DNA of 64,000 nt from Alphaproteobacteria bacterium (lineage in GTDB: Bacteria > Pseudomonadota > Alphaproteobacteria > UBA828): positions 736,001 through 800,000 of the forward strand of contig CBDCRW010000004.1 of the NCBI GenBank assembly GCA_965221125.1, in the 5' to 3' direction. Made by a program: the position numbers and the translations under genes. The notes under the pieces are model-generated. The model made no database searches and was not told the origin of the DNA. It saw only the letters and a list, made by a program, of their open reading frames with translations. Positions 1 through 64,000 of this stretch are shown here, piece by piece; the stretch's first letter is position 1; every line of letters begins with the position of its first letter.

Positions 1-337
1 TAAAATCCGAGGTACACCAGCGTGCGGAATTCGAGGGCCAGAGACCCCGCTCCTCGACCCGTTCGAGCAGGGTCTTGCCGGACGCGACGGGGGCGAACAT
101 CAGCGGAACGCCAAGGGGAAGAGTGGCCTCGATGTGCTCGACTGTGCCAGGCCACTCGACCTCGCCAAGCGGGGCGTGAACCGCCATGAGCTGGTCGCGC
201 GGAACCATCCGCGACAGCAGGATGGTCATGGCCTGTGAGTCCTTGCCGCCTGAGTGGTTGATGACCACAAGGGCGCCGGTGCGGATCATTTCGTTGCACC
301 GCGGCGGTACGGGAACTTCGGCGAGGCGGTCGGACAT
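1..337 (-). CDS. PAPS-reductase-family (PP-loop) protein, 5' part, runs off the window edge
   Basis: Minus strand from ATG at 337 reads MSDRLAEVPVPPRCNEMIRTGALVVINHSGGKDSQAM...WPSNSARWCTSDF; close paralogue of 25905-26762. Confidence 0.85.
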   Translation of the reverse strand, partial: MSDRLAEVPVPPRCNEMIRTGALVVINHSGGKDSQAMTILLSRMVPRDQLMAVHAPLGEVEWPGTVEHIEATLPLGVPLMFAPVASGKTLLERVEERGLWPSNSARWCTSDF

Positions 338-657
338 GGATCGGTCTCCCCGGCGGTGGCGCGAGAGGCCGCTCCGCGGCCCCCGGAAGGCGCCCCGCCG
401 AGGCCGGGCTCTGCCTCCTGCTGGCGCTACGCCCACCGGGCGGCGGTCGCTGCGGGTGTGAGACCGGAAGCGGCGAGACCGCGACAGGGAATCTGCCCGG
501 GCCGGCAGCGGGGGGATCGGCGATAGCGAACTGGAGGCGCGGCGCGGGCGTTGTTGCGAGGCGCTGCACCGGAGTGCTAACTGCCGGTCGTGAGTTGCGT
601 GGGCGGTCGCGCTACGGCGTTGCGGGCAATGCGAGACAGAGGGGGTTGGAAACCGTC

Positions 658-1047
658 ATGGAGGCGAAGGCACGTCGGAGGGTTCCGGCGTTTGTCAGAA
701 TCCTGGCGCTGGTGTGCGTCAGGCAATCGATGCTCGAAACGCTACACCGCGGCGCGACGCCGATTACGCGGACCGGCGACTACTCGGACGTCGTCGTGGT
801 CGACGCCGAAGGTCGGCGCATTCCCTGGCCGGAGGTGTCGCGGTTCGACGAGAACGAAATGCGCGATCTGATGCGCGAGATCGTCAACAAGCTTTACACG
901 TTTTTCGTGAAGGCCGAGGACCCTGATTTCGTGGCCTGGACCGATTTCGTGCGACCGCAGAGCTACCACTGGGACAGGCCGAAGATCGACAAGGTCTTGA
1001 TGCACTTTGTGAAGGAATACGCCCGTGTCCGGCGCAAGAAGGGGTGA
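658..1047 (+). CDS. Hypothetical protein, probably element backbone
   Basis: ORF 574..1047 with ATG at 658; globular-looking sequence (GDYSDVVVVDAEGRRIPWPEVSRF); family not assigned. Confidence 0.6.
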   Translation: MEAKARRRVPAFVRILALVCVRQSMLETLHRGATPITRTGDYSDVVVVDAEGRRIPWPEVSRFDENEMRDLMREIVNKLYTFFVKAEDPDFVAWTDFVRPQSYHWDRPKIDKVLMHFVKEYARVRRKKG

Positions 1048-1240
1048 TGGAAAAAGGAGATAGCCAAGGCCCGTGCAATCCTTAGCGCACTGCCGAACGA
1101 AGTGCCGATGCCAAAGACGGGCGAAGCATGATCCGGGGGCTGGCCCCGTGCTTGGCGAGGATACGGTCGCGAGGGAGCGCCACCAGGGCGCCGTCACGGG
1201 GCTGAGTTCCAGACGTGAAACCATCCGCAGAACGGTTTGA

Positions 1241-1385
1241 ATGAGTCTTCCAGACATCGACTTCCACTACATCCGTCCCGTTGACGGCAGCCGCCAGGAC
1301 GGATTCGAAGAGCTTTGCTGCCAGCTCGCCTCGCTCGAGCCCTCCAGGGCCGGCTCACATTTCGTCCGAAAGGGTCGAGGAGGCG
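1241..1385 (+). pseudogene. N-terminal fragment of a nuclease-headed defence protein (Avs/STAND-type N-terminus)
   Basis: IDFHYIRPVDGSRQDGFEELCCQLA...FVRKGRGG resembles the start of restriction-endonuclease-like domains on large NTPases; similarity ends abruptly at ~1385. Confidence 0.5.
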
Positions 1386-1568
1386 CTTGCCCATGGCGAG
1401 GATGTCCGGCTGCCGGTATTCGGGAGCTTCGGCACCAGAATCCGGCCGGCTCGTACCGGACGCAATCCGAGGACCGGCGAGGCCGTTTCGATACCGGCGT
1501 CCACTTCGCCAACGTTCAAGGCGGGGAAGACGCTGAAGGACGCCGTGAATGGGGGTGGGGGATACTGA
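1380..1568 (+). pseudogene. 5'-truncated HU/IHF-family DNA-binding protein
   Basis: EALAHGEDVRLPVFGSFGTRIRPARTGRNPRTGEAVSIPASTSPTFKAGKTLKDAVN aligns by eye with the C-terminal part of the HU at 27015. Confidence 0.85.
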
Positions 1569-1987
1569 CGGCGCTACCAGAGAAAATCGCGCCTGGAAGC
1601 GCCTCAAGCAGACTGAATATGGATCCTGGCCGATTGCTATACGATGACGGACACTATGCGAGCTGTCGGGGCGGTGCCGGAAAAGCCGAAGAAAGCCGCA
1701 GCGTTGACGGCTGGCCTGCTATCGATCCGGATGATGCATCGCGCATCAGGCAAGAAGGTCGTGAAGCTGTCCGTTCTGGCCCACTTCGCCACAGGGGTAA
1801 CTGCCGTTAGAGCAAAATCGGTTCGACGGGATTCTGGCGGCCCGAGTAATGGGCGGAGCTCGCCCAGCTATTCGAGGGCCGAGCCTACCATATCGGTGAT
1901 TGGTGAGTTGGGACGGTATGGTACGAAGGGCATCAGTTTGAGCGTCAATAGAATGCACAGCGCACCAAGGGTGTAATGGAGGATGGC

Positions 1988-2203
1988 ATGAGTACGGGCC
2001 GGGAACCAACGTTTTCAGAATTGGTACGGCTGAGTACGTCGGCCCACCAGGACGGAGCGCGAACCCTGTGGGTACCGCTACGGAATCAATTCGATCGAGA
2101 GGGGCCTGACGCGGCAAGAGAATATCTGCTGGCGCAACGACAGCGGCTCGTGGAGCAAGTGGAGAAACAGCTTGATCAGCTCGATGGGCGAATAGATGGC
2201 TAA
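1988..2203 (+). CDS. Small helical hypothetical protein coupled to the SMC-like ATPase
   Basis: GGAGG RBS before ATG 1988; overlaps the next gene by 8 nt. Confidence 0.7.
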   Translation: MSTGREPTFSELVRLSTSAHQDGARTLWVPLRNQFDREGPDAAREYLLAQRQRLVEQVEKQLDQLDGRIDG

Positions 2204-4274
2204 CGGGTTCCGGATAGAGCGGATATCGATCGAAGGATTCAAGGGGTTCACGAGAGTTCAGGAAATTGAGCTGAAGAACCGCCATGTGTTCCTGTTGGGT
2301 CCGAATGGGAAAGGCAAATCCAGCATCGTTGAGGCCATTCGATGGGGCCTTTTCGGTTCCACCGGCAGGCGGAACGACGTTGTACGTAACGGAAGCTACA
2401 GCGGCGAGTGCCGCGTCGTGATCGATTTGTCGCGGGATGGCAACGAGTGGAATCTCACTCGCGTGTTGATGCCCGGAAGCGGAGAGAGCCGACCGGAACT
2501 GGTGGACCATTTGGGGGAGGTGAGGAACATCCGCGATGTCATGCCTCAGATTCACTCGCTCGATGCTGGCGAAGGAGCACACATCATTTTCGCGGCGCAA
2601 TCTGCTCCTCTCGGCCGTCCTCCGGAGGATTTGAGCCCATTCGAGAAGACTGTGATCGGCCATTTGGGGCTAACCGATGCAAGCGCACTGGCGAGCCATC
2701 TTGATACTTTCGTGAAGGAACAAGGAGAGGAGGAGGCCCGTCTAACCAGACTCGTGGACGACAGACGTGATCGTCTTGAAGAGCGGATCGCGCAGTTGCA
2801 GCGGCAGCGCGGAGGGATTCTCGAAGCTCCACCATGGGATGGTGAGCTTCCACCCTCAATCGCGGAAAGTGAGGACAAGGCGAAGGAGTTGATCAATGAG
2901 ATCACACCGGACGACTCAGACGGTGAATCCAGTGCAATGCGACTTGACGCTCTCGTTGATAAGGCGGACCGAGCTTTAGAGAAGAGGATCGGGCTGGATC
3001 GAACGCCACTCGCCGAAGATCTGGCTCGGCTAGACCAGGTGTTAACCGAGTTGAAGACGATTAGTGACATATTGACGGCCATCGGCGACAAGAAAGACTA
3101 CCTCCAAGAGGCGGAAGAGGCCCGCGATGAGGTCCTCAACGGCGTAGGGTTAGACGAGTTACGCAGACGTATGGAGTCACAACGTCGAAGTGCGGGAGCC
3201 GCAGCTCTCGGCCGGCGGCTGGGTGAGGTCGCGGCTGAATTGATCGATCGCAGCGATGACGTGGGCACAATGTCGTGTCCACTATGCGGGACTGACCACG
3301 ACCGGAATGAGCTAGGCGATCTGATTTCGGCGTTGTCGCAGACCGACGACGAGCAGAATGCCTCGAAACTGCGGGAAATGGAGGGCCAACTGAATGCGGC
3401 CCTGGAAGCAGATCGCCGAGTAGGCCAGCTTAGGGAGGAGCTGCGGGTGTGCGAGGGTGACCTCCGTGATGCGGTAGCCGATTCTGAAGACGCGAAACTG
3501 GCCGAGGCCGTCTCTGGTGGAGACGTTGGAGACTACATCGAGTCAGTGAAACAACAGAAGCTGTCAAAAGAGAAGCAGATAGACGGATTCGAAGATTGGC
3601 TAAAGGGTGTCCAAACGAGGGTTGTGAAGCTGCGCGAAGAAGCGAGGTTTCAAAGCATTCAGCAGGACCTGAAATATTTGAAGGCCGTCGATGAGGAGAT
3701 GCAGGGCGCGGAGCGATCGTTTCAGCAATTCGTGGAGTTCGGAGAATCCGTCAGGGGTATCCAGAGCTCTGTCAGATCGACCCTGACCCATGAGCTGCGC
3801 GCGAAGGCACCAAGCGTCGCGAACAAACTCACCACTGTGTTCTGCGCACTAACTAAGCACGATTACTTCGATCGGCTGGTCATCGACGACGAAAAACTAC
3901 CGAAACTTGAGCTGTTGGTAGCGAGTAGCAGCGATACCTCAGGAACATTGCATCCGACAGGCGTGTTGAACGGACAGGCGGAGAGCGCACTGGCGTTGGT
4001 CCCGCATTTCGCCTTGAGCCAGGCAGAAGAGGCACCGACAGAAGTCTATCTCGTGCTACTTGATGATCCAACCCGAGCCTTCGACAGAGAGCATATTGAG
4101 ATACTCATTGAACGGCTGGCGGATCTAGGCAAGCGGGTCCAGGTTGTTGTTGCTACGCAGGAAACGGAGACATTTCGTGAGTTGCTGCCGAAGTTTTTTG
4201 AGCGTGAGACCTACGTGGTTGTAGAACCCCAGAATTGGTCGCCTATAGATGGCCCGACACTTGTTATCCAGTGA
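2196..4274 (+). CDS. Rad50/SbcC/SMC-like ABC ATPase with zinc hook
   Basis: FKGF, Walker A GPNGKGKSS, coiled coils, central CPLC, degenerate signature LNGQ, Walker B/D-loop LLDDPTRAFD. Confidence 0.9.
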   Translation: MANGFRIERISIEGFKGFTRVQEIELKNRHVFLLGPNGKGKSSIVEAIRWGLFGSTGRRNDVVRNGSYSGECRVVIDLSRDGNEWNLTRVLMPGSGESRPELVDHLGEVRNIRDVMPQIHSLDAGEGAHIIFAAQSAPLGRPPEDLSPFEKTVIGHLGLTDASALASHLDTFVKEQGEEEARLTRLVDDRRDRLEERIAQLQRQRGGILEAPPWDGELPPSIAESEDKAKELINEITPDDSDGESSAMRLDALVDKADRALEKRIGLDRTPLAEDLARLDQVLTELKTISDILTAIGDKKDYLQEAEEARDEVLNGVGLDELRRRMESQRRSAGAAALGRRLGEVAAELIDRSDDVGTMSCPLCGTDHDRNELGDLISALSQTDDEQNASKLREMEGQLNAALEADRRVGQLREELRVCEGDLRDAVADSEDAKLAEAVSGGDVGDYIESVKQQKLSKEKQIDGFEDWLKGVQTRVVKLREEARFQSIQQDLKYLKAVDEEMQGAERSFQQFVEFGESVRGIQSSVRSTLTHELRAKAPSVANKLTTVFCALTKHDYFDRLVIDDEKLPKLELLVASSSDTSGTLHPTGVLNGQAESALALVPHFALSQAEEAPTEVYLVLLDDPTRAFDREHIEILIERLADLGKRVQVVVATQETETFRELLPKFFERETYVVVEPQNWSPIDGPTLVIQ

Positions 4275-4484
4275 CGCAGATCCCGACCGATTCGTCGCCG
4301 TCGATTGCCTGGAGCAACTGCGTTCCCGGGTCAGCCCGTCTGAATTCGGCTACAGGGTTCAGGCGTTGGCAGGACACATCCTTCTGGGACTGGGGCACAG
4401 TATTTTGGAGATCAACCAGAAGGGGCATCCGGATCTCATCAGCGAAAAGGGTGGTCAGGAATTCCGCTTTGAGGTTGAAGCTGA
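4249..4484 (+). pseudogene. 5' half of a PD-(D/E)xK-like nuclease gene interrupted by a transposon
   Basis: HPDLISEKGGQEFRFEVEA; frame joins 9111-9420 once the insertion and one TSD copy are removed. Confidence 0.75.
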
Positions 4485-4889
4485 TGTTGTTTCGCACGTT
4501 ATTTGACGCCGAATCTCCCAGATTATTTGACGTGATCGCTGCCCTGATTTCCCAGATTGCTCGGTCTTTTCCGGATCGAAGCGTAGGAGCTCATGGTCTC
4601 TGCGGGCGGTCCGGGGTCGCTGTCTGATTGAGGTTTGGACTGGTGCTTGAGGAGAGCTGACGAGGTGTCGCGCGGCCGTCGGCGCGTCAAGCGGCTGCGC
4701 CGCTCCTGCGCTTCGCTTCGGCCCTTCGGGTGACTCGCCACCGTCCACACGACGAAGTGCTGCCATGGCCTGAAGCAAGCTTCCGGCCACGGACTGGCCG
4801 CTCACCTGACGTAGTATCCCGGTGGAGGCGCAGCGCCTTCCGGACCGTTGGGGAAGGGTGGTTCCCGACGGCGGTTCCGGCTCGAACCC

Positions 4890-5930
4890 CTAGGCGTTGG
4901 CGGAACCGGGCTCCGGGAACCGCGGGGCCTGCGGCCGACTGCTGCCGTTGGCGGCGGCGGCCGCCGCCCGCTTGTCCGCTGCGCCTGCGACGACGCTGTA
5001 GCCGCCCTCGGCGTTGCGCGCGACGCGACCCTCCTGGACGAGCTTTTGCAAGATTACGCCGACGGTCTTGTGCCGGGTCGCGGCGCGTTCCCGGATCTGG
5101 CGTTGCGAGAGCGGCGCCCCGGCGTCGGCGAGCGCCTTGAGAACGCGGCATTCGGGTGTTTCGGGCTGAGGCGCCCCGCCGCCGGCCGTGGGCGGCTGGC
5201 GCAGCCGGAAGGAGGGCTCCTCTCCGTCTTCCTTGAGCTCGATCTCGATGTCGTCGAGACCGCGTGCGGCGCGATGCTCGACGGTCATGAGGGTCTGCCG
5301 GTCCCGGCGGCGCAGGTAGAGGTTCGAGTCCCCCCAGGCGTGCAGCTCACTGCTGCCCCGCAGGGCCTGCCCCGGCCTCGTGGCCCCGCTCTTGCGGGCG
5401 TGGTGGACGAGGAGGACGGCGGTCTCGAAGCGGCGTTGCAGGTCGCGCAGGAAGCCGAGGATCGGGGCGACGTCCGCAACCGTGTTCTCGTCCACGCCGT
5501 GCAGGCGGACCAGGGGGTCGAGGACCACGAGGCGCGGTGCGATGCGCTCCACGGTCTGCTGCAGGCGGCGGCGGTCGTCGAGATGGTCGAGGCGCAGTGT
5601 GGGCACGTCGATGACGGCGATGTCGAGGGTCTCGAAGCGGGCGCCTGCGGCGCGGGCGATCCCCTGCAGGCGCTTGCGCACGAGGTGGCCGGCGTCTTCT
5701 GCGGCGAACAGCAGGACCGGGCCAGGCCGGGCCGGGGCGAAGTGCCGCAGGCATGGGACGCCGGCGGCGACTGCGACCGCGAGGTCCAGCGCCAGGATGG
5801 ACTTGCCGCACTTCGGCTCGCCGCCGACGATGCCGACGGCCTGCTCGCCCCATAGCGTGTCCACCAGCCATTGCTGCTCGCGCGGCCGCTCCTCCAGCTC
5901 GATCGGGGCGCGGGTCGGGAAGCCGGTCAT
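4890..5930 (-). CDS. RecA-like AAA_25 (RepA/SF4-helicase-like) ATPase with C-terminal winged HTH
   Basis: GGEPKCGKS, AAED, LVVLDPL, LVHHARK, LRGSS motifs; ATGA overlap with the upstream gene. Confidence 0.8.
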   Translation of the reverse strand: MTGFPTRAPIELEERPREQQWLVDTLWGEQAVGIVGGEPKCGKSILALDLAVAVAAGVPCLRHFAPARPGPVLLFAAEDAGHLVRKRLQGIARAAGARFETLDIAVIDVPTLRLDHLDDRRRLQQTVERIAPRLVVLDPLVRLHGVDENTVADVAPILGFLRDLQRRFETAVLLVHHARKSGATRPGQALRGSSELHAWGDSNLYLRRRDRQTLMTVEHRAARGLDDIEIELKEDGEEPSFRLRQPPTAGGGAPQPETPECRVLKALADAGAPLSQRQIRERAATRHKTVGVILQKLVQEGRVARNAEGGYSVVAGAADKRAAAAAANGSSRPQAPRFPEPGSANA

Positions 5931-6730
5931 GGCCGCAGTTCCTCGAGCGCGTGCTGCAGGTGGTCGGCACTGACGGTCCTCGCCTCGTCGAGAGCGGCGG
6001 CGGAGAGCGCGTAGTGGGCGATGCGGTTGATCTGGCGCGGCAGGCCGCGCGCGCCCTGGAACAGGGCCTCGACGGCGGGCTCTTCGAACAGCGGCAGTTC
6101 GCATCCCGCGAGCCTGAGGCGGTGCTTGATGTAAGCGTCGACCTCGTCGCGGTCGAGACCGCTCAGGTGGTGGCGGACGACGAGGCGCTGGCTGAGGGAT
6201 TCGTGCATGGCCATGGCCAGGCGGCGCCTGAGCTCGGTCAGACCGACGAGGACGAGGCACAGGCGCTGCTCTGCATCCATGGCGAAGTTGGTGAGCAGGC
6301 GCAGGTCCTCAAGGACGTCGTTGCGCAGATGATGGGCCTCGTCGATGACGAGGACCGGCAGCTGCTTGGCCTCGGTGACGAGGCGGGAGATCTCGTTTCG
6401 GATGGCCTGATAGGCCGAGGCGCGGGAGCGCTCGATGGGCAGGCCGATCTCCCACGCGATCGCCTTGTACATGTCGAGCACGTTGCCCGTGGTCAGCGAG
6501 ACGTAGTGGACCCGGTAGAGGCCTGGATGAAGCTGCGCGGTCAGATGCCGGCACACGGTGGTCTTGCCGGAGCCCACCTCGCCGGTGAGCAGGCCGATGC
6601 CGCGCAGGTCGATGAGGTGGCCGAGCCTGGCCTCGGCCTCGCGGCGCGCGTTGGACTCGAACAGCTCGTCGGTCTCTGCCGGGGTCTCGAAGGGCAGGCG
6701 GGTGAAGGCGAAGTGGCGCAGGTACATCAC
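5927..6730 (-). CDS. ExeA-like AAA+ transposition helper ATPase
   Basis: GEVGSGKT, VIDEAH, GLPRQIN; coupled to the transposase. Confidence 0.88.
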   Translation of the reverse strand: MMYLRHFAFTRLPFETPAETDELFESNARREAEARLGHLIDLRGIGLLTGEVGSGKTTVCRHLTAQLHPGLYRVHYVSLTTGNVLDMYKAIAWEIGLPIERSRASAYQAIRNEISRLVTEAKQLPVLVIDEAHHLRNDVLEDLRLLTNFAMDAEQRLCLVLVGLTELRRRLAMAMHESLSQRLVVRHHLSGLDRDEVDAYIKHRLRLAGCELPLFEEPAVEALFQGARGLPRQINRIAHYALSAAALDEARTVSADHLQHALEELRP

Positions 6731-8055
6731 TCGTCCTCCTTCTTGTCCTTGAGGTTGCGCATGGCCAGCGGCGAGGGCGGAGGCTCGGGCGCCGGATCTT
6801 CGGCCTCGATCTCCCTGGCCGGGTAGGTGCGCCTGACGGCGGTATTGGCGTAGGCGTCGAGAGGGCTGGCCTTGCCGGCCGGCTTGCCGTCATGGACCAC
6901 GTCGAGAGGGCGCGAGGGCGGCGCGGCCGGGTCGTAGCGCAGGATGACGTTCTGACCCACCAGGAGGGCGTCGACCTCGTAGACGCGGCCGTTCAGACTA
7001 ACGGTGCGGTCCTTGTAGACACGGCGCCTGGCCTCGAAGAGGAACAGATCGTCGAGGTCCATGGTGGCGTCGGGATAGCGCACGCCGGCCGAGGCCAGCG
7101 CCCACTGCTCAAGCGGGGTGCGCCCCTCGTCGAGGCCACGATGCGGGCTGTTGTGATACTCCCCCTCGATCCAGGCCCAGAGGCTGCGGTTGAGCGCCTC
7201 CAGGCTGTCGACGTCATCGCCGAGGTGGCGGAGCCAGCCGGCCCGGAGGGTGCGGAAGAAGCGCTCGATCTTACCCTTTCCCGCTGGCTGGAACGCCCTT
7301 GCGTGAATCAACGCAACGCCGAGCCTGGCGCAGACCAGGGAGAGATGACGGGAGCGGTAGGCGCTTCCGTTGTCGACGTACAAGCGGGCCGGGAGGCCGC
7401 GCCGGATCAGCGCGTCCTTGAACACCGGCAGGAACGCCGCAGTGTTCTCCGCCATGGCGAAGGCGGCGAACGGGATGACGCGGGTGGCGTCGTCGATGAA
7501 GGCGATCAGGTAGGTCTTGCGCCGGGTTCGGCCGTGCCGGACCTTGGGTCCGTGCATGACGTCGCTCATCCACATCTCGCCGGCATGCCGGAAGGCGAAG
7601 CGGCGGCGATCCGCCCCGTCGGGCGGCTTCTTGTCGAACAGGCCCTCGCGGCTGAAGAGGCGGTGCACGGTGGACGAGGCGAGCGGGTGGTCGATACCCT
7701 CCTCCTTGACCTTCTGGATGATGGCGCGAACCGACAATGCGTCGTTCTCGGTCTTCAGCGCGATGAGGCGCTCGGCGACCTCGGGCGGCAGCCGCCGGGG
7801 CTTCCCCCGGTCGGTGCGGGGCTTGGGGTAGAGCGCGTCGAAGCCGCCGTAGCGGTAGTCCTTGATCCAGCGCCGCATGGTCTCGGCGGCGACCCGGGTC
7901 CTGGTGGTTCCGGGGATCGTGTAGGTCTTCTCGGCTTTGGCGCGCATCATCGCGCCGGCACCCGGTGCACCCACGGGCAGATGCACCAGATCGGCGATGA
8001 CGTCGTATCGGAAGAGCGCGATCTGTTGGCGAAGGTCGTCGTCTGAGCTGTTCAT
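6727..8055 (-). CDS. DDE (rve/Mu-like) transposase
   Basis: WMSD...FIDDATR...YVDNGSAY...GKGKIERFF; N-terminal HTH; Mu-like C-terminus. Confidence 0.93.
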   Translation of the reverse strand: MNSSDDDLRQQIALFRYDVIADLVHLPVGAPGAGAMMRAKAEKTYTIPGTTRTRVAAETMRRWIKDYRYGGFDALYPKPRTDRGKPRRLPPEVAERLIALKTENDALSVRAIIQKVKEEGIDHPLASSTVHRLFSREGLFDKKPPDGADRRRFAFRHAGEMWMSDVMHGPKVRHGRTRRKTYLIAFIDDATRVIPFAAFAMAENTAAFLPVFKDALIRRGLPARLYVDNGSAYRSRHLSLVCARLGVALIHARAFQPAGKGKIERFFRTLRAGWLRHLGDDVDSLEALNRSLWAWIEGEYHNSPHRGLDEGRTPLEQWALASAGVRYPDATMDLDDLFLFEARRRVYKDRTVSLNGRVYEVDALLVGQNVILRYDPAAPPSRPLDVVHDGKPAGKASPLDAYANTAVRRTYPAREIEAEDPAPEPPPSPLAMRNLKDKKEDE

Positions 8056-8100
8056 GGTGCGATCCTCGTTCAGGGACTCCCTGGCCCCGGGATCGTCACG

Positions 8101-8736
8101 CTACGAACTCTCCGGCGGCGGGTCCGGCCCCGCCCGTTGTTGGAACTGCGGTTTGCGATTCCCCACGTCGATGCCGTGGGGTTGGAAGCCCAGAGGCGCG
8201 GGTAGCGTCCGGAGCTGCCCGGCGACCAGGCCGCGCAGTTCCATCAACGCGCTGTCGCTCTTCAGACGCTCGCGCACCGCGCTCATGGTGGGCGCGCAGC
8301 CCGCGAGCAGGTCGGGGATCAGGCCGATGACGCGCACAAGCGCGTCGTGCACAAGCTTCAGCCTGCGGCGGATCCAACGCACGGCGCCGGGAAGCTCGAT
8401 GGCGTCCTCGTCCTCGGGGCAGCGCACCTCGTCCGCTGCCTCCTCCAGGCTGCCGGCCTCCTCCGCCACGACAACAACCGCTTCCAGCGCATCGAGCGTG
8501 CCCGGCAGCCGCGCCGCCAGACAGTCGGCCAGCAGGCCGATGGTCGTATGGCTCTCACGGCAATACCAGCGAGGAACCCTTGCGCCGGGCGGGGTCTTCC
8601 GCTCGTAGGTGCCGTGGCTTGCCACAGAACATCCGCCGTGCGGGTGATTCGGGCAGCGCTCAAGCCTTGCGTCGCGCCACGCCTCGGTCTTAACGTATTC
8701 CTCGCTGGTGAGCCCCGTTTCGTAGCGAAGCTGCAC
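8101..8736 (-). CDS. Transposon accessory protein with Cys/His (zinc-ribbon-like) N-terminus
   Basis: CPNHPHGGC...HGTYER...RWYC; first gene of the transposon operon. Confidence 0.65.
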   Translation of the reverse strand: MQLRYETGLTSEEYVKTEAWRDARLERCPNHPHGGCSVASHGTYERKTPPGARVPRWYCRESHTTIGLLADCLAARLPGTLDALEAVVVVAEEAGSLEEAADEVRCPEDEDAIELPGAVRWIRRRLKLVHDALVRVIGLIPDLLAGCAPTMSAVRERLKSDSALMELRGLVAGQLRTLPAPLGFQPHGIDVGNRKPQFQQRAGPDPPPESS

Positions 8737-9110
8737 CGGCCCTGGCCCGGCGGGAGTTCCGTCCCCCGGGCCTCTCTTTGTCGTTCAGTGAGAGGCCAAG
8801 ATTACGGACGCTCCCCGCCGCCGCCAAGCTGTGGAGCCGTGGACGCGTCCTGCGGACCGATCGGCGTCCTGCGGACCGTGTGGACAGCCCGTGGACAAGC
8901 TGGCGCTTGCCCACCGCCTGACCACACTCGCCGATCTCGCGCCCACCGCTCCACAGCTTCAACAGCAATGAGGATTCTGCTGAGGATCAAAAAAATGCCG
9001 CAGGCAGCGTCCTTCCCGCACTCGGCCACCATCCCGGGAAATCCACCAACCAATCAAAGTGAGAAAAAAACCCGTGCTTCTATCCGGCTAGACCGGAAAA
9101 CAACAGCTGA

Positions 9111-9420
9111 GGTCCTCGCCAGAAAGCCAAGAATGCTCACGCCATCGGATGTCGACGGTCTTGCGGGCAGCCGGGTCGAAGGATATTTCGCCGTGGCTGT
9201 GAGCTTCCCTCTTCCATGCTGGGTATTGGTGCCCGTGCAGCGTCTGGCCTCACGCGAGTCTCCTTCGGGCATGGCGCTCCTAAGAGCCTTGAGCGACAAG
9301 ACTTTCAGCGCGGAGTGGACGAATGAGTATGTTTCGCTGATTCGTCGATCAAGTCGTGATGTGATTGATCGGTCATACGACCAGCTGGTGCAACGAGCAA
9401 TGGACGGGCGGGGCCTGTAG
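9111..9420 (+). pseudogene. 3' half of the interrupted nuclease gene
   Basis: (E)VLARKPRMLTPSDVDGL...AMDGRGL*; 236+310 nt = 546 nt, giving a 181-aa protein. Confidence 0.75.
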
Positions 9421-10120
9421 AGTCGTACCTAGGTTCTCCGGGTGTTGTGGCGCCACTCGGTGCGCTTCGGTAACTGCTCCCTGACTTCTTCGAGATGATC
9501 GACGGATTTGATTCAGTCGTCGTCGACGGAGTCGGTATCATTACCAGAATAGGCGTATCGGCTTTCGTACGGCGCGAGAGCACGGCACAGGAATTTCTCG
9601 ATTCGTGTCCCCTGCTTCGGGACGGCGGGGAGGCCGAGCGGCTCGGACACGCTCTCGGCCCCGTGCGACCGTGGTGCTCCGGGGCCCTCTCGCCCTTGGT
9701 TGGCGTTATGTCGGGCGGGCGAAGAGGGTCGTGTCCGCAGACAGGGGAAACCAGTCGAATCTTCCGGTCGAGGACCTGGGACGGTGGGAAGGCCAGACCC
9801 GAGGGCATAGTATGGGTTGGCGGCGACGGGAGAATTGCTGTGGCGGCGCGATGCGAGGGAGCAGAAAGGCCGGACCGTACAGTGGGCTCCCGCATCGTCT
9901 GACAGACGCCATTGGCGACCGCGCGATGTGGAAGCACTGGTGGACGGCTAGCCGAGCGTCGGAAACGTCGCTCGCGCTCGAGGCCGGCGGCGTTGCCGGG
10001 GACGGGATCGAAAATCCACGTGATCCGCGTGTTTCGTGCTAACGGTCTAGCGGATGCGCACTATCGGTGTGCAAGATGGACGAGGCGCACCGGGACCACG
10101 ACGATCCGGGGAGGGAACGG

Positions 10121-10189
10121 GTGAACAGGGCTGACGTCGCCGGTCGTGTCCGTCGGCGAGACCGAATCGGACCCGTCAGCAACGAGTGA
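10121..10189 (+). pseudogene. Degenerate HU gene 5' remnant
   Basis: VNRADVAGRVRRRDRIG versus VNKTEIAGRVADRIG at 27015; shared upstream TTCGTGCTAAC (10033 and 26943). Confidence 0.5.
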
Positions 10190-10711
10190 CAGGCGAGGAG
10201 GTGGGTGTTGCGGATGTTGAAGCCCGGCGACTACGGTACGATGATGGCTGTCCGGCTTGGCTGCTCAGCTTGCCGGGAGGAGCCAAGCGGGCACCCCGGG
10301 TTGACGGCAGGCAGCCTTCACGGCTACCGCTAATGTGGCGAATGAGGCCGGAACACGGCAGGGGGCGGCCATCTTGCAGTTGCCGGTTCCTCTCAAGGCC
10401 TCAACGGTATAGGCTGATCAACACTACTGCCGAGGGCTGACAGATGTCCACGCGCCCTTGCCGAGAAGGCAAAGTCAAGTCCGGACGTACACATGCCGGG
10501 AGTGCCTCCAGACAGACCGCGACGACCAGGGGACTTGGTGCTGCACGCGCAACCACCATCGCCCTGAACGTGCTGCCAAAGCGCTTTCGCGTGTGCTTGT
10601 GAACCCATCTCGCGTTGACGTACGTCAGATACGCCAACTCCTTATGCACTCACCACACAACCGCCACGTAAAGTATAGCAATCGCGAATGCACTTCGAGG
10701 AAACAGCCATA

Positions 10712-11173
10712 ATGACTTCAGATAGTCCGCCATTCAGGCTTTCCCTCTGGAAAGATTACGTGCCGCAACGAACACTTATTGCGACGCAAGTTGAAGGAAA
10801 TAGCCAGGAACCGAAGGTAATTGTTCAAGAAAATTTACAAGAAGAGATTTACTCGTGGCATACACTAGAAGATCCGTTTGGTGGTGTTACCGACTCCGAG
10901 CTACGACAAAAGCTTCGCCACGCTCTTGTGGAGCGCTTGAATCCGTCACTTCCACCGTCTCAGAGGGGTATTGAAGTACTCGAGGAATTCGCACGGCTAG
11001 CGGGAAAGGCTATCGTCGATCGTAAGGTAGAATGGGTCTGGGGACACGGTGCTTCCCAGCATAACGATGCGATGGTAGAGCCACTAAACTCCTTATTGGC
11101 ACTCAAGTTGCATGTGGATTGGCTTCTGGCCTGCTTCATTGCGCGACCCGGAATCTCGGTGTCGGTACGATGA
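10712..11173 (+). CDS. Hypothetical protein, first gene of the cargo cluster
   Basis: ORF 10688..11173; GAGGA RBS before ATG 10712; ATGA overlap with the next gene. Confidence 0.7.
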   Translation: MTSDSPPFRLSLWKDYVPQRTLIATQVEGNSQEPKVIVQENLQEEIYSWHTLEDPFGGVTDSELRQKLRHALVERLNPSLPPSQRGIEVLEEFARLAGKAIVDRKVEWVWGHGASQHNDAMVEPLNSLLALKLHVDWLLACFIARPGISVSVR

Positions 11174-13218
11174 TGTCCTTTCATCTGAATTCACCCGCAG
11201 AAGCAGAAGCGGCGATAGCTAATCTTCTCAAGGAGGAATATTCCAAGCCAAATGGTCAATGTTCCATTTGCGTTCGGGACGATGGTGCCTTTTTGAACCA
11301 AGAATGGCTCAATCTTGGTGTCCTTTACTTTCCTGACTTGCCAAAGGATTCCGATGACTTGGAAGAGTATGAGGCGTGGCAAAATCTTGTGAAACTCGGA
11401 GCGTTCGAGTGGCATATAGCGGACTATAAGGCGATCGAAGAAAAATTAGCGCATTTGCTTGGCCATGAGATCGGCAAGGGTGATTTTCATTTGGGTACTC
11501 TAACTCGCGATATCTCATGTATTGCGGTGAGGACCGGCTTGTTGCTGCCTACATTCGATCCGGCGGCGCTGGACGAGATGCCCTATCGTCGATCAACGAC
11601 TATCATATCAGATACATCTGGTGTAGTACAGGGTGGTCTGGACTTTGTTGCCTCACATCTGAGTCCTGCTGCCAGAATAAAGGTTCCTTCAATCGTGCAT
11701 ATGGAGTTGGTTGGCGCCGCTGAGAACTACTTTAGTCTTCGCAGAGCTTCTAAGACCAAGAATGCCGCGCGCCGCCGTAAGGAACTTGTGGAACACTTAA
11801 AGAGCCAAGGCGGACAACGCTCATTGCTGCGTCTGGAGCTTCACCAAAGTACGGAAGTCGAGCGCACGTTTTTGCTCGGCGACCCGCTGCGGGAAGCTTT
11901 TGCAACAGATAACGACCGTGAATTGTCTGGTCTAAACATTAGTTTGGCAATTAGGTCTTACGCAGACCGTCTAATTTTAGAAGCGGCCCGTCAACATCAA
12001 GCGCATATGGGCCCCGGGCATGAAGTGCGACTACTAACCGCGGATCAGGGTTTGGCTAGAATGGCGTTAGCAGAGGGCATCCGGCCTTTATATTTCGGGA
12101 CAATTGACGCGGGAAGATTTTTTGGCAACTGCTTGACTGGAAGAACTTTTGACCCGTACCAAGGATCGGTGCAAGGGATCTCAATAGCGACGGTACTTTG
12201 GGAATTTGCTACGGCGTTTGGTTCAGCGCGACTGCAAGGGAAACAGACGGGGAGTGAGTTTTGCGTTTCGGCGCTTGGAGAGGATATGTCGTGGGCACCA
12301 TATCATTCCTTAGAAGACCTGCTTTGGTGTCGTCGGACCAATGGCGCGCCCAAGACCGACCCATCCAAAGTTGCCAAGAGGGAGGCTCGGGCCAAGGGGG
12401 ATGATCACGGCGAGGGGGTGGCTAAGCGGCCGAGCCGTACTACGACCTACCGACGCTTTGATGTCTCGAAGTTAGTCCGGCTGGTTTGCGAGCTGGATGA
12501 CGTACAGAAAATGGACGAAGAGGCAGTTGTAGGGATTGTTCAAACGAAGCATACCCGAGGGTTCCAGGAATACGAACGGTTTTTGTTGTCAGGAGGATTT
12601 ATCTCAGAGTCAGGAGGAATTTGGACTGCGGAGCCTCCCCTAATGGATATGTCCGCGGCGCTTCGGAACGAGAACGTGGAGGCTGTTCGTGACTTGTTGG
12701 GCGCTACACCTTCTTTCAGCGACTTCATGGGACTGCTTGGGAATGCAGGCCTCGGGGAGCCGTTGGATACGGAGTTCGCCGGTCGGAGCTCATCCACCTA
12801 TCGAACGTTGGGCGAAATTGTGCATGTCTGCGCCGCGGTTCGGGGAAAGGGGATTTACTCGACGGCGACCGTGCCGGATGCAGAGGGCTTTGCGGAGATC
12901 GCGCTAAAGCGGTTTCGCCAGCTCGACAAAGGCGACGGGTTGGTGTCCACGGGCAAGTGGCTGGAAACGCTTGTTGCAGAGGACGGCATTCATCCCGAAG
13001 TAGCTCGGAAGCTATTGGAGGAAGCAAGACAAAGACGCTTGTTGCGAAGGTCGACAGAGGGATCGACGATGCAAATGCGGTATAGAACGCACATCGTGCA
13101 TATCTTGCGGGTGGTATCCGGTGTTCCGACGGTAGTTCCTGTGCACCTGTATAGGGGAGATTACCTGATTCAGGGCAAGGCCAGTGCGAGCTTGCGGATT
13201 GAAGGAGGCGATCAATGA
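11170..13218 (+). CDS. PIN-domain protein with long C-terminal extension
   Basis: PIN-type acidic motifs: IISDTS, KVPSIVHMEL, YADRLILE, LLTADQGLARMA. Confidence 0.7.
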   Translation: MMSFHLNSPAEAEAAIANLLKEEYSKPNGQCSICVRDDGAFLNQEWLNLGVLYFPDLPKDSDDLEEYEAWQNLVKLGAFEWHIADYKAIEEKLAHLLGHEIGKGDFHLGTLTRDISCIAVRTGLLLPTFDPAALDEMPYRRSTTIISDTSGVVQGGLDFVASHLSPAARIKVPSIVHMELVGAAENYFSLRRASKTKNAARRRKELVEHLKSQGGQRSLLRLELHQSTEVERTFLLGDPLREAFATDNDRELSGLNISLAIRSYADRLILEAARQHQAHMGPGHEVRLLTADQGLARMALAEGIRPLYFGTIDAGRFFGNCLTGRTFDPYQGSVQGISIATVLWEFATAFGSARLQGKQTGSEFCVSALGEDMSWAPYHSLEDLLWCRRTNGAPKTDPSKVAKREARAKGDDHGEGVAKRPSRTTTYRRFDVSKLVRLVCELDDVQKMDEEAVVGIVQTKHTRGFQEYERFLLSGGFISESGGIWTAEPPLMDMSAALRNENVEAVRDLLGATPSFSDFMGLLGNAGLGEPLDTEFAGRSSSTYRTLGEIVHVCAAVRGKGIYSTATVPDAEGFAEIALKRFRQLDKGDGLVSTGKWLETLVAEDGIHPEVARKLLEEARQRRLLRRSTEGSTMQMRYRTHIVHILRVVSGVPTVVPVHLYRGDYLIQGKASASLRIEGGDQ

Positions 13219-14336
13219 GCCTACGAGATAAGCTTCAGCAGGCGCGACGCTCCAGCGAGGGCTCGCCACGGGGGATGTTTGAGCGCTTCGGAGTAACAGC
13301 GAATCCGTTCCCTGCGGCAAGCCAAACGTCGGGGAATCCTCATTATCCGCAAGAAGAAGCAGATGAACTGGCGGAAACGCAAATTGCTGCGTTCGTAAGG
13401 GACAATAGGTCACAGAGCTTGACTGTCGTCGGTTCTCAAGGAGTAGGAAAGACGAATTTTCTAAATTATTTTGAAGAACAATTGACTGATGTCGCAGACG
13501 AATTAGAGGGTTACTATGTTGTTCGATACCTAGCGGATCCTGAAAATACGTTTGATGGCACAATTCACAAATTGCTTCAAGAGTTAGGCGCAGAGCATTT
13601 TGCGAGACTAGCAGAATCGTTGAGTGAGGATCAAAATGCGATACGAGTGGCACGAAGTCAAGATCTTCAGACAGCACTACGTAGGCTTGCAGAAACAGAT
13701 GAGAATGAAGATAGAGCAGAAACTATTGAGTTGATGCTGGCTTGGCTGTTAGGACACCGAGTCCTAAAGATACATCGGGAATGGCTAGGAGTGAATTTTC
13801 GACAAGATACAGTCGAGGCAAAAACTGCGACTTTTCGTGATATCGTAGAAGTGAGCAGCGAAGCGGGAATTCTAAAGGGAATTTTTTTGCTGTTAGACGA
13901 ACTGGAAAAGCAGGATGGCGTTTTGGGCCCGAGAGCAGTGGTAAGATACCTGTCGGCAATCAGGGCGATTATTGATGCCTTGCCGCGAGGCTTGTTTTTG
14001 ATGCTGGCGGTGACGCCGGATGCGCTATTGCGATACACTGCTGCACTGCCAGCGTTACGCGGAAGACTGGAAAATCAGGTAGTATTGGAAGCTTTGCAAG
14101 ATGAAGAGGAAGCAGTAGAACTGGCAGAGTTCTATATCGACAAGGCTCGCGAGAAGGCAAGGGAAGATCGTAATCGGAGGGGAGGAAGTGAAGAAATCTT
14201 GTCGAGGCGTAAGATTGAGAAATGTTTTCAGACGCTTTGGGAACGAGCGGAGGAAAGAGGAGATGACGGTGTCAGGCAACGAGAGTTCTTGAACGCACTT
14301 CATCTTCGTACCGAAAAAGAGCTGCGGGGAGATTGA
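13215..14336 (+). CDS. P-loop AAA+ ATPase
   Basis: NPFP, Walker A GSQGVGKT, Walker B LLLDELE, Arg-finger-like ALRGRL; ATGA overlap. Confidence 0.85.
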   Translation: MSLRDKLQQARRSSEGSPRGMFERFGVTANPFPAASQTSGNPHYPQEEADELAETQIAAFVRDNRSQSLTVVGSQGVGKTNFLNYFEEQLTDVADELEGYYVVRYLADPENTFDGTIHKLLQELGAEHFARLAESLSEDQNAIRVARSQDLQTALRRLAETDENEDRAETIELMLAWLLGHRVLKIHREWLGVNFRQDTVEAKTATFRDIVEVSSEAGILKGIFLLLDELEKQDGVLGPRAVVRYLSAIRAIIDALPRGLFLMLAVTPDALLRYTAALPALRGRLENQVVLEALQDEEEAVELAEFYIDKAREKAREDRNRRGGSEEILSRRKIEKCFQTLWERAEERGDDGVRQREFLNALHLRTEKELRGD

Positions 14337-14369
14337 AGCAGTGGAGACGAGTGATAGCCTAGGGATGGA

Positions 14370-15845
14370 ATGAGTGGTGTGAGCGAGGACGGGATGGCGG
14401 CTGTAGCAATCGAAAAACAAGATGGAAGCGCGGTCGGGAGAAATACGCCAAATTCTCAGCAAGGGGCACAAACGAAGAGGACAGGGAGGGGATTCGTGAT
14501 AAGCGGTGCTCCAAGGCTGGTAGTGTCTGGGCGAATTCGTAGGGAGTCCGAGAAGCACGATCCAGATCGGGAATATCGGTTTGGTTATGCTGATGAACAC
14601 CATTCGGAATTACCGCACGTGGTCAAGTTCTCGGGTGGCAGATCGAGTGGCATGCTGCTGTTGACACTCTTGGCAAATGACATACTGAAGGCCGAACGAG
14701 GGGATGTCGTGTTGTTCAATAATACGGCAAGCGAGCATCCCCAGACTTACGACTTTGTAAGAGAGTGTAAGGCAGTAACGGAGCAGTACGGTATTCCTTT
14801 CTACCTTGTGGAGTTTCAGACCTATGAAGACGCCCGCAAGGGCGAGTGGACACGGCTGCCGAGCTACCGCCTCGTGAATAGCAAGCCGTGGTCAGAAACG
14901 AATCCGGACGGGGTCCATTGGCGGGGCGAGGTTTTCGAGGAGGTGATGTCGTGGTCGGGGTTCGTGCCAAACCAGTTCCGGCGTATCTGCACGACTAACA
15001 TGAAGTTGGGTGCAACCCGTATGTTCCTGCGCGACTGGTTGGCTTGCAAAGAGTCGATTCCGCGGCTTGGACACTTCGGATCGGGGTGCCGTATAGACGG
15101 GAAGGCTATGTATGCGCGTCACAGGCGCAACGGCGGAGAGGTGCCCGAAGAAATCTACATTGCCAAGAAGCGGTATGGCTGGAGCCGTCCGTATGTCCGG
15201 CCAGAACAGCGATACGAGAGTTTTTCGAAGGCATGGCGACCGTTCGAAAACAAGTGGCTAGCGGGCAAGGCGCATGGCGACCTGGCGGTGTTTGGCAAGG
15301 GAGGCGTCGAGTATGTGGCGTTTGTCGGCCTGCGTTGCGATGAGCCCGCAAGAGTCGGAAGGGTGAAGGAACGCAATAATGGGCCCGAAGCATCCGGATA
15401 CGATGGCGAGCATGTGTACATGCCCCTCGTGGACATGCACGTGGCGGCAGCGGATGTGAATGCGTTTTGGGCCCGACAGGAGTTGGACCTATGTTTGCCC
15501 CCGGACAGTGGGCTCTCGAACTGTGTGTACTGCTTCTTGAAAGGCGGTGCGACGCTGCGGAAAGTGCAACGTGAAATGGCGGGCGCGAAGCGCCAGGAAG
15601 CTCGGCTAGGCTACGGTCCACTCGACGGGACGCCGTGCGACGTCGCATGGTGGCAACGCATGGAAGAGGTGTACGGGCGCGACCTCGTAGCGGAGGAGCG
15701 GAAAATTCAGTCGGAGTTGGAGCATGATTTCCTGGGCTTCTTCGGTGCGGGAAGCCGATTTACGTATCGGTTGCTCGGAGAAGCCGACGAATCGGAGTTG
15801 GAGCAGTTCGACGCCAGTTTGTTGCCCTGCGATTGCACGGACTAG
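14370..15845 (+). CDS. Cys-rich PP-loop / PAPS-reductase-like protein, putative Fe-S sulfur-insertion enzyme (alternative start 14394)
   Basis: KFSGGRSSG PP-loop, FNNTASEHP, RICTTNMK, GLRCDE, NCVYCFLK, terminal CDCTD. Confidence 0.8.
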   Translation: MSGVSEDGMAAVAIEKQDGSAVGRNTPNSQQGAQTKRTGRGFVISGAPRLVVSGRIRRESEKHDPDREYRFGYADEHHSELPHVVKFSGGRSSGMLLLTLLANDILKAERGDVVLFNNTASEHPQTYDFVRECKAVTEQYGIPFYLVEFQTYEDARKGEWTRLPSYRLVNSKPWSETNPDGVHWRGEVFEEVMSWSGFVPNQFRRICTTNMKLGATRMFLRDWLACKESIPRLGHFGSGCRIDGKAMYARHRRNGGEVPEEIYIAKKRYGWSRPYVRPEQRYESFSKAWRPFENKWLAGKAHGDLAVFGKGGVEYVAFVGLRCDEPARVGRVKERNNGPEASGYDGEHVYMPLVDMHVAAADVNAFWARQELDLCLPPDSGLSNCVYCFLKGGATLRKVQREMAGAKRQEARLGYGPLDGTPCDVAWWQRMEEVYGRDLVAEERKIQSELEHDFLGFFGAGSRFTYRLLGEADESELEQFDASLLPCDCTD

Positions 15846-15847
15846 AC

Positions 15848-16987
15848 GTGGCGGAACGGCCGGTCTATCTGGATTGTCAAGCCACGACGCCGCCTGACCC
15901 GAGAGTGGTCACGGCGATAGTCGAAGCGTTTGATGCATTCGGGAACCCACACGGGCGTCAACACGTATACGGGCGAACGGCGGCGGACGCCATAGACGTG
16001 GCTCGGAGTCGGGTGGCCGGACTTCTGAACACGTACCCCAATCGAATCGTATTCACATCCGGAGCAACGGAATCCTGCAACCTCGCACTGCGGGGCGTGG
16101 CGCGCGCCGCCGCTCCCAAGCGACGGCGTATCATTACACTCGCTACAGAACATGCGGCGGTGCTCGAGACTGTAGAGGATCTAGGACGACACGGTTTCGA
16201 GGCGATCGTCTTGCCGGTCAGGCCGGACGGGCTCGTAGACCTCGATTGTCTCGACCAGGTGGTCGACGACGAGACGCTGATCGTTTCCGTCATGGCAGTG
16301 AACAACGAAATCGGTGTGATCCAGCCGCTCGCCAAAGTCGCTTCGATCTGCCGGCGCTATGGCGCACTGTTCCATACTGATGCAACGCAAGCGCCCGCTC
16401 GCATCGAAGTGGATGTCGAGACTTGGGGAGCCGACCTCTTGTCGATTTCGTCGCACAAGCTGTACGGACCAAAGGGCATTGGGGCGCTGTACGTGGCCGA
16501 TGACGGATTGCTTGGACCCACGTTGACCGGAGGTGGTCAAGAGCGTGGCATGCGGTCGGGAACAGTGCCGACGGAGCTCGCGTGCGGCTTCGGAGAGGCT
16601 GCGGAGCTGGCCGGAGACGAGCGGCCTGCTGACGCCGAGCGGATGACTCGTCTTGCCGCCAAGTTGCGGACCGGTATCGATGCGATGGAGGCGGATGTAC
16701 GCTATTTCGGTTCAGACAAGGAGCGGGCGCCTGGGACGTTAAACTTTGGGTTCCCTGGGATCTCCGGCGACAAGCTCGTTGCGATGGTGGAGACCGAGAT
16801 TGCGATCTCGAGCGCCTCCGCGTGTTCCTCCGGAACTGCAGGAGTTTCTCATGTGCTAGCCGCGCTTGGTTGCGGCCGGTCTGAAGCACTTACCGGCGTG
16901 CGTGTGGGATTGGGCCGATTTACGACGGAGACAGACATCGAGATTGCTTTGACGGCGATTGGTCGGGCGGTAGGTACGGCTGCATGA
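15848..16987 (+). CDS. Cysteine desulfurase (IscS/DndA-like)
   Basis: YLDCQATT, FTSGATES, PLP lysine in HKLYGPKG, catalytic Cys in SSASACSS. Confidence 0.93.
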   Translation: MAERPVYLDCQATTPPDPRVVTAIVEAFDAFGNPHGRQHVYGRTAADAIDVARSRVAGLLNTYPNRIVFTSGATESCNLALRGVARAAAPKRRRIITLATEHAAVLETVEDLGRHGFEAIVLPVRPDGLVDLDCLDQVVDDETLIVSVMAVNNEIGVIQPLAKVASICRRYGALFHTDATQAPARIEVDVETWGADLLSISSHKLYGPKGIGALYVADDGLLGPTLTGGGQERGMRSGTVPTELACGFGEAAELAGDERPADAERMTRLAAKLRTGIDAMEADVRYFGSDKERAPGTLNFGFPGISGDKLVAMVETEIAISSASACSSGTAGVSHVLAALGCGRSEALTGVRVGLGRFTTETDIEIALTAIGRAVGTAA

Positions 16988-17000
16988 AGAGATTGGGACG

Positions 17001-19313
17001 ATGGGATTGAAGCGAGCGATCATCGACGAGATGAAGGTGAAGCAGCTGCGCAAGGCGGTGCAGCAACTGGAATTGGCTGTTGATAGCTATAGGGACAAGG
17101 AATCACTTGCCGGTGCTCTCAGAAAGTCGCGTCGAGCTACAGCCGAGACGTTGGTGGAATTCCTGTCCGAGAAGGACGTAAAGCGGCTGTGCGATCGTCA
17201 GGGGGTTGAGTCGAGGGGACGTCGGCGGGAGCTGATAGCGCGGCTGTTGGAGTCAACGGGTACAGCCTCTTCAGCCGGGGACTCTGGGGAGACGCAAAGA
17301 CCAAGGGCAGGAACGAACGCAAGAAGGCGCCGGACGCGGGGCCGATCGAGTAAGGCTGCACCTGACCTCCTGTTCGGCCACAGTACGGATCGTACTGGGT
17401 TCACGCCGGCAGGAATCGCCGCGTTTTCGGATCTCAGACCGGCTGCGGTAGTGCGGGAACTCATTCAGAACTCGTTGGACGCAGCCTTGATTGAGGCTAA
17501 CGAAGCCTGCGCGGTCGTAAGGTTTGAGCGAAGTACGTGCACGTTAGAGGAAATCCCGGGAATCGAAAGTTACCGTACGGCGTTTGAGCGAGCTGTGGAG
17601 GAGCAAACTCCTTCTGGTAGTGCACGCTCCGTAGTTGAGCGGATACGGCGGACATTACTAGAGGAATCGCACGATCTGCTGTGTGTTATCGACAACGGAG
17701 TGGGGCTTGACGGCAGGCGAATGTCGGCTTTGCTGAGTGACGGGGTGAGCGACAAAGGGGGCAACGCTTCTGGGACTTTCGGCAACGGACACTCGGCGGT
17801 GCTTCCCGCATCGAACCTCCGGTATGTGATGTACGGTGGGCTAACGGCCGATGGTCGCACCTATGGTGCCGGCCAAGCGGTGCTGGCGTCGCACCGGGAC
17901 GAGGGTGATTGGCGCAGTCGATCTGGGCGCGGGGTATATCTGGAGTCATTTAAGCCTAGTGCGGTCGACGTACCGTTCACTCTGGCCTCTGAAGATGCAA
18001 TCCCGCCGATGGTCGTGTCCGCGATTAACAGGATTCGTGCTTCGTACGGACACGGGGCGGCGGTGGTTATCCCGGCGTTTAATAACTTTGAGCACGTGCA
18101 ATCTTTGCGAGAGGCAGTGTTCAAGGCAGCTAGTTTTAACTTCTTTCAGGCGATTCAGGAAGGACGTCTGGTGGTGGAGGTGGAGGATCAGGAGGAAAGC
18201 GGTGTACTCGACACGCTGAGGTTAAGGGAAGTGCTTACGCCGTATCGCGACGAAATGCGCTCTGGTCGTTCGGGTGCGTTTCTTTCCGGACGAAAGGCAA
18301 ATGAAGCCTACGAAACTCTCGTCAATGGGGAGGAACACGAGATTGAGACTACGCAGGGAAACGTAGCGGTGCGCTTGCTTTGCCGGGAAACGGGTCGGCG
18401 TAGCGTGGGGCTATGCAGGAACGGGATGTGGATTACGGATGACCTGCCGATGTTTCAGAACGCGTTTGCGGATCGACAGCCATTTCAGGCGCTGATCCTA
18501 CTCACCTCGGATCGCGAGGATGGTTTCTATGAACTAATTCGAGAGGCGGAGACGCCGCTCCACGATAAGCTGGCGCCGAAACAGATGGACCCAGTTCGAA
18601 GAAAGGCTCTTCGGGACGCGCTGCGTGAGATTCGGGATGGGATCGCGGAATTGGTCCCGCCTTCGACAGAGGACGTTTACAGCCCAAAGGACATCTTGGC
18701 CTTTCAGTTTGAAGATGTAGAGGGGCAGGGGCGAGGTGGCCGCCAGCCGTCCTTTTGGGGCCGGGTGGGAAGCACTCGACGGTCGACGCTGGTGAGGCGG
18801 AAGACAGGGAAGCGGGAGGCTGGAGGAACCGGGGAAGGCGGCGGCGGCGGAGGAGGACGCAAGAAGCGTGAGGGACGGATTGTGACGGAGCGGATATTCC
18901 GGATCGCTTCGGTGCCCACCGACGAAGGTGGGCGCACAGTTCATGTGGAATGTACAGAGGAGTTTGAGGACGCAGAATTGCGGGTATTCGTAGACGAGAA
19001 CGTGGATGCGACTTGCGATCGGCAAACACGTGCTCAGGCGGCGGCGGTGTTGCTGTCGAACGTGAAGGTGGATGGACGCCCGTTGTCTGAGGAAGAACTG
19101 ATCGGAAACGACGACGGGACTGTGGGTGCGAAGTTGGGTTGCCTGCAGGCAAATGCGCGGGTCGTGGTGGAGACCGAGTATGCGATACCTGCAGCGGCTA
19201 TGCGTCTCCCAAGTGGACAAGAGCCCGCACTTCGGTTCGAGGTACAAAGCAGTCGACGGGTTTCATCCAAGGACAGTAGCGAAATTGATGACGAGGTGCT
19301 GTCCGATGGATGA
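17001..19313 (+). CDS. GHKL (HATPase/MORC-like) ATPase with N-terminal tandem SAP/HEH-like domains
   Basis: VVRELIQNSLDA, IDNGVGL, GTFGNG; N-terminal LSEKDVKRLCDRQGVESRGRRRELIARL. Confidence 0.75.
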   Translation: MGLKRAIIDEMKVKQLRKAVQQLELAVDSYRDKESLAGALRKSRRATAETLVEFLSEKDVKRLCDRQGVESRGRRRELIARLLESTGTASSAGDSGETQRPRAGTNARRRRTRGRSSKAAPDLLFGHSTDRTGFTPAGIAAFSDLRPAAVVRELIQNSLDAALIEANEACAVVRFERSTCTLEEIPGIESYRTAFERAVEEQTPSGSARSVVERIRRTLLEESHDLLCVIDNGVGLDGRRMSALLSDGVSDKGGNASGTFGNGHSAVLPASNLRYVMYGGLTADGRTYGAGQAVLASHRDEGDWRSRSGRGVYLESFKPSAVDVPFTLASEDAIPPMVVSAINRIRASYGHGAAVVIPAFNNFEHVQSLREAVFKAASFNFFQAIQEGRLVVEVEDQEESGVLDTLRLREVLTPYRDEMRSGRSGAFLSGRKANEAYETLVNGEEHEIETTQGNVAVRLLCRETGRRSVGLCRNGMWITDDLPMFQNAFADRQPFQALILLTSDREDGFYELIREAETPLHDKLAPKQMDPVRRKALRDALREIRDGIAELVPPSTEDVYSPKDILAFQFEDVEGQGRGGRQPSFWGRVGSTRRSTLVRRKTGKREAGGTGEGGGGGGGRKKREGRIVTERIFRIASVPTDEGGRTVHVECTEEFEDAELRVFVDENVDATCDRQTRAQAAAVLLSNVKVDGRPLSEEELIGNDDGTVGAKLGCLQANARVVVETEYAIPAAAMRLPSGQEPALRFEVQSSRRVSSKDSSEIDDEVLSDG

Positions 19314-20169
19314 GGTTGTGACAGAGGCGAGATCGCCAAATGCCGCGGTTCGGGGGCATGCGTTTCCGTCGCTGGAGTCGGGAAATACCTCTTTTCCGGA
19401 TGGACGATACGTAGTGGGATTCGAAGCTGGGGCTGACGCGAGTTCGTTTACTGTGAGGCATCGCATTGAGGGGGCTCCGCTGATTAACGACGTGATTACA
19501 GGCGGGCTCGCACAGTTCGTCTGCACGGTGGCCTCCCCAAACTCTTCGTATCGAGTAAGCCATGTGTCGGATGCCAGCTCCCACGTGATTGGTTGGCAAA
19601 GCGTGGATCTTGGCGAGCCGCCGATGTTCACGCCGATGGTAGTTGTTGCAAAACCGTTTACAAGGACGCTGGAATCGGCAAGAGACGGTGTCCACGAGCT
19701 CTGGCACGGTCGGACAGTCGCATTCCAACGAGGCATGAGGCTTGCGTTGAGCGATGTCGTGCTGATGCGTTCATCGGTTTTGAATATGTTGCTGTTCGAG
19801 CGGGATCCCGCGCTTTCAAATGGCGAGTTCCGTGTTGAGGCGGAGGATCGAGAGGGATTTCGATTTCGTGCGTATCTTGCCCCCGATCTTCACCAATTCC
19901 TAAGGTATGACACTGAAGACTTGCGGCGAAGTCACATCGTAACGCACATAGTGAGCGCGTGCTTTGGCGTGCTGAAGGCGGATTATGCGGAAGACGAGGA
20001 GGAAGACGGCGGTTGGCGGTCCTATCGCGGTCTCCAGGCTTTGGGGGAGATGTTGAAGGAACACGGTTTGCCGCACTGGTCAGAGGACGACTTCTCGCCG
20101 GAGTTGGCTGCCACCAAACTTTACCCGCACCGGGTCGATGAATCTCCCGGTTCAGCCGGAGAGGACTGA
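19306..20169 (+). CDS. Hypothetical protein, partner of the GHKL ATPase
   Basis: ATG 19306 overlaps the previous stop by 8 nt; beta-rich N-terminal half. Confidence 0.7.
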   Translation: MDEVVTEARSPNAAVRGHAFPSLESGNTSFPDGRYVVGFEAGADASSFTVRHRIEGAPLINDVITGGLAQFVCTVASPNSSYRVSHVSDASSHVIGWQSVDLGEPPMFTPMVVVAKPFTRTLESARDGVHELWHGRTVAFQRGMRLALSDVVLMRSSVLNMLLFERDPALSNGEFRVEAEDREGFRFRAYLAPDLHQFLRYDTEDLRRSHIVTHIVSACFGVLKADYAEDEEEDGGWRSYRGLQALGEMLKEHGLPHWSEDDFSPELAATKLYPHRVDESPGSAGED

Positions 20170-20177
20170 GACAATCC

Positions 20178-21056
20178 GTGTACGCTGAGTTCGATGATGC
20201 GGGATACACCAAACTACGTCGATCGCTGATCCGAAAGGCGGCCAAGGGTTCTATTGCTCAACGGTCGTTTCTTGAGGCGGTACGCGATACCGGTAGGTTT
20301 TTGGCGCACATGAAGGACGTCGTAGGCGTACAGGAAGGTGAGGAACTGGAGCCGCTGGCGGATCGAATGTCGGAGGCAGAGTTCGGGAATCCACCTTCTG
20401 ACACCGAGCGGCGCCTGTTCGAGGCCTGGGGTGGGTTGACACCGAGAGTTGCTTGTCGAACGGCATTTTGGGCACGCGTGACCTACCGGCACATTGAGAA
20501 CGGGCGGATAGAATCATCGTTCTTAGCGGCCAATGGTGGTGGCAACGTGAGCGGCGTACAGCGCATCGATGAAGCATTGAGTTCCACTGGCGAGAAAGCG
20601 ACTTTGGAGCTGGATAGATGCGTACGAACGGTGCTCAGGCGGCTCGGTGGATTGCCTGAGGCGCGCGGGAATCGATCAGTCTACGTGAACTGCCCACTAG
20701 CACGGGCTTGGTGGCGGGAACGTTTGGTCGCGGAGATGGCGGGGGACGATGGTGACGATCTGGAACGGCAGATTCGCGCCGTGGTGCATCCCGAGAGCCA
20801 ACAATATTGGGAAGAGTTGGTAACTTTCGTTGTGTCGAGAAACTCGGTGTTCGGTTCGGTATCGGTTCGAGACACCTTAATTCGCACCCTCGCCATGGTC
20901 TTGGATGATAATCCTGATTCGCCAGTGCGAACGGCTGATGAACTAAGGCGTGTATGCCGATCTGTGAGCTCCATACAGGCGTCGGTCGAACTGAGTGTCG
21001 TGCCACCCCAGGAGGTGCAAACCATGATGCGGGGAATTGTCGAGGCTGTGGCGTAG
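20178..21056 (+). CDS. Hypothetical helical protein, possibly DUF6339-like
   Basis: LTPRVACRTAFWARVT and CPLARAWW recall DUF6339 motifs from memory (unverified). Confidence 0.6.
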   Translation: MYAEFDDAGYTKLRRSLIRKAAKGSIAQRSFLEAVRDTGRFLAHMKDVVGVQEGEELEPLADRMSEAEFGNPPSDTERRLFEAWGGLTPRVACRTAFWARVTYRHIENGRIESSFLAANGGGNVSGVQRIDEALSSTGEKATLELDRCVRTVLRRLGGLPEARGNRSVYVNCPLARAWWRERLVAEMAGDDGDDLERQIRAVVHPESQQYWEELVTFVVSRNSVFGSVSVRDTLIRTLAMVLDDNPDSPVRTADELRRVCRSVSSIQASVELSVVPPQEVQTMMRGIVEAVA

Positions 21057-21067
21057 ACTGTGGGGGC

Positions 21068-22252
21068 TCATTGCACCGTGGTTTTGTCAGCACTCTGAAC
21101 GGACGACAGGTTCCCACCGATGCTCCCGGTGATCCGCGCGGCAGCGTTCTGGATGGAATCTCGGGCGAGGTGAGCGTACCGGGCGGTGGTCTGCACCTGC
21201 GTGTGACCGAGCAGCTTCCCGATCATGGTCAGGCTCTCGCCGAGCGCCAGCGCCCTCGAAGCATACGAATGACGAAGGTCGTGAATTCGCACGTCCTCCA
21301 GACCGGCGCGAGCGCGGATGCGGCGCCAGGGGCGCTGGAGATCGGTGATGTGGGAGCCCGGCAGCCTGCCGCGGATGACCCAGGGGTTGTCCTCCTCGCG
21401 GGGCACGGCCGCCAGCACGGCGCGGGCCTCGGGTCCGAGCGGCACGACCCGTCCGCCGGTCTTCGCGTCGGGGAGTTCGATGCAGTCGTCCTTGACGTAT
21501 TCCCAGCGCAAGAACTGGATCTCCGATAGCCGGCAGCCGGTCAGCAGCAGCAGACGGAAGGCGGCGACTGCGGAGGGCATCTCGCTCTCGGCCTCGGCGA
21601 GAACCTCGCCCAGGCGCTCGGTCTCCTCGGGCGAGAGGAACCGCTCGCGCTTGCTCTCCTTGTAGCGCTTGACGTGACGGCAGGGATTGGACCCGTCCGG
21701 CCGCAGGCCCCAGATTTCGGCGAGCGAGAACATCTTGGAGAGCACGCCGAGCGTCCGGTTCGCCTGGTAGGGCTTGTCGCGAAGGTCGAAGTGCAGCTTG
21801 GCGATGTCCTTGCGCTCCACGCCGGCGATCCGCATCTCGCCGATCGCGGGGTCGATGAACAGCTCCACCGACCGCCGGTATTCCCCCTGGGTGCTGGGCT
21901 TGCAATGGACGGGGACATACTCCTCGAGGAAGCGCCTGCCGAGATCGGCCATGACCGGCTCGGCCTCCGGCTTCGCGTCGGCATCGCGCGGGTCGATGCC
22001 CTTCTTCGCCTGGGCCAGGATCTCCAGCGCCGCGGCTCTCGCCTCGTCGGCGGTGATGCGCCCGTGCTGGCCGATGGTGAACCAGCGCAGCTTGCCGCGG
22101 ACGCGGGTCTGAAGGACGTAGTTCTTCCGACCCGACTTCCGGACGCGGAGGCCGAAGCCGGTCAGCTCCCCGTCCCAGTAGATAGTATCGGCGCCGTTGG
22201 CCTTGACGGCCTCGACGGCGCGTCTGGTGAGCTTGGGGATGCGGTTTGGCAT
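21068..22252 (-). CDS. Tyrosine integrase with arm-binding domain
   Basis: TGCRLSE, HDLRH, LLGH, TTARY catalytic residues; adjacent to the tRNA fragment. Confidence 0.95.
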   Translation of the reverse strand: MPNRIPKLTRRAVEAVKANGADTIYWDGELTGFGLRVRKSGRKNYVLQTRVRGKLRWFTIGQHGRITADEARAAALEILAQAKKGIDPRDADAKPEAEPVMADLGRRFLEEYVPVHCKPSTQGEYRRSVELFIDPAIGEMRIAGVERKDIAKLHFDLRDKPYQANRTLGVLSKMFSLAEIWGLRPDGSNPCRHVKRYKESKRERFLSPEETERLGEVLAEAESEMPSAVAAFRLLLLTGCRLSEIQFLRWEYVKDDCIELPDAKTGGRVVPLGPEARAVLAAVPREEDNPWVIRGRLPGSHITDLQRPWRRIRARAGLEDVRIHDLRHSYASRALALGESLTMIGKLLGHTQVQTTARYAHLARDSIQNAAARITGSIGGNLSSVQSADKTTVQ

Positions 22253-22441
22253 GGGACAAAATTCTTGACGTTGGAAGAGCAGTCTAGCAAGCTGGCAAAC
22301 TATTGGCAAACACTTTGGATGGTTTCGCAGCGCAGGAAAGGCGGCGCATGCGTCCGCAAAAATTATGAAAAGGCCAATATATCAGCAGTTTGTCAACATT
22401 CAGTCGTCGTCAGCGCATCTGAGACGCAGTTTGTGGTCACA

Positions 22442-22486
<45 letters not shown>

Positions 22487-22488
22487 CA

Positions 22489-22525
22489 GAAAACGCCGCT
22501 GATCCAATGGATTAGCGGCGTTTTC
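22489..22525 (+). terminator. Hairpin after the tRNA fragment
   Basis: GAAAACGCCGCTGATCC-AAT-GGATTAGCGGCGTTTTC followed by T-rich sequence. Confidence 0.7.
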
Positions 22526-22880
22526 ATTTTCGGAAGGATTCTTCCGAAACGCAGTTCGGAATGCATTCGGAATGGAATCTGCGGGAACGCAGGAGGACAC
22601 CAGAGCATATGGGACCACGAAATCGGGGATTATTGGATTATGGCGACATGGTGACGGCGAGGGCGGCCAGCACGGAGGAATCTCCTAACGTGGGCGCGCT
22701 GCTGGTCCGAGCGATCGCCTCTCGCGTCTGCTTGCGAGCAGCTCACTATCGCGTGCGGCCTTTCGGCGGACTCTAGTTGCCCGATTGCGGAGTTCCTCAC
22801 GCCGAATCGGGCGGGCGACAAGCGTCTATGCCAACGCGCTGATGACCGCGTTTCAGGTTGTCCGTTCTCGAACACTACCT

Positions 22881-24104
22881 CTACCCGTTGCGCCGATTAC
22901 GTTCCGCCTCTGCCATTTTTGGCGTGAAGACGGTGAATGTGTCCTGCATGATCGTCTTGTCCGCGCAGGGGTGATGCAGGCCCAACAGGTCGTTTTCACC
23001 AATTACCCGATATACCGTGTAGCCCTCGCCCACACCCTTCAGGCACATTGGAGTGATGTCTTTCTTGACGTACCGGAGGGTGTGATCGAAGCGGGTGGAC
23101 GAGCCCCCTCGGTCGAGCGGACATTCGATCATGGCCCTTTGCAAGCCGGTGCCGTCCAGGCCCTCTTCCGACTCTTCCGAACGGTCAACGACTCTTTCGA
23201 ATAGTGCTCGGCCTACAGTGACAACGCACGGCAGGGCGAATTTGGTCGCTCGGAAGAATCGATCCACCTCCCAACCGATGTAATCGGTTCGAAATGCCGT
23301 GATTAGCCGTCTCCCATCTGCCATGAGGCTGCCTGCGTGGAGGCGGTTCCCCAGCTCGATGAAGTCCTCGTTGTTCGAGCTTTCCCCGGTACCGATGATT
23401 TCCGGCAGGCGCTCCGTCACGAAATCGCACCGTGGCCCGCTGACCTCGAAGGCGTCGTCCAGAATGTCCATATAGAACTTGAGCGGCAGATTCCTGATCT
23501 CGAACGGTCGGTCGCCAGGCTCTTCGTCGTCCGCGGCGGACGTCCAAAAGATCGCACGGCCGGCGACAGCGAGGGCGGAATGGAACAGGCGGGCTGCCAA
23601 AGACCGCAGCTTCCACAACTCGTCCTCGCCGACCTCGTACAGCAGCCAGATCTCGTCTCCGATGCCCTTGACCACAAAGGCATGCTTCCAATCCCAATCC
23701 AGCCCGCAGTGCCCGTCTTGAAACAGCTGCGTGTAGAATCTCCACTCTGACAGCAGGAATTGCCGGTGGAACGCCTTGTACCATTCGGCTAGTTCCTCGT
23801 CGTTGCGCGCGCACGCCCTCATTGTCGCCTTTGCCTCCGTGGAGCCGCAGACGTCCATCGAGATCGATATCACCGTCGTTCGACCGCGGCTCTCCTCCTT
23901 TGGTTCGGGTCCGGGCAATTGCGCACGCAACTCCTGGAGGAGGCCACGACGTTCGGGTTCGGGCTCCCGGCTTGCCATGAAGTCGAGGCACCTCGCCATC
24001 CGCTCCCGATCGTTCGGGGATGTCACAGCAGCTTCGGCAGCACATGCTGCGAGCGCGGCGTCCCTGCTGACTTCGTCGTCTCCAGATCTCCCGTGCACCG
24101 CCAT
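22881..24104 (-). CDS. Class III nucleotide-cyclase-like protein, probably 5'-truncated
   Basis: SMDVCGST, KGIGDE, DYIGWEVDRFFR match the cyclase motif pattern. Confidence 0.7.
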   Translation of the reverse strand: MAVHGRSGDDEVSRDAALAACAAEAAVTSPNDRERMARCLDFMASREPEPERRGLLQELRAQLPGPEPKEESRGRTTVISISMDVCGSTEAKATMRACARNDEELAEWYKAFHRQFLLSEWRFYTQLFQDGHCGLDWDWKHAFVVKGIGDEIWLLYEVGEDELWKLRSLAARLFHSALAVAGRAIFWTSAADDEEPGDRPFEIRNLPLKFYMDILDDAFEVSGPRCDFVTERLPEIIGTGESSNNEDFIELGNRLHAGSLMADGRRLITAFRTDYIGWEVDRFFRATKFALPCVVTVGRALFERVVDRSEESEEGLDGTGLQRAMIECPLDRGGSSTRFDHTLRYVKKDITPMCLKGVGEGYTVYRVIGENDLLGLHHPCADKTIMQDTFTVFTPKMAEAERNRRNG

Positions 24105-24108
24105 GGCC

Positions 24109-25371
24109 TCAAGGGCGATCCAGGAATGGGGCCCTTTTGGGCGAAGTGCCTCGACAATGTCTGCAGTCTCCGATGCGCGACCAGTACGTGGCCGCCGTCG
24201 GGCGCACGAGCTTCGCGAAGTCGATGTCGAGCCGGGCCACCGTGGCTTCGAGCTCGGGCCGGGCCTGGGGCTCGAAGGCGAGCTGGCCCTTCACCGTGCG
24301 CGCGACGCAGGCCGCGAACAGCGCCTGCTTGTCGGGCTCGGGCAAGGCCCTGAGCGCCGCGAAGGATTCGCCATCGTCTGCGATTGTCAGCCAGTCGAAC
24401 GGCAGGTGCGAGCGGTCCGCCAGCATCGCCTCGCCCGGCGACCAGTCCGCGAAATCCTCGTCGTTCATGCGGATGTTGGGCCGGTCCGGGGTCTCCTTGA
24501 CCGCGATGTCGAGGGCGTGGTCGTGGTAGCCCGGCGCGAACACCGAGCGGCCCATCTGGAACAGCGCGAGGTCGAAGGCGGCCTCGAAGTCGCCGGCGAG
24601 ATAGGCCTTGATGAGCGCGGTGCGGATCGCGCGCTGGTCGTCGGCGTGGCCGATGCCGACGCCCGCCTCCTTGCGCGCCTCGGCCTCGCGGTCCCTGGGC
24701 GACGCCATCGGCGTCGAGACGGACGGACCGGAGGTGTGAACGCCATGACCGGCAGTGTGGACGTCGTGGGCAGCTGCGTCCGGGTCGTGGCCATTGCCGG
24801 CCGAGGTTGCCGCGCTGCCGGGCCCCGCCTGCTTCGGCATGTCCTCGGGCTTCACCAGCCCCTGAACGACCTGAAGCGAGCCGTCCTGGGCGACGGTGAC
24901 GATGCAGCCCGCCATGCGGTGGACGATCGAGCGGTCCTGCTCGCGGTTGCCACAGGCGATGATCGCCGCCCCGGGCGGAGCCTCGTACTCGCCGATCTTG
25001 CGCTCCAGGCAGAACTGGAAAAGCGCGACCTGCACCATGGGGACGGAGGACGGGAGCTCGTCGAGGTTGACGAGGAACTGCGAGACGCTGTCGGTCGGCG
25101 GAAGGAATCCGGGCGGCGCCCAGCGTGTGCGGCCGTGCTCGTCGCGCCACGGGATGCCGCGCAGGTCCACGGGATCGAGGAGGGGGCCGCGGATGTCGAT
25201 GTACTCGTAGCCGAGCCGGTCGGCGGTCTGGTTCGCGACCTGACTCTTTCCGGTTCCCGGGCCGCCCCAGACCATGCAGGGCTGGCGGGCCTTGACCAGG
25301 GTGGCGAGGACTTCGGCGAGCTCGCTCGGGCGCAGCGTGTAGTCGGCGGAGATGGTTTCGGGAAGGGTCAT
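24109..25371 (-). pseudogene. In-frame chimera: MoxR-like AAA ATPase N-terminus fused to a ParB-like protein C-terminal part
   Basis: WGGPGTGKS, LDEL, ACGNR up to VHRM, then AGCIVTVAQDGSL...RPTAATYWSRI typical of ICE/plasmid ParB tails. Confidence 0.65.
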
Positions 25372-25628
25372 GGGCGGTCTCCGGATGGCGGGGAAGCGGG
25401 GCGGCCCGGACATCCTCCGAGCCTCGTCTGAACGCGCCCCGGAAGGGCCCACTCCCCTCCCGTGGGAGTTGCGGCAGGCGGGAGAAGCGGGTTACGCGCG
25501 TGGAGGGCGACCGGGCGAGAGTCGGGGCAAGGGCTGGTGGACAGCAGTGGCCGGTCGCGAGGGCGTCGAAACGGTCGGTAGTGCCAGGCCCATTGCCGCC
25601 CCGGCAGGCAGGGTGCTAGATATCGGCC

Positions 25629-25919
25629 ATGCGAACCTGGAGCGACAACATCGAGGCCGTCGCGCGCGCCCTCTGCGAGAAGATGCTGGCGCATGACGGC
25701 GTCAGCGAGGAGCAGCTCGCCGCCGACGTCGACATGTGGTGGCACCAGGTAGCGGCGGAACTTGAGTGCGGGGTCATCGACGAGGCCGGCGAGTATGTCG
25801 GCGGCGAGATCGACGTGAAGCGCAAGATGGCCGGCTACCGCGACTGGATGCGCCGCCATCCCGGGAGCCGCGCGGTCTGGGAGACCGCCCGACACGGGGC
25901 GCCGCTACCTCGAAACTGA
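25629..25919 (+). CDS. Hypothetical protein
   Basis: 96-aa ORF with high-GC codon pattern. Confidence 0.6.
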   Translation: MRTWSDNIEAVARALCEKMLAHDGVSEEQLAADVDMWWHQVAAELECGVIDEAGEYVGGEIDVKRKMAGYRDWMRRHPGSRAVWETARHGAPLPRN

Positions 25920-26762
25920 GGCGGCTCGGAACCGCGCCGGGCGGTCCCCATTCAGGCCTCGGGGCGGGAGCGGCGTGGGTACGGCGCCGTCGACCGGAAT
26001 GCCCGTCAGCTCCGGCAGAAACTTCCGCGTGGGCGAGAGCGTGTGGGCGATTCGCCGTTCGAGTTGCGCGTATTTCGCGTAGAGGCCCGGACGAAGCTCA
26101 GCGGCGCGTCGCAGATCGCCGCGGGACGCCAGGATGCAGAAGCTGCAACTCAGCCTCGACATGCCGGCGGCGTAGGCCCGGTGCGGCGATTGGCCGGCGT
26201 GACGGATGACGCGGAACACTTCTTCCGTCGAGAGATCGAAAACCGGCAGCCAGTCGAAGACCTCGCGGCCCGCGACGCTCATTCGCTCGTTGCGCCGCCA
26301 GCGCGTCTTCCTGGCGCGCGCCGGGCTTTCCTCCGCGCGCATGCCCATGGCGTTGACGAGCCGCCCGCCGAAGCGGGGATGGGTCTTAAGATAGCGGCGC
26401 AACTCGCGCTGGATCGGGCCAGCCTTGTAATCGCTGGTACACCATCGCGCCGAATTCGAGGGCCAGAGACCCCGTTCCTCGACCCGTTCGAGCAAGGTCT
26501 TGCCGGACGCGACGGGGGCGAATATCAGCGGCACGCCAGCGGGAAGCGTTGCCTCGATATGCTCGATGGTGCCCGGCCACTCGACCTCGCCGAGCGGGGC
26601 GTGAACGGCCACGATCTGGTCGCGGGGAACGATCCGGGACAGCAGGATCGTCATCGCCTGCGAGTCCTTGCCACCGCTGGTGTTGATGGCGACGAGGGCA
26701 CCGGCCCGGATCATTTGGTTGCACCGCGGCGGCACGGGAACATCGGCGATGCGGCTGGACAT
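25905..26762 (-). CDS. PAPS-reductase-family (PP-loop) protein
   Basis: NTSGGKDS, RWCTSDYK, GMRAEESPAR, RLSCSFC. Confidence 0.88.
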   Translation of the reverse strand: MSSRIADVPVPPRCNQMIRAGALVAINTSGGKDSQAMTILLSRIVPRDQIVAVHAPLGEVEWPGTIEHIEATLPAGVPLIFAPVASGKTLLERVEERGLWPSNSARWCTSDYKAGPIQRELRRYLKTHPRFGGRLVNAMGMRAEESPARARKTRWRRNERMSVAGREVFDWLPVFDLSTEEVFRVIRHAGQSPHRAYAAGMSRLSCSFCILASRGDLRRAAELRPGLYAKYAQLERRIAHTLSPTRKFLPELTGIPVDGAVPTPLPPRGLNGDRPARFRAASVSR

Positions 26763-27014
26763 GGATCGGCCTCTCCGGTGGCGACGCGGGGTCCGCTCTT
26801 CGGCCCCCTGGAATCGCCCGGAGGACGCCGGCCTCGAACGCCTGACGCCGAACCGCAGGACCATGCCGTGCGAAACGCCGGAGGCGCCGCTCGGGCAGGA
26901 TGGGCGCGGAATGACCGCTGCCGGAATCGAAATGGCCGGCGCTTCGTGCTAACCGTGGGCGCCGGCCTCGGCTATGGTCTGTAGGGAGAACTGGACAACG
27001 CAGGGAGAGAGCGG

Positions 27015-27299
27015 GTGAACAAGACGGAGATTGCGGGCCGCGTGGCCGACCGGATCGGAGTCGGACGCTCGGCGGCCGGGGACGCAGTGGATGCCGTGTT
27101 CGAGGCGATTGGGGAGGCCCTGGCCATGGGCGAGGACGTGCGAATCGTCGGCTTCGGTACCTTCGGCACACGGAGCCGATCCGCCCGCACCGGACGCAAT
27201 CCGAGGACCGGAGAGAGCCTGAACATTGCCGCCTCGACCACGCCGACCTTCAAGGCCGGCAAGCCGTTGCGGGACGCCGTGAACGCAGGCGGGTCGTGA
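27015..27299 (+). CDS. HU family DNA-binding protein
   Basis: MNKTEI...GFGTF...GRNPRTGE...FKAGK. Confidence 0.95.
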   Translation: MNKTEIAGRVADRIGVGRSAAGDAVDAVFEAIGEALAMGEDVRIVGFGTFGTRSRSARTGRNPRTGESLNIAASTTPTFKAGKPLRDAVNAGGS

Positions 27300-27587
27300 T
27301 CGGCGATCGAGGACAAGCGGGGACAGGAGGGGCCGCATGTTGAATTCGGCCGATTGCCGCTCGAAGACAGCGCGCGCTATAGGCGAGACGCGGTGCTGCG
27401 GGAAATCAAGCAGGAGTAAGGGGTTGATGCTGGGGCACCCTGCCCGCTACCGGCGAGCTGACGAAACAAGCAGATACAGTACTTCAACGGCCTTCGAGCA
27501 ATACCAACCCACGCATTGCGTCGGCGGTGAGATTAGGGCTTGGAGCGTCGGCCATATTATTGTGTAACCATTGACCACATCAAACTT

Positions 27588-27782
27588 ATGAGCGGAAAGG
27601 ACACAGAATTGCGTATCCGGGTCGAGCACAAACACCGAAAAGAGATTCCCGCGGTGCGTCGCGCGCACGGCAGGCCTGCCATCCTGGTCGTACGTGACTT
27701 CATGCAATCCCACATATCCGAGTACAGGAGGGCAAGCTCAAGCCGTCGGCTACCGGCGGCTTCGGTGAACGAAAATCTGTGA
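27588..27782 (+). CDS. Ribbon-helix-helix-like regulator upstream of the R-M genes
   Basis: KDTELRIRVE...VVRDFMQSHI strand-helix-helix pattern; ends 6 nt before mod. Confidence 0.5.
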   Translation: MSGKDTELRIRVEHKHRKEIPAVRRAHGRPAILVVRDFMQSHISEYRRASSSRRLPAASVNENL

Positions 27783-27788
27783 GGACGT

Positions 27789-29666
27789 ATGTCCATACCT
27801 GATGAGAAAATGAAAAATATCGAGCGCGTGACACGTCATAGCCCGAACATGCGGGACGAAATGTTGGCCCAGCTCTATGCCGTCGTTCCGGAGGCTTTCA
27901 CCGACGGCCAGCTTAATCTTGACACACTTGGTCAACTCGCAGGTGAAGTCGTATGCAGCGGCAGCGAAGGATTCTCATTTACGTGGTTCGGGAAACGAGA
28001 TGCGGTCGCTATGCTCCAGCTGCCGACGAGGGCAAGCTTAATTGCAGACAGGAGCGCCAGTGTTGATTTCGAAGAGGCATTTCACATCTTTATTGAGGGA
28101 GAAAACCTAGAAACACTAAAGACCTTGTATCGGGCTTATTTCGGCCGTGTGAAACTGATCTGTATTGATCCTCCTTATAACACCGGAAATGAATTTATCT
28201 ATTCTGACGATTTTTCTGATCCGCTGGAGCATTATTTTGAAGTTACAGGACAAAAGTCCTGTCGTGGTGAATATCTGACAACTCGAATCGAAAAGCATGG
28301 TCGCTTTCACTCAGCCTGGTTATCCATGATGTTTCCGAGGCTTGTCTTGGCTAGGCAACTATTGAGCGATGATGGAGTTATATGCATCAGCATCGCCGAT
28401 CATGAGTTGGCTAATTTGAAGCTTCTTATGAACGAAATTTTCGGTGAAGAAAATTTTATAGCACAGTTTGTTTGGAAAAGTAGAAAATTTCCTGACTCTC
28501 GCTCCACGACCCAAGTTTCCGTCGATCACGAGTATATATTAGCATACCGTCGTTCGTTTGGTGGCCAGTTTCGCGGAATCGAGCGTGATGAAAGCAAGTT
28601 TAGTAACCCGGACAACGATCCGCGTGGGCCGTGGATGAGCCGAAGCATGCTGGGACTTGCCACGGCGGAGCAGCGGCCCAATTTGCATTTTCCAATTGAA
28701 GATCCTGCGACCGGAGTTAGTTTCAACCCACCGGCCGCGCGAGGTTGGCGTTATTCAAAGTCTAGAATGAACAAACTTATCGAAGAAGGTTGCATTCTGT
28801 TCCCTGCGAACGCCGCCGGACGTCCCCGAGAGAAGAAGTTCATGAAGGATCTGCAAACGCAATTCATGGCAATACCGAGTATAATCGATGACGTCTTTAC
28901 ATCTGAAGGCACTGCGGAAATCAGGGAAATATTTGGTTTTCAGGCATTCGATTTTCCAAAACCCAAAGAACTTATCCGACGCCTCGTCGAACAAACCACT
29001 ACCGGGCAAGACCTTGTTTTGGATTTCTTCGCTGGCAGCTGTACTACTGCTCATGCCGTGATGGAACAAAACCGCAGGGACGGAGCACAACGCCGGTTCA
29101 TCTGTGTGCAGCTTCCAGAGCCGGTGGATCTTGGAAGCGAGGTCGCGCGTCGTGGATTTACGGACATAGCCAAGCTCGGCCTGCATCGTATCCGTACAGT
29201 CATGGAAAGATATTCCGTGTCTGATGCAGGCAGCCTGATGGCCGACAGCAAGGCCGATCGCAGCGAGGGTGTGCGTGTCTTCCGTCTCGTGGAGTCGAGT
29301 ATTCGAGCGTGGACTGGCGTGGAAACTAAGGATGCGGCGGCCTATGCGGACTTGCTTGAGGAGTTTGCCGATACGCTGGTGGACGGCTGGAAGCCCGAGA
29401 ATGTGATCTGGGAAGTTGCGTTGCGAGAGGGATTTGCGCTGTCATCTCAGATCGAGAAGTGTGATCTGGTCGAACAGACTGTCTACCGCGTGACGGACGC
29501 TGGACGTGAGCAGGGGTTTCACATTTGCCTAGACGACACGATCTCCGTCAAATCTATCCATCCCTTGGGATTGACGCGTCAAGACCTGTTCATCTGCAGG
29601 GACAAGGCGCTCGATGATACAGCCGCGGCAAACCTTGCACTGCAATGCCGACTGAGAGTGCTGTGA
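27789..29666 (+). CDS. mod: Type III R-M methyltransferase
   Basis: IEGENL, IDPPYNTG, FDFPKP, LDFFAGS. Confidence 0.93.
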   Translation: MSIPDEKMKNIERVTRHSPNMRDEMLAQLYAVVPEAFTDGQLNLDTLGQLAGEVVCSGSEGFSFTWFGKRDAVAMLQLPTRASLIADRSASVDFEEAFHIFIEGENLETLKTLYRAYFGRVKLICIDPPYNTGNEFIYSDDFSDPLEHYFEVTGQKSCRGEYLTTRIEKHGRFHSAWLSMMFPRLVLARQLLSDDGVICISIADHELANLKLLMNEIFGEENFIAQFVWKSRKFPDSRSTTQVSVDHEYILAYRRSFGGQFRGIERDESKFSNPDNDPRGPWMSRSMLGLATAEQRPNLHFPIEDPATGVSFNPPAARGWRYSKSRMNKLIEEGCILFPANAAGRPREKKFMKDLQTQFMAIPSIIDDVFTSEGTAEIREIFGFQAFDFPKPKELIRRLVEQTTTGQDLVLDFFAGSCTTAHAVMEQNRRDGAQRRFICVQLPEPVDLGSEVARRGFTDIAKLGLHRIRTVMERYSVSDAGSLMADSKADRSEGVRVFRLVESSIRAWTGVETKDAAAYADLLEEFADTLVDGWKPENVIWEVALREGFALSSQIEKCDLVEQTVYRVTDAGREQGFHICLDDTISVKSIHPLGLTRQDLFICRDKALDDTAAANLALQCRLRVL

Positions 29667-32383
29667 GGACTGCCCTGGAGTTCCGATTCGATCCGACCGA
29701 GGAAGTACAGGTCTCGGCGATTGAGGCGGCCTGCGGACTGCTCGACGGTCAGCCGCATGTGCCTGGTACGCTGGCTGTTCCCGAGGGAGCTCAATTTTCG
29801 GCTATCGTGAATCGACTTTCGCTTTCCAGGGAAGACCTGTTGAGAAACCTCCAAACGGTACAGGAGGAAGCGGATCTTCCGATTGACACTTCACTGGAGG
29901 TCATCGCCGGAACGATCGACACGTACGGCGGAACAAAGGATATCAGTTTCGAGAATTTCTCCATCGAAATGGAAACCGGAACGGGTAAGACATACGTTTA
30001 TCTGCGCACGGCGATGGAGTACTTTAAGCGTTTTGGGCTCCGCAAATTTATTGTCGTCGTTCCTTCCGTCGCGGTACGAGAAGGTGTCTTGAAAACACTT
30101 CAGGTAACGCGCGGCCACCTGAATGCTCTTTACGGCAATCCCCCATTTCATTTTTGCGCTTACGACTCTAGTAATCTGAGCCAGATACGGCAGTTTGCAT
30201 GGTCTGACGGCCTTGAACTTATGGTGATGACAATCGATGCGTTTGCTCGATCTGAAAACCTGATCCGGCAAGCCAACGACCGCCTTCAAGGGGAGCGCCC
30301 GCTACACCTCATTCAAGCTACTCGACCGGTACTGATTCTGGATGAACCGCAAAATATGGAAAGCGATAATCGCACTGCAGCACTGGCGAGCCTTAGCCCA
30401 ATGTTTGCTCTGCGTTACAGCGCAACCCATCGAACACCATACAACATCATCTATCGTCTCAGTCCCTTTGAGGCCTATCGGCAGGGACTAGTCAAAAGAA
30501 TTGAAATTGCGTCGGTGATCGAGGAAGACAATCAGAATCTACCATTTCTTCGACTCGATGAAGTCAGAATACAAAGCAAAAAGCCAGTTGCGCGCCTTGC
30601 GGTGCATAAATTGATGAAAAGTGGTTCGGTAAGGGAAACTGTTCTGACGATCAAAGGCGAGGACGATTTACGAAAAAAGGCCGGTCGTGTCGAATATCAA
30701 GGTTTTGTCGTCGAAGAGATAAATTTCGGTAGCCAATTCGTGCGGTTCACTAATAATGTCGAACTGAGCGCAGGCCAAACTAGTGGAGTAGAAAATGCAG
30801 AAATGTTTGAAGCACAGATTCGCTACACGATCGAAGAGCATATGCGTAAGCAGGATCGTTTGAAGGACCGGGGCATAAAGGTCTTATCTCTGTTCTTTGT
30901 CGACAAGGTTGAGAACTACGCGTCACAAGACGGCCTCGTCAGATTGCTGTTCGATCGGATATTCGATGAAGTCAAAGGACGGTACGCGGATTGGAAGGAG
31001 CGAAGGGGTGATGAAGTGCGCGCGGCATATTTTGCTACACGGGTAAGAAAGGGAGGGGCACCAGAATATTTCAATAGTACCGGAAGGACCCAAGCGGATG
31101 AGGAAGCATTTGCGCTAATCATGAAGGAAAAGGAGCGGCTTTTATCATTCGAAGAGCCCGTGGCTTTTGTTTTTTCGCACACAGCACTGAGAGAAGGGTG
31201 GGATAATCCAAATGTCTTTCAGATTTGCACCATGCGCGAAGTCGGTTCAGAGACTCAACGACGCCAACAGGTGGGACGCGGAGTGCGTCTTCCCGTGGAT
31301 CAGTCGGGCTACCGCATCCGCGATGAGAGGGTGAATGTGCTGACTGTTATTGCGAGCGAAACGTATGAACGCTTTGTAGCCGAGCTGCAGAACGAGGTCA
31401 GCAGTGAGTACATCTCGGGAGATGAACCGCCGAAACCGGCAGATGCGCGCAAGAAGAGGCGGTTGAAGCTCCGAAAGGCCCATTTGCTCAAGCCGGAATT
31501 CAGGGAACTGTGGGAGCGCATAAGGCAAAAGACACGCTACGCCGTGGCGATCGATGCCAGGAAGCTGGTCGACGACGTCATTCCCGATCTGGAAGCCCTG
31601 CACGTCCGCAAGCCGCGTATTACGATAGCCAAGGCGGAGGTTGTCGCGAACGATGAGGATACCTTCGAGGCGCTAACGCAGAGCGGCGCACGCACGGCCA
31701 TTGATCTTTCGGGACGGTATCCGCTACCCAACCTGATCGAGGTTATGGAAAACCTTATGGAGAATACCTCACCTCCTATGCGGGTAAGTCGAAATACATT
31801 AGTGGAGATATACCGGCGATCCGGGAAGCGGGAGTTGGCTCTGGACAATCCGCACGAGTTTGCAGCTGCCGCCGTAGGGTGCATCAAGAACAGGCTCGCA
31901 GATCAGCTGGTGGAGGGTATTCGTTACGAGAGAATCGACGAATGGTATGAAATGACCCAGTTCGTGTCCGAGATCGAAACGTGGTCCGATCATGTAGTGC
32001 CGAGCGAACGGAGAAACGGCGCGGGAGGAACGCATATCTACGATGCGGTACCCTTCGACTCTGAGACTATTGAAAGATCATTTATTGCAGGGCTTGAAAA
32101 GCGCAAGGACGTGAAATTGTACATCAAACTGCCGTCTTGGTTCACGGTGACAACGCCGGTGGGAGAATACAATCCAGACTGGGCAGTGGTGATGGATAAC
32201 CCGGACAGCGGGGATGACATGCTTTACCTTGTGCGCGAGACCAAGGGTACGCTAAGTCTCAACGATTTGAGGCCCAATGAACGGCGCAAGATAGCCTGCG
32301 GTCGACGACATTTCGGGGATGCGCTCAAGGTGAGCTACGGTGTGGTGACGGGAGTGGATCAATTGCCCGGTGGCGAGGTATAG
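29663..32383 (+). CDS. res: Type III R-M restriction subunit
   Basis: EMETGTGKT, LDEPQ, LREGWDNPNVFQIC, QQVGRGVR, YNPDWA...ETKG; GTGA overlap. Confidence 0.93.
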   Translation: MRTALEFRFDPTEEVQVSAIEAACGLLDGQPHVPGTLAVPEGAQFSAIVNRLSLSREDLLRNLQTVQEEADLPIDTSLEVIAGTIDTYGGTKDISFENFSIEMETGTGKTYVYLRTAMEYFKRFGLRKFIVVVPSVAVREGVLKTLQVTRGHLNALYGNPPFHFCAYDSSNLSQIRQFAWSDGLELMVMTIDAFARSENLIRQANDRLQGERPLHLIQATRPVLILDEPQNMESDNRTAALASLSPMFALRYSATHRTPYNIIYRLSPFEAYRQGLVKRIEIASVIEEDNQNLPFLRLDEVRIQSKKPVARLAVHKLMKSGSVRETVLTIKGEDDLRKKAGRVEYQGFVVEEINFGSQFVRFTNNVELSAGQTSGVENAEMFEAQIRYTIEEHMRKQDRLKDRGIKVLSLFFVDKVENYASQDGLVRLLFDRIFDEVKGRYADWKERRGDEVRAAYFATRVRKGGAPEYFNSTGRTQADEEAFALIMKEKERLLSFEEPVAFVFSHTALREGWDNPNVFQICTMREVGSETQRRQQVGRGVRLPVDQSGYRIRDERVNVLTVIASETYERFVAELQNEVSSEYISGDEPPKPADARKKRRLKLRKAHLLKPEFRELWERIRQKTRYAVAIDARKLVDDVIPDLEALHVRKPRITIAKAEVVANDEDTFEALTQSGARTAIDLSGRYPLPNLIEVMENLMENTSPPMRVSRNTLVEIYRRSGKRELALDNPHEFAAAAVGCIKNRLADQLVEGIRYERIDEWYEMTQFVSEIETWSDHVVPSERRNGAGGTHIYDAVPFDSETIERSFIAGLEKRKDVKLYIKLPSWFTVTTPVGEYNPDWAVVMDNPDSGDDMLYLVRETKGTLSLNDLRPNERRKIACGRRHFGDALKVSYGVVTGVDQLPGGEV

Positions 32384-32421
32384 GCAATGACTGTCGTGGC
32401 TTTGGCAAGCGGGGTGCAGCC

Positions 32422-33426
32422 GTGGTGAGGTCTTCGGGAAGAACCGGAAGTCGAACGGGAACGAAAGACGTGGTCCTGTGGAGGCGGCTGACGAATACCG
32501 ATTTCAAGGCGATGAATGGACTGGCGGCGCCGCACGGTCGAGGCGGGGGAGCCATGCACATCGCTCTTGGTGTCGAATCGGATGACTTCCCCATACGCCA
32601 ATTCCTACAAACGCGAAAGACGGAGGTCACTATAGTAACACAGGGTTGGCGGGGTCACCACGAGGAAGCGCAACTGACCTTTTCGGGCAATCCGGACCGT
32701 CGGGGCGGTGAATGGCGCATTACGGATCAATATTCCCACAGGCACCCGGCATGGACATCAGGCGCCGGTTTCCCAGGCACATATGACTCTGGCGACCCTC
32801 CGTACGTGCTTGTTTTCAGATCGCAAGATCAATTCCACGTCCGGCTAACGAGTGCGAGCGAGCTTCTATCGTTAAAGAGCGACGCGCCGCGGCGGTCCCG
32901 CTCAGATCCCAAAGGCATTGGCGAGGTAACGCCAGGCCTTGCTCTACACTTCAATGTGCCGGAAAAATCGTCTCTGGACTATTTTGAGAAGCAGCAAGTA
33001 GAGGAACCGGAAACGTTCGATCCAAGCGATATCGCAGATGCGCGCGAGAAAACGTTCGGAGCTATTCTACGGCGACAGGGCCAACAACAATTTCGCCGGA
33101 AATTGCTGCGAGCCTATCGCAACACGTGTGCGATTTCTGGCTGTAGTACCCTTTGGGTATTGGAAGCAGCACATATCACTCCATACAGAGGGACAAAGAC
33201 AAATACGCTTGGGAACGGTCTCATACTGCGCGCCGACGTTCACACTCTATTTGATCTCGGACTGATATCGGTACACCCGTCCGCATTGGAAGTCAGAGTA
33301 TCGAGATTGGTGCCGGAGCAAGAATATTCGTCTCTGGACGGACGGCCGCTCGCGGTACCCAGAACAAAGTCCGCACAGCCGAGCAAGGCCGCCCTGCAGG
33401 ACCATTTTCGTCGGTTTCGTGGATAG
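32422..33426 (+). CDS. HNH endonuclease with uncharacterised N-terminal domain
   Basis: RQGQQQFR...CAISG...LEAAHITPY...NGLILRADVHTLFD. Confidence 0.88.
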   Translation: MVRSSGRTGSRTGTKDVVLWRRLTNTDFKAMNGLAAPHGRGGGAMHIALGVESDDFPIRQFLQTRKTEVTIVTQGWRGHHEEAQLTFSGNPDRRGGEWRITDQYSHRHPAWTSGAGFPGTYDSGDPPYVLVFRSQDQFHVRLTSASELLSLKSDAPRRSRSDPKGIGEVTPGLALHFNVPEKSSLDYFEKQQVEEPETFDPSDIADAREKTFGAILRRQGQQQFRRKLLRAYRNTCAISGCSTLWVLEAAHITPYRGTKTNTLGNGLILRADVHTLFDLGLISVHPSALEVRVSRLVPEQEYSSLDGRPLAVPRTKSAQPSKAALQDHFRRFRG

Positions 33427-33840
33427 GCTTCGGCAGCAATTGGAATCGTGATCGCCGTGGAGATGAAGCCGTCTCCATCGTGCCGTGGTGGGAAACGGCG
33501 GCGGATACCCCCCGGACATCTGACCGCCACGCCGCACGCTCAGGGCCGGTCGCATCCTCTCGATGGTGTGAACCCGCATGGTGGAGACCGCGTCCGAGGG
33601 AAGCGGAGCGGTCCGCCTGCGGCGCGTCATGCGGTCGGCAAGACCCTGATACGGTGGCCAACCCAGGAGCGGTGCACTGTGATCGGCGGAGGAGGGGCAT
33701 CACGCCGTGAGGGCGGGCGTCGCCTCGCGCAGGCGAGTGGGTAATGTTGGTGGTCTTGGGAGCGGTCTCTCCGGCGGTGGTGCGGAGGACCGACTCTCGG
33801 TCTTCCGGATCGTCACGGCGGACGCCGGCCCCTGCGGAAT

Positions 33841-36129
33841 TCACTCTGATGACGACCGCGTTGTCCACGCACGAGACTTGCCAAGATCTACAAGCTGATG
33901 CGTCACGGAAACTTTAATTGCATTTTCTTCATCCTTTGGAACAATATATTGATGAAAGGCCGGTGGAATAAAAAAGTACACGTGGTCCCTATAGTACTGC
34001 AAACGCGACGAATCCAGTTCAATCGCCCCGTGAGGTTCGGCCACTCCATGAATGAGCTCCTCTAAAGTCACATGATAGAGGAAGGCGGTATCTAACTCAT
34101 CCGTGCCCGACCAAGTAATGCAGTTCGCAAACCAGACCACTGCAAAGGTTGAAAACGTGCGAATTATTTCCCCAAACGCCTTTGACGCGGAAATTGGAAT
34201 ACGTATGTAGAATCCCCCTAACTCCGTTGAACCATGGCTATCAACAATCTGGAGTAGCTTTCCGGGAACATCGGCTACGCCACCATCGTTGACTGCTTGA
34301 GTTTGATAATGTTGGTTATCCGAAGATACTTGAACCTGGGTGATGTCTTGCGCACTAACAATTTCAACTTGCGCTCCGAGACTTCGTCTTCTTACACCCT
34401 CTTGGGACGGACCCATCATCGAGGTCTCTATCTCACTCGGGACCAACTCCCAGAGTTCCGAGTGAGACTTTGCAAACGCTTCCAAATCTACTGCTCCATC
34501 GCCAAAAAACTTCGTGCTCCTTCTCTTAAGAGTATCCCCGAGATACTCCCTACTAAACGCTTCGATCATTGACCAAAGCAGTGGGGAGTAACCGAGTGGT
34601 CTTAGTTTCGCGAACTCCGCATGTCTCGTATCAACGTACACCACCGTTTTTCCATGTTCCTTTTTGTCACTCCAAAATATAGGAACATCCAAGGTCAATT
34701 TGCCCGGAAAAAAGGCAAATGTTTCTGGCTGATATAATCTCCTTATCGCCATATCCAACTCGGCAAGCAGTGCCCGTTCGAAGTCGTCTAACTCCACGTA
34801 TGGTTCCAAACGCTCAATCAAATTATCGAACGCGCTAGCCCTACAGAGTTGAGTGAGGTAAGAGATTTCGGCTCTGCGTCTATTCCTGTCCCCAGAAATA
34901 CACACCACAACATCCCCTTTGGCTTGAAGAACTTCCGCGGCCGGGGTTGTTGTGCTGGATAGTGAATAGAACACTCTCCTTTCCTTCGACATCTCCTCGA
35001 CATCCGATAAAAGAAGCGATCTACCATCTAAAGCGCGCACTCTGAGCAAGGCTAGCGAAGATAGGTCACCCGCTGCCAATATATCCGGAAGAAGCCTAAT
35101 GTGTTCGGAAAGTAACTCTTCATCCTGAACGACAAGGTTGCGCGCGTGGGCCTCGACGCACCGGAACATCTGTGTAATTTTTGAAAGAGACTCCGCATTC
35201 ACAGTATCTCTGCCCGCGGTCGGCGCCACCATATCTGAATCGAACCAACCGCTAATACCAATGCGGGAACTAATGTTTACCTCACAAATTCTAAATCCTC
35301 GCTTGAACGTGCGAACCGCGCCGTTCTCGAGCCGTACAAATCCCGCAAAGTCGATTACCTTCTCTGACTCCGTGGCGTCGATGAACTCAGCCGCCAAACT
35401 AGCTCCCTCGTCCTTGTAGAGGCGATAGGAGAACCGAACAGACCCTGCACGGTCCGTCAAGACTCCCGTAACCGGTGTGTAATTCTCACCTATTGAGGTC
35501 GTGCGCCCGCCGGAGATTCGGGTGCCGTCAAAATAGATTGGTTCCTCCACGTTGGATACAAATTGCTTTATGTACTCGAGCAACTGTTGTTTGTCGAAGT
35601 CTGATGCTGCTAATCCCACAACGACAGTACCGTGTGAATCCAACTGAGCTGTTTCCCGATACTTCACCGTTGGAAGCTGGCCCGCTAAAGTATCAAACTC
35701 ATCCTTACTAAGAGAAGTCTCGTGAGCGACCGAACAAGCTGTAGTACGTGAAACGACGGTTAGCTTCTCGCATACACCAAAGTTAGCGAATCCACCAATC
35801 CCGAACGTGCCTATGCATCCTGCACGCTTTGCCTCTTGCGTGTGCTTTCCACTTGCACCCATAGTCCAAAAATTTTGTCTTAGCTCATCCTTCGTCATTC
35901 CATTTCCGTCATCCTGGATCTCGCACCGATTGCCTTCAATCCGAATATCAATTCGATAGCCGGACTTCACGGACCGGTCATCCCGGGAGGCTTGAATGCG
36001 TACGGCGTCAATAGCGTTTTGTAGATTCTCTCTCAGAAACGCAAATTGATTGTCGTAGATGTGGCTAGCGATCGTTTCCAAAACCCGCGGAAAATCCACA
36101 CCAACATTGAAGTCGGCTTGATCAGACAT
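33841..36129 (-). CDS. Hsp90-like GHKL ATPase
   Basis: FLRENLQNAIDA, DDGNGMT, IGTFGIGG, HGTVV. Confidence 0.85.
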   Translation of the reverse strand: MSDQADFNVGVDFPRVLETIASHIYDNQFAFLRENLQNAIDAVRIQASRDDRSVKSGYRIDIRIEGNRCEIQDDGNGMTKDELRQNFWTMGASGKHTQEAKRAGCIGTFGIGGFANFGVCEKLTVVSRTTACSVAHETSLSKDEFDTLAGQLPTVKYRETAQLDSHGTVVVGLAASDFDKQQLLEYIKQFVSNVEEPIYFDGTRISGGRTTSIGENYTPVTGVLTDRAGSVRFSYRLYKDEGASLAAEFIDATESEKVIDFAGFVRLENGAVRTFKRGFRICEVNISSRIGISGWFDSDMVAPTAGRDTVNAESLSKITQMFRCVEAHARNLVVQDEELLSEHIRLLPDILAAGDLSSLALLRVRALDGRSLLLSDVEEMSKERRVFYSLSSTTTPAAEVLQAKGDVVVCISGDRNRRRAEISYLTQLCRASAFDNLIERLEPYVELDDFERALLAELDMAIRRLYQPETFAFFPGKLTLDVPIFWSDKKEHGKTVVYVDTRHAEFAKLRPLGYSPLLWSMIEAFSREYLGDTLKRRSTKFFGDGAVDLEAFAKSHSELWELVPSEIETSMMGPSQEGVRRRSLGAQVEIVSAQDITQVQVSSDNQHYQTQAVNDGGVADVPGKLLQIVDSHGSTELGGFYIRIPISASKAFGEIIRTFSTFAVVWFANCITWSGTDELDTAFLYHVTLEELIHGVAEPHGAIELDSSRLQYYRDHVYFFIPPAFHQYIVPKDEENAIKVSVTHQLVDLGKSRAWTTRSSSE

Positions 36130-37876
36130 CACCGTTCTCCAACCGTGTCAGGAGATCTGAATCCCCAATTGAGCCCGCAACTCGCGTTGCTACGCCCTTG
36201 AGTTGACTGAAGGGCACGCCCAATGAGCGGGCCCGCTCCAAATGCTCCGAAGCGCGCTCATAATTGTCAACGTTCAGGCAACAGGTGGCGTCCAGGAAGT
36301 GATCTTGACCGGTCGCGTGCGGATACTGTAACAGGCGTTGGGATGCTTGGGCTGCCTCATCGTGATTACCTTGGGCCAAATGCAACTTTGCCAGAGCACG
36401 TAGTGCAGCCATTTCGTCTATTTCAGAAAGATCGCGTTGTTGTAACATGCGATGCAGTATAGTCACCCCGAAGTCAATTGAACCTCCCTCAGCGAGCTTG
36501 AGGGCTTGTAGAACGACTTGGTTTCCTCCAGAAGATTCGCTGCCACCGTCAAGCAGGACCTGTAGAATCCGTTCACAGTGCTCCTCTCGCTTCGCTAGCG
36601 ACGATTGAGCATGCGCGCTATCAGCGCAATCCGTCATGGCTTCGGAATAAAGATTCAAACACTGCACGATAGCGTTGTCCCATTGGTCTCGGCCCCAACA
36701 CGCCTTCCAGTGGATGAGAAATACGAGGCGTTTAATGCTCTGAGCAAGAGTAGTTTCGGCCGCCAGTGGGTCGGCCAAGGAAAGAAAAATGAGTTCGTCA
36801 CCATACAATATCGGAATTTCTGTAACTTTTTGTGACACCAAGCAGGTCAAATAATTGGTATAGGGAGTTGGGTGCGAGGAAACGATAGAGGAAACATCAT
36901 GCAAGTTGATCGAGTAGTCTCGTCGATCGGTTAATGTCCAAGACACGGGCTCTTGCTTCTCCCATGTCTTATTGTCATTCCTGTACTTGTGGACAACACA
37001 TTTTCCATCGCCTGTTAGTAGGTCTACAACTCCGTAGCCGTAACAGTTGGCTGACAAGCGGCTCTCATAAGATGCACCAGCCGTAAAGACTTTCAATTGA
37101 TTTCCAGCTTGAGACACGGTCTCTACTGAATCTTCGTGGACGTGGCCTCGAAGTAGAAGATGACAGTGTTCGGCAGCAAGATGCTTGATCGCTGTATGCT
37201 CAAAGGGGGCGAGCCAATCCAGTGGATGGTGCATAAGTCCTATGACTAATGACGGTTCAGAAAGTTTCGAGGAAAGGTCAATCAATTGTCGTTCGCCAAC
37301 CAATATGGAATGAGAATCGGTTTCTCCACCTTCTGATAGCCAAGTGGAGTCTATGAGGAGAACGGCAATGCTTAGACCGTGTATGTCGTGTTGAACAGAG
37401 TGTTGATAGCTAGTCTCGGAATAACGGTGTTCGTTACACAGTCTATTTGCAAATTCTCGGAATGCAGACTGTCTACGAAACAAAGTGCGACGCCGAGCTT
37501 CGTTACCAAGAAATTTGTCTACCTGGGTACTATCCTTTAAAAGAGACCTAGCGCCAGTAAAGGCATCGACTTCGATGTCTCGATTGATGTCATGGTTGCC
37601 TGGCACAAGCAATAATTTATCACTAGGGACACCAGTGTTTGCCAATAGTTGGCGGAGAAAGTCCTCAACGATCAAATACTCTTCAGTTTTCCCAGAAAAG
37701 GCCAAGTCGCCCGTAATGAAGATGAAGTCAAGAGGGATTCCAGTACAGTAGCGGTTGGATATGTCAGTTAAGAGGCTCTTGAGAACCACATCTTGGGACC
37801 ACTGCTCACTTTCCTTGAGATGAAAGTCGGATAGGTGGAGCCAACTCAATTGTTTTTGCAACGAAATGCTGGTCAT
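36122..37876 (-). CDS. Calcineurin-like metallophosphoesterase with C-terminal TPR-like repeats
   Basis: HLSDFH, TGDL, PGNHD, MHHP, GHVH; helical ALAKLHLAQGNHDEA repeats. Confidence 0.85.
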   Translation of the reverse strand: MTSISLQKQLSWLHLSDFHLKESEQWSQDVVLKSLLTDISNRYCTGIPLDFIFITGDLAFSGKTEEYLIVEDFLRQLLANTGVPSDKLLLVPGNHDINRDIEVDAFTGARSLLKDSTQVDKFLGNEARRRTLFRRQSAFREFANRLCNEHRYSETSYQHSVQHDIHGLSIAVLLIDSTWLSEGGETDSHSILVGERQLIDLSSKLSEPSLVIGLMHHPLDWLAPFEHTAIKHLAAEHCHLLLRGHVHEDSVETVSQAGNQLKVFTAGASYESRLSANCYGYGVVDLLTGDGKCVVHKYRNDNKTWEKQEPVSWTLTDRRDYSINLHDVSSIVSSHPTPYTNYLTCLVSQKVTEIPILYGDELIFLSLADPLAAETTLAQSIKRLVFLIHWKACWGRDQWDNAIVQCLNLYSEAMTDCADSAHAQSSLAKREEHCERILQVLLDGGSESSGGNQVVLQALKLAEGGSIDFGVTILHRMLQQRDLSEIDEMAALRALAKLHLAQGNHDEAAQASQRLLQYPHATGQDHFLDATCCLNVDNYERASEHLERARSLGVPFSQLKGVATRVAGSIGDSDLLTRLENGDV

Positions 37877-38439
37877 TTCGGGCCCCGGTACGGAAGCGAG
37901 CTGTTGGGACTAGCGTTTGGAGATAGCTGTGATGGCGTGGAGAGGAAGCAGAAATGTGGATTCCCTGGCGAGACGTGTAGGGTGTCGAATTCAGTTGTTT
38001 GGAGGTGTAGCGTGCGGTAGGTAAGCTTCATGGCCCTTAAGTCTTGTTGCACACTGACGGGGTATTGAGGGGAAAGAGAGTTGGTGCGGGGCTTCTGCTC
38101 CCGAGGGTGAGGGGTCGAGGTTAGTTCATTGCCGTGCAGTCGAAAGCGGCGGATGAGGAGTATTAGCCGAGTCAAAGCAGGTGGGCAACGCCCACTCCGC
38201 ATGACCGCGCTGGATCGGAGACGAACTAGAGCCACTGCGAGAACCGAGTCAGGTCGGTAGGGGCCGCGACGGTTCCGGGGACAGCAAGGATCACGAGGTA
38301 GTCTTGAACGGAGATGGGTGGCGCCACGAGTAGTTCTCGTATCGTGCGCGTGGCATCGGAGAATGGACCGGGCACCAGGCCGAGGTGGTTGGACAGAAAG
38401 CCGACGGGGTGCCCCAGTCCTTGCCTCGGACAGCTCAAT

Positions 38440-38705
38440 GCAATCGTTCTAGACGTGCTCCCAGCGCAGGAACTGGATCTCCGACAACCGGCAGGCCGAG
38501 GGTGTCCTTGAACCCGGCGTTGGGCCCGGGGTCGAGTGCTGGTGCGTGTCATGCGGTATCGAGGTCGCGCTCGATGCTGTTGCCGATGCGCGCCGCAGGC
38601 GTCTCCACGGTATCGCGGGCGAGATGTGCATACCGGGCGATTGTCTGAACCTGCGTATGGCCGAGCAGCTTCCCGATCAATGGCAGCGCCTCGCGCAAGG
38701 CAAGG
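38440..38705 (-). pseudogene. Two scrambled tyrosine integrase fragments
   Basis: CRLSEIQFLRWEHV (~38449-38495) and IGKLLGHTQVQTIARYAHLARD (38549-38705) closely match the integrase at 21068. Confidence 0.85.
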
Positions 38706-39107
38706 GTACGCGAGGCGAAAATACAGCGTAGGTCCTGATCCAATTGTTTTGGCGGGTCGGCGAAGTCAGATGCGGGTCCGGGGAAGCAGCAGAATTCGAT
38801 GACGAGGACATGGAGGGCCGGCCGGGGTCTGGAGGTTGAACGCAACCGCTTTCGGCACGAAGACAAACGCTGCGCACGTTTCGCCTATCAAATCGAGAAA
38901 TCGAGGAATTCCGCGGGGTTGCGCGCACCCTCGCCGCATCGGGCCGCCATTCTGACGAAACGAGGGCATAGATGAGCGTGGGCGACAGCTACGGCCACGG
39001 GAAGGGCCGGTTGACGCCGCGGTGGGGCGGTCCTATGCCCCGAAGGATCGGGGGCAGGCCGACGGGACAGGGTGGTGAGCGAACGAATCGCACGGCTGCG
39101 TATTGAG

Positions 39108-39328
39108 CTTCAAGAACCGCTCCTGACCCGGCGCCGGCCTCCCCTGCGGACCGGTTGCCCCGGTGGGCCAACAGGAACCCCCCACGCGGCTTCGCTTCGC
39201 GTAGCGGGAGGCGCTACACGAAGCCGCGCGGGTCCCCCCTATTGACTACCGGGACAACCTCCGCTGTGCCTCTCAGGGGGGTCAATTTTGCACGCCGATA
39301 GGGGGTCAATCTTCAAAGCCGATTGACA
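39108..39328 (+). mobile_element. IS21-family right-end remnant
   Basis: istB-like last codons FKNRS*, then tandem GGGGGTCAAT repeats ending GCCGATTGACA. Confidence 0.7.
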
Positions 39329-39609
39329 CCGCGGCCAACGACAACGGCGACGACCTCGGCCGCCGACGCATGGAGGTGCGGTTCGGATACGGCTTCGCGA
39401 TGTTGGGCGGGCGGTTCACCGGTACGCCTGAGGTCGCGCTCGGCCTGTCGGACACGAGCCGCGACTACGGCCTGGGCTGGCGGTTCGTCCGCGAGGGTTC
39501 GGGGCCGGGCTCACTCGAACTGTCGCTCGAGGCGCGCCGGCGGGAGAGCGTCAATGACGACCTCCCTCCCGAGCACGGCATCGGGGTCAGGCTGACCGCG
39601 CAGTTCTGA
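39329..39609 (+). pseudogene. C-terminal fragment of an autotransporter-like outer-membrane beta-barrel
   Basis: Amphipathic strands ending HGIGVRLTAQF (terminal Phe); begins at the IS end. Confidence 0.6.
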
Positions 39610-39619
39610 TGGCGGTGGC

Positions 39620-40318
39620 TCAGCCGTCCAGGAGGCCCAGTGCGCGGGCGAGCGGCGGTGCGGCGCGCCAGGGCGCGGGGCCGGCGGGAAGACGGGGTAC
39701 GACCCTGATGGGCAGCGGCCCGGCGTGCCGCGCGATGGTCGCGGCGGTCTCGGCGGGCGGCACCGGGCTTTCCGGGGATTCGCTGATGACGAGGCCGGCG
39801 ACGGGGACGCCGCGCCCGCGGATGGCCGCGAGCGTGGTCAGCGTGTGGCTGATGGTGCCGAGGTAGCTGCCCGCCACCACCAGCGCGGGCGCGCCGAGCG
39901 CGGCGATCCAGTCGAGCACGGTGTGCTCGTCGTCGAGCGGCACCATGGCGCCGCCGATGCCCTCGATCAGCAGCGGGTCGCCCGCGGCGGCGCGGCACCA
40001 TGCGACGATCTCGGCGAGGTCGAGGCGGCGCCCCTCGCGGGCCGCTGCCATGTCGGGCGAGAGGGGCGCGGCGAAGCGCCAGGGCGCGATGGCGGCGACC
40101 GCGTCGGCGCTCACCGCCTCGGCGGTCACCGCCTCGCCGAGGCTCGCGAGCAGCACGCCGGGGTCGCTCTCCGCCAGCGTCGCCGGATCGTAGCCGCTCA
40201 GCACCGGCTTGAGCGCGCGCACCGGCCGCCCGGTTGCGCGAAGCTCGTGGCAAAGCGCCGCGGTGACGAGGGTCTTGCCGATCTCGGTGCCCGTGGCGGT
40301 GACGAAGAGCGTGCTCAC
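39620..40318 (-). CDS. bioD: Dethiobiotin synthase
   Basis: FVTATGTEIGKT, LKPVLSG, IEGIGG, YLGTISHT. Confidence 0.93.
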   Translation of the reverse strand: MSTLFVTATGTEIGKTLVTAALCHELRATGRPVRALKPVLSGYDPATLAESDPGVLLASLGEAVTAEAVSADAVAAIAPWRFAAPLSPDMAAAREGRRLDLAEIVAWCRAAAGDPLLIEGIGGAMVPLDDEHTVLDWIAALGAPALVVAGSYLGTISHTLTTLAAIRGRGVPVAGLVISESPESPVPPAETAATIARHAGPLPIRVVPRLPAGPAPWRAAPPLARALGLLDG

Positions 40319-41478
40319 CGCGCGGCTCGGTCGAGGATACGTTCGCGCACGATGTCCGCCAGCCGCGCGATGTCGGCATCGTCGTGACCGGCGCTGAAGG
40401 TGAGGCGGAGCCGCGCCGTGCCTTGCGGCACCGTCGGCGGGCGGATCGCGGTGACGAGGAAGCCCTCGTCCTCCAGCAGCGTCGACACCGCCAGCGCGCG
40501 CTCCGGCGCGCCGAGCAGGATCGGCACGATACAGCTTTCCGGCGCCGGCAGGTTGAGCCGGGCGCAGAAGAGCGCGGCCTTGCGGAGCGGCGCCGCGACC
40601 AGGTCGGGATCGTTCGCGATCAGGTCGAGGGCAGCGATGCTGGCGGCGACGGCGCCGGGCGGCAGGCCAGTGGAGTAGATGAAGGGGCGCGCCCGCGTGC
40701 GGATCAGGTCGATCACCGGCTGCGCCGCGCAGAGATAGCCGCCGTAGCTGCCGACCGCCTTCGACAGCGTGCCCATCTGCAGCGGCACCTCGGTCTTGGC
40801 GCCGCCCAAAAAACTCGAGCCGCGCCCGCCGCCGACCACGCCGATCCCGTGGGCGTCGTCGGTCATCAGCCACGTGTCGTGGGTTTCCGCGATTTCGGCA
40901 AGCGCCGCCACCGGCGCGAGGTCGCCGTCCATGCTGAACACGCCGTCGGTCAGCAGCAGCGCGCGCTCGTGGTCGGCGCGGTGGGCGGTCAACAGCTCCT
41001 CCACGTGGTCGAGGTCGTTGTGGCGGAAGATGTCGACGCGCGCGCGGGAGAGGGCGGCGCCCGCGCGGAGGCAGGCGTGGCTCAGCTCGTCGGCCACGAT
41101 CAGGTCGCCCGTGCCGACGAGGCTCGGGACGATGCCCAGGTTGGCGAGGTAGCCCGAGCCGAAGACGCAGGCGTCGTCCGTGCCCTTGAGCCGCGCGAGG
41201 CGGCCTTCAAGCTCGGCGAAGAGGGGATGGTTGCCGGTGACCAGGCGCGACGCGCCGGCGCCGGCGCCCCACCGCTCCGTGGCCTCGACCGCCGCCCGCT
41301 TGACCGCCGGGTGCTGCGACAGGTTGAGGTAGTCGTTGCTGCAGAAGGAGATCAGCGGGCGCCCGTTGCGCTTCACCCGGACGGGGCCGATCGGCGCGGT
41401 CTCGTGCACGGTGCGGCGCAGTTGCCGCTCCGTGAGCGCGGAAAGCTTCGCCTCGGCGAAACGTTCGAGCGTGTCCAT
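40315..41478 (-). CDS. bioF: 8-amino-7-oxononanoate synthase
   Basis: SNDYL, FSMDGD, DDAH, TLSKA, AIRPPTVP. Confidence 0.93.
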   Translation of the reverse strand: MDTLERFAEAKLSALTERQLRRTVHETAPIGPVRVKRNGRPLISFCSNDYLNLSQHPAVKRAAVEATERWGAGAGASRLVTGNHPLFAELEGRLARLKGTDDACVFGSGYLANLGIVPSLVGTGDLIVADELSHACLRAGAALSRARVDIFRHNDLDHVEELLTAHRADHERALLLTDGVFSMDGDLAPVAALAEIAETHDTWLMTDDAHGIGVVGGGRGSSFLGGAKTEVPLQMGTLSKAVGSYGGYLCAAQPVIDLIRTRARPFIYSTGLPPGAVAASIAALDLIANDPDLVAAPLRKAALFCARLNLPAPESCIVPILLGAPERALAVSTLLEDEGFLVTAIRPPTVPQGTARLRLTFSAGHDDADIARLADIVRERILDRAAR

Positions 41479-41522
41479 GCGCCGCGTCCCCGCGCCGGTG
41501 CCCGCGGCCGCGCCCGTGCCGG

Positions 41523-42935
41523 CTAGAGTTCCCCTTCGCGGCGCAGCATGCGGATGGTCTCACGCAGCGCGTCGGCGGTGACCGCGAGGTCGTCCGCCGT
41601 GTTGGCGGCGGACGTCATGCCGCCGGGCCAGCCCTGGATGTCCACCCCGTTCACCAGCAGGCCGAGGCGGATCTTGTTCACCAGCGCCGGCGGGCGATCC
41701 TTGAGCTCCGCATAGTCGATGGTAAGCGGATCGAAGGTGGACGGCGTGATCGCGCGCCCGCGCGGGTTCATGAAGAGGTGGAAGGACGAGAACGTGCCGT
41801 AGACCGACCAGGGCACGCCTTCCTCCTCCAGCACCGCGTTGAGGCCGGCCCGAAGCGCCGCGCCGAAGGCGGACGCCCGCTCGCAGGCGTCCGAATCCCG
41901 CACGATGGTGAGCGCGGCCGTGCCGGCGGCGGCGGAGACGGGGTTCGCGTTGAAGGTGCCGGGATGGAAGATCTTCTCGCGGCCGCTCTCCCTGGTCGCG
42001 AAGAAGTCGAGGTCGTCGAGAATGTCCCTGCGCCCGGCCACCGCGCCGCCGGGCAGCCCGCCGGCAACGATCTTGGCGTGGGTGCTCATGTCGGGCGTGA
42101 CGCCGAAGTGCCCCTGCGCGCCGCCGGGGGAGACGCGGAAGCCGGTAATCACCTCGTCGAAGATCAGGATCGCGCCGTGCTTCGCCGTCAGCTCCCGCAG
42201 GAAGCCCAAAAACTCGAAGGCGTGGGGCACGAGGCCGAAGGAGCCGCCGGTCGGCTCCAGGATCACCGCAGCGATGTCGTCGTCGGCCTCGAAGGCGGCG
42301 CGCGCGGCCTCCTCGTCGCCGGGCGGCAGCAGGATCACCTGGGCGGCGAGGTCGGGCAGCACGCCCGCCGTCGGCGCGCCGTCGAAGTGCGAGGTGTAGC
42401 CGGAGGTCATGTGGTCGTGCCAGCCGTGGAAATGGCCCTTGAAGCGCACGATCTTGTTCCTGGCCGTGTGCGAGCGAGCGAGGCGGAGCGCCATGTGCGT
42501 CGCCTCGGTGCCGGAGGACGTGAAGCGCACGCGCTCGGCGCAGGGCACAAGCTCGCGCACGATCTGCGCCCAGCGGACCTCGCGCTCGTGGTTGGCGCCG
42601 GGGTGCGTGCCGTCCGGCAGCGCCTCCTGGATGGCGGCGAGGACCTCGGGCCGGCCGTGGCCGAGCAGCAGGGCGCCGTGGCCGCCCGCGTAGTCGACGT
42701 ACTCGTTGCCGTCCCGGTCCCACTTGCGCGAACCCTCGGCCCGCGTGACGTAGATGCCGTAAGGCTCCAGGTGGCGCGCATCGTGGACGATGCCGGACGG
42801 CAGAATGTCCCTCGCCTCGGCCGCGAGCGCCGCCGACGCCGGCGTCTTCGCCCGGTAGGCCTGGATGATGCCGGAGTTGGAGGCGAGGATTTCGGCGCCC
42901 GCCCCAGCGCCCGCCTGCGTTGCCACCGTGCTCAT
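41523..42935 (-). CDS. Class III PLP aminotransferase (GSA-aminomutase-like)
   Basis: SGTEAT, FHGWHD, FDEVITGFR, AKIVAGGLP, GTFNANP. Confidence 0.85.
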   Translation of the reverse strand: MSTVATQAGAGAGAEILASNSGIIQAYRAKTPASAALAAEARDILPSGIVHDARHLEPYGIYVTRAEGSRKWDRDGNEYVDYAGGHGALLLGHGRPEVLAAIQEALPDGTHPGANHEREVRWAQIVRELVPCAERVRFTSSGTEATHMALRLARSHTARNKIVRFKGHFHGWHDHMTSGYTSHFDGAPTAGVLPDLAAQVILLPPGDEEAARAAFEADDDIAAVILEPTGGSFGLVPHAFEFLGFLRELTAKHGAILIFDEVITGFRVSPGGAQGHFGVTPDMSTHAKIVAGGLPGGAVAGRRDILDDLDFFATRESGREKIFHPGTFNANPVSAAAGTAALTIVRDSDACERASAFGAALRAGLNAVLEEEGVPWSVYGTFSSFHLFMNPRGRAITPSTFDPLTIDYAELKDRPPALVNKIRLGLLVNGVDIQGWPGGMTSAANTADDLAVTADALRETIRMLRREGEL

Positions 42936-43200
42936 CCTCCGTTCCGCTCGACGTGGGCCTCGCCCATGTCGCAGTCGATGTCGATCCCCATCGTCTCCCC
43001 CGCTGTTCCGTCGCGCGTCCGCCTCCCGCCGCCCGCGGCGCGACGAGCACGATCGTTCAACCGTAGCAGCAATGCGCTGCAATCTCGATTCCGTCGTCGG
43101 CTAACCTGCCCGGCCGCGGCCCCGGCTATGCACCGGCCCGGTTCCTTTGCGCGCCGGAACCGTGTGCTTATATGTCAAAGGAGTCGGAGCCCGAGTCGCA

Positions 43201-44013
43201 ATGAATGCGCCCGCCGATGCCGTGATCAGGGCAGGTCGTTCAGCACAACGCGCATTCGAGCGCCTGCAGGGGAATCGGGCGGCGGCAGGCATCCTCTCCT
43301 TCACCGGCCTCGTGCTCGGAACGCTGCGCGATCTCGCGCCGATCATCGCGGTGGTTGCGGTCTTCCAGGTCGCGATCCTGCGCCAGCCGTTTCCCGATCT
43401 TGGCGGCATCATCGGCGGGCTCGTGCTCGTGATGCTGGGGCTCGCGCTGTTCATCAAGGGGCTGGAGATGGGCCTCTTCCCGCTCGGCGAGGGCCTGGCG
43501 CAGGGTTTCGCGCTGAAGGGCAGCCTCGTCTGGCTCCTCGTCTTCGCCTTCGCGCTGGGATTCGGGACCACGGTCGCGGAGCCCGCGCTGATCGCGGTGA
43601 CGGACGAGGCGTCGCGCGTCGCCGCCGATGCGGGCGTGATCGCCGCCGGCGCCGACGCGATGGAGGCGTACGCGCTCGGCCTGCGCTACACGGTCGCGGT
43701 CTCGGTCGGCGTCGGCATCACGCTCGGCGTGCTGCGCATCCTCAAGGGCTGGCCGCTGCACTACTGGATCATCGGCGGCTACGTCATCGCGGTGGGCCTC
43801 ACCTTCCTGGCGCCCGACGAGATCGTCGGCATCGCCTACGACTCCGGCGGCGTCACCACGTCGACCATCACCGTGCCCATGGTGACGGCGCTCGGCGTCG
43901 GCCTCGCGGCGTCGATCCGCGGGCGCAATCCGCTGATCGACGGCTTCGGCCTCATCGCCTACGCGAGCCTCACGCCCATCATCTTCGTGCTCGTCTTCGG
44001 CATGGTGTTCTGA
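43201..44013 (+). CDS. DUF1538-family membrane protein
   Basis: [24 protein letters not shown]. Confidence 0.85.
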
Positions 44014-44024
44014 GGGGCGGCGCC

Positions 44025-44810
44025 GTGGAACTGCTCTCCCGCATGGCCGAAGCCGGCCTCGATACGGTGCGCGACATCGTGCCGCTCATCGCCATCGTGC
44101 TGTTCTTCCAGATCGTCGTCCTGCGCCGGCGCCTGGCGAACCCCGGCCGGATCATCGTGGGCTTCGTCTATGTCACCGTCGGGCTGGTGCTGTTCCTCAT
44201 CGGGCTGGAGGAGGCGCTGTTTCCCCTGGGCAAGACGATGGCGGCGCAGCTCACCGACCCGGCCTTCCTCGGCCTCGCCGAGGGCGCGAGGGCGCACTGG
44301 CTCGACTACGGCTGGATCTACGTGTTTGCGGCGGCGATCGGCTTCGGCACGACCATCGCGGAGCCCTCGCTCATGGCCGTCGCCCGCAAGGCCGGCGACG
44401 TCTCGGGCGGGACGATCAGGCCGTGGGGCCTGCGGATCGCGGTCGCCACGGGCGTCGCTGTGGGCGTCGGGCTCGGGACCGTGCGCATCGTCACCGGGGT
44501 GCCGCTGCACTACCTGTTCATGGCTGCCTACGTGATCGTCATCGTGCTGACGATCTTCGCCTCGCGCAGCATCATCGCGCTCGCCTACGATTCCGGCGGC
44601 GTCACGTCGTCGACCGTGACCGTGCCGCTGGTGGCAGCCCTCGGCCTCGGCCTCGCCGCCAACGTGCCGGGGCGCAGCCCGCTGCTCGACGGCTTCGGCC
44701 TCATCGCGTTCGCATGCATCTTTGCCGTCATCGCGGTGCTGGGGTTCGCCCAGCTCTCGTCGGCGCTGGCCGCCCTGCGCAGGCGCCGATCATCCGGGAA
44801 AGGAACCTGA
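44025..44810 (+). CDS. DUF1538-family membrane protein (second copy)
   Basis: [24 protein letters not shown]. Confidence 0.85.
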   Translation: MELLSRMAEAGLDTVRDIVPLIAIVLFFQIVVLRRRLANPGRIIVGFVYVTVGLVLFLIGLEEALFPLGKTMAAQLTDPAFLGLAEGARAHWLDYGWIYVFAAAIGFGTTIAEPSLMAVARKAGDVSGGTIRPWGLRIAVATGVAVGVGLGTVRIVTGVPLHYLFMAAYVIVIVLTIFASRSIIALAYDSGGVTSSTVTVPLVAALGLGLAANVPGRSPLLDGFGLIAFACIFAVIAVLGFAQLSSALAALRRRRSSGKGT

Positions 44811-44813
44811 CCA

Positions 44814-45164
44814 ATGCGCTTCAAGCTGATCATGGCGCTCGTGAGCTCGGATGAGACCGAGTCCGTACTCGCCGCCGGCCGCCGCAGCGGCGCAACCGGT
44901 GCTACAATCGTCACGGGCTGCCGCGGCGAGGGGCTCGAGCCGCAGCAGACCTTTCTCGGCTTGAGGCTGACCGGCCAGCGGGACATCCTGCTGTTCCTCG
45001 TCGAGGAGCACATGAGCCGGACCGTCCTTGAGGGGATTGCCACGGCCGGGGCCTTCGAGGAGAAATCGGGGACGGGGATCGCGTTCCAGATCGCCATCGA
45101 AGACGCGGTCGGCCTTTCCCATCAGATTGCCGAGATCAAGCACGAGATCGAGGACCAGATATGA
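44814..45164 (+). CDS. P-II-like regulator
   Basis: GATGATI...GEG...GTGIAF; usual DUF1538 neighbour. Confidence 0.8.
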   Translation: MRFKLIMALVSSDETESVLAAGRRSGATGATIVTGCRGEGLEPQQTFLGLRLTGQRDILLFLVEEHMSRTVLEGIATAGAFEEKSGTGIAFQIAIEDAVGLSHQIAEIKHEIEDQI

Positions 45165-45619
45165 GCAGAAAGGCGAGCACGGCCAAGGCGGCACCGCAGG
45201 GGGAGCGGTTCAACACGGTGCGCGCCGTGATGTCGCCCATGCCGGCGCCCATCAACGGCATGGCCACGGTTCACGAGGCCCTGGTGCTGATGCGCGAGAA
45301 CAACGTGTACTCGCTCGTCGTCGAGCGCCGCCGGCCTGGCGACGAGTACGGCATGGTGGTGGTCTCCGACATCGCCAACAAGGTGATCGCGCACAACCGC
45401 TCGCCGGACCGGGTGAACGTCTACGAGATCATGTCGAAGCCGGTGCTGACCATGAGCGCCGACATGGAGATCAAGTACGCGATCCGCCTGCTCGGCCGCT
45501 TCGGACTCTCGCGCGGCGTGGTGGTCGACGGCAACGAGGCGGTGGGCTTCGTCACGCTGACCGACATGGTCTTTCGCTTCTACGAGCAGGAAGCGAGGCG
45601 GCAGGAGGCAAGCGGGTAG
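45161..45619 (+). CDS. CBS-domain protein
   Basis: Tandem CBS pattern, VYEIMSKPVL. Confidence 0.85.
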   Translation: MSRKASTAKAAPQGERFNTVRAVMSPMPAPINGMATVHEALVLMRENNVYSLVVERRRPGDEYGMVVVSDIANKVIAHNRSPDRVNVYEIMSKPVLTMSADMEIKYAIRLLGRFGLSRGVVVDGNEAVGFVTLTDMVFRFYEQEARRQEASG

Positions 45620-45629
45620 GCCGGCCGAC

Positions 45630-46433
45630 ATGGTTGCAGCGGCACAGGATTCCGGCTCGGCAAAGTCGGCGGACGCCATGCCGCGGGCGGCGCTGGTCAC
45701 CGGCGCCGCGGTGCGCATCGGCCGTGCCATCGCCGAGGCGCTGGCGCAGGACGGGTGGGCGGTCGCGGTACACCATCGCGAGTCGGGCGATGCCGCGTGC
45801 GACGTCGTCGCGGGCATCAAGGGCGCGGGCGGGCGCGCCGTGGCGCTCAGGGCCGATCTCGCCCAGGAAGCCGAGGTCGGGACCCTGGTGGCGCGCGCGA
45901 CGGAGGCGCTCGGGCCGCTCGGCTGCCTCGTCAACAACGCCTCGCCCTTCGAGAACGACGACCTGCAAACCGCCGACCGCGCGAGCTGGGACCTCCACAT
46001 GGAGGCCAATCTGCGCGCGCCCTTCGTGCTGACCCAGAAGTTCGCGGCAGCGCTGCCGGCCGACGCCGAGGGCTGCATCGTCAACATGCTCGACCAGCGG
46101 GTCCGGAACCTGACGCCGCATTTCATGTCCTACACGCTCAGCAAGGCGGCGCTCTGGACGCTGACGCAGACCGCCGCGCTCGCGCTCGCGCCGCGCATCC
46201 GGGTCAACGGCATCGGCCCCGGCCCGACGCTGCCGAGCGCCCGGCAGAGCCCGGCGCACTTCGCCGCGCAATACGAGGCCACGCCGCTGATGCGCCCCAT
46301 AGCGCCCGCCGACATCGCGGACGGCATACGCTTCATCCTTGGCGCCCGCGCGCTCACCGGGCAGATGATCGCGCTCGACAGCGGCCAGCACCTCGGCTGG
46401 GCGATGCCGCAGGGGGAGGTGATCCTGGAATGA
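45630..46433 (+). CDS. SDR oxidoreductase (pteridine-reductase-like)
   Basis: TGAAVRIG, NNAS, YTLSK; adjacent to folB. Confidence 0.85.
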   Translation: MVAAAQDSGSAKSADAMPRAALVTGAAVRIGRAIAEALAQDGWAVAVHHRESGDAACDVVAGIKGAGGRAVALRADLAQEAEVGTLVARATEALGPLGCLVNNASPFENDDLQTADRASWDLHMEANLRAPFVLTQKFAAALPADAEGCIVNMLDQRVRNLTPHFMSYTLSKAALWTLTQTAALALAPRIRVNGIGPGPTLPSARQSPAHFAAQYEATPLMRPIAPADIADGIRFILGARALTGQMIALDSGQHLGWAMPQGEVILE

Positions 46434-46819
46434 GCACGACCTCGACTCCGGGTTCGCCTGCGGCCGCGCGGCGCTGCCTGCTGATCCGCGATCTGGTGCT
46501 GCCGTGCTCCATCGGGGTTCACGAGCACGAGCGCCACGCCACCCAGCGGGTGCGGATCAACGTGCGGGTGGAGGTCACGGACGACGAGCGGCCCATCGAC
46601 GACAGCATCGCCAACGTCGTCTCCTACGAGACCATCGTCGACGGCATCCGCGCCATCGTCGCCGGCGGCCACATCAACCTGGTGGAGACCCTTGCCGACC
46701 GCATCGTCGCGCTCTGCCTCGCCAACCGTCGCGTGAGCGGCGTGCGGGTGCGGGTGGAAAAGCTCGACCTCTACCCGGATGCGGACGGGGTCGGTGTCGA
46801 GGTCGAGCAGAGCCGCTAA
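46430..46819 (+). CDS. folB: Dihydroneopterin aldolase
   Basis: IGVHEHE...Q, VSYE, LVETLA, VEK. Confidence 0.88.
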   Translation: MSTTSTPGSPAAARRCLLIRDLVLPCSIGVHEHERHATQRVRINVRVEVTDDERPIDDSIANVVSYETIVDGIRAIVAGGHINLVETLADRIVALCLANRRVSGVRVRVEKLDLYPDADGVGVEVEQSR

Positions 46820-46968
46820 CTCTCACGCAGAACCCGGCCGGCCGGCCCTTCGACATCCGCACCAAAAGCGGTACGCTCGCATCCATCCCCGGTACGGTGG
46901 GGCTGAACGGCATCCCGACGATGCTCATCCAGCACCACGAGGCGGTGCAATAGCGGGGGAACGCGCTC

Positions 46969-47823
46969 ATGAAACCTGCCCCATTCGCCTATATCAGGCC
47001 GGAAAGCCTCGAAGACGCCATCGGCGTGCTGGCCGAGCACGGGGAGGAGGCAAAAGTCCTCGCCGGCGGCCAGAGCCTGATGGCCACCCTGAACATGCGG
47101 CTCTCCGCCCCTGCGGTGCTGGTCGATATCGGCTGCGTGCCGGGTCTTGCCGGCATCGAAGAGGTTGGCGGCGGCCTTCGCATCGGTGCCATGACCCGCC
47201 ATGCGGAGGTGGAGGCCTCGGACCTCGTGCGCTCGCAGGCGCCGCTCATCGCCGGTGCCATGCCGCACATCGCCCATCCGGCGGTTCGCAATCGCGGCAC
47301 GTTCGGCGGCTCCATCGCATTGGCTGATCCGGCGGCCGAGCTCCCGGCCTGCGCGGTCGCCCTCGGCGCGCGGATGACGATTGCGGGCAACGGCGGCACG
47401 CGGACCGTGGACGCGGACGCGTTCTTCCGGGGCCTCTACGAGACCGCGCTCGAGCCGGGCGAGGTGCTGACCGCCGTAGACGTTCCGGGCATCGGCGCGG
47501 GCTGGACGTCGGGCTTCATGGAACTGGCGCGCCGCCACGGCGACTACGCGATCATCGGCCTCGCCGCCCATGTCGAGTCCGACGACGGCAGGTTCGGCCG
47601 CGGCCGCCTCGTCTTCTTCGGTGCGGGCGAGCGGCCCGTCTCCGCCGTGCGGAGCGCGGCTCTGCTCGAAGGCGAGAGATGGTCGGACGCCCTCGGCGAC
47701 CGGATCGCCGATGCGCTCAGGGAGGAGCTCGACCCGCCCGAGGACCTGAACGCGGATGCGGCGATGCGCCGGCATCTCGCCGGGGTGCTCGCCAGGCGGG
47801 TGCTGGCCCCGCTCGCGGGCTGA
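46969..47823 (+). CDS. Xanthine-dehydrogenase-family FAD subunit (CoxM-like)
   Basis: MKPAPFAY, AGGQSL, RNRGTFGGS. Confidence 0.9.
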   Translation: MKPAPFAYIRPESLEDAIGVLAEHGEEAKVLAGGQSLMATLNMRLSAPAVLVDIGCVPGLAGIEEVGGGLRIGAMTRHAEVEASDLVRSQAPLIAGAMPHIAHPAVRNRGTFGGSIALADPAAELPACAVALGARMTIAGNGGTRTVDADAFFRGLYETALEPGEVLTAVDVPGIGAGWTSGFMELARRHGDYAIIGLAAHVESDDGRFGRGRLVFFGAGERPVSAVRSAALLEGERWSDALGDRIADALREELDPPEDLNADAAMRRHLAGVLARRVLAPLAG

Positions 47824-47835
47824 GGGAGGGGAGCG

Positions 47836-48318
47836 ATGGACAGGACTGTCGAAATCGGCCTGCGGGTCAACGGCGAGCAGACGATGCGCCGCATCGAGGC
47901 GCGGATGAACCTGGTGGACTTCCTGCGCGAGGAACTCGGCCTCACCGGCAGCCACGTCGGCTGCGAGCACGGCGTGTGCGGCGCCTGTACCGTGCGGGTG
48001 GACGGGCGCATCGTGCGCGGCTGCCTCATGCTGGCCGCGCAGGCGGAGGGCGCCGACGTCTGGACCATCGAGGGGCTGAGCGACACGGGCGAGATCCGTG
48101 ACCTCCAGGAGGCGTTCGTCGCGCGCAACGCGCTCCAGTGCGGCTACTGCACCCCCGGCATGCTGCTGACCTTGGCCGAGCTGAGGGAGCGCAATCCCGC
48201 CGCGAGCCGGCAGGAGGTCCGCGCGTTCATCTCCGGGAACTACTGCCGGTGCACGGGCTACGAGGCGATCGTGGACGCGTTCGAGATGGCCCGCGCCGGC
48301 GCAGGAGGCCCGTCATGA
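47836..48318 (+). CDS. 2Fe-2S subunit (CoxS-like)
   Basis: GCEHGVCGAC, QCGYC, CRCTGY. Confidence 0.92.
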   Translation: MDRTVEIGLRVNGEQTMRRIEARMNLVDFLREELGLTGSHVGCEHGVCGACTVRVDGRIVRGCLMLAAQAEGADVWTIEGLSDTGEIRDLQEAFVARNALQCGYCTPGMLLTLAELRERNPAASRQEVRAFISGNYCRCTGYEAIVDAFEMARAGAGGPS

Positions 48319-50702
48319 CCGATCTCGTCGCGGACCGCTGGCTGCTCGACCGCCCGAACTCCTACATCGGCCGATCCGTTCCGCGCCCCAATGCGCCCAG
48401 GCTCACGGAAGGGCGCGGCGCCTTCGTCGACGACATCGAGACAAGCGGGCGGACGGGGCACGCGGCCTTCGTGCGCTCGCCCCACGCGCATGCGCGCATC
48501 CGGTCCATCGACGCGGAGGCGGCGAGGGCGGCATCGGGGGTGATCGCGGTCGTGGACGGGCGCGCGCTCGCGGCGATCCACGACCCCTGGGTCGGCGTGC
48601 TCACGCATCTCGAAGGCCTCAAGTCCGCGCCGCAATACGCGCTGCCGCTGGACACGGCGACGTGGCAGGGCGAGGCGGTGGTGGCCGTGGTCGCCGAGAG
48701 CCGCGCCAGGGCCGAGGACGCGGCGGAGCTGGTCGAGATCGACTGGGAGGTGCTGCCGGCCGTCACGCAGGCCGAGACCGCTTTGGACCCCGCCACGCCG
48801 GTCATCCACGAGAGCCTCGGCGACAACCTCGCCTGGCGGCGCAACGTGGATTTCGGCGATATCGAGGGGGCTTACGCGGAGGCCGACCATATCGTCGAGG
48901 AAACCTATGTCTTCGCCCGGCACACCGGGGTGTGCGTCGAGCCGCGCGCCATCCTCGCGGACTGGAACCCGGGAGAAGGGCAGCTCACCGTGTGGCACAA
49001 CAACCAGTGCCCGCACATGGTGCAGAACATCCTCGCGACCCATTTCCGCCTGGACGAGCACCGGGTCCGCGTCATCGCGCGCGATGTCGGCGGCTCGTTC
49101 GGGATCAAGGTCCACACCTATGCGGACGAGATCGCGACGGTCGGGCTCTCGCTCCTGCTCAGGCGGCCGGTCAAGTTCGTGGCGGACAGGCTGGAGAGCT
49201 TCCTGTCCGACATCCATGCGCGCGACCAGCGGGTCGTGGGGAAGGTCGCCGTGAACGACGACGGCACCATTCTCAGCTTCGAGATCGACGCGCTCAGCGG
49301 GATCGGCCCCTATTCCATGTATCCGCGCACGAGCGGCATCGAGTCGAACCAGATCGTGAACCTGACGGGCGGCCCCTACGCGTTCGACCACTACCGGGCG
49401 CAGGCGACCGTCGTCTTTCAGAACAAGAACATGATGTGCCAGTACCGCGCGGTCGGACACCCGGTCAAATGCGCGGTGACCGAGGGGCTCGTGGATGCGG
49501 CGGCGCGGGCGACCGGCCTCGATCCGGCCGAGATTCGCCGCAGAAACCTGCGCGCGGACGACTCCTATCCCTGCCGCTCGGCGCAGGGGCTCCCGTTCGA
49601 GAACCTCTCGCACCAGGAAAGCCTCGCGAAGCTCCTGGAGGCGATGGACTACGACGCGCTCAAGGAGGAGCGCGACGCCCTCCGCGCCGAGGGGGTCTAC
49701 CGCGGCATCGGGCTTGCGAGCTTCATCGAGGTGACGAACCCGTCGGCGATGTTCTACGGCGTGGGCGGCGCGCGCATATCCGCCCAGGACGGGGCGACGA
49801 TGCGGCTCGACGCCAGGGGCAACGTGTTCGTCGCGACGGGTGCGACCGAGCAGGGGCAAGGCATGGAGGCGGTGATCTCGCAGGTCGCTGCAACGGCCGT
49901 CGGCGTTCCGCCCGACCGGCTCAAGATCGTCACCGGCGACACGGAGCACACGCCCTACGGCGGCGGCACATGGGCCTCGCGCGCGGCCGGCATCGGCGGC
50001 GAGGCGGTGGCCCAGGCGGGCCGCGCGCTACGCCGGCAAATCCTGCGCGCAGCGGCGGTCATGCTCCAGGAGGAGGCGGAGAACCTGGACATCCGGGGCG
50101 GGGTCGTGGTGGACAGGGCGACCGGCGCCGAGCGCATCGGCCTCGATGAGGTCGGGCGCGTCTGCTACTACCGGCCCGACACCCTGCCGGACGGCTTCCA
50201 GTCGGAGCTGGTCGCGACCCGTCACTACGTCCCGCGCAAGTACCCCTTCGCCTTCACCAATGGCGCGCAGGCGTCGTACCTGGAGGTCGATGTCGAGACC
50301 GGCTTCATCTCGCTCCTGGATCACTGGTGCATCGAGGACTGCGGCACCGTCATCAACCCGCAGCTCGTGGACGAGCAGATCCGGGGCGGCATCGTGCAGG
50401 GGCTGGGCGGCGCGCTCTGGGAGCAGTGCGTGTACGACGGCGACGGGCAGATGCTCAACGCCACCATGGCGGACTATCTCGTGCCCATGGCGGCGGAGCT
50501 GCCCGACATGCGCTGCGGCCACGTGGTCTCGCCCACGTTCGAGTCCGATCTCGGCGCCAAGGGGGTGGGCGAGGCCGGCACCTGCGGCGCGCCGGCCGCG
50601 GTGATGAATGCGCTCAACGACGCGCTGGCACCGTTCGACACGCGGCTCACCGACATGCCGTTCACGCCCCAGAAGGTGCTGCGCGCGCTCGGCAGGATCT
50701 GA
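48315..50702 (+). CDS. Molybdopterin-binding large subunit (CoxL-like)
   Basis: VGGSFG, QYRAVG, QGQG, KGVGEAG. Confidence 0.9.
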   Translation: MTDLVADRWLLDRPNSYIGRSVPRPNAPRLTEGRGAFVDDIETSGRTGHAAFVRSPHAHARIRSIDAEAARAASGVIAVVDGRALAAIHDPWVGVLTHLEGLKSAPQYALPLDTATWQGEAVVAVVAESRARAEDAAELVEIDWEVLPAVTQAETALDPATPVIHESLGDNLAWRRNVDFGDIEGAYAEADHIVEETYVFARHTGVCVEPRAILADWNPGEGQLTVWHNNQCPHMVQNILATHFRLDEHRVRVIARDVGGSFGIKVHTYADEIATVGLSLLLRRPVKFVADRLESFLSDIHARDQRVVGKVAVNDDGTILSFEIDALSGIGPYSMYPRTSGIESNQIVNLTGGPYAFDHYRAQATVVFQNKNMMCQYRAVGHPVKCAVTEGLVDAAARATGLDPAEIRRRNLRADDSYPCRSAQGLPFENLSHQESLAKLLEAMDYDALKEERDALRAEGVYRGIGLASFIEVTNPSAMFYGVGGARISAQDGATMRLDARGNVFVATGATEQGQGMEAVISQVAATAVGVPPDRLKIVTGDTEHTPYGGGTWASRAAGIGGEAVAQAGRALRRQILRAAAVMLQEEAENLDIRGGVVVDRATGAERIGLDEVGRVCYYRPDTLPDGFQSELVATRHYVPRKYPFAFTNGAQASYLEVDVETGFISLLDHWCIEDCGTVINPQLVDEQIRGGIVQGLGGALWEQCVYDGDGQMLNATMADYLVPMAAELPDMRCGHVVSPTFESDLGAKGVGEAGTCGAPAAVMNALNDALAPFDTRLTDMPFTPQKVLRALGRI

Positions 50703-50788
50703 GCCGCGCGTCCGTCACGCCCGCAGGGTCATGCGAGCGCGGTACGGTCGGCCGGGGACGAGGCCCGATCCCTGGCAAGAATCTCGCG

Positions 50789-51673
50789 CTAACGCAGGAC
50801 GCGGCCGGCGACGGCGTCGAGGCGCTTCACCATTGCCGCATCGCGGGCCTCGGGCGCCGTGATCGCGGCGTTCTCCAGCGCGCGGTCGCAGCCAGAAGGG
50901 CAGGGGCCGCGCCGGGCCGCGAGGGCCTCCGCAAGCGCCGCCACGAGGCGGCGGGCGGCGGCCGCGTTCTCCTGCAGGGTGCGCACGATGGCGTCGACCG
51001 TGACGGCGGCGTGGTCCGGGTGCCAGCAGTCGTAGTCGGTGACCATGGCGACGGTCGCGTAGCAGATCTCCGCCTCGCGGGCGAGCTTGGCCTCCGGCAT
51101 GTTGGTCATGCCGATGACCGAGCACCCCCATTGCCGATAGACTTCCGATTCGGCGATCGTCGAGAACTGCGGCCCCTCCATCGCGAGGTAGGTGCCGCCC
51201 CTGACGATACGCTGCCCGAGGTTGTCTGCGGCCGCCAGCAGGTGGTCGCCGAGGCGCGGGCACACGGGCTCGGCCATGGAGACATGGGCGGCGAGCCCGG
51301 CGCCGAAAAAGCTCTTCTCGCGGGCGAAGGTGCGGTCGATGAACTGATCGACGAGGACGAAGTCGCCGGGCGCGATGTCTTCGCGCAGGCTGCCCACCGC
51401 GCTCAGCGAGACGATGTCCGTCACGCCCGCACGCTTGAGCGCGTCGATGTTGGCGCGGTAGTCGACCGCGCCGGGCGGCAGAGGGTGGCCGCGGCCGTGG
51501 CGCGGCAGGAACGCCATCTCGGTGCCGGCGAGGCGGCCGAGAAGCAGCGAATCGGAGGGATTGCCGAAGGGCGAGCGGACGTCGATCCGCTCGGTCTCGC
51601 TCAGCCCCTCGATCTCGTAGAGGCCGCTGCCGCCGATGACGCCGAGACGAACCGGGGCGGTCGGCTCAGTCAC
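50789..51673 (-). CDS. mtnP: S-methyl-5'-thioadenosine phosphorylase
   Basis: GVIGGSGLY, RHGRGH, EGPQFST, GMTNMPE, TDYDCW. Confidence 0.92.
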   Translation of the reverse strand: MTEPTAPVRLGVIGGSGLYEIEGLSETERIDVRSPFGNPSDSLLLGRLAGTEMAFLPRHGRGHPLPPGAVDYRANIDALKRAGVTDIVSLSAVGSLREDIAPGDFVLVDQFIDRTFAREKSFFGAGLAAHVSMAEPVCPRLGDHLLAAADNLGQRIVRGGTYLAMEGPQFSTIAESEVYRQWGCSVIGMTNMPEAKLAREAEICYATVAMVTDYDCWHPDHAAVTVDAIVRTLQENAAAARRLVAALAEALAARRGPCPSGCDRALENAAITAPEARDAAMVKRLDAVAGRVLR

Positions 51674-51682
51674 GGCCGCGCG

Positions 51683-52351
51683 CTAGCCCAGATGGCGTGC
51701 GAGGTGGGCGAGGGAACGGTCGCGGGCCAGCGCGGCGGCGTCCGCGTGGTGGTCCGCCCGGCGGTCGCAGTTGAAGCCGTGGCCCGCGCCCTGATAGACG
51801 TGGACGGTGACGTCCGGGTGGGTGGTCTTGATCTCGTCGACGTCGGCCATCGGGATGCCAGCGTCCTCGGTGCCGAAGTGGAGCATCGTCGGGCAAGTGG
51901 GAGTCTCTCCCACGAACTCGATGATCTGTCCGCCGTAGTAGCCGACGGCCGCGTCGAGCTCCAGGCGGCAGGCGGAAAGCCAGGCGAGCGAGCCGCCCCA
52001 GCAGTAGCCCACCACGCCCGTCTTCGGCGCGCCTTCGAGCGCATCGACGCCGGCCTCGATGTCCATGACCGGGCCGTCCCAGCCGATGTCGGCCTTGAGC
52101 CCGCGACCTTCGTCCACCGTCTCGGCGCTATAGCCCAGCTCGATCCCCGGCTCCTTGCGGTCGAAGAGGCATGGCGCCAGCACGAGGTAGCCTTGGGCCG
52201 CGTAGTCGTCGCACACGCTCCTGATGTGGTCGTTGACCCCAAAAATTTCCTGCACGAGCACGAGGCCCGCGCGGGGCTCGCCATCGGGCGCAGCGCGATA
52301 TGCGTTGAGAACGTGACCATCGTCCGCGGTCAGCCGGACAACTGCGCCCAT
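51683..52351 (-). CDS. Dienelactone hydrolase family protein
   Basis: QEIFGVN, GYCWGG, AGHGF. Confidence 0.92.
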   Translation of the reverse strand: MGAVVRLTADDGHVLNAYRAAPDGEPRAGLVLVQEIFGVNDHIRSVCDDYAAQGYLVLAPCLFDRKEPGIELGYSAETVDEGRGLKADIGWDGPVMDIEAGVDALEGAPKTGVVGYCWGGSLAWLSACRLELDAAVGYYGGQIIEFVGETPTCPTMLHFGTEDAGIPMADVDEIKTTHPDVTVHVYQGAGHGFNCDRRADHHADAAALARDRSLAHLARHLG

Positions 52352-52457
52352 CGTGGGTGCCTCCCTGATCCTCAGCCGTTCGGCGCCTGTCCCTGCGCCG
52401 CAACCTCACATAGCAGACAGGGCATACCAGCGCCACTCACGGCCGTGCGCCGCTCCG

Positions 52458-53561
52458 CTACACGTTGAAGCGAAACAGCATGACGTCGCCGTCGCATACG
52501 ATGTAGGAGCGCCCCTCCTGGCGCATGCGGCCCGCGCTGCGGGCGGCCTGCTCGCCGCCGAGTGCGATCAACTCGTCCGCGGCGATGGTCTCGGCACAGA
52601 TGAAGCCGCGCGCAAAATCCGTGTGGATGCGCCCGGCTGCTTCGACCGCCGTGCTGCCCGCGGGGACGGGCCAGGCGCGCGCTTCCGTCTCGGTGGCGGT
52701 GAGGAAGCGGATCAGCCCGAGGAGGCGATGGCCGGCATGGATCACACGGTCGAGGCCGGGCGCGTCGAGGCCGAGCGATTCGAGGAATTCGGCCTTCTCG
52801 GCCGGGTCCTCCAGCAATGCGATCTCCGCCTCGATCGCGGCCGAGATCACGACCACTTCGGCGCCGGCGGACGCGGCGTGAGCGGTGACGGTCCGGCTCA
52901 TGGCGTTGCCCGCCGCCGCGTTCGCCTCGTCGACGTTCGCGACGTAGAGCACCGGCTTCGCGCTGAGCAGGTTGAGGGCCGAGAATTCGCGTTCGGCCGC
53001 CTCGTAGGGTGGGTCGAGCCCGCGCGCCGGTCGGCCGTTCTCCAGCAGGGCGAGCGCGGGCTCGATGGCGGCGAGCCGCTCCTTCGCTTCGCCGTCGCCC
53101 CCGCGGGCGCGCTTGATGGCCGACTCGCGCTGACGCTCCAGGCTTTCGAGATCGGCCAGCATGAGCTCGGTCTCGATCAGCGCGATATCGCGCAGGGGAT
53201 CGACCGCGCCCGAGCCGTGCGCGACTTGCTCGTCCTCGAAGCAGCGGACCAGGTGGAGCAGGGCGTCGACCTCGCGCACGTGACCCAGAAAGCGGTTGCC
53301 GAGCCCCTCGCCCTTGCTGGCGCCTTCGACGAGGCCGGCGATGTCGACCACCTCCAGCACGCTCGGCACGATCTTGCGCGAGCCCGCGAGCCGGGCCACC
53401 GCGACGAGCGCCTCGTCCGGCACCGGCGCGCGCCCCACGTTGGGCTCGACCGTGCAGAACGGATAGTTGCCGACCTCGGCCGCGCCGCTCGCCACCAGCG
53501 CGTTGAAGAGCGTGGACTTGCCCACGTTGGGCAGGCCCACGATGCCGCAGCGGAAGCCCAT
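52458..53561 (-). CDS. ychF: Ribosome-binding ATPase YchF
   Basis: GLPNVGKST, NYPFCT, DIAGLV, IHTDF. Confidence 0.95.
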   Translation of the reverse strand: MGFRCGIVGLPNVGKSTLFNALVASGAAEVGNYPFCTVEPNVGRAPVPDEALVAVARLAGSRKIVPSVLEVVDIAGLVEGASKGEGLGNRFLGHVREVDALLHLVRCFEDEQVAHGSGAVDPLRDIALIETELMLADLESLERQRESAIKRARGGDGEAKERLAAIEPALALLENGRPARGLDPPYEAAEREFSALNLLSAKPVLYVANVDEANAAAGNAMSRTVTAHAASAGAEVVVISAAIEAEIALLEDPAEKAEFLESLGLDAPGLDRVIHAGHRLLGLIRFLTATETEARAWPVPAGSTAVEAAGRIHTDFARGFICAETIAADELIALGGEQAARSAGRMRQEGRSYIVCDGDVMLFRFNV

Positions 53562-53562
53562 T

Positions 53563-54231
53563 CTAGCGCTCTTGCGGCTGCTCGCCGCCCGCCTGCGGCC
53601 GCTTCGCTCCCGGCGGCGGCGCGAGGAGGGCGACGCGGCTCATGAAGGCGCTGGCGTCCCCGGCCATGACCAGGGGGAAGGCGTCTGCGATGGCGTCGAG
53701 AGTGGGCGCGAGCCACGCCCGGTCCGACGCGCCGAAGCTCGAGAGCACGTGGCCCGTCATCCGGTCGCGGTCGCCGGGGTGGCCGATGCCGATCCGCACG
53801 CGCCAGAAATCGGCGCCGATGTGGGAGCGGATGCTCCGCAGCCCGTTGTGGCCGGCGACGCCGCCGCCCATCTTCGCGCGTACCTTGCCGGCGGCGAGGT
53901 CGACCTCGTCATGCAGGACGATGACGGCGTCCGAGCTGAGCTTGTGAAAGCGCATGGCGGCGCCCACGGCGCGGCCCGATTCGTTCATGTAGGTCTGGGG
54001 CTTGAGCGCGAGCACCGCGTCGTCGCCCACGCGGCCTTCGGCGATCTCGCCGTGAAAGCGCGTGCGCCGCCTGAACGCGCCGAAGCCCTGCGCCGTCGCC
54101 AGCGCGTCGAGCGCCATGAACCCGACGTTGTGCCGGTGCCGGGCCGCGTCGGTTCCGGGATTGCCGAGGCCCACCAGCAGGCGGGCGGGGGCGCCCGCCC
54201 GGGTGGCGCGGGAGCGACGGAAAAAGGCCGT
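53563..54231 (-). CDS. pth: Peptidyl-tRNA hydrolase (start codon uncertain)
   Basis: LVGLGNPG, RHNVGF, KPQTYMNESG, GHNGL, RIGIG. Confidence 0.9.
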   Translation of the reverse strand, partial: TAFFRRSRATRAGAPARLLVGLGNPGTDAARHRHNVGFMALDALATAQGFGAFRRRTRFHGEIAEGRVGDDAVLALKPQTYMNESGRAVGAAMRFHKLSSDAVIVLHDEVDLAAGKVRAKMGGGVAGHNGLRSIRSHIGADFWRVRIGIGHPGDRDRMTGHVLSSFGASDRAWLAPTLDAIADAFPLVMAGDASAFMSRVALLAPPPGAKRPQAGGEQPQER

Positions 54232-54232
54232 G

Positions 54233-54916
54233 CTACGACTCCTCGCCTTCGGCGTCCGGCGCGGCCTCGCCTTCCTCGGCGCCTTCCTCGTCGCCTTCCT
54301 CCAGCTCCTCGCCCTCTTCGCCTTCCTCCTCATCGACCGGCTCGACGATGATGGTGGGCGCGGCGATGGTGGCGACGGTGAAGTCGCGGTCGGTGATGGT
54401 GGGCGTCACGCCTTCGGGCAGATCGATCTGGCTGATGTGGATGCTGTCGCCGATCTCGCTTCCGGCCACGTCCGCCACGATGAACTCGGGGATCGCCTCC
54501 AGCGGGCACAGCAGCTCGACCTCGTGGCGGACGATGTTGAGCACGCCGCCGCGCTTCAGCCCCTCGGATTCCTCCTGGCCCTCGAAGCGGACCTCGACCG
54601 AGACCGCGAGCGCCGCGCCCTTGACGTAGCGGATGAAGTCGATGTGGAGCGGCGCATCGGTGACCGGATCGACCTGCACGTCGCGGGGCAGGACGCGTAT
54701 GACGTCGCCGTTGACCTCGAGGTCGTAGAGGCGGGCGAAGAAGCCCCGGCGGGCCAGCTCGCGCTCCAGCACGTTGTAGTTGAGCGAGACGGAGAGCGGC
54801 TCGCCGCCGCCGCCATAGACGATGGCCGGCATCCGGCCCTCGCGCCTGAGCGCCCGCGCGCCCCCCTTGCCGCGCGGCTCGCGCGGCAGCGCCTCGATGG
54901 TTATCTGGTCGCTCAT
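54233..54916 (-). CDS. rplY: 50S ribosomal protein L25/Ctc
   Basis: GKGGARALRREG.MPAIVYG, HIDF, acidic tail. Confidence 0.95.
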   Translation of the reverse strand: MSDQITIEALPREPRGKGGARALRREGRMPAIVYGGGGEPLSVSLNYNVLERELARRGFFARLYDLEVNGDVIRVLPRDVQVDPVTDAPLHIDFIRYVKGAALAVSVEVRFEGQEESEGLKRGGVLNIVRHEVELLCPLEAIPEFIVADVAGSEIGDSIHISQIDLPEGVTPTITDRDFTVATIAAPTIIVEPVDEEEGEEGEELEEGDEEGAEEGEAAPDAEGEES

Positions 54917-54949
54917 GGTCGTGCTTCCCCAGTATCCGTGTTCCGCACG

Positions 54950-55882
<933 letters not shown>

Positions 55883-55988
55883 CGGTGACGGTTCCCTGGA
55901 TTTAGGACGGGGTGAAACCAGCCGGGCCGCGCTGCCGGCCCCGAAGGCGCGCGGACTGTATCAACCCGACCCTGCCCTGTAAACGGCG

Positions 55989-57161
55989 TTACTGAAGCGC
56001 GGCGGAGACCACGATCGAGACCGCGATGGGCGCCTCGGGCCGGGGCTTGCTCGGCGGCGCGGGGAGCGGCCTGAAGAGCGGCGCGGGCGCCGTGGATCTC
56101 GCTTCGACCGTGAGCGCAATCGGCGGATCGACCGGCGTCGCGATGGCCCGGAGGGGAGGCGCTTGGCTCGGTGGTTCGGTCGTCTGCCCGGTCGACCGGG
56201 GCGATGCGTCGATGGGCGGCGCCAGCGGAACCGCGGCCTGCGGCTCCGCGGGCGTCTCGCGCCGGGATGCCGATGCAAATTGCGGCGCGGGCGCGTGCTC
56301 GAGCAGTTGCGCGATTCCCGGCGCGCCTGCCCGCGCCACGATCCTGGCCAGCGCACCCCAGGCGCCGGTCAACTGCGCCGCCGAGACGCGGTTGCTCTGG
56401 GTGACGGTGCCGAGCCTCGTGCCGTCTGGCTGCAGCACGTCCCAGGCGATGGTGAGCGCCGCGTCGTCCGATGCCTCGTCGTCTCGTGCCACCGAGACCC
56501 GGCCCAGGATCAGATGCGAGTCGTCCTTGCCGTCGTCGGCGACCGCGACGCCGATGCGGGCGAGGGAATCCCGCATGGCGCGGGCCAGCGCGATACCGCC
56601 GTCGCCCGGCGCGCCGTGCACCGCTTCGAGCACCACGGGCACCGCAGGCCGCGCGCGCTCGTCCTCGGCAATCGGCGGCTCCAGGGTATCGGTGATCTGC
56701 CGTGCGGCCCGCGCGGCGATGGCGGCCAGATCGGGCGCGGTTTCGTCGATCCGCGCCGCATCGAGCGATGGGTCCTCGAAGCGAAGCGCGGTCGCGCCGT
56801 CGGGCGTGACCAGCGCCCACCTCAGCTTGCGCGTGACCGCCGAGACCTGGCCGGCCAGGACGATGCTGGCCCGTCCGCCGGCATATGTGCTCGCAGGCAC
56901 GTCGCGCACCTGAAGCGCGGCGACGACCTCGTTTGCCAGCTCGGCGGATCGGGGTTGCGGCAAGCCGGCGATGGGCAGCACCAGGATGCTCCCCCAGGCG
57001 ATGTCTCCCGGCGCCGACCAGGCTTGCAGGCTCTTCTCGGCCGGCTGGAAGGGCCGGGGCAGGTCGCCGCAGGCCGCGAGGGCCATGCACAGAAAGAGGG
57101 CCAGCGCACACGGCAACGTCATGCGCCGCCGTGCCGTCGCTGCGCCGGCCCGATCGGTCAC
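55989..57161 (-). CDS. Putative lipoprotein with Pro-rich tail
   Basis: Lipobox LAAC followed by GDLPRPF. Confidence 0.7.
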   Translation of the reverse strand: MTDRAGAATARRRMTLPCALALFLCMALAACGDLPRPFQPAEKSLQAWSAPGDIAWGSILVLPIAGLPQPRSAELANEVVAALQVRDVPASTYAGGRASIVLAGQVSAVTRKLRWALVTPDGATALRFEDPSLDAARIDETAPDLAAIAARAARQITDTLEPPIAEDERARPAVPVVLEAVHGAPGDGGIALARAMRDSLARIGVAVADDGKDDSHLILGRVSVARDDEASDDAALTIAWDVLQPDGTRLGTVTQSNRVSAAQLTGAWGALARIVARAGAPGIAQLLEHAPAPQFASASRRETPAEPQAAVPLAPPIDASPRSTGQTTEPPSQAPPLRAIATPVDPPIALTVEARSTAPAPLFRPLPAPPSKPRPEAPIAVSIVVSAALQ

Positions 57162-57238
57162 GGACCCGACGCCGTCAGAACGCAGCTCGCCACGAGGCCG
57201 ACGAACAGCAGGGCGCCGAAGATGATCACGTAGGGCAT
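57158..57238 (-). CDS. 26-aa hydrophobic small protein
   Basis: MPYVIIFGALLFVGLVASCVLTASGP*; starts 1 nt after the pgeF stop; GTGA overlap with the next gene. Confidence 0.55.
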   Translation of the reverse strand: MPYVIIFGALLFVGLVASCVLTASGP

Positions 57239-57239
57239 C

Positions 57240-58016
57240 TCAGGCGAGCGCCACGATGGAGATGTTGCGGCCGTAGTCGGGCTCGGCGCGGTGGACGCTC
57301 CGGCGATAGCTGAAGAAGCGGGTCGGCTCGGCGCAGGTATCGCCGCCGGTCATGTCCACCGCCGCAAGACCGAGCCCGCGCAGGCGGCGCGCGACATAGC
57401 CCGCGATGTCGAAGAGGAAGCGTCCGTCCCGCTCCGCCGGTGCGAACAGGTCTTCGTCCTGCGGGTTGCGGGCGAGGAAGGGGGCGGGAAACTCGGGCCC
57501 CACCTCGTAGGACGCCGTGCCGATGGCGGGGCCGATCACCGCCCGGATGTCGTTCGCCCGCGCGCCCAGGCCGAGCATGGCCGAGACCGCGGCCTCCAGG
57601 ACCCCGTTCAGCGCGCCGCGCCAGCCGGCATGGGCCGCGCCGATCACGCCGGCCTCGCGATCCGCCAGCAGCACCGGCACGCAGTCCGCCGTGAGGATGG
57701 CGAGCGCGAGACCCGGCGTCGCCGTCGCCATGGCGTCGACCCGCGGCGCCTCGTCCCGCGGCCAGGGCTCGGTCACGACGATCGCGTCGGCGCTGTGTAC
57801 CTGGTAGGCGGTGCAGAGCGCTGCGGGCAGCAGCCCGCAGGCCTTCATCGCGCGCGCACGGTTTTCCCGGACGGCCTCGGGGTCGTCGCCGGAGCCGTAG
57901 CCGCAATTGAGGGAACGGTAGAGCCCGTTGCTGACGCCGCCGACGCGGCCGAAGAAGCCGTGGCGGACGCGGCCGCTCGGATCTTCCAGGAGAGGGTGGC
58001 AGAGGGGCTCGATCAT
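57240..58016 (-). CDS. pgeF: PgeF/YfiH-family protein
   Basis: HGFFGR.GGVS, QVHS, TADCVPV, HAGWRG, FFSYRR. Confidence 0.92.
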   Translation of the reverse strand: MIEPLCHPLLEDPSGRVRHGFFGRVGGVSNGLYRSLNCGYGSGDDPEAVRENRARAMKACGLLPAALCTAYQVHSADAIVVTEPWPRDEAPRVDAMATATPGLALAILTADCVPVLLADREAGVIGAAHAGWRGALNGVLEAAVSAMLGLGARANDIRAVIGPAIGTASYEVGPEFPAPFLARNPQDEDLFAPAERDGRFLFDIAGYVARRLRGLGLAAVDMTGGDTCAEPTRFFSYRRSVHRAEPDYGRNISIVALA

Positions 58017-59110
58017 GGTGCAGCCGCTTGGCCCAGATGCTCGAAGCCGGGCGGCGCACCCAGCGCCGGGTGGGCGAACGCCAGCGCCTTGAACAGCGTG
58101 CCCATCTCGTCCGCGCCGGTCAGGCGCCGGAGCGCCGCGTCGATCGCCGCCGCCTGCTCGGCGCTCGCATTCTGCTGCAGCCGGGCCGCCCGCGCGTCGA
58201 TCCCCAACGCCCGGAGAAACGCCCCTTGCGGGACCGGGCCGAAGGCCGCGGCGCCCGCCCCCCGCGCCGCCGCCGCCAATGCGCAAAAATCCACGTGGGC
58301 GGTCAGGTCTGCGCTGCCGGGATCGTCCAGCACGCCGTGGCGGCGGTGGCGTTTCACGGCCTGGAGCGTGTCGCCGATGCCCGGCCGCGCGTGGCCGTAG
58401 TCGATGACGAGCGCCGCACCGCCGTCGGCCGCGATTCGCGCGCCGAGGGCCGCGGCAAGCGCGTCCCGCGCCGGCGCCCGCTCGACGATGGCGCCGGCCG
58501 GTGCGGCCCCGAGCCGGGCGTCGTCGGGGCATGCCGTGCCATTGACGGCGAAGTTGAGAGACTCGGAGCCCGGTGCGAGCGTGACCATGCGTTCCCGCCA
58601 CGTATCGCCCACGCGCTCGAATTGCCGGATCGGCAGGGCGTCGAAGAACTCGTTGGCGACGACCAGCACGGGGCCTGCCGGCACGGTCTCGAACCGCTCG
58701 TGCCAGGCCGGCCGCGCATCGCCCAGCGAAGCGGCCTGCTCGGCGCGCAGGGTCTCGCTCGACTCGACCAGGTGCAGGTCGATGGCAGCGCGGAAATCCG
58801 GCACGGTCTCCGCCGCGCGCAGCGCGTCCGCGAGCAGCGTGCCGCGGCCCGGCCCAAGCTCGACGAGGCGCACGGGCCGCGGCCGGCCCATGCTCTGCCA
58901 GACCGCCCCGCACCAGAGGCCGATCAGCTCGCCGAACATCTGGCTCACCTCGGGCGCGGTGATGAAGTCGCCCGCGACGCCAATGGGTCCGCCTCCGCGA
59001 TAGTAGCCATGCGTGGGGTGGTTGAGGCAGAGCTCCATGTAGGCGGCGACGCTGAGCGGCCCGTCCCGCCGGATGCGCTCCCGGATTTCCGCCGCGAGCG
59101 CCGTCATCAT
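58013..59110 (-). CDS. SAM-dependent methyltransferase, MidA/NDUFAF7 family
   Basis: GDFITAPEVSQMFGE, ELGPGRG, ANEFFDALP, DLTAHVDF. Confidence 0.92.
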   Translation of the reverse strand: MMTALAAEIRERIRRDGPLSVAAYMELCLNHPTHGYYRGGGPIGVAGDFITAPEVSQMFGELIGLWCGAVWQSMGRPRPVRLVELGPGRGTLLADALRAAETVPDFRAAIDLHLVESSETLRAEQAASLGDARPAWHERFETVPAGPVLVVANEFFDALPIRQFERVGDTWRERMVTLAPGSESLNFAVNGTACPDDARLGAAPAGAIVERAPARDALAAALGARIAADGGAALVIDYGHARPGIGDTLQAVKRHRRHGVLDDPGSADLTAHVDFCALAAAARGAGAAAFGPVPQGAFLRALGIDARAARLQQNASAEQAAAIDAALRRLTGADEMGTLFKALAFAHPALGAPPGFEHLGQAAAP

Positions 59111-59922
59111 TCCGCTCGACTGTCCAGCCGCGGCACCGGCGGGATGCGCAGGATGAGGAAGAGCCCGAGCACGATCATCGGGAGCGAGAGAAGCTGCCCC
59201 ATGGTGATGCCGGACACGATGAAGCCGAGGAAGGCATCGGGCTCGCGGAACAGCTCGGCGATGATGCGGGCGACGCCGTAGCCGGCGAAGAACATGCCGG
59301 CGACGGTGCCGGGCCGCTGCGTGATCCGCTTCGTGTGCGCTGCGACGGCCAGGACCGTGAACAGGACGATGCCCTCCAGGACCGCTTCGTAAAGCTGGCT
59401 CGGGTGGCGCGGCTCGGGCCCTCCGTTCGGGAACACCATAGCCCAGGAGACATCGCTCACCCGGCCGTACAGCTCACCGTTGATGAAATTGGCGATACGG
59501 CCGAGGAAGAGGCCGATCGGCACCTGCGCGCAGACCGCATCGGCGACGGAGAGGAAGCGGATTTTCATGATGCGGGTGTAGAGGACCACGACGACGATCA
59601 CTCCGAGGGCGCCGCCGTGAAAGGACATCCCGCCCTGCCAGATCACGAAAATCTCTTCGGGATTGGAGAGGTAGTACCCCGGCTGGTAGAACAGCACGTA
59701 GCCGAGCCGGCCGCCCAGCACGACGCCGAGGGTGCCGAACACCAGCAAGTCGTCGGCGTGGCGCTTCGTCAGCCCGTCGATGCACCTGCCTGCAAGGTAG
59801 CGCACGTACTGCCAGCCCAGCACGAGGCCGACCACGTAGGAAAGCGCGTACCAGCGGATCGCGACGGGGCCGATCTCGACCGCCACCGGGTCGATGGTGG
59901 GGAAGGCGAGGGCGAAGGTCAT
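59107..59922 (-). CDS. lgt: Prolipoprotein diacylglyceryl transferase
   Basis: IRWYAL, GGRLGYV, GGMSFHGG, GRIANFINGEL, HPSQLYE. Confidence 0.96.
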   Translation of the reverse strand: MTFALAFPTIDPVAVEIGPVAIRWYALSYVVGLVLGWQYVRYLAGRCIDGLTKRHADDLLVFGTLGVVLGGRLGYVLFYQPGYYLSNPEEIFVIWQGGMSFHGGALGVIVVVVLYTRIMKIRFLSVADAVCAQVPIGLFLGRIANFINGELYGRVSDVSWAMVFPNGGPEPRHPSQLYEAVLEGIVLFTVLAVAAHTKRITQRPGTVAGMFFAGYGVARIIAELFREPDAFLGFIVSGITMGQLLSLPMIVLGLFLILRIPPVPRLDSRAE

Positions 59923-60905
59923 CGATAGGGGTCGTCCCTGCTCAGATAGTCGCGCACGTAGGTGCCCACGCCCGCCTCGATCGTCGTGAACGGCAGAGCG
60001 TAGCCCGCGCGCCGCAGCCGCTCCATCCGCGCTTCCGTGAAATATTGGTAATGCGCACGCATCGACTCGGGCATCTCCACGTACTCGATCGACGGAGCTT
60101 GCCCGAGCGCGGCGAAGAGCGCACGCGCCAGATCGGAGAACGGCCGCGCCTTGCCGGTGCCGACGTTGAAGAGGCCGCTCACCTGGCGGTTGTCCAGCAG
60201 CCAGAGCATGACGGCGACGCAGTCGCCGACCCAGACGAAGTCGCGGCACTGGCCGCCGTCCGCATGGCGGGGGTCGTAGGACTTGAAGAGGCGCACGGGC
60301 CGCCCTGCCGCGGCGTCGGGATAGACGGTGGCGACGACGCTGCGCTGGCCGCCCTTGTGATACTCGTTGGGGCCATAGACGTTGAAGAACTTGAGGCCCG
60401 CCCATTGCGGCGGCCTTGGCGCGCCCGCTGCGAGCGCATGGGCGATGCGGCGGTCGACGAGGTGCTTGCTGCGGCCGTAGCCGTTGAGGGGCTTCAGCCG
60501 GGCGAGCGCGGGGATCGAGGCGTCATCGTCGAAGCCGCACGAGCCGTCTCCGTAGGTCGCGGCCGAGGAGGCGTAGATCAGCGGCACGCCTTCGGCCGCG
60601 CACCAGCGCCAGAGCGCCATGCTGAAGCGGTAGTTGTTGCGGGTGAGCAGGCTTGCGTCGGTCTCCGTCGTGGACGACGTGGCGCCCAGGTGAAAAACCG
60701 CACGCACCGCGCCCGCGTGATCGGCGAGCCAGGCGGGGAGGCCGGCCGGCTCGACCACGGCCTTGAGGTCGCGCTTGGCAATGGTCCGGCCGTCGCTACC
60801 CGCGCCCGGCCGGTCGCAGACTACCAGCGGCTCCTCGCCGCGCTCTTCCAGGGCGGCGACGAGGTTGGACCCGATGAAGCCCGCGCCGCCCGTGACGATG
60901 ATCAT
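59919..60905 (-). CDS. rfaD: ADP-L-glycero-D-manno-heptose 6-epimerase
   Basis: TGGAGFIGSN, YASSAATYG, YGRSK, FNVYGPNEYHKG. Confidence 0.92.
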   Translation of the reverse strand: MIIVTGGAGFIGSNLVAALEERGEEPLVVCDRPGAGSDGRTIAKRDLKAVVEPAGLPAWLADHAGAVRAVFHLGATSSTTETDASLLTRNNYRFSMALWRWCAAEGVPLIYASSAATYGDGSCGFDDDASIPALARLKPLNGYGRSKHLVDRRIAHALAAGAPRPPQWAGLKFFNVYGPNEYHKGGQRSVVATVYPDAAAGRPVRLFKSYDPRHADGGQCRDFVWVGDCVAVMLWLLDNRQVSGLFNVGTGKARPFSDLARALFAALGQAPSIEYVEMPESMRAHYQYFTEARMERLRRAGYALPFTTIEAGVGTYVRDYLSRDDPYR

Positions 60906-61121
60906 GCCGCTGCGTGCCGCCTTCCCGTTTCACTCGGCGCGGCGGTTATAGGGTCCCCCCGGCGCCGCCGGCAAGCACTGCGCGCCGGCTCTGCCGGGCC
61001 GAAGGCCCGGACGGCGCGACTGCGCCGCGCGCCGAATGGCGCGTAGCCAAGCGAGCGGAGCGAGCGCCCGGCGCCTGAGGGAAACGAAAAGAGTCCGGAG
61101 GAGAGACAGGCGGATTTGGGA

Positions 61122-62000
61122 CTAAATCGTCCGCAGCAGCCCGCCCGTGACGAGGCGCAGTTTCTGCGTGGCCGTGAACCTGATCCGCCGGCCGGCGACG
61201 GGGAAACCCGCCCGCTCGATACGGTCGAGATAGGCCTCGTAGACGCTCCGCATGAGGATGGCGGGGCGCATGGAGCGGCGTTCCGAGCGCGGCAGCGCCT
61301 CGCTCGCCGCGCCGAAGTGCCGGCGCGCCATTCCGCCGAGGGAGCGGCACACCTTCTCGACGCCGGGCGTGCGCCCGATCGCCTCGGGCCTGATGCCCGC
61401 GAGGCCCTGCTTTTCCAGCAGCTCCTGCGGCAGGTAGATGCGGCCGCGCTTCGCGTCCTCCGCCACGTCGCGGAGGATGTTGGTGAGCTGAAACGCCTGG
61501 CCCAGGTGGCGCGCGAAGGTGGGGATGGTGCGCGCGCGGTAGCCGAAGATCTCGACCGAGAGCAGGCCGACGCACCCCGCGACGCAGTGACAGTAGCGTT
61601 CGAGCTCGGCCAGCGTCGGCCGCAGCATGGCGCCGCCACCGTCCATCTCGAAGCCCTCCAGGATCTCCATGAAGTGCCGCTCGGCGAGGCCGAAACGCTC
61701 GACCGGGGCGGCGAGGGCCCGCGTCACCGGATGGCGCGGCGTGCCCTGGTAGAGCGCCCGCACCTCGCCGCGCCAGGCATCGATCAGCGCGCGCGACTCC
61801 TCCGGGTCCTCGATCTCGTCGGCGACGTCGTCGGTCTCGCGGCAGAAGGCGTAGAGCGCCAGCATCGCCTCGCGCTTCTCGCGCGGCAGCAGCATCATCG
61901 GCAGGAAGAACGAGCTCCCCGACGCCCGCGTCACCTCGGCCACGTAGCGCTTCGGGTCCGGGGCCTCCGGGATCGGCAGGCTGACCTCCTGACTCACCAT
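61122..62000 (-). CDS. hpnD: Presqualene diphosphate synthase
   Basis: SGSSF, YAFCRETDDVAD, QLTNILRDVAED, GRIYLP. Confidence 0.88.
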   Translation of the reverse strand: MVSQEVSLPIPEAPDPKRYVAEVTRASGSSFFLPMMLLPREKREAMLALYAFCRETDDVADEIEDPEESRALIDAWRGEVRALYQGTPRHPVTRALAAPVERFGLAERHFMEILEGFEMDGGGAMLRPTLAELERYCHCVAGCVGLLSVEIFGYRARTIPTFARHLGQAFQLTNILRDVAEDAKRGRIYLPQELLEKQGLAGIRPEAIGRTPGVEKVCRSLGGMARRHFGAASEALPRSERRSMRPAILMRSVYEAYLDRIERAGFPVAGRRIRFTATQKLRLVTGGLLRTI

Positions 62001-62878
62001 GCTTGGGCGATGCCCCTCAACGCAAGGCCCACGCGGGCGGGCGTCGGCACCCTGATCCGCCCGGCGAGGGGGTCGCCATTGCCGAGCCTGCGATGGAGCG
62101 CCCAGGCCAGCCTGACGATCACCGCGCATTCCCAGCGGAAGCGCCGGCGGCGGACCGAGCCCGGCATCGCCTCGGCGCGGCGGAGCAAGACTGCCGTGTG
62201 CTCCAGGCAGCGGTCGATGGCTCGGCGCACCGCCGGCGACGCCCGCTTCTCGGCGAGCATTTCCACACCGCCGCCTGCTTCCTGCAGCCAGGGCTCTGGC
62301 ACGTACACACGGTCCAGCGCGAGGTAGTCCTCGCCGCAGTCCTGCAGGTGGTTGAGCACCTGCAGCGCATTGCAGAGCGCATCCGAGCCCTCGATGTCGG
62401 CATGTTCGCTCTCGCCGTGGATGTCCATCATCACCCGGCCGACCGAAGCCGCCGAGCGCTGGCAGTAGTCCATCAGGTCGTCCCAGTCGGCGTAGCGCAG
62501 CTTGGTCGCGTCCTGCATGAAGGCGGAGAGCAGGTCGCGGCCGTTCTGCGCCGCGCACCCAGTCTCGATCAGGCTGCGGTGGTAGGGAACCGCCCAGTCG
62601 GGGAGCGCCGCTTCGTCCCTGCCGAGGGCATCGCTCGCGGCCTGAAGCCGGGCCACCTTCTCGGCCGCCGGGATGGTGGGCGAATCGGCGATGTCGTCGG
62701 CCTTGCGCGCGAACAGGTAGAAGGCGTGCACGTGGGGCCGGCAATCGGGCGGGATGAGGAAGGAGCCGACCGGGAAATTCTCGCTGTTCGCGCGGATCAG
62801 CGCACTGATGTTCTCTTCGCGCTCAGCCGGCGCCGAATCGCCCGGTGTCTCCACCGCCGCAGTTGCCGTCGTCGCCAT
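61994..62878 (-). CDS. hpnC: Hydroxysqualene synthase
   Basis: ENFPVGS, FARKADDIAD, LQVLNHLQD. Confidence 0.88.
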   Translation of the reverse strand: MATTATAAVETPGDSAPAEREENISALIRANSENFPVGSFLIPPDCRPHVHAFYLFARKADDIADSPTIPAAEKVARLQAASDALGRDEAALPDWAVPYHRSLIETGCAAQNGRDLLSAFMQDATKLRYADWDDLMDYCQRSAASVGRVMMDIHGESEHADIEGSDALCNALQVLNHLQDCGEDYLALDRVYVPEPWLQEAGGGVEMLAEKRASPAVRRAIDRCLEHTAVLLRRAEAMPGSVRRRRFRWECAVIVRLAWALHRRLGNGDPLAGRIRVPTPARVGLALRGIAQAW

Positions 62879-62898
62879 GTGCCCCGCGCCCCGCGCCC

Positions 62899-64000
62899 TC
62901 AGCCGGCGTCGGCGAGCAGCCGCTCCGCCAGGCCCCGCGCGGCGCGGTCGATCTCGTACACGTCGTCGAGCGCAGCGACGGCGCGATGGTTGGTCCGCTC
63001 CAGGCAGCGCTCCACCGTCTGCGCGATCTCCAGGAAGCCGATCCGGCGATCCAGGAAGCCGCCGACCGCCACCTCGTTGGCGGCGTTGAGCACGATGGGC
63101 GCGCTGCCCCCTTGCGTCAGCGCGTCCCGCGCGAGCCTGAGCGCCGGGAAGCGCACCGGGTCCGGCGGCTCGAAGGTGAGGCGGCCGAGCTCCGCGAGAT
63201 CGAGCTTCGGCGAGGGTGCCGCGATGCGGGCCGGCCAGGCGAGGGAATAGGCGATGGGCGTGCGCATGTCGGGCGTGCCGAGCTGCGCCAGCACGGAGCC
63301 GTCCACGTAAGCCACCATGCTGTGGATCACCGACTGCGGATGCACCAGCACCTCGATCTGCTCCGCGTCGACGGGGAACAAGTGAAAGGCCTCGATCATC
63401 TCGAGGCCCTTGTTCATCATGGTTGCCGAATCCACCGAAATCTTGGCGCCCATGTCCCAGTTGGGGTGGGCGACGGCCTCCTCCGGCGTGGCCTTCGCCA
63501 TGGTCTCCATCGACGCCTCGCGGAACGGCCCGCCCGAGGCGGTGAGCACGATCTTCTCGACGCCGTCCGAGCGCTCGAAGTCGAACACCTGGTAGATCGC
63601 GTTGTGCTCCGAATCGACCGGGAGCAGCGTCGCCCCGCCGCGCTCGACCTCGGCCAGCATGAGCGAGCCGGCGCAGACCAGGCACTCCTTGTTGGCCAGG
63701 CCGATGATGGCGCCCTGCGCGGCTGCGGCGAGCGTGGGCCGGAGCCCGGCCGCGCCGACGATCCCGGCCATGACGAAATCGGCGGGCGCAGCGGCGGCCT
63801 CGACCAGAGCCTCGGGGCCGGCGGCGATAGCAGTGTCGGTGCCGGCGAGAGCCTCCTCGAGGGCGCCATGGAGAGCGGGATCGCCGATGACGGCCTGCTT
63901 CGCGCCGACCTGGCGCGCCTGCTCGGCGAGGCGCTCGACGCTCCGCTGGGCGGTCAGCGCCTCGACCTCGAACGCGCCCGGGTGGCGGACGATCAGATCG
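62899..64000 (-). CDS. dxr: 1-deoxy-D-xylulose 5-phosphate reductoisomerase (5' end beyond the window)
   Basis: LANKE, PVDSEH, TASGGPF, HPNWDMGAKISVDSATMMNKGLE, NAANE. Confidence 0.96.
   Translation of the reverse strand, partial: DLIVRHPGAFEVEALTAQRSVERLAEQARQVGAKQAVIGDPALHGALEEALAGTDTAIAAGPEALVEAAAAPADFVMAGIVGAAGLRPTLAAAAQGAIIGLANKECLVCAGSLMLAEVERGGATLLPVDSEHNAIYQVFDFERSDGVEKIVLTASGGPFREASMETMAKATPEEAVAHPNWDMGAKISVDSATMMNKGLEMIEAFHLFPVDAEQIEVLVHPQSVIHSMVAYVDGSVLAQLGTPDMRTPIAYSLAWPARIAAPSPKLDLAELGRLTFEPPDPVRFPALRLARDALTQGGSAPIVLNAANEVAVGGFLDRRIGFLEIAQTVERCLERTNHRAVAALDDVYEIDRAARGLAERLLADAG

Follow-up and report, generated by a model that had tools for sequence, protein, structure and literature searches.

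A five-gene cassette joining sulfur genes to a PDC-M33-like GHKL ATPase trio suggests a new design of immunity in which self DNA is marked with sulfur

Three tightly packed genes headed by a GHKL-type ATPase follow a pair of sulfur genes in the 64,000-nucleotide stretch of alphaproteobacterial DNA analysed here (the window), which raises the question of whether the two groups form one immune system, and of what kind. A sequence-only reading of the locus had proposed a restriction module whose protective mark was swapped from methyl to sulfur. We find that the functional unit is five genes, g3 to g7 (14370-21056), the last three of which are called A, B and C below:

14370..15845, + strand: g3, 491 aa, PP-loop ATP pyrophosphatase of the PAPS-reductase class
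15833..16987, + strand: g4, 384 aa, IscS/DndA/SspA-type cysteine desulfurase
17001..19313, + strand: g5 (A), 770 aa, GHKL-type ATPase of the PDC-M33A family
19306..20169, + strand: g6 (B), 287 aa, PDC-M33B family
20178..21056, + strand: g7 (C), 292 aa, divergent DUF6339 / PDC-M33C-type protein

The coupling of the trio stands as first described: its ORFs are all co-directional in the ORF listing, the start of B overlaps the stop of A within ATGGATGA, and 8 bases separate B from C. The desulfurase gene overlaps the end of the PP-loop gene by 13 bases, and throughout the cassette the genes either overlap or are spaced by 8 to 13 bases. The ORF-finder start of B at 19126 is probably too early. 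It was also correctly seen that the cluster lacks a methyltransferase, none being found at 10688-21056 in the Pfam search; a type III Mod methylase at 27789-29666 lies past an integrase and is part of a separate type III restriction-modification pair. The cluster is, on the other hand, smaller than had been implied. Its five genes are linked, but the PIN-like and AAA genes upstream (11119-14336) occur in none of 71 related loci, which span at least 8 phyla, and both are outside the five-gene system; one of the two, g2, matches Pfam BrxC_BrxD at 7e-8.

GHKL ATPases are recognised by an N-box (ExxxNxxDA) and by the G1 (DxGxG) and G2 (GxxGxG) motifs. A carries all three (VRELIQNSLDA, DNGVGLD and GTFGNGH), which are kept in its relatives, and it matches the PADLOC model PDC-M33A at E 3.3e-37 (126.5 bits, residues 130-558), its only PADLOC match at E<=0.01. 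Judged by these motifs, A is a GHKL-type ATPase, as the sequence-only reading had it. A member of the canonical PDC-M33 clade scores 2.2e-91 against the same model, and BLASTP aligns the A of the window with a canonical PDC-M33A at 4e-26 (30% identity, 361 aa). Both clades keep residues E153, N157, D160, D231, G235, G258, G261 and G263, together with RNGM (473-476) and E517/P519/H521. Other affinities are fainter: a sacsin-type ATP-binding domain matches weakly (E 0.0013, below cut-off), no Pfam family matches the window's A at E<=0.1, HATPase_c is found in 34 of 65 relatives (best 7.8e-5) and HATPase_c_3 in 20 of the 65, and a PDB profile search returned MORC3 alone, non-significantly (E 0.67). 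Of 1.84 billion representatives, 2132 belong to the family at E<=0.001. The tandem SAP-like domains once attributed to A were not recovered, since the window protein has no SAP match and BLASTP of residues 1-50 against 51-100 reveals no internal repeat; a SAP match occurs in 7/65 relatives (best 5.8e-7), and the N-terminal ~120 residues of A are missing in most of them. The Atlas search with the C-terminal half of A was empty, and no PD-(D/E)xK C-terminal domain was recognised in A.

B matched nothing in Pfam, NCBIfam or PADLOC (E<=0.01 for the latter). A profile of its 59 orthologues was aligned by hhalign to a canonical PDC-M33B, which itself scores 2.1e-38 against the PDC-M33B model, with 95.6% probability and E 1.1e-8 over 210 columns. 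Its AlphaFold model (pLDDT 89.1) has a beta-sandwich N-terminal part and a helical C-terminal part, and resembles generic FN3/Ig-like folds only (best Z 8.2, rmsd 2.8, 97 aligned). C had been taken for a DUF6339 protein. Its own score against PF19866 (20.5 bits, E 4.4e-4) stays under the Pfam gathering cut-off of 23.2 bits, but the same model detects 40 of its 52 orthologues at E<=0.01, the strongest at 2.9e-10, so that C is best described as a divergent DUF6339 relative and not as a scored member. DUF6339 corresponds to PDC-M33C; C does not match the PADLOC model of that name at E<=0.01, and aligns weakly with one canonical C (hhalign, E 0.039). The model of C is all-alpha (pLDDT 92.4), and no solved relative was found (Foldseek E>=0.87; VIA best Z 6.1). 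Fold searches identified no nuclease or effector fold in B or C, and no nuclease motif stands among the residues of A, B and C conserved across clades; the restriction role of the trio thus remains a proposal.

The reference family PDC-M33 is uncharacterised and known as a PADLOC candidate; our literature search found no paper on PDC-M33 or DUF6339. In its canonical clade a C5 cytosine methylase lies directly upstream of A in 50 of the 51 loci with room for it, which proves correct the association of such trios with cytosine methyltransferases given in the sequence-only reading; PP-loop or desulfurase genes occur in 0/76 loci, and B and C follow A in 33/33. The trio of the window shares with PDC-M33 (PADLOC-DB 2.0, phage defence candidate) the A-B-C order, the protein sizes and the tight co-directional spacing, and on homology is a divergent member of this candidate system. 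It differs in that A is only ~30% identical, that B and C miss the PADLOC models at E<=0.01, and above all in its partner, a PP-loop enzyme with a desulfurase instead of a C5 methylase (homologues of the latter in 0/71 loci, against 50/51).

Upstream neighbours, tabulated for the clade of the window, reverse the canonical pattern. Among the 68 of the 71 related loci that have at least 2.7 kb of upstream sequence, 67 carry the PP-loop gene, on the same strand and at most 3 kb away in 62; a cysteine desulfurase is found somewhere in the locus in 57/68 and directly upstream of A in 52/68. B and C lie downstream of A in 65/66. A single branch of the A tree, with local support of 100, separates PP-linked from other A proteins (FastTree only, with long-branch warnings). 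The exchange of a methyl for a sulfur partner module, as the sequence-only reading had inferred, is thereby confirmed at the level of gene neighbourhoods. In an independent, unbiased sample of 251 genomes from one order, the same 20 genomes carry PP-loop and A matches, and all 23 PP-loop loci adjoin an A match (adjacency read off coordinates). The window is a dense defence island, where an unrelated sulfur writer and a PDC-M33-like trio might come together by chance; such a juxtaposition is contradicted by the linkage counts, with gene order and orientation kept at 62 to 67 of 68 loci spread over at least 8 phyla, co-occurrence in 23/23 loci of the independent sample, and genes that overlap or sit 8 to 13 bases apart, and we regard it as exceedingly improbable.

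What, then, might the sulfur genes make? The desulfurase matches Pfam Aminotran_5 at 3.9e-71 and PADLOC SspA and DndA at 5.3e-129 and 1.9e-127, as well as the NCBIfam IscS and DndA models, below their equivalog cut-offs, and is the presumed sulfur donor. The PP-loop enzyme shows weak matches to Pfam PAPS_reduct (E 0.0013, under cut-off) and PADLOC BrxP (2.4e-5), a match to SspD of 2.9e-7 confined to residues 194-227, and none to the PADLOC DndC model at E<=0.01; 25 of its 30 named Atlas matches fall in PAPS_reduct clusters. Its PP-loop motif KFSGGRSSG (S88, G90, S93) is invariant across 54 orthologues, as are Cys133, Cys207, Cys385/388 (CxxC) and Cys487/489 (C-terminal PCDCTE), a set of conserved cysteines compatible with an Fe-S cluster. 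We presume that it is a sulfur-inserting DNA modification enzyme. As a member of the enzyme class of DndC, SspD and BrxP, it would take sulfur from the desulfurase and use it to mark DNA, in all likelihood as a phosphorothioate in the backbone.

The chemistry of this mark is suggested by the company the cassette keeps. DndB occurs in 6 related loci, in several directly before the PP-loop gene; PbeA/PbeC-like modules are present in 27/71 (PbeA match 5.2e-151) and GmrSD_N/DUF262 genes in 20/71. GmrSD_N is a domain of SspE-type readers. Neighbours of these kinds argue for a link to phosphorothioate. PP-loop enzymes acting with cysteine desulfurases also thiolate tRNA bases, and the weak match of the PP-loop enzyme to phosphorothioation enzymes, the missing DndC match and the fact that we found no solved relative of it would suit a different thiolated compound, perhaps a small molecule or a thio-base of DNA or RNA, that the trio uses or senses. 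We consider this improbable, given the DndB, PbeA, PbeC/DndD-like and GmrSD_N neighbours and the PAPS_reduct affiliation of the Atlas matches; moreover, homologous trios pair with DNA methylases, so that DNA is the probable target.

A physical connection between the two halves of the cassette is predicted as well. In a complex prediction the PP-loop enzyme and C reached an ipSAE of 0.79 (3 runs), against 0.00 for the best of 3 controls, with partner pLDDT of at least 81 and contact agreement of at least 89%. In calibration, 116 of 157 solved complexes attained this value, compared with 2 of 215 mismatched pairs, although our job, unlike the calibration, used unpaired custom alignments and three chains. 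The predicted interface comprises residues 62-76, 125-135, 204-206 and 246-251 of C, and 154-160, 234-255 and 299-305 of the PP-loop enzyme; E66, P72, P73 and E77 on the first side, and D154, G234, H235 and H251 on the second, are interface residues conserved within the clade. If correct, this docking would speak more for a single integrated machine than for a writer and a restrictor acting apart.

We therefore favour an integrated system that marks DNA with sulfur in a type I/BREX-like manner. The trio would be the core of the PDC-M33 family, coupled elsewhere to a C5 methylase or to HsdS and an N6-methylase, and here C would attach the sulfur writer to the ATPase core. Driven by ATP, writer and core would then act together as a single machine, on the pattern of type I restriction-modification and BREX, marking self DNA and interfering with unmarked invaders with no recognisable nuclease. 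The partner swap, the linkage, the predicted docking, the conserved ATPase residues, the neighbours known from phosphorothioate systems and the BREX type 4 precedent count in favour of it. Against it count the lack of a nuclease or effector among A, B and C in our searches, the Pbe-like and GmrSD-type modules and the Lactococcus plasmids described below, and the PP-loop enzyme, whose matches to PAPS_reduct, SspD and BrxP are weak and for which we found no solved relative. On balance, that the five genes form one system which sulfur-marks the cell's own DNA and acts on unmarked DNA seems to us slightly more probable than not.

The main competitor would have the trio be the targeting or assembly half of the sulfur writer, like DndD/DndE, SspB/SspC or BrxC, with restriction left to the neighbours: Pbe-like modules, GmrSD/SspE-like proteins, a 492-aa family (c8) and, in the window, perhaps the PIN-like and AAA genes at 11119-14336. 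According to PMC12914056, four phosphorothioate writers are established, of which three depend on an ATPase partner, and the minimal set of BREX type 4 is brxP with brxC; the DndD-DndE scanning core reportedly pairs with both cytosine methylases and phosphorothioation (PMC10853773). The mutual obligation of PP-loop gene and A at all 23 loci, the predicted seat of the PP-loop enzyme on C and a trio in which we found no nuclease suit such a role too. A Pbe-like or a GmrSD-type module is present in 47/71 related loci and never both, as expected of alternative readers; it could be these modules that in truth read the mark, and the trio would then be no more than an accessory of the writer. PbeC/DndD-like genes are confined to the separate Pbe-like module. 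However, 22/71 loci, some of them on short contigs, hold none of the candidate reader modules. The canonical clade, moreover, is a self-contained methylase-A-B-C cassette with neither a reader nor a nuclease conserved in its flanks, where Vsr and a small ORF are all that recurs and no further large gene is conserved. The canonical C5 methylase has, at 348 aa, the size of a stand-alone enzyme (type II methylase models match at 3.2e-80), and presumably needs no three-protein helper. Finally, HsdS and an N-6 methylase lie directly upstream of the trio on the 3/3 Ligilactobacillus plasmids examined, where it occupies the HsdR position. We thus hold a mere writer half to be rather unlikely, if worth keeping in mind.

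The integrated reading can be set against known systems. In BREX type 4, according to PMC12914056, the PAPS-reductase protein BrxP stands in for the PglX methylase and makes phosphorothioate jointly with the ATPase BrxC; this system resembles ours in its multi-protein ATPase scaffold, in a PAPS-reductase-class enzyme in place of the methylase and in a core with no recognisable nuclease. The cassette differs in having no BrxC and, among its conserved members, no match to PglZ or BrxL, and in an ATPase that is GHKL-type and not P-loop. Dnd (DndABCDE with DndFGH or PbeABCD) and Ssp (SspABCD with SspE or SspFGH) likewise combine a desulfurase, a PP-loop enzyme and an ATPase partner. However, DndD and DndE have no match at 10688-21056 and are not conserved cassette members in related loci, SspB and SspC have no PADLOC match in the cassette, its ATPase is of the GHKL type, and no Dnd or Ssp protein model is related to B or C. 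Tdp (tdpABC), reportedly with a single-gene phosphorothioate writer, tdpC, and a separate restriction pair (PMC12914056, available text), differs by that description from the window-type writer, which never occurs apart from the trio in the 251-genome order sample. The Ligilactobacillus arrangement and the predicted docking of the modifier, which fits a single complex, recall type I restriction-modification; no HsdR helicase or nuclease domains were recognised in the trio, however, and the window has no S subunit. Tiamat/SACSIN-like and MORC/paraMORC GHL ATPases occur in a defence context, often beside DNA methylases, according to the accessible part of bioRxiv 10.64898/2026.09.30.754977, in which PAPS, desulfurase and phosphorothio are unmentioned. 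A shares with them its GHKL superfamily, a defence context and a weak sacsin-type match, and differs in having no recognised PD-(D/E)xK C-terminal domain.

The sulfur-linked cassette suggests an immune system of a new design, in which sulfur marks self DNA. One might go further, at slightly less than even confidence, and see in it a fifth system of DNA sulfur modification with a mechanism of its own, in which a GHKL (MORC/sacsin-like) ATPase replaces the P-loop DndD, SspC and BrxC and the DUF6339 protein serves as a universal adaptor for writers. If so, a C5 methylase, type I M and S subunits and a PP-loop thiolase would all plug into one immune core that has no nuclease, a plug-and-play scaffold for epigenetic immunity transferred horizontally through at least 8 phyla. 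On Lactococcus plasmids the trio stands with no listed adjacent methylase (2/2 examined), so a mark may not always be needed for the core to act. The island around the cassette is crowded, with an LmuB-like gene, the type III restriction-modification pair and an HNH gene, and the window also has one further gene each of the GHKL and PAPS-reductase-like kinds.

The host DNA, of about 70% G+C, is broken at about 10 to 38 kb by an island of lower G+C content, and the region of interest has 57-61% G+C. Its genes are as follows, with g3 to g7 (14370-21056) forming the cassette studied here.

10688-11173, + strand: g0
11119-13218, + strand: g1, 699 amino acids (aa), PIN-like; the PIN_4 match is weak and below cut-off (E 3e-4)
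13215-14336, + strand: g2, a 373-aa AAA ATPase, BrxC_BrxD-like (BrxC_BrxD, 7e-8)
14370-15845, + strand: g3, 491 aa, PP-loop enzyme
15833-16987, + strand: g4, 384 aa, cysteine desulfurase
17001-19313, + strand: g5, 770 aa, protein A (GHKL-type ATPase)
start most likely 19306, + strand: g6, 287 aa, protein B
20178-21056, + strand: g7, 292 aa, protein C
21068-22309, strand opposite to the cassette: tyrosine integrase, the first gene after g7

The ATG of g6 at 19306, which overlaps the g5 stop within ATGGATGA, is most likely the start of this gene, rather than the GTG at 19126 given by the ORF finder. Because of this overlap and the short gaps before and after (13 bases between g4 and g5, 8 between g6 and g7), the coupling of the A-B-C trio is real. 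A promoter and terminator scan of 10000-22500 gave signals not above those of shuffled sequences.

We used an alignment of A homologues to scan species-representative genomes and obtained 71 related loci, which according to the organism names in the record titles belong to the Pseudomonadota (47), Gemmatimonadota (6), Acidobacteriota (5), Spirochaetota (4), Binatota (3) and three other phyla (one each), with 3 loci unnamed. Three of the 71 were left out for too little sequence, and the remaining 68 have 2.7 kb or more before A. All of these but L065, or 67, include a homologue of the PP-loop gene, which in 62 is on the strand of A and no more than 3 kb upstream of it. The desulfurase is part of 57 of the 68 loci and immediately precedes A in 52. 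B and C are both present in 65 of the 66 loci with room downstream. The functional unit is thus five genes, g3-g7, not three or seven; the sequence-only reading was largely right in what it observed, but the cluster does not have the extent given to it there, as homologues of g0, g1 and g2 occur in none of the 71 loci.

A four-gene subtype, PP-loop-A-B-C without desulfurase, in which the PP-loop gene lies directly against A, is found in about ten of these loci (for example L057, L061, L063 and L068), and resembles in this respect those dnd and ssp systems that, according to PMC12914056, draw on a housekeeping IscS. As all the related loci were found through A, we made the converse search, with the PP-loop and A profiles, in 251 genomes of the order to which locus L017 belongs. 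The two profiles match the same 20 genomes, and all 23 PP-loop loci adjoin an A match, as read from coordinates (two are split genes); the single unpaired match is a degraded A fragment. The four-gene subtype is the commoner form in this order-wide sample (genomes G418-G651): judged by spacing and score tier, it accounts for about 17 of the 23 loci. The cassette cannot be called rare, as 71 species-level genomes, spread over at least 8 phyla, have it, and so do 20/251 genomes of one order. Some genomes (those of L071 and L017) contain a pair of cassettes that differ in subtype and are separated by no more than about 6 kb, and in L071 a gene of the uracil-DNA-glycosylase family directly follows C.

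The sequence-only reading had proposed that the protective mark of a restriction module was swapped from methyl to sulfur, and at the level of gene neighbourhoods this proposal is borne out. One of 401 genomes of the window's phylum encodes a bona fide DUF6339 protein (3e-40; PDC-M33C, 8.5e-37), preceded by PDC-M33B (2.1e-38) and PDC-M33A (2.2e-91), the other components of the PADLOC candidate system PDC-M33, and a C-5 cytosine methylase (PF00145, 1.7e-63) directly precedes these A-B-C genes. The A protein of this locus is 30% identical to that of the window (4e-26). When metagenomes were scanned with canonical A proteins, 76 loci of this canonical clade came up. Of these, 51 include the N-terminus of A together with 1150 or more bases before it, and in 50 of the 51 an orthologous C5 methylase is directly upstream (median gap 87.5 bases; the exception is L128), against 0/71 related loci with a homologue of this methylase. 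Conversely, none of the 76 canonical loci has a PP-loop or desulfurase homologue. B and C are present in all 33 canonical loci with room, and no other large gene is conserved in the flanks of this clade. The only recurrent features there are a Vsr endonuclease (16 loci; 1.7e-28 to PDB 1cw0) and, in 12 loci, a small ORF of 87 aa that precedes the methylase and has no PDB relative. In a FastTree phylogeny of 102 A proteins, a single branch with a local support of 100 parts the PP-linked rows from the others, and L065 nests on the PP-linked side in spite of lacking the PP-loop gene. Since this tree has no known root and came with a long-branch warning, we set no direction for the swap.

Other partners were found on plasmids, where tblastn of the window's A gave 17 records, of which we examined 7. 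In all three from Ligilactobacillus salivarius, the order is restriction subunit S, N-6 DNA methylase, 80-aa ORF, A, B and a "DUF6339 family protein"; on the L. salivarius plasmid p612A (L153) the trio is decayed, the annotation splitting A in two and the B region containing a gene for a group II intron reverse transcriptase. In both Lactococcus lactis plasmids, the trio stands between an AlwI restriction-modification (R-M) system and AbiG, and is preceded by LytTR and a hypothetical gene; no methylase is listed on its strand in the PLSDB gene table, which is incomplete and lacks two minus-strand ORFs of 310 and 398 aa upstream of the trio. The plasmids of Arthrobacter and Deinococcus have a dcm-vsr module upstream, at a distance of 1.5-2.4 kb. 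Of two competing readings of how the cassette may work, one follows classical R-M logic, in which the trio would be a separate effector and the sulfur genes a protective writer. Three observations favour it: the canonical methylase-A-B-C cassette is self-contained, the Ligilactobacillus trio sits in the position of HsdR, and a C5 methylase of ordinary size should need no helper.

What the sulfur genes write is suggested more by their neighbours than by the sequence of g3. The latter has a PP-loop motif and six conserved cysteines, including a CxxC pair and a C-terminal PCDCTE, which may, to judge from sequence, provide an Fe-S site and a persulfide-carrying tail. PAPS_reduct clusters take 25 of its 30 named matches in the Atlas, and its resemblance to enzymes of the DndC class is weak (PAPS_reduct, E 0.0013; SspD, 2.9e-7; BrxP, 2.4e-5). 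A PDB profile search gave no solved relative, the match of the PP-loop profile to 14-3-3 being spurious (His-tag). In the neighbourhood, DndB (PF14072, 3.4e-23) occurs in 6 related loci, in several directly before the PP-loop gene; 27/71 have a four-gene Pbe-like module that includes PbeA (5.2e-151) and PbeC/DndD-like proteins, and 20/71 a GmrSD_N/DUF262 protein of about 600 aa. The Pbe-like and GmrSD-type modules flank the cassette but are never both in one locus. According to PMC6459918 and PMC9239217, PbeABCD is a partner of Dnd that depends on phosphorothioate. Both the chemistry of the mark, which would be a phosphorothioate, and a restriction role for the trio are inferred. The main rival to the reading that we favour below starts from the same modules: the trio would be only the scanning half of the writer, and the variable Pbe-like or GmrSD-type neighbours would be the readers, for which there is a precedent in the DndD-DndE core, reported in PMC10853773 with cytosine methylases as well. 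A further family of 492 aa (c8) is found in 15 related loci.

In the window, the slot taken elsewhere by Pbe-like or GmrSD-type modules is occupied by the g1/g2 pair (11119-14336, + strand), which overlap by 4 bases and lie 34 bases upstream of the PP-loop gene. The pair may therefore be an accessory peculiar to this window, or else a two-gene system of its own; a plasmid search with g1 gave no match.

Protein A holds three GHKL ATP-binding motifs (VRELIQNSLDA, DNGVGLD and GTFGNGH), invariant among its relatives and kept even in the distant canonical clade, and matches the PADLOC PDC-M33A model (3.3e-37). The sacsin-type ATP-binding domain of NCBIfam matches it weakly, below threshold, and a Pfam scan at E<=0.1 found no family in the window's protein, although among 65 members of the A family, which counts 2132 representatives at 50% identity, HATPase_c is found in 34, HATPase_c_3 in 20 and SAP in 7. 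The SAP-like N-terminal extension, of about 120 residues, is confined to the closest relatives, and the tandem arrangement of SAP-like domains given in the sequence-only reading was not confirmed, BLASTP finding no internal repeat there. A PDB search gave no match with A alone and, with the A profile, only a non-significant match to MORC3 (E 0.67); the best Atlas score for the C-terminal half was 0.83, without named family.

The likeness of C to DUF6339, also part of the sequence-only reading, holds across the family (40/52 C orthologues match, best 2.9e-10); the window's own protein matches at 20.5 bits, below the 23.2-bit cut-off. The model matched nothing in the window's genome and a single one of the 401 genomes of its phylum, which means that it is too narrow for the window's clade and nothing more. 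The window's B has no family match, and a profile of 59 B orthologues matches the middle protein of the canonical PDC-M33 trio (95.6% probability, E 1.1e-8). AlphaFold confidently models B as a beta-sandwich followed by helices (pLDDT 89.1) and C as all-alpha (pLDDT 92.4); fold searches with these models gave no meaningful solved relative of either. Foldseek found nothing for C at E<=0.001, its VIA-wide matches were generic helical bundles throughout (best Z 6.1, rmsd 3.2, 75 aligned), and those of B only FN3/Ig-like sandwiches (best Z 8.2). BLASTP found no similarity between B and C.

When the PP-loop enzyme was folded together with B and C in a complex prediction, three runs gave an ipSAE of 0.79, and the best of three controls scored 0.00. 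In a calibration that, unlike this prediction, did not use custom alignments and three chains, 116/157 solved complexes and 2/215 mismatched pairs reached that mark. The partners have a pLDDT of at least 81, at least 89% of contacts are common to the runs, and the named contacts, all between the PP-loop enzyme and C and none for B, involve residues conserved within the sulfur-linked clade. The prediction supports, without proving, binding of C by the PP-loop enzyme. Together with the lack of a recognisable nuclease in the trio and a writer never found without it (23/23 loci, 251 genomes of one order), it speaks against a simple split into writer and effector, and for these three reasons we favour an integrated machine of trio and writer, as in type I R-M and BREX. 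In such a machine, C would plug the sulfur writer into the GHKL core, and one complex would mark the cell's own DNA as well as act on DNA without the mark. BREX type 4 offers a direct precedent, a methylase (PglX) being replaced there by a PAPS-reductase-class protein, BrxP, and brxP with the ATPase gene brxC being described as the minimal set for phosphorothioate synthesis (PMC12914056).

Only four phosphorothioate writers (dnd, ssp, tdp and BREX type 4) are named as established in the account of PMC12914056, so that the cassette, if this reading is true, would represent a fifth architecture, with a GHKL ATPase core of putative function as its base. It also gives the PDC-M33/DUF6339 core, in PADLOC a candidate only, a testable logic: one three-protein module with different writers by lineage, be it a C5 methylase, a type I M+S pair or a sulfur writer. 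A literature search found no publication on "PDC-M33" or "DUF6339", and none joining phosphorothioate, GHKL and cysteine desulfurase, though supplementary neighbourhood tables (bioRxiv, PMC12914056) might list clusters of this kind; for phosphorothioate with MORC, none was relevant by title among the matches listed. Neither of two broad surveys describes a system of this type in its main text: that of PMC10853773 makes no mention of GHKL, MORC, sacsin or SAP, and that of the Tiamat preprint none of PAPS, desulfurase or phosphorothio.

Poriferihabitaceae (two record titles), Porisulfidus and Entotheonella, which we take to be sponge-associated taxa, are among the hosts of the 71 related loci. 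Sampled words of 14370-21056 were found at 0.31 in a "sponge metagenome" sequencing run (X6) and at 0.26 in a "marine metagenome" run. Phosphorothioation genes are described in PMC5099237 as enriched in sponge metagenomes though "not functionally complete", and one might speculate that a non-canonical system like this cassette could be part of that signal.

Other genes of note lie around the cassette. Upstream are an SMC-type ATPase matching Lamassu LmuB (2196-4274, + strand; 1.3e-28) and a Mu-type transposase (6727-8055, - strand; rve, Mu-transpos_C). Just past the integrase, ORFs at 22881-25452 adjoin a second, smaller PAPS-reductase-like gene (25905-26864, - strand; 319 aa; PAPS_reduct 9.8e-11, PADLOC BrxP 2.5e-18, SspD 1.4e-11), which could be another DNA-modification gene. 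A complete type III R-M pair follows at 27789-32383 on the + strand (Mod, 27789-29666, MTase_III 1e-156; Res, 29645-32383, REase_III 3.8e-227), with an HNH endonuclease gene after it (32422-33426, + strand). At 33841-37876 (- strand), a second GHKL gene (763 aa, HATPase_c_3 6.4e-12, without PADLOC match) overlaps a metallophosphatase/TPR gene (584 aa; PADLOC PDC-S60, 2.5e-40), and the two may be another candidate defence pair. Further on, at 38409-38738, a stretch 17 kb downstream repeats parts of the integrase gene (21118-21536) with 71-79% identity, which points to 21-38.7 kb as a second integrated element that is nested next to the cassette.
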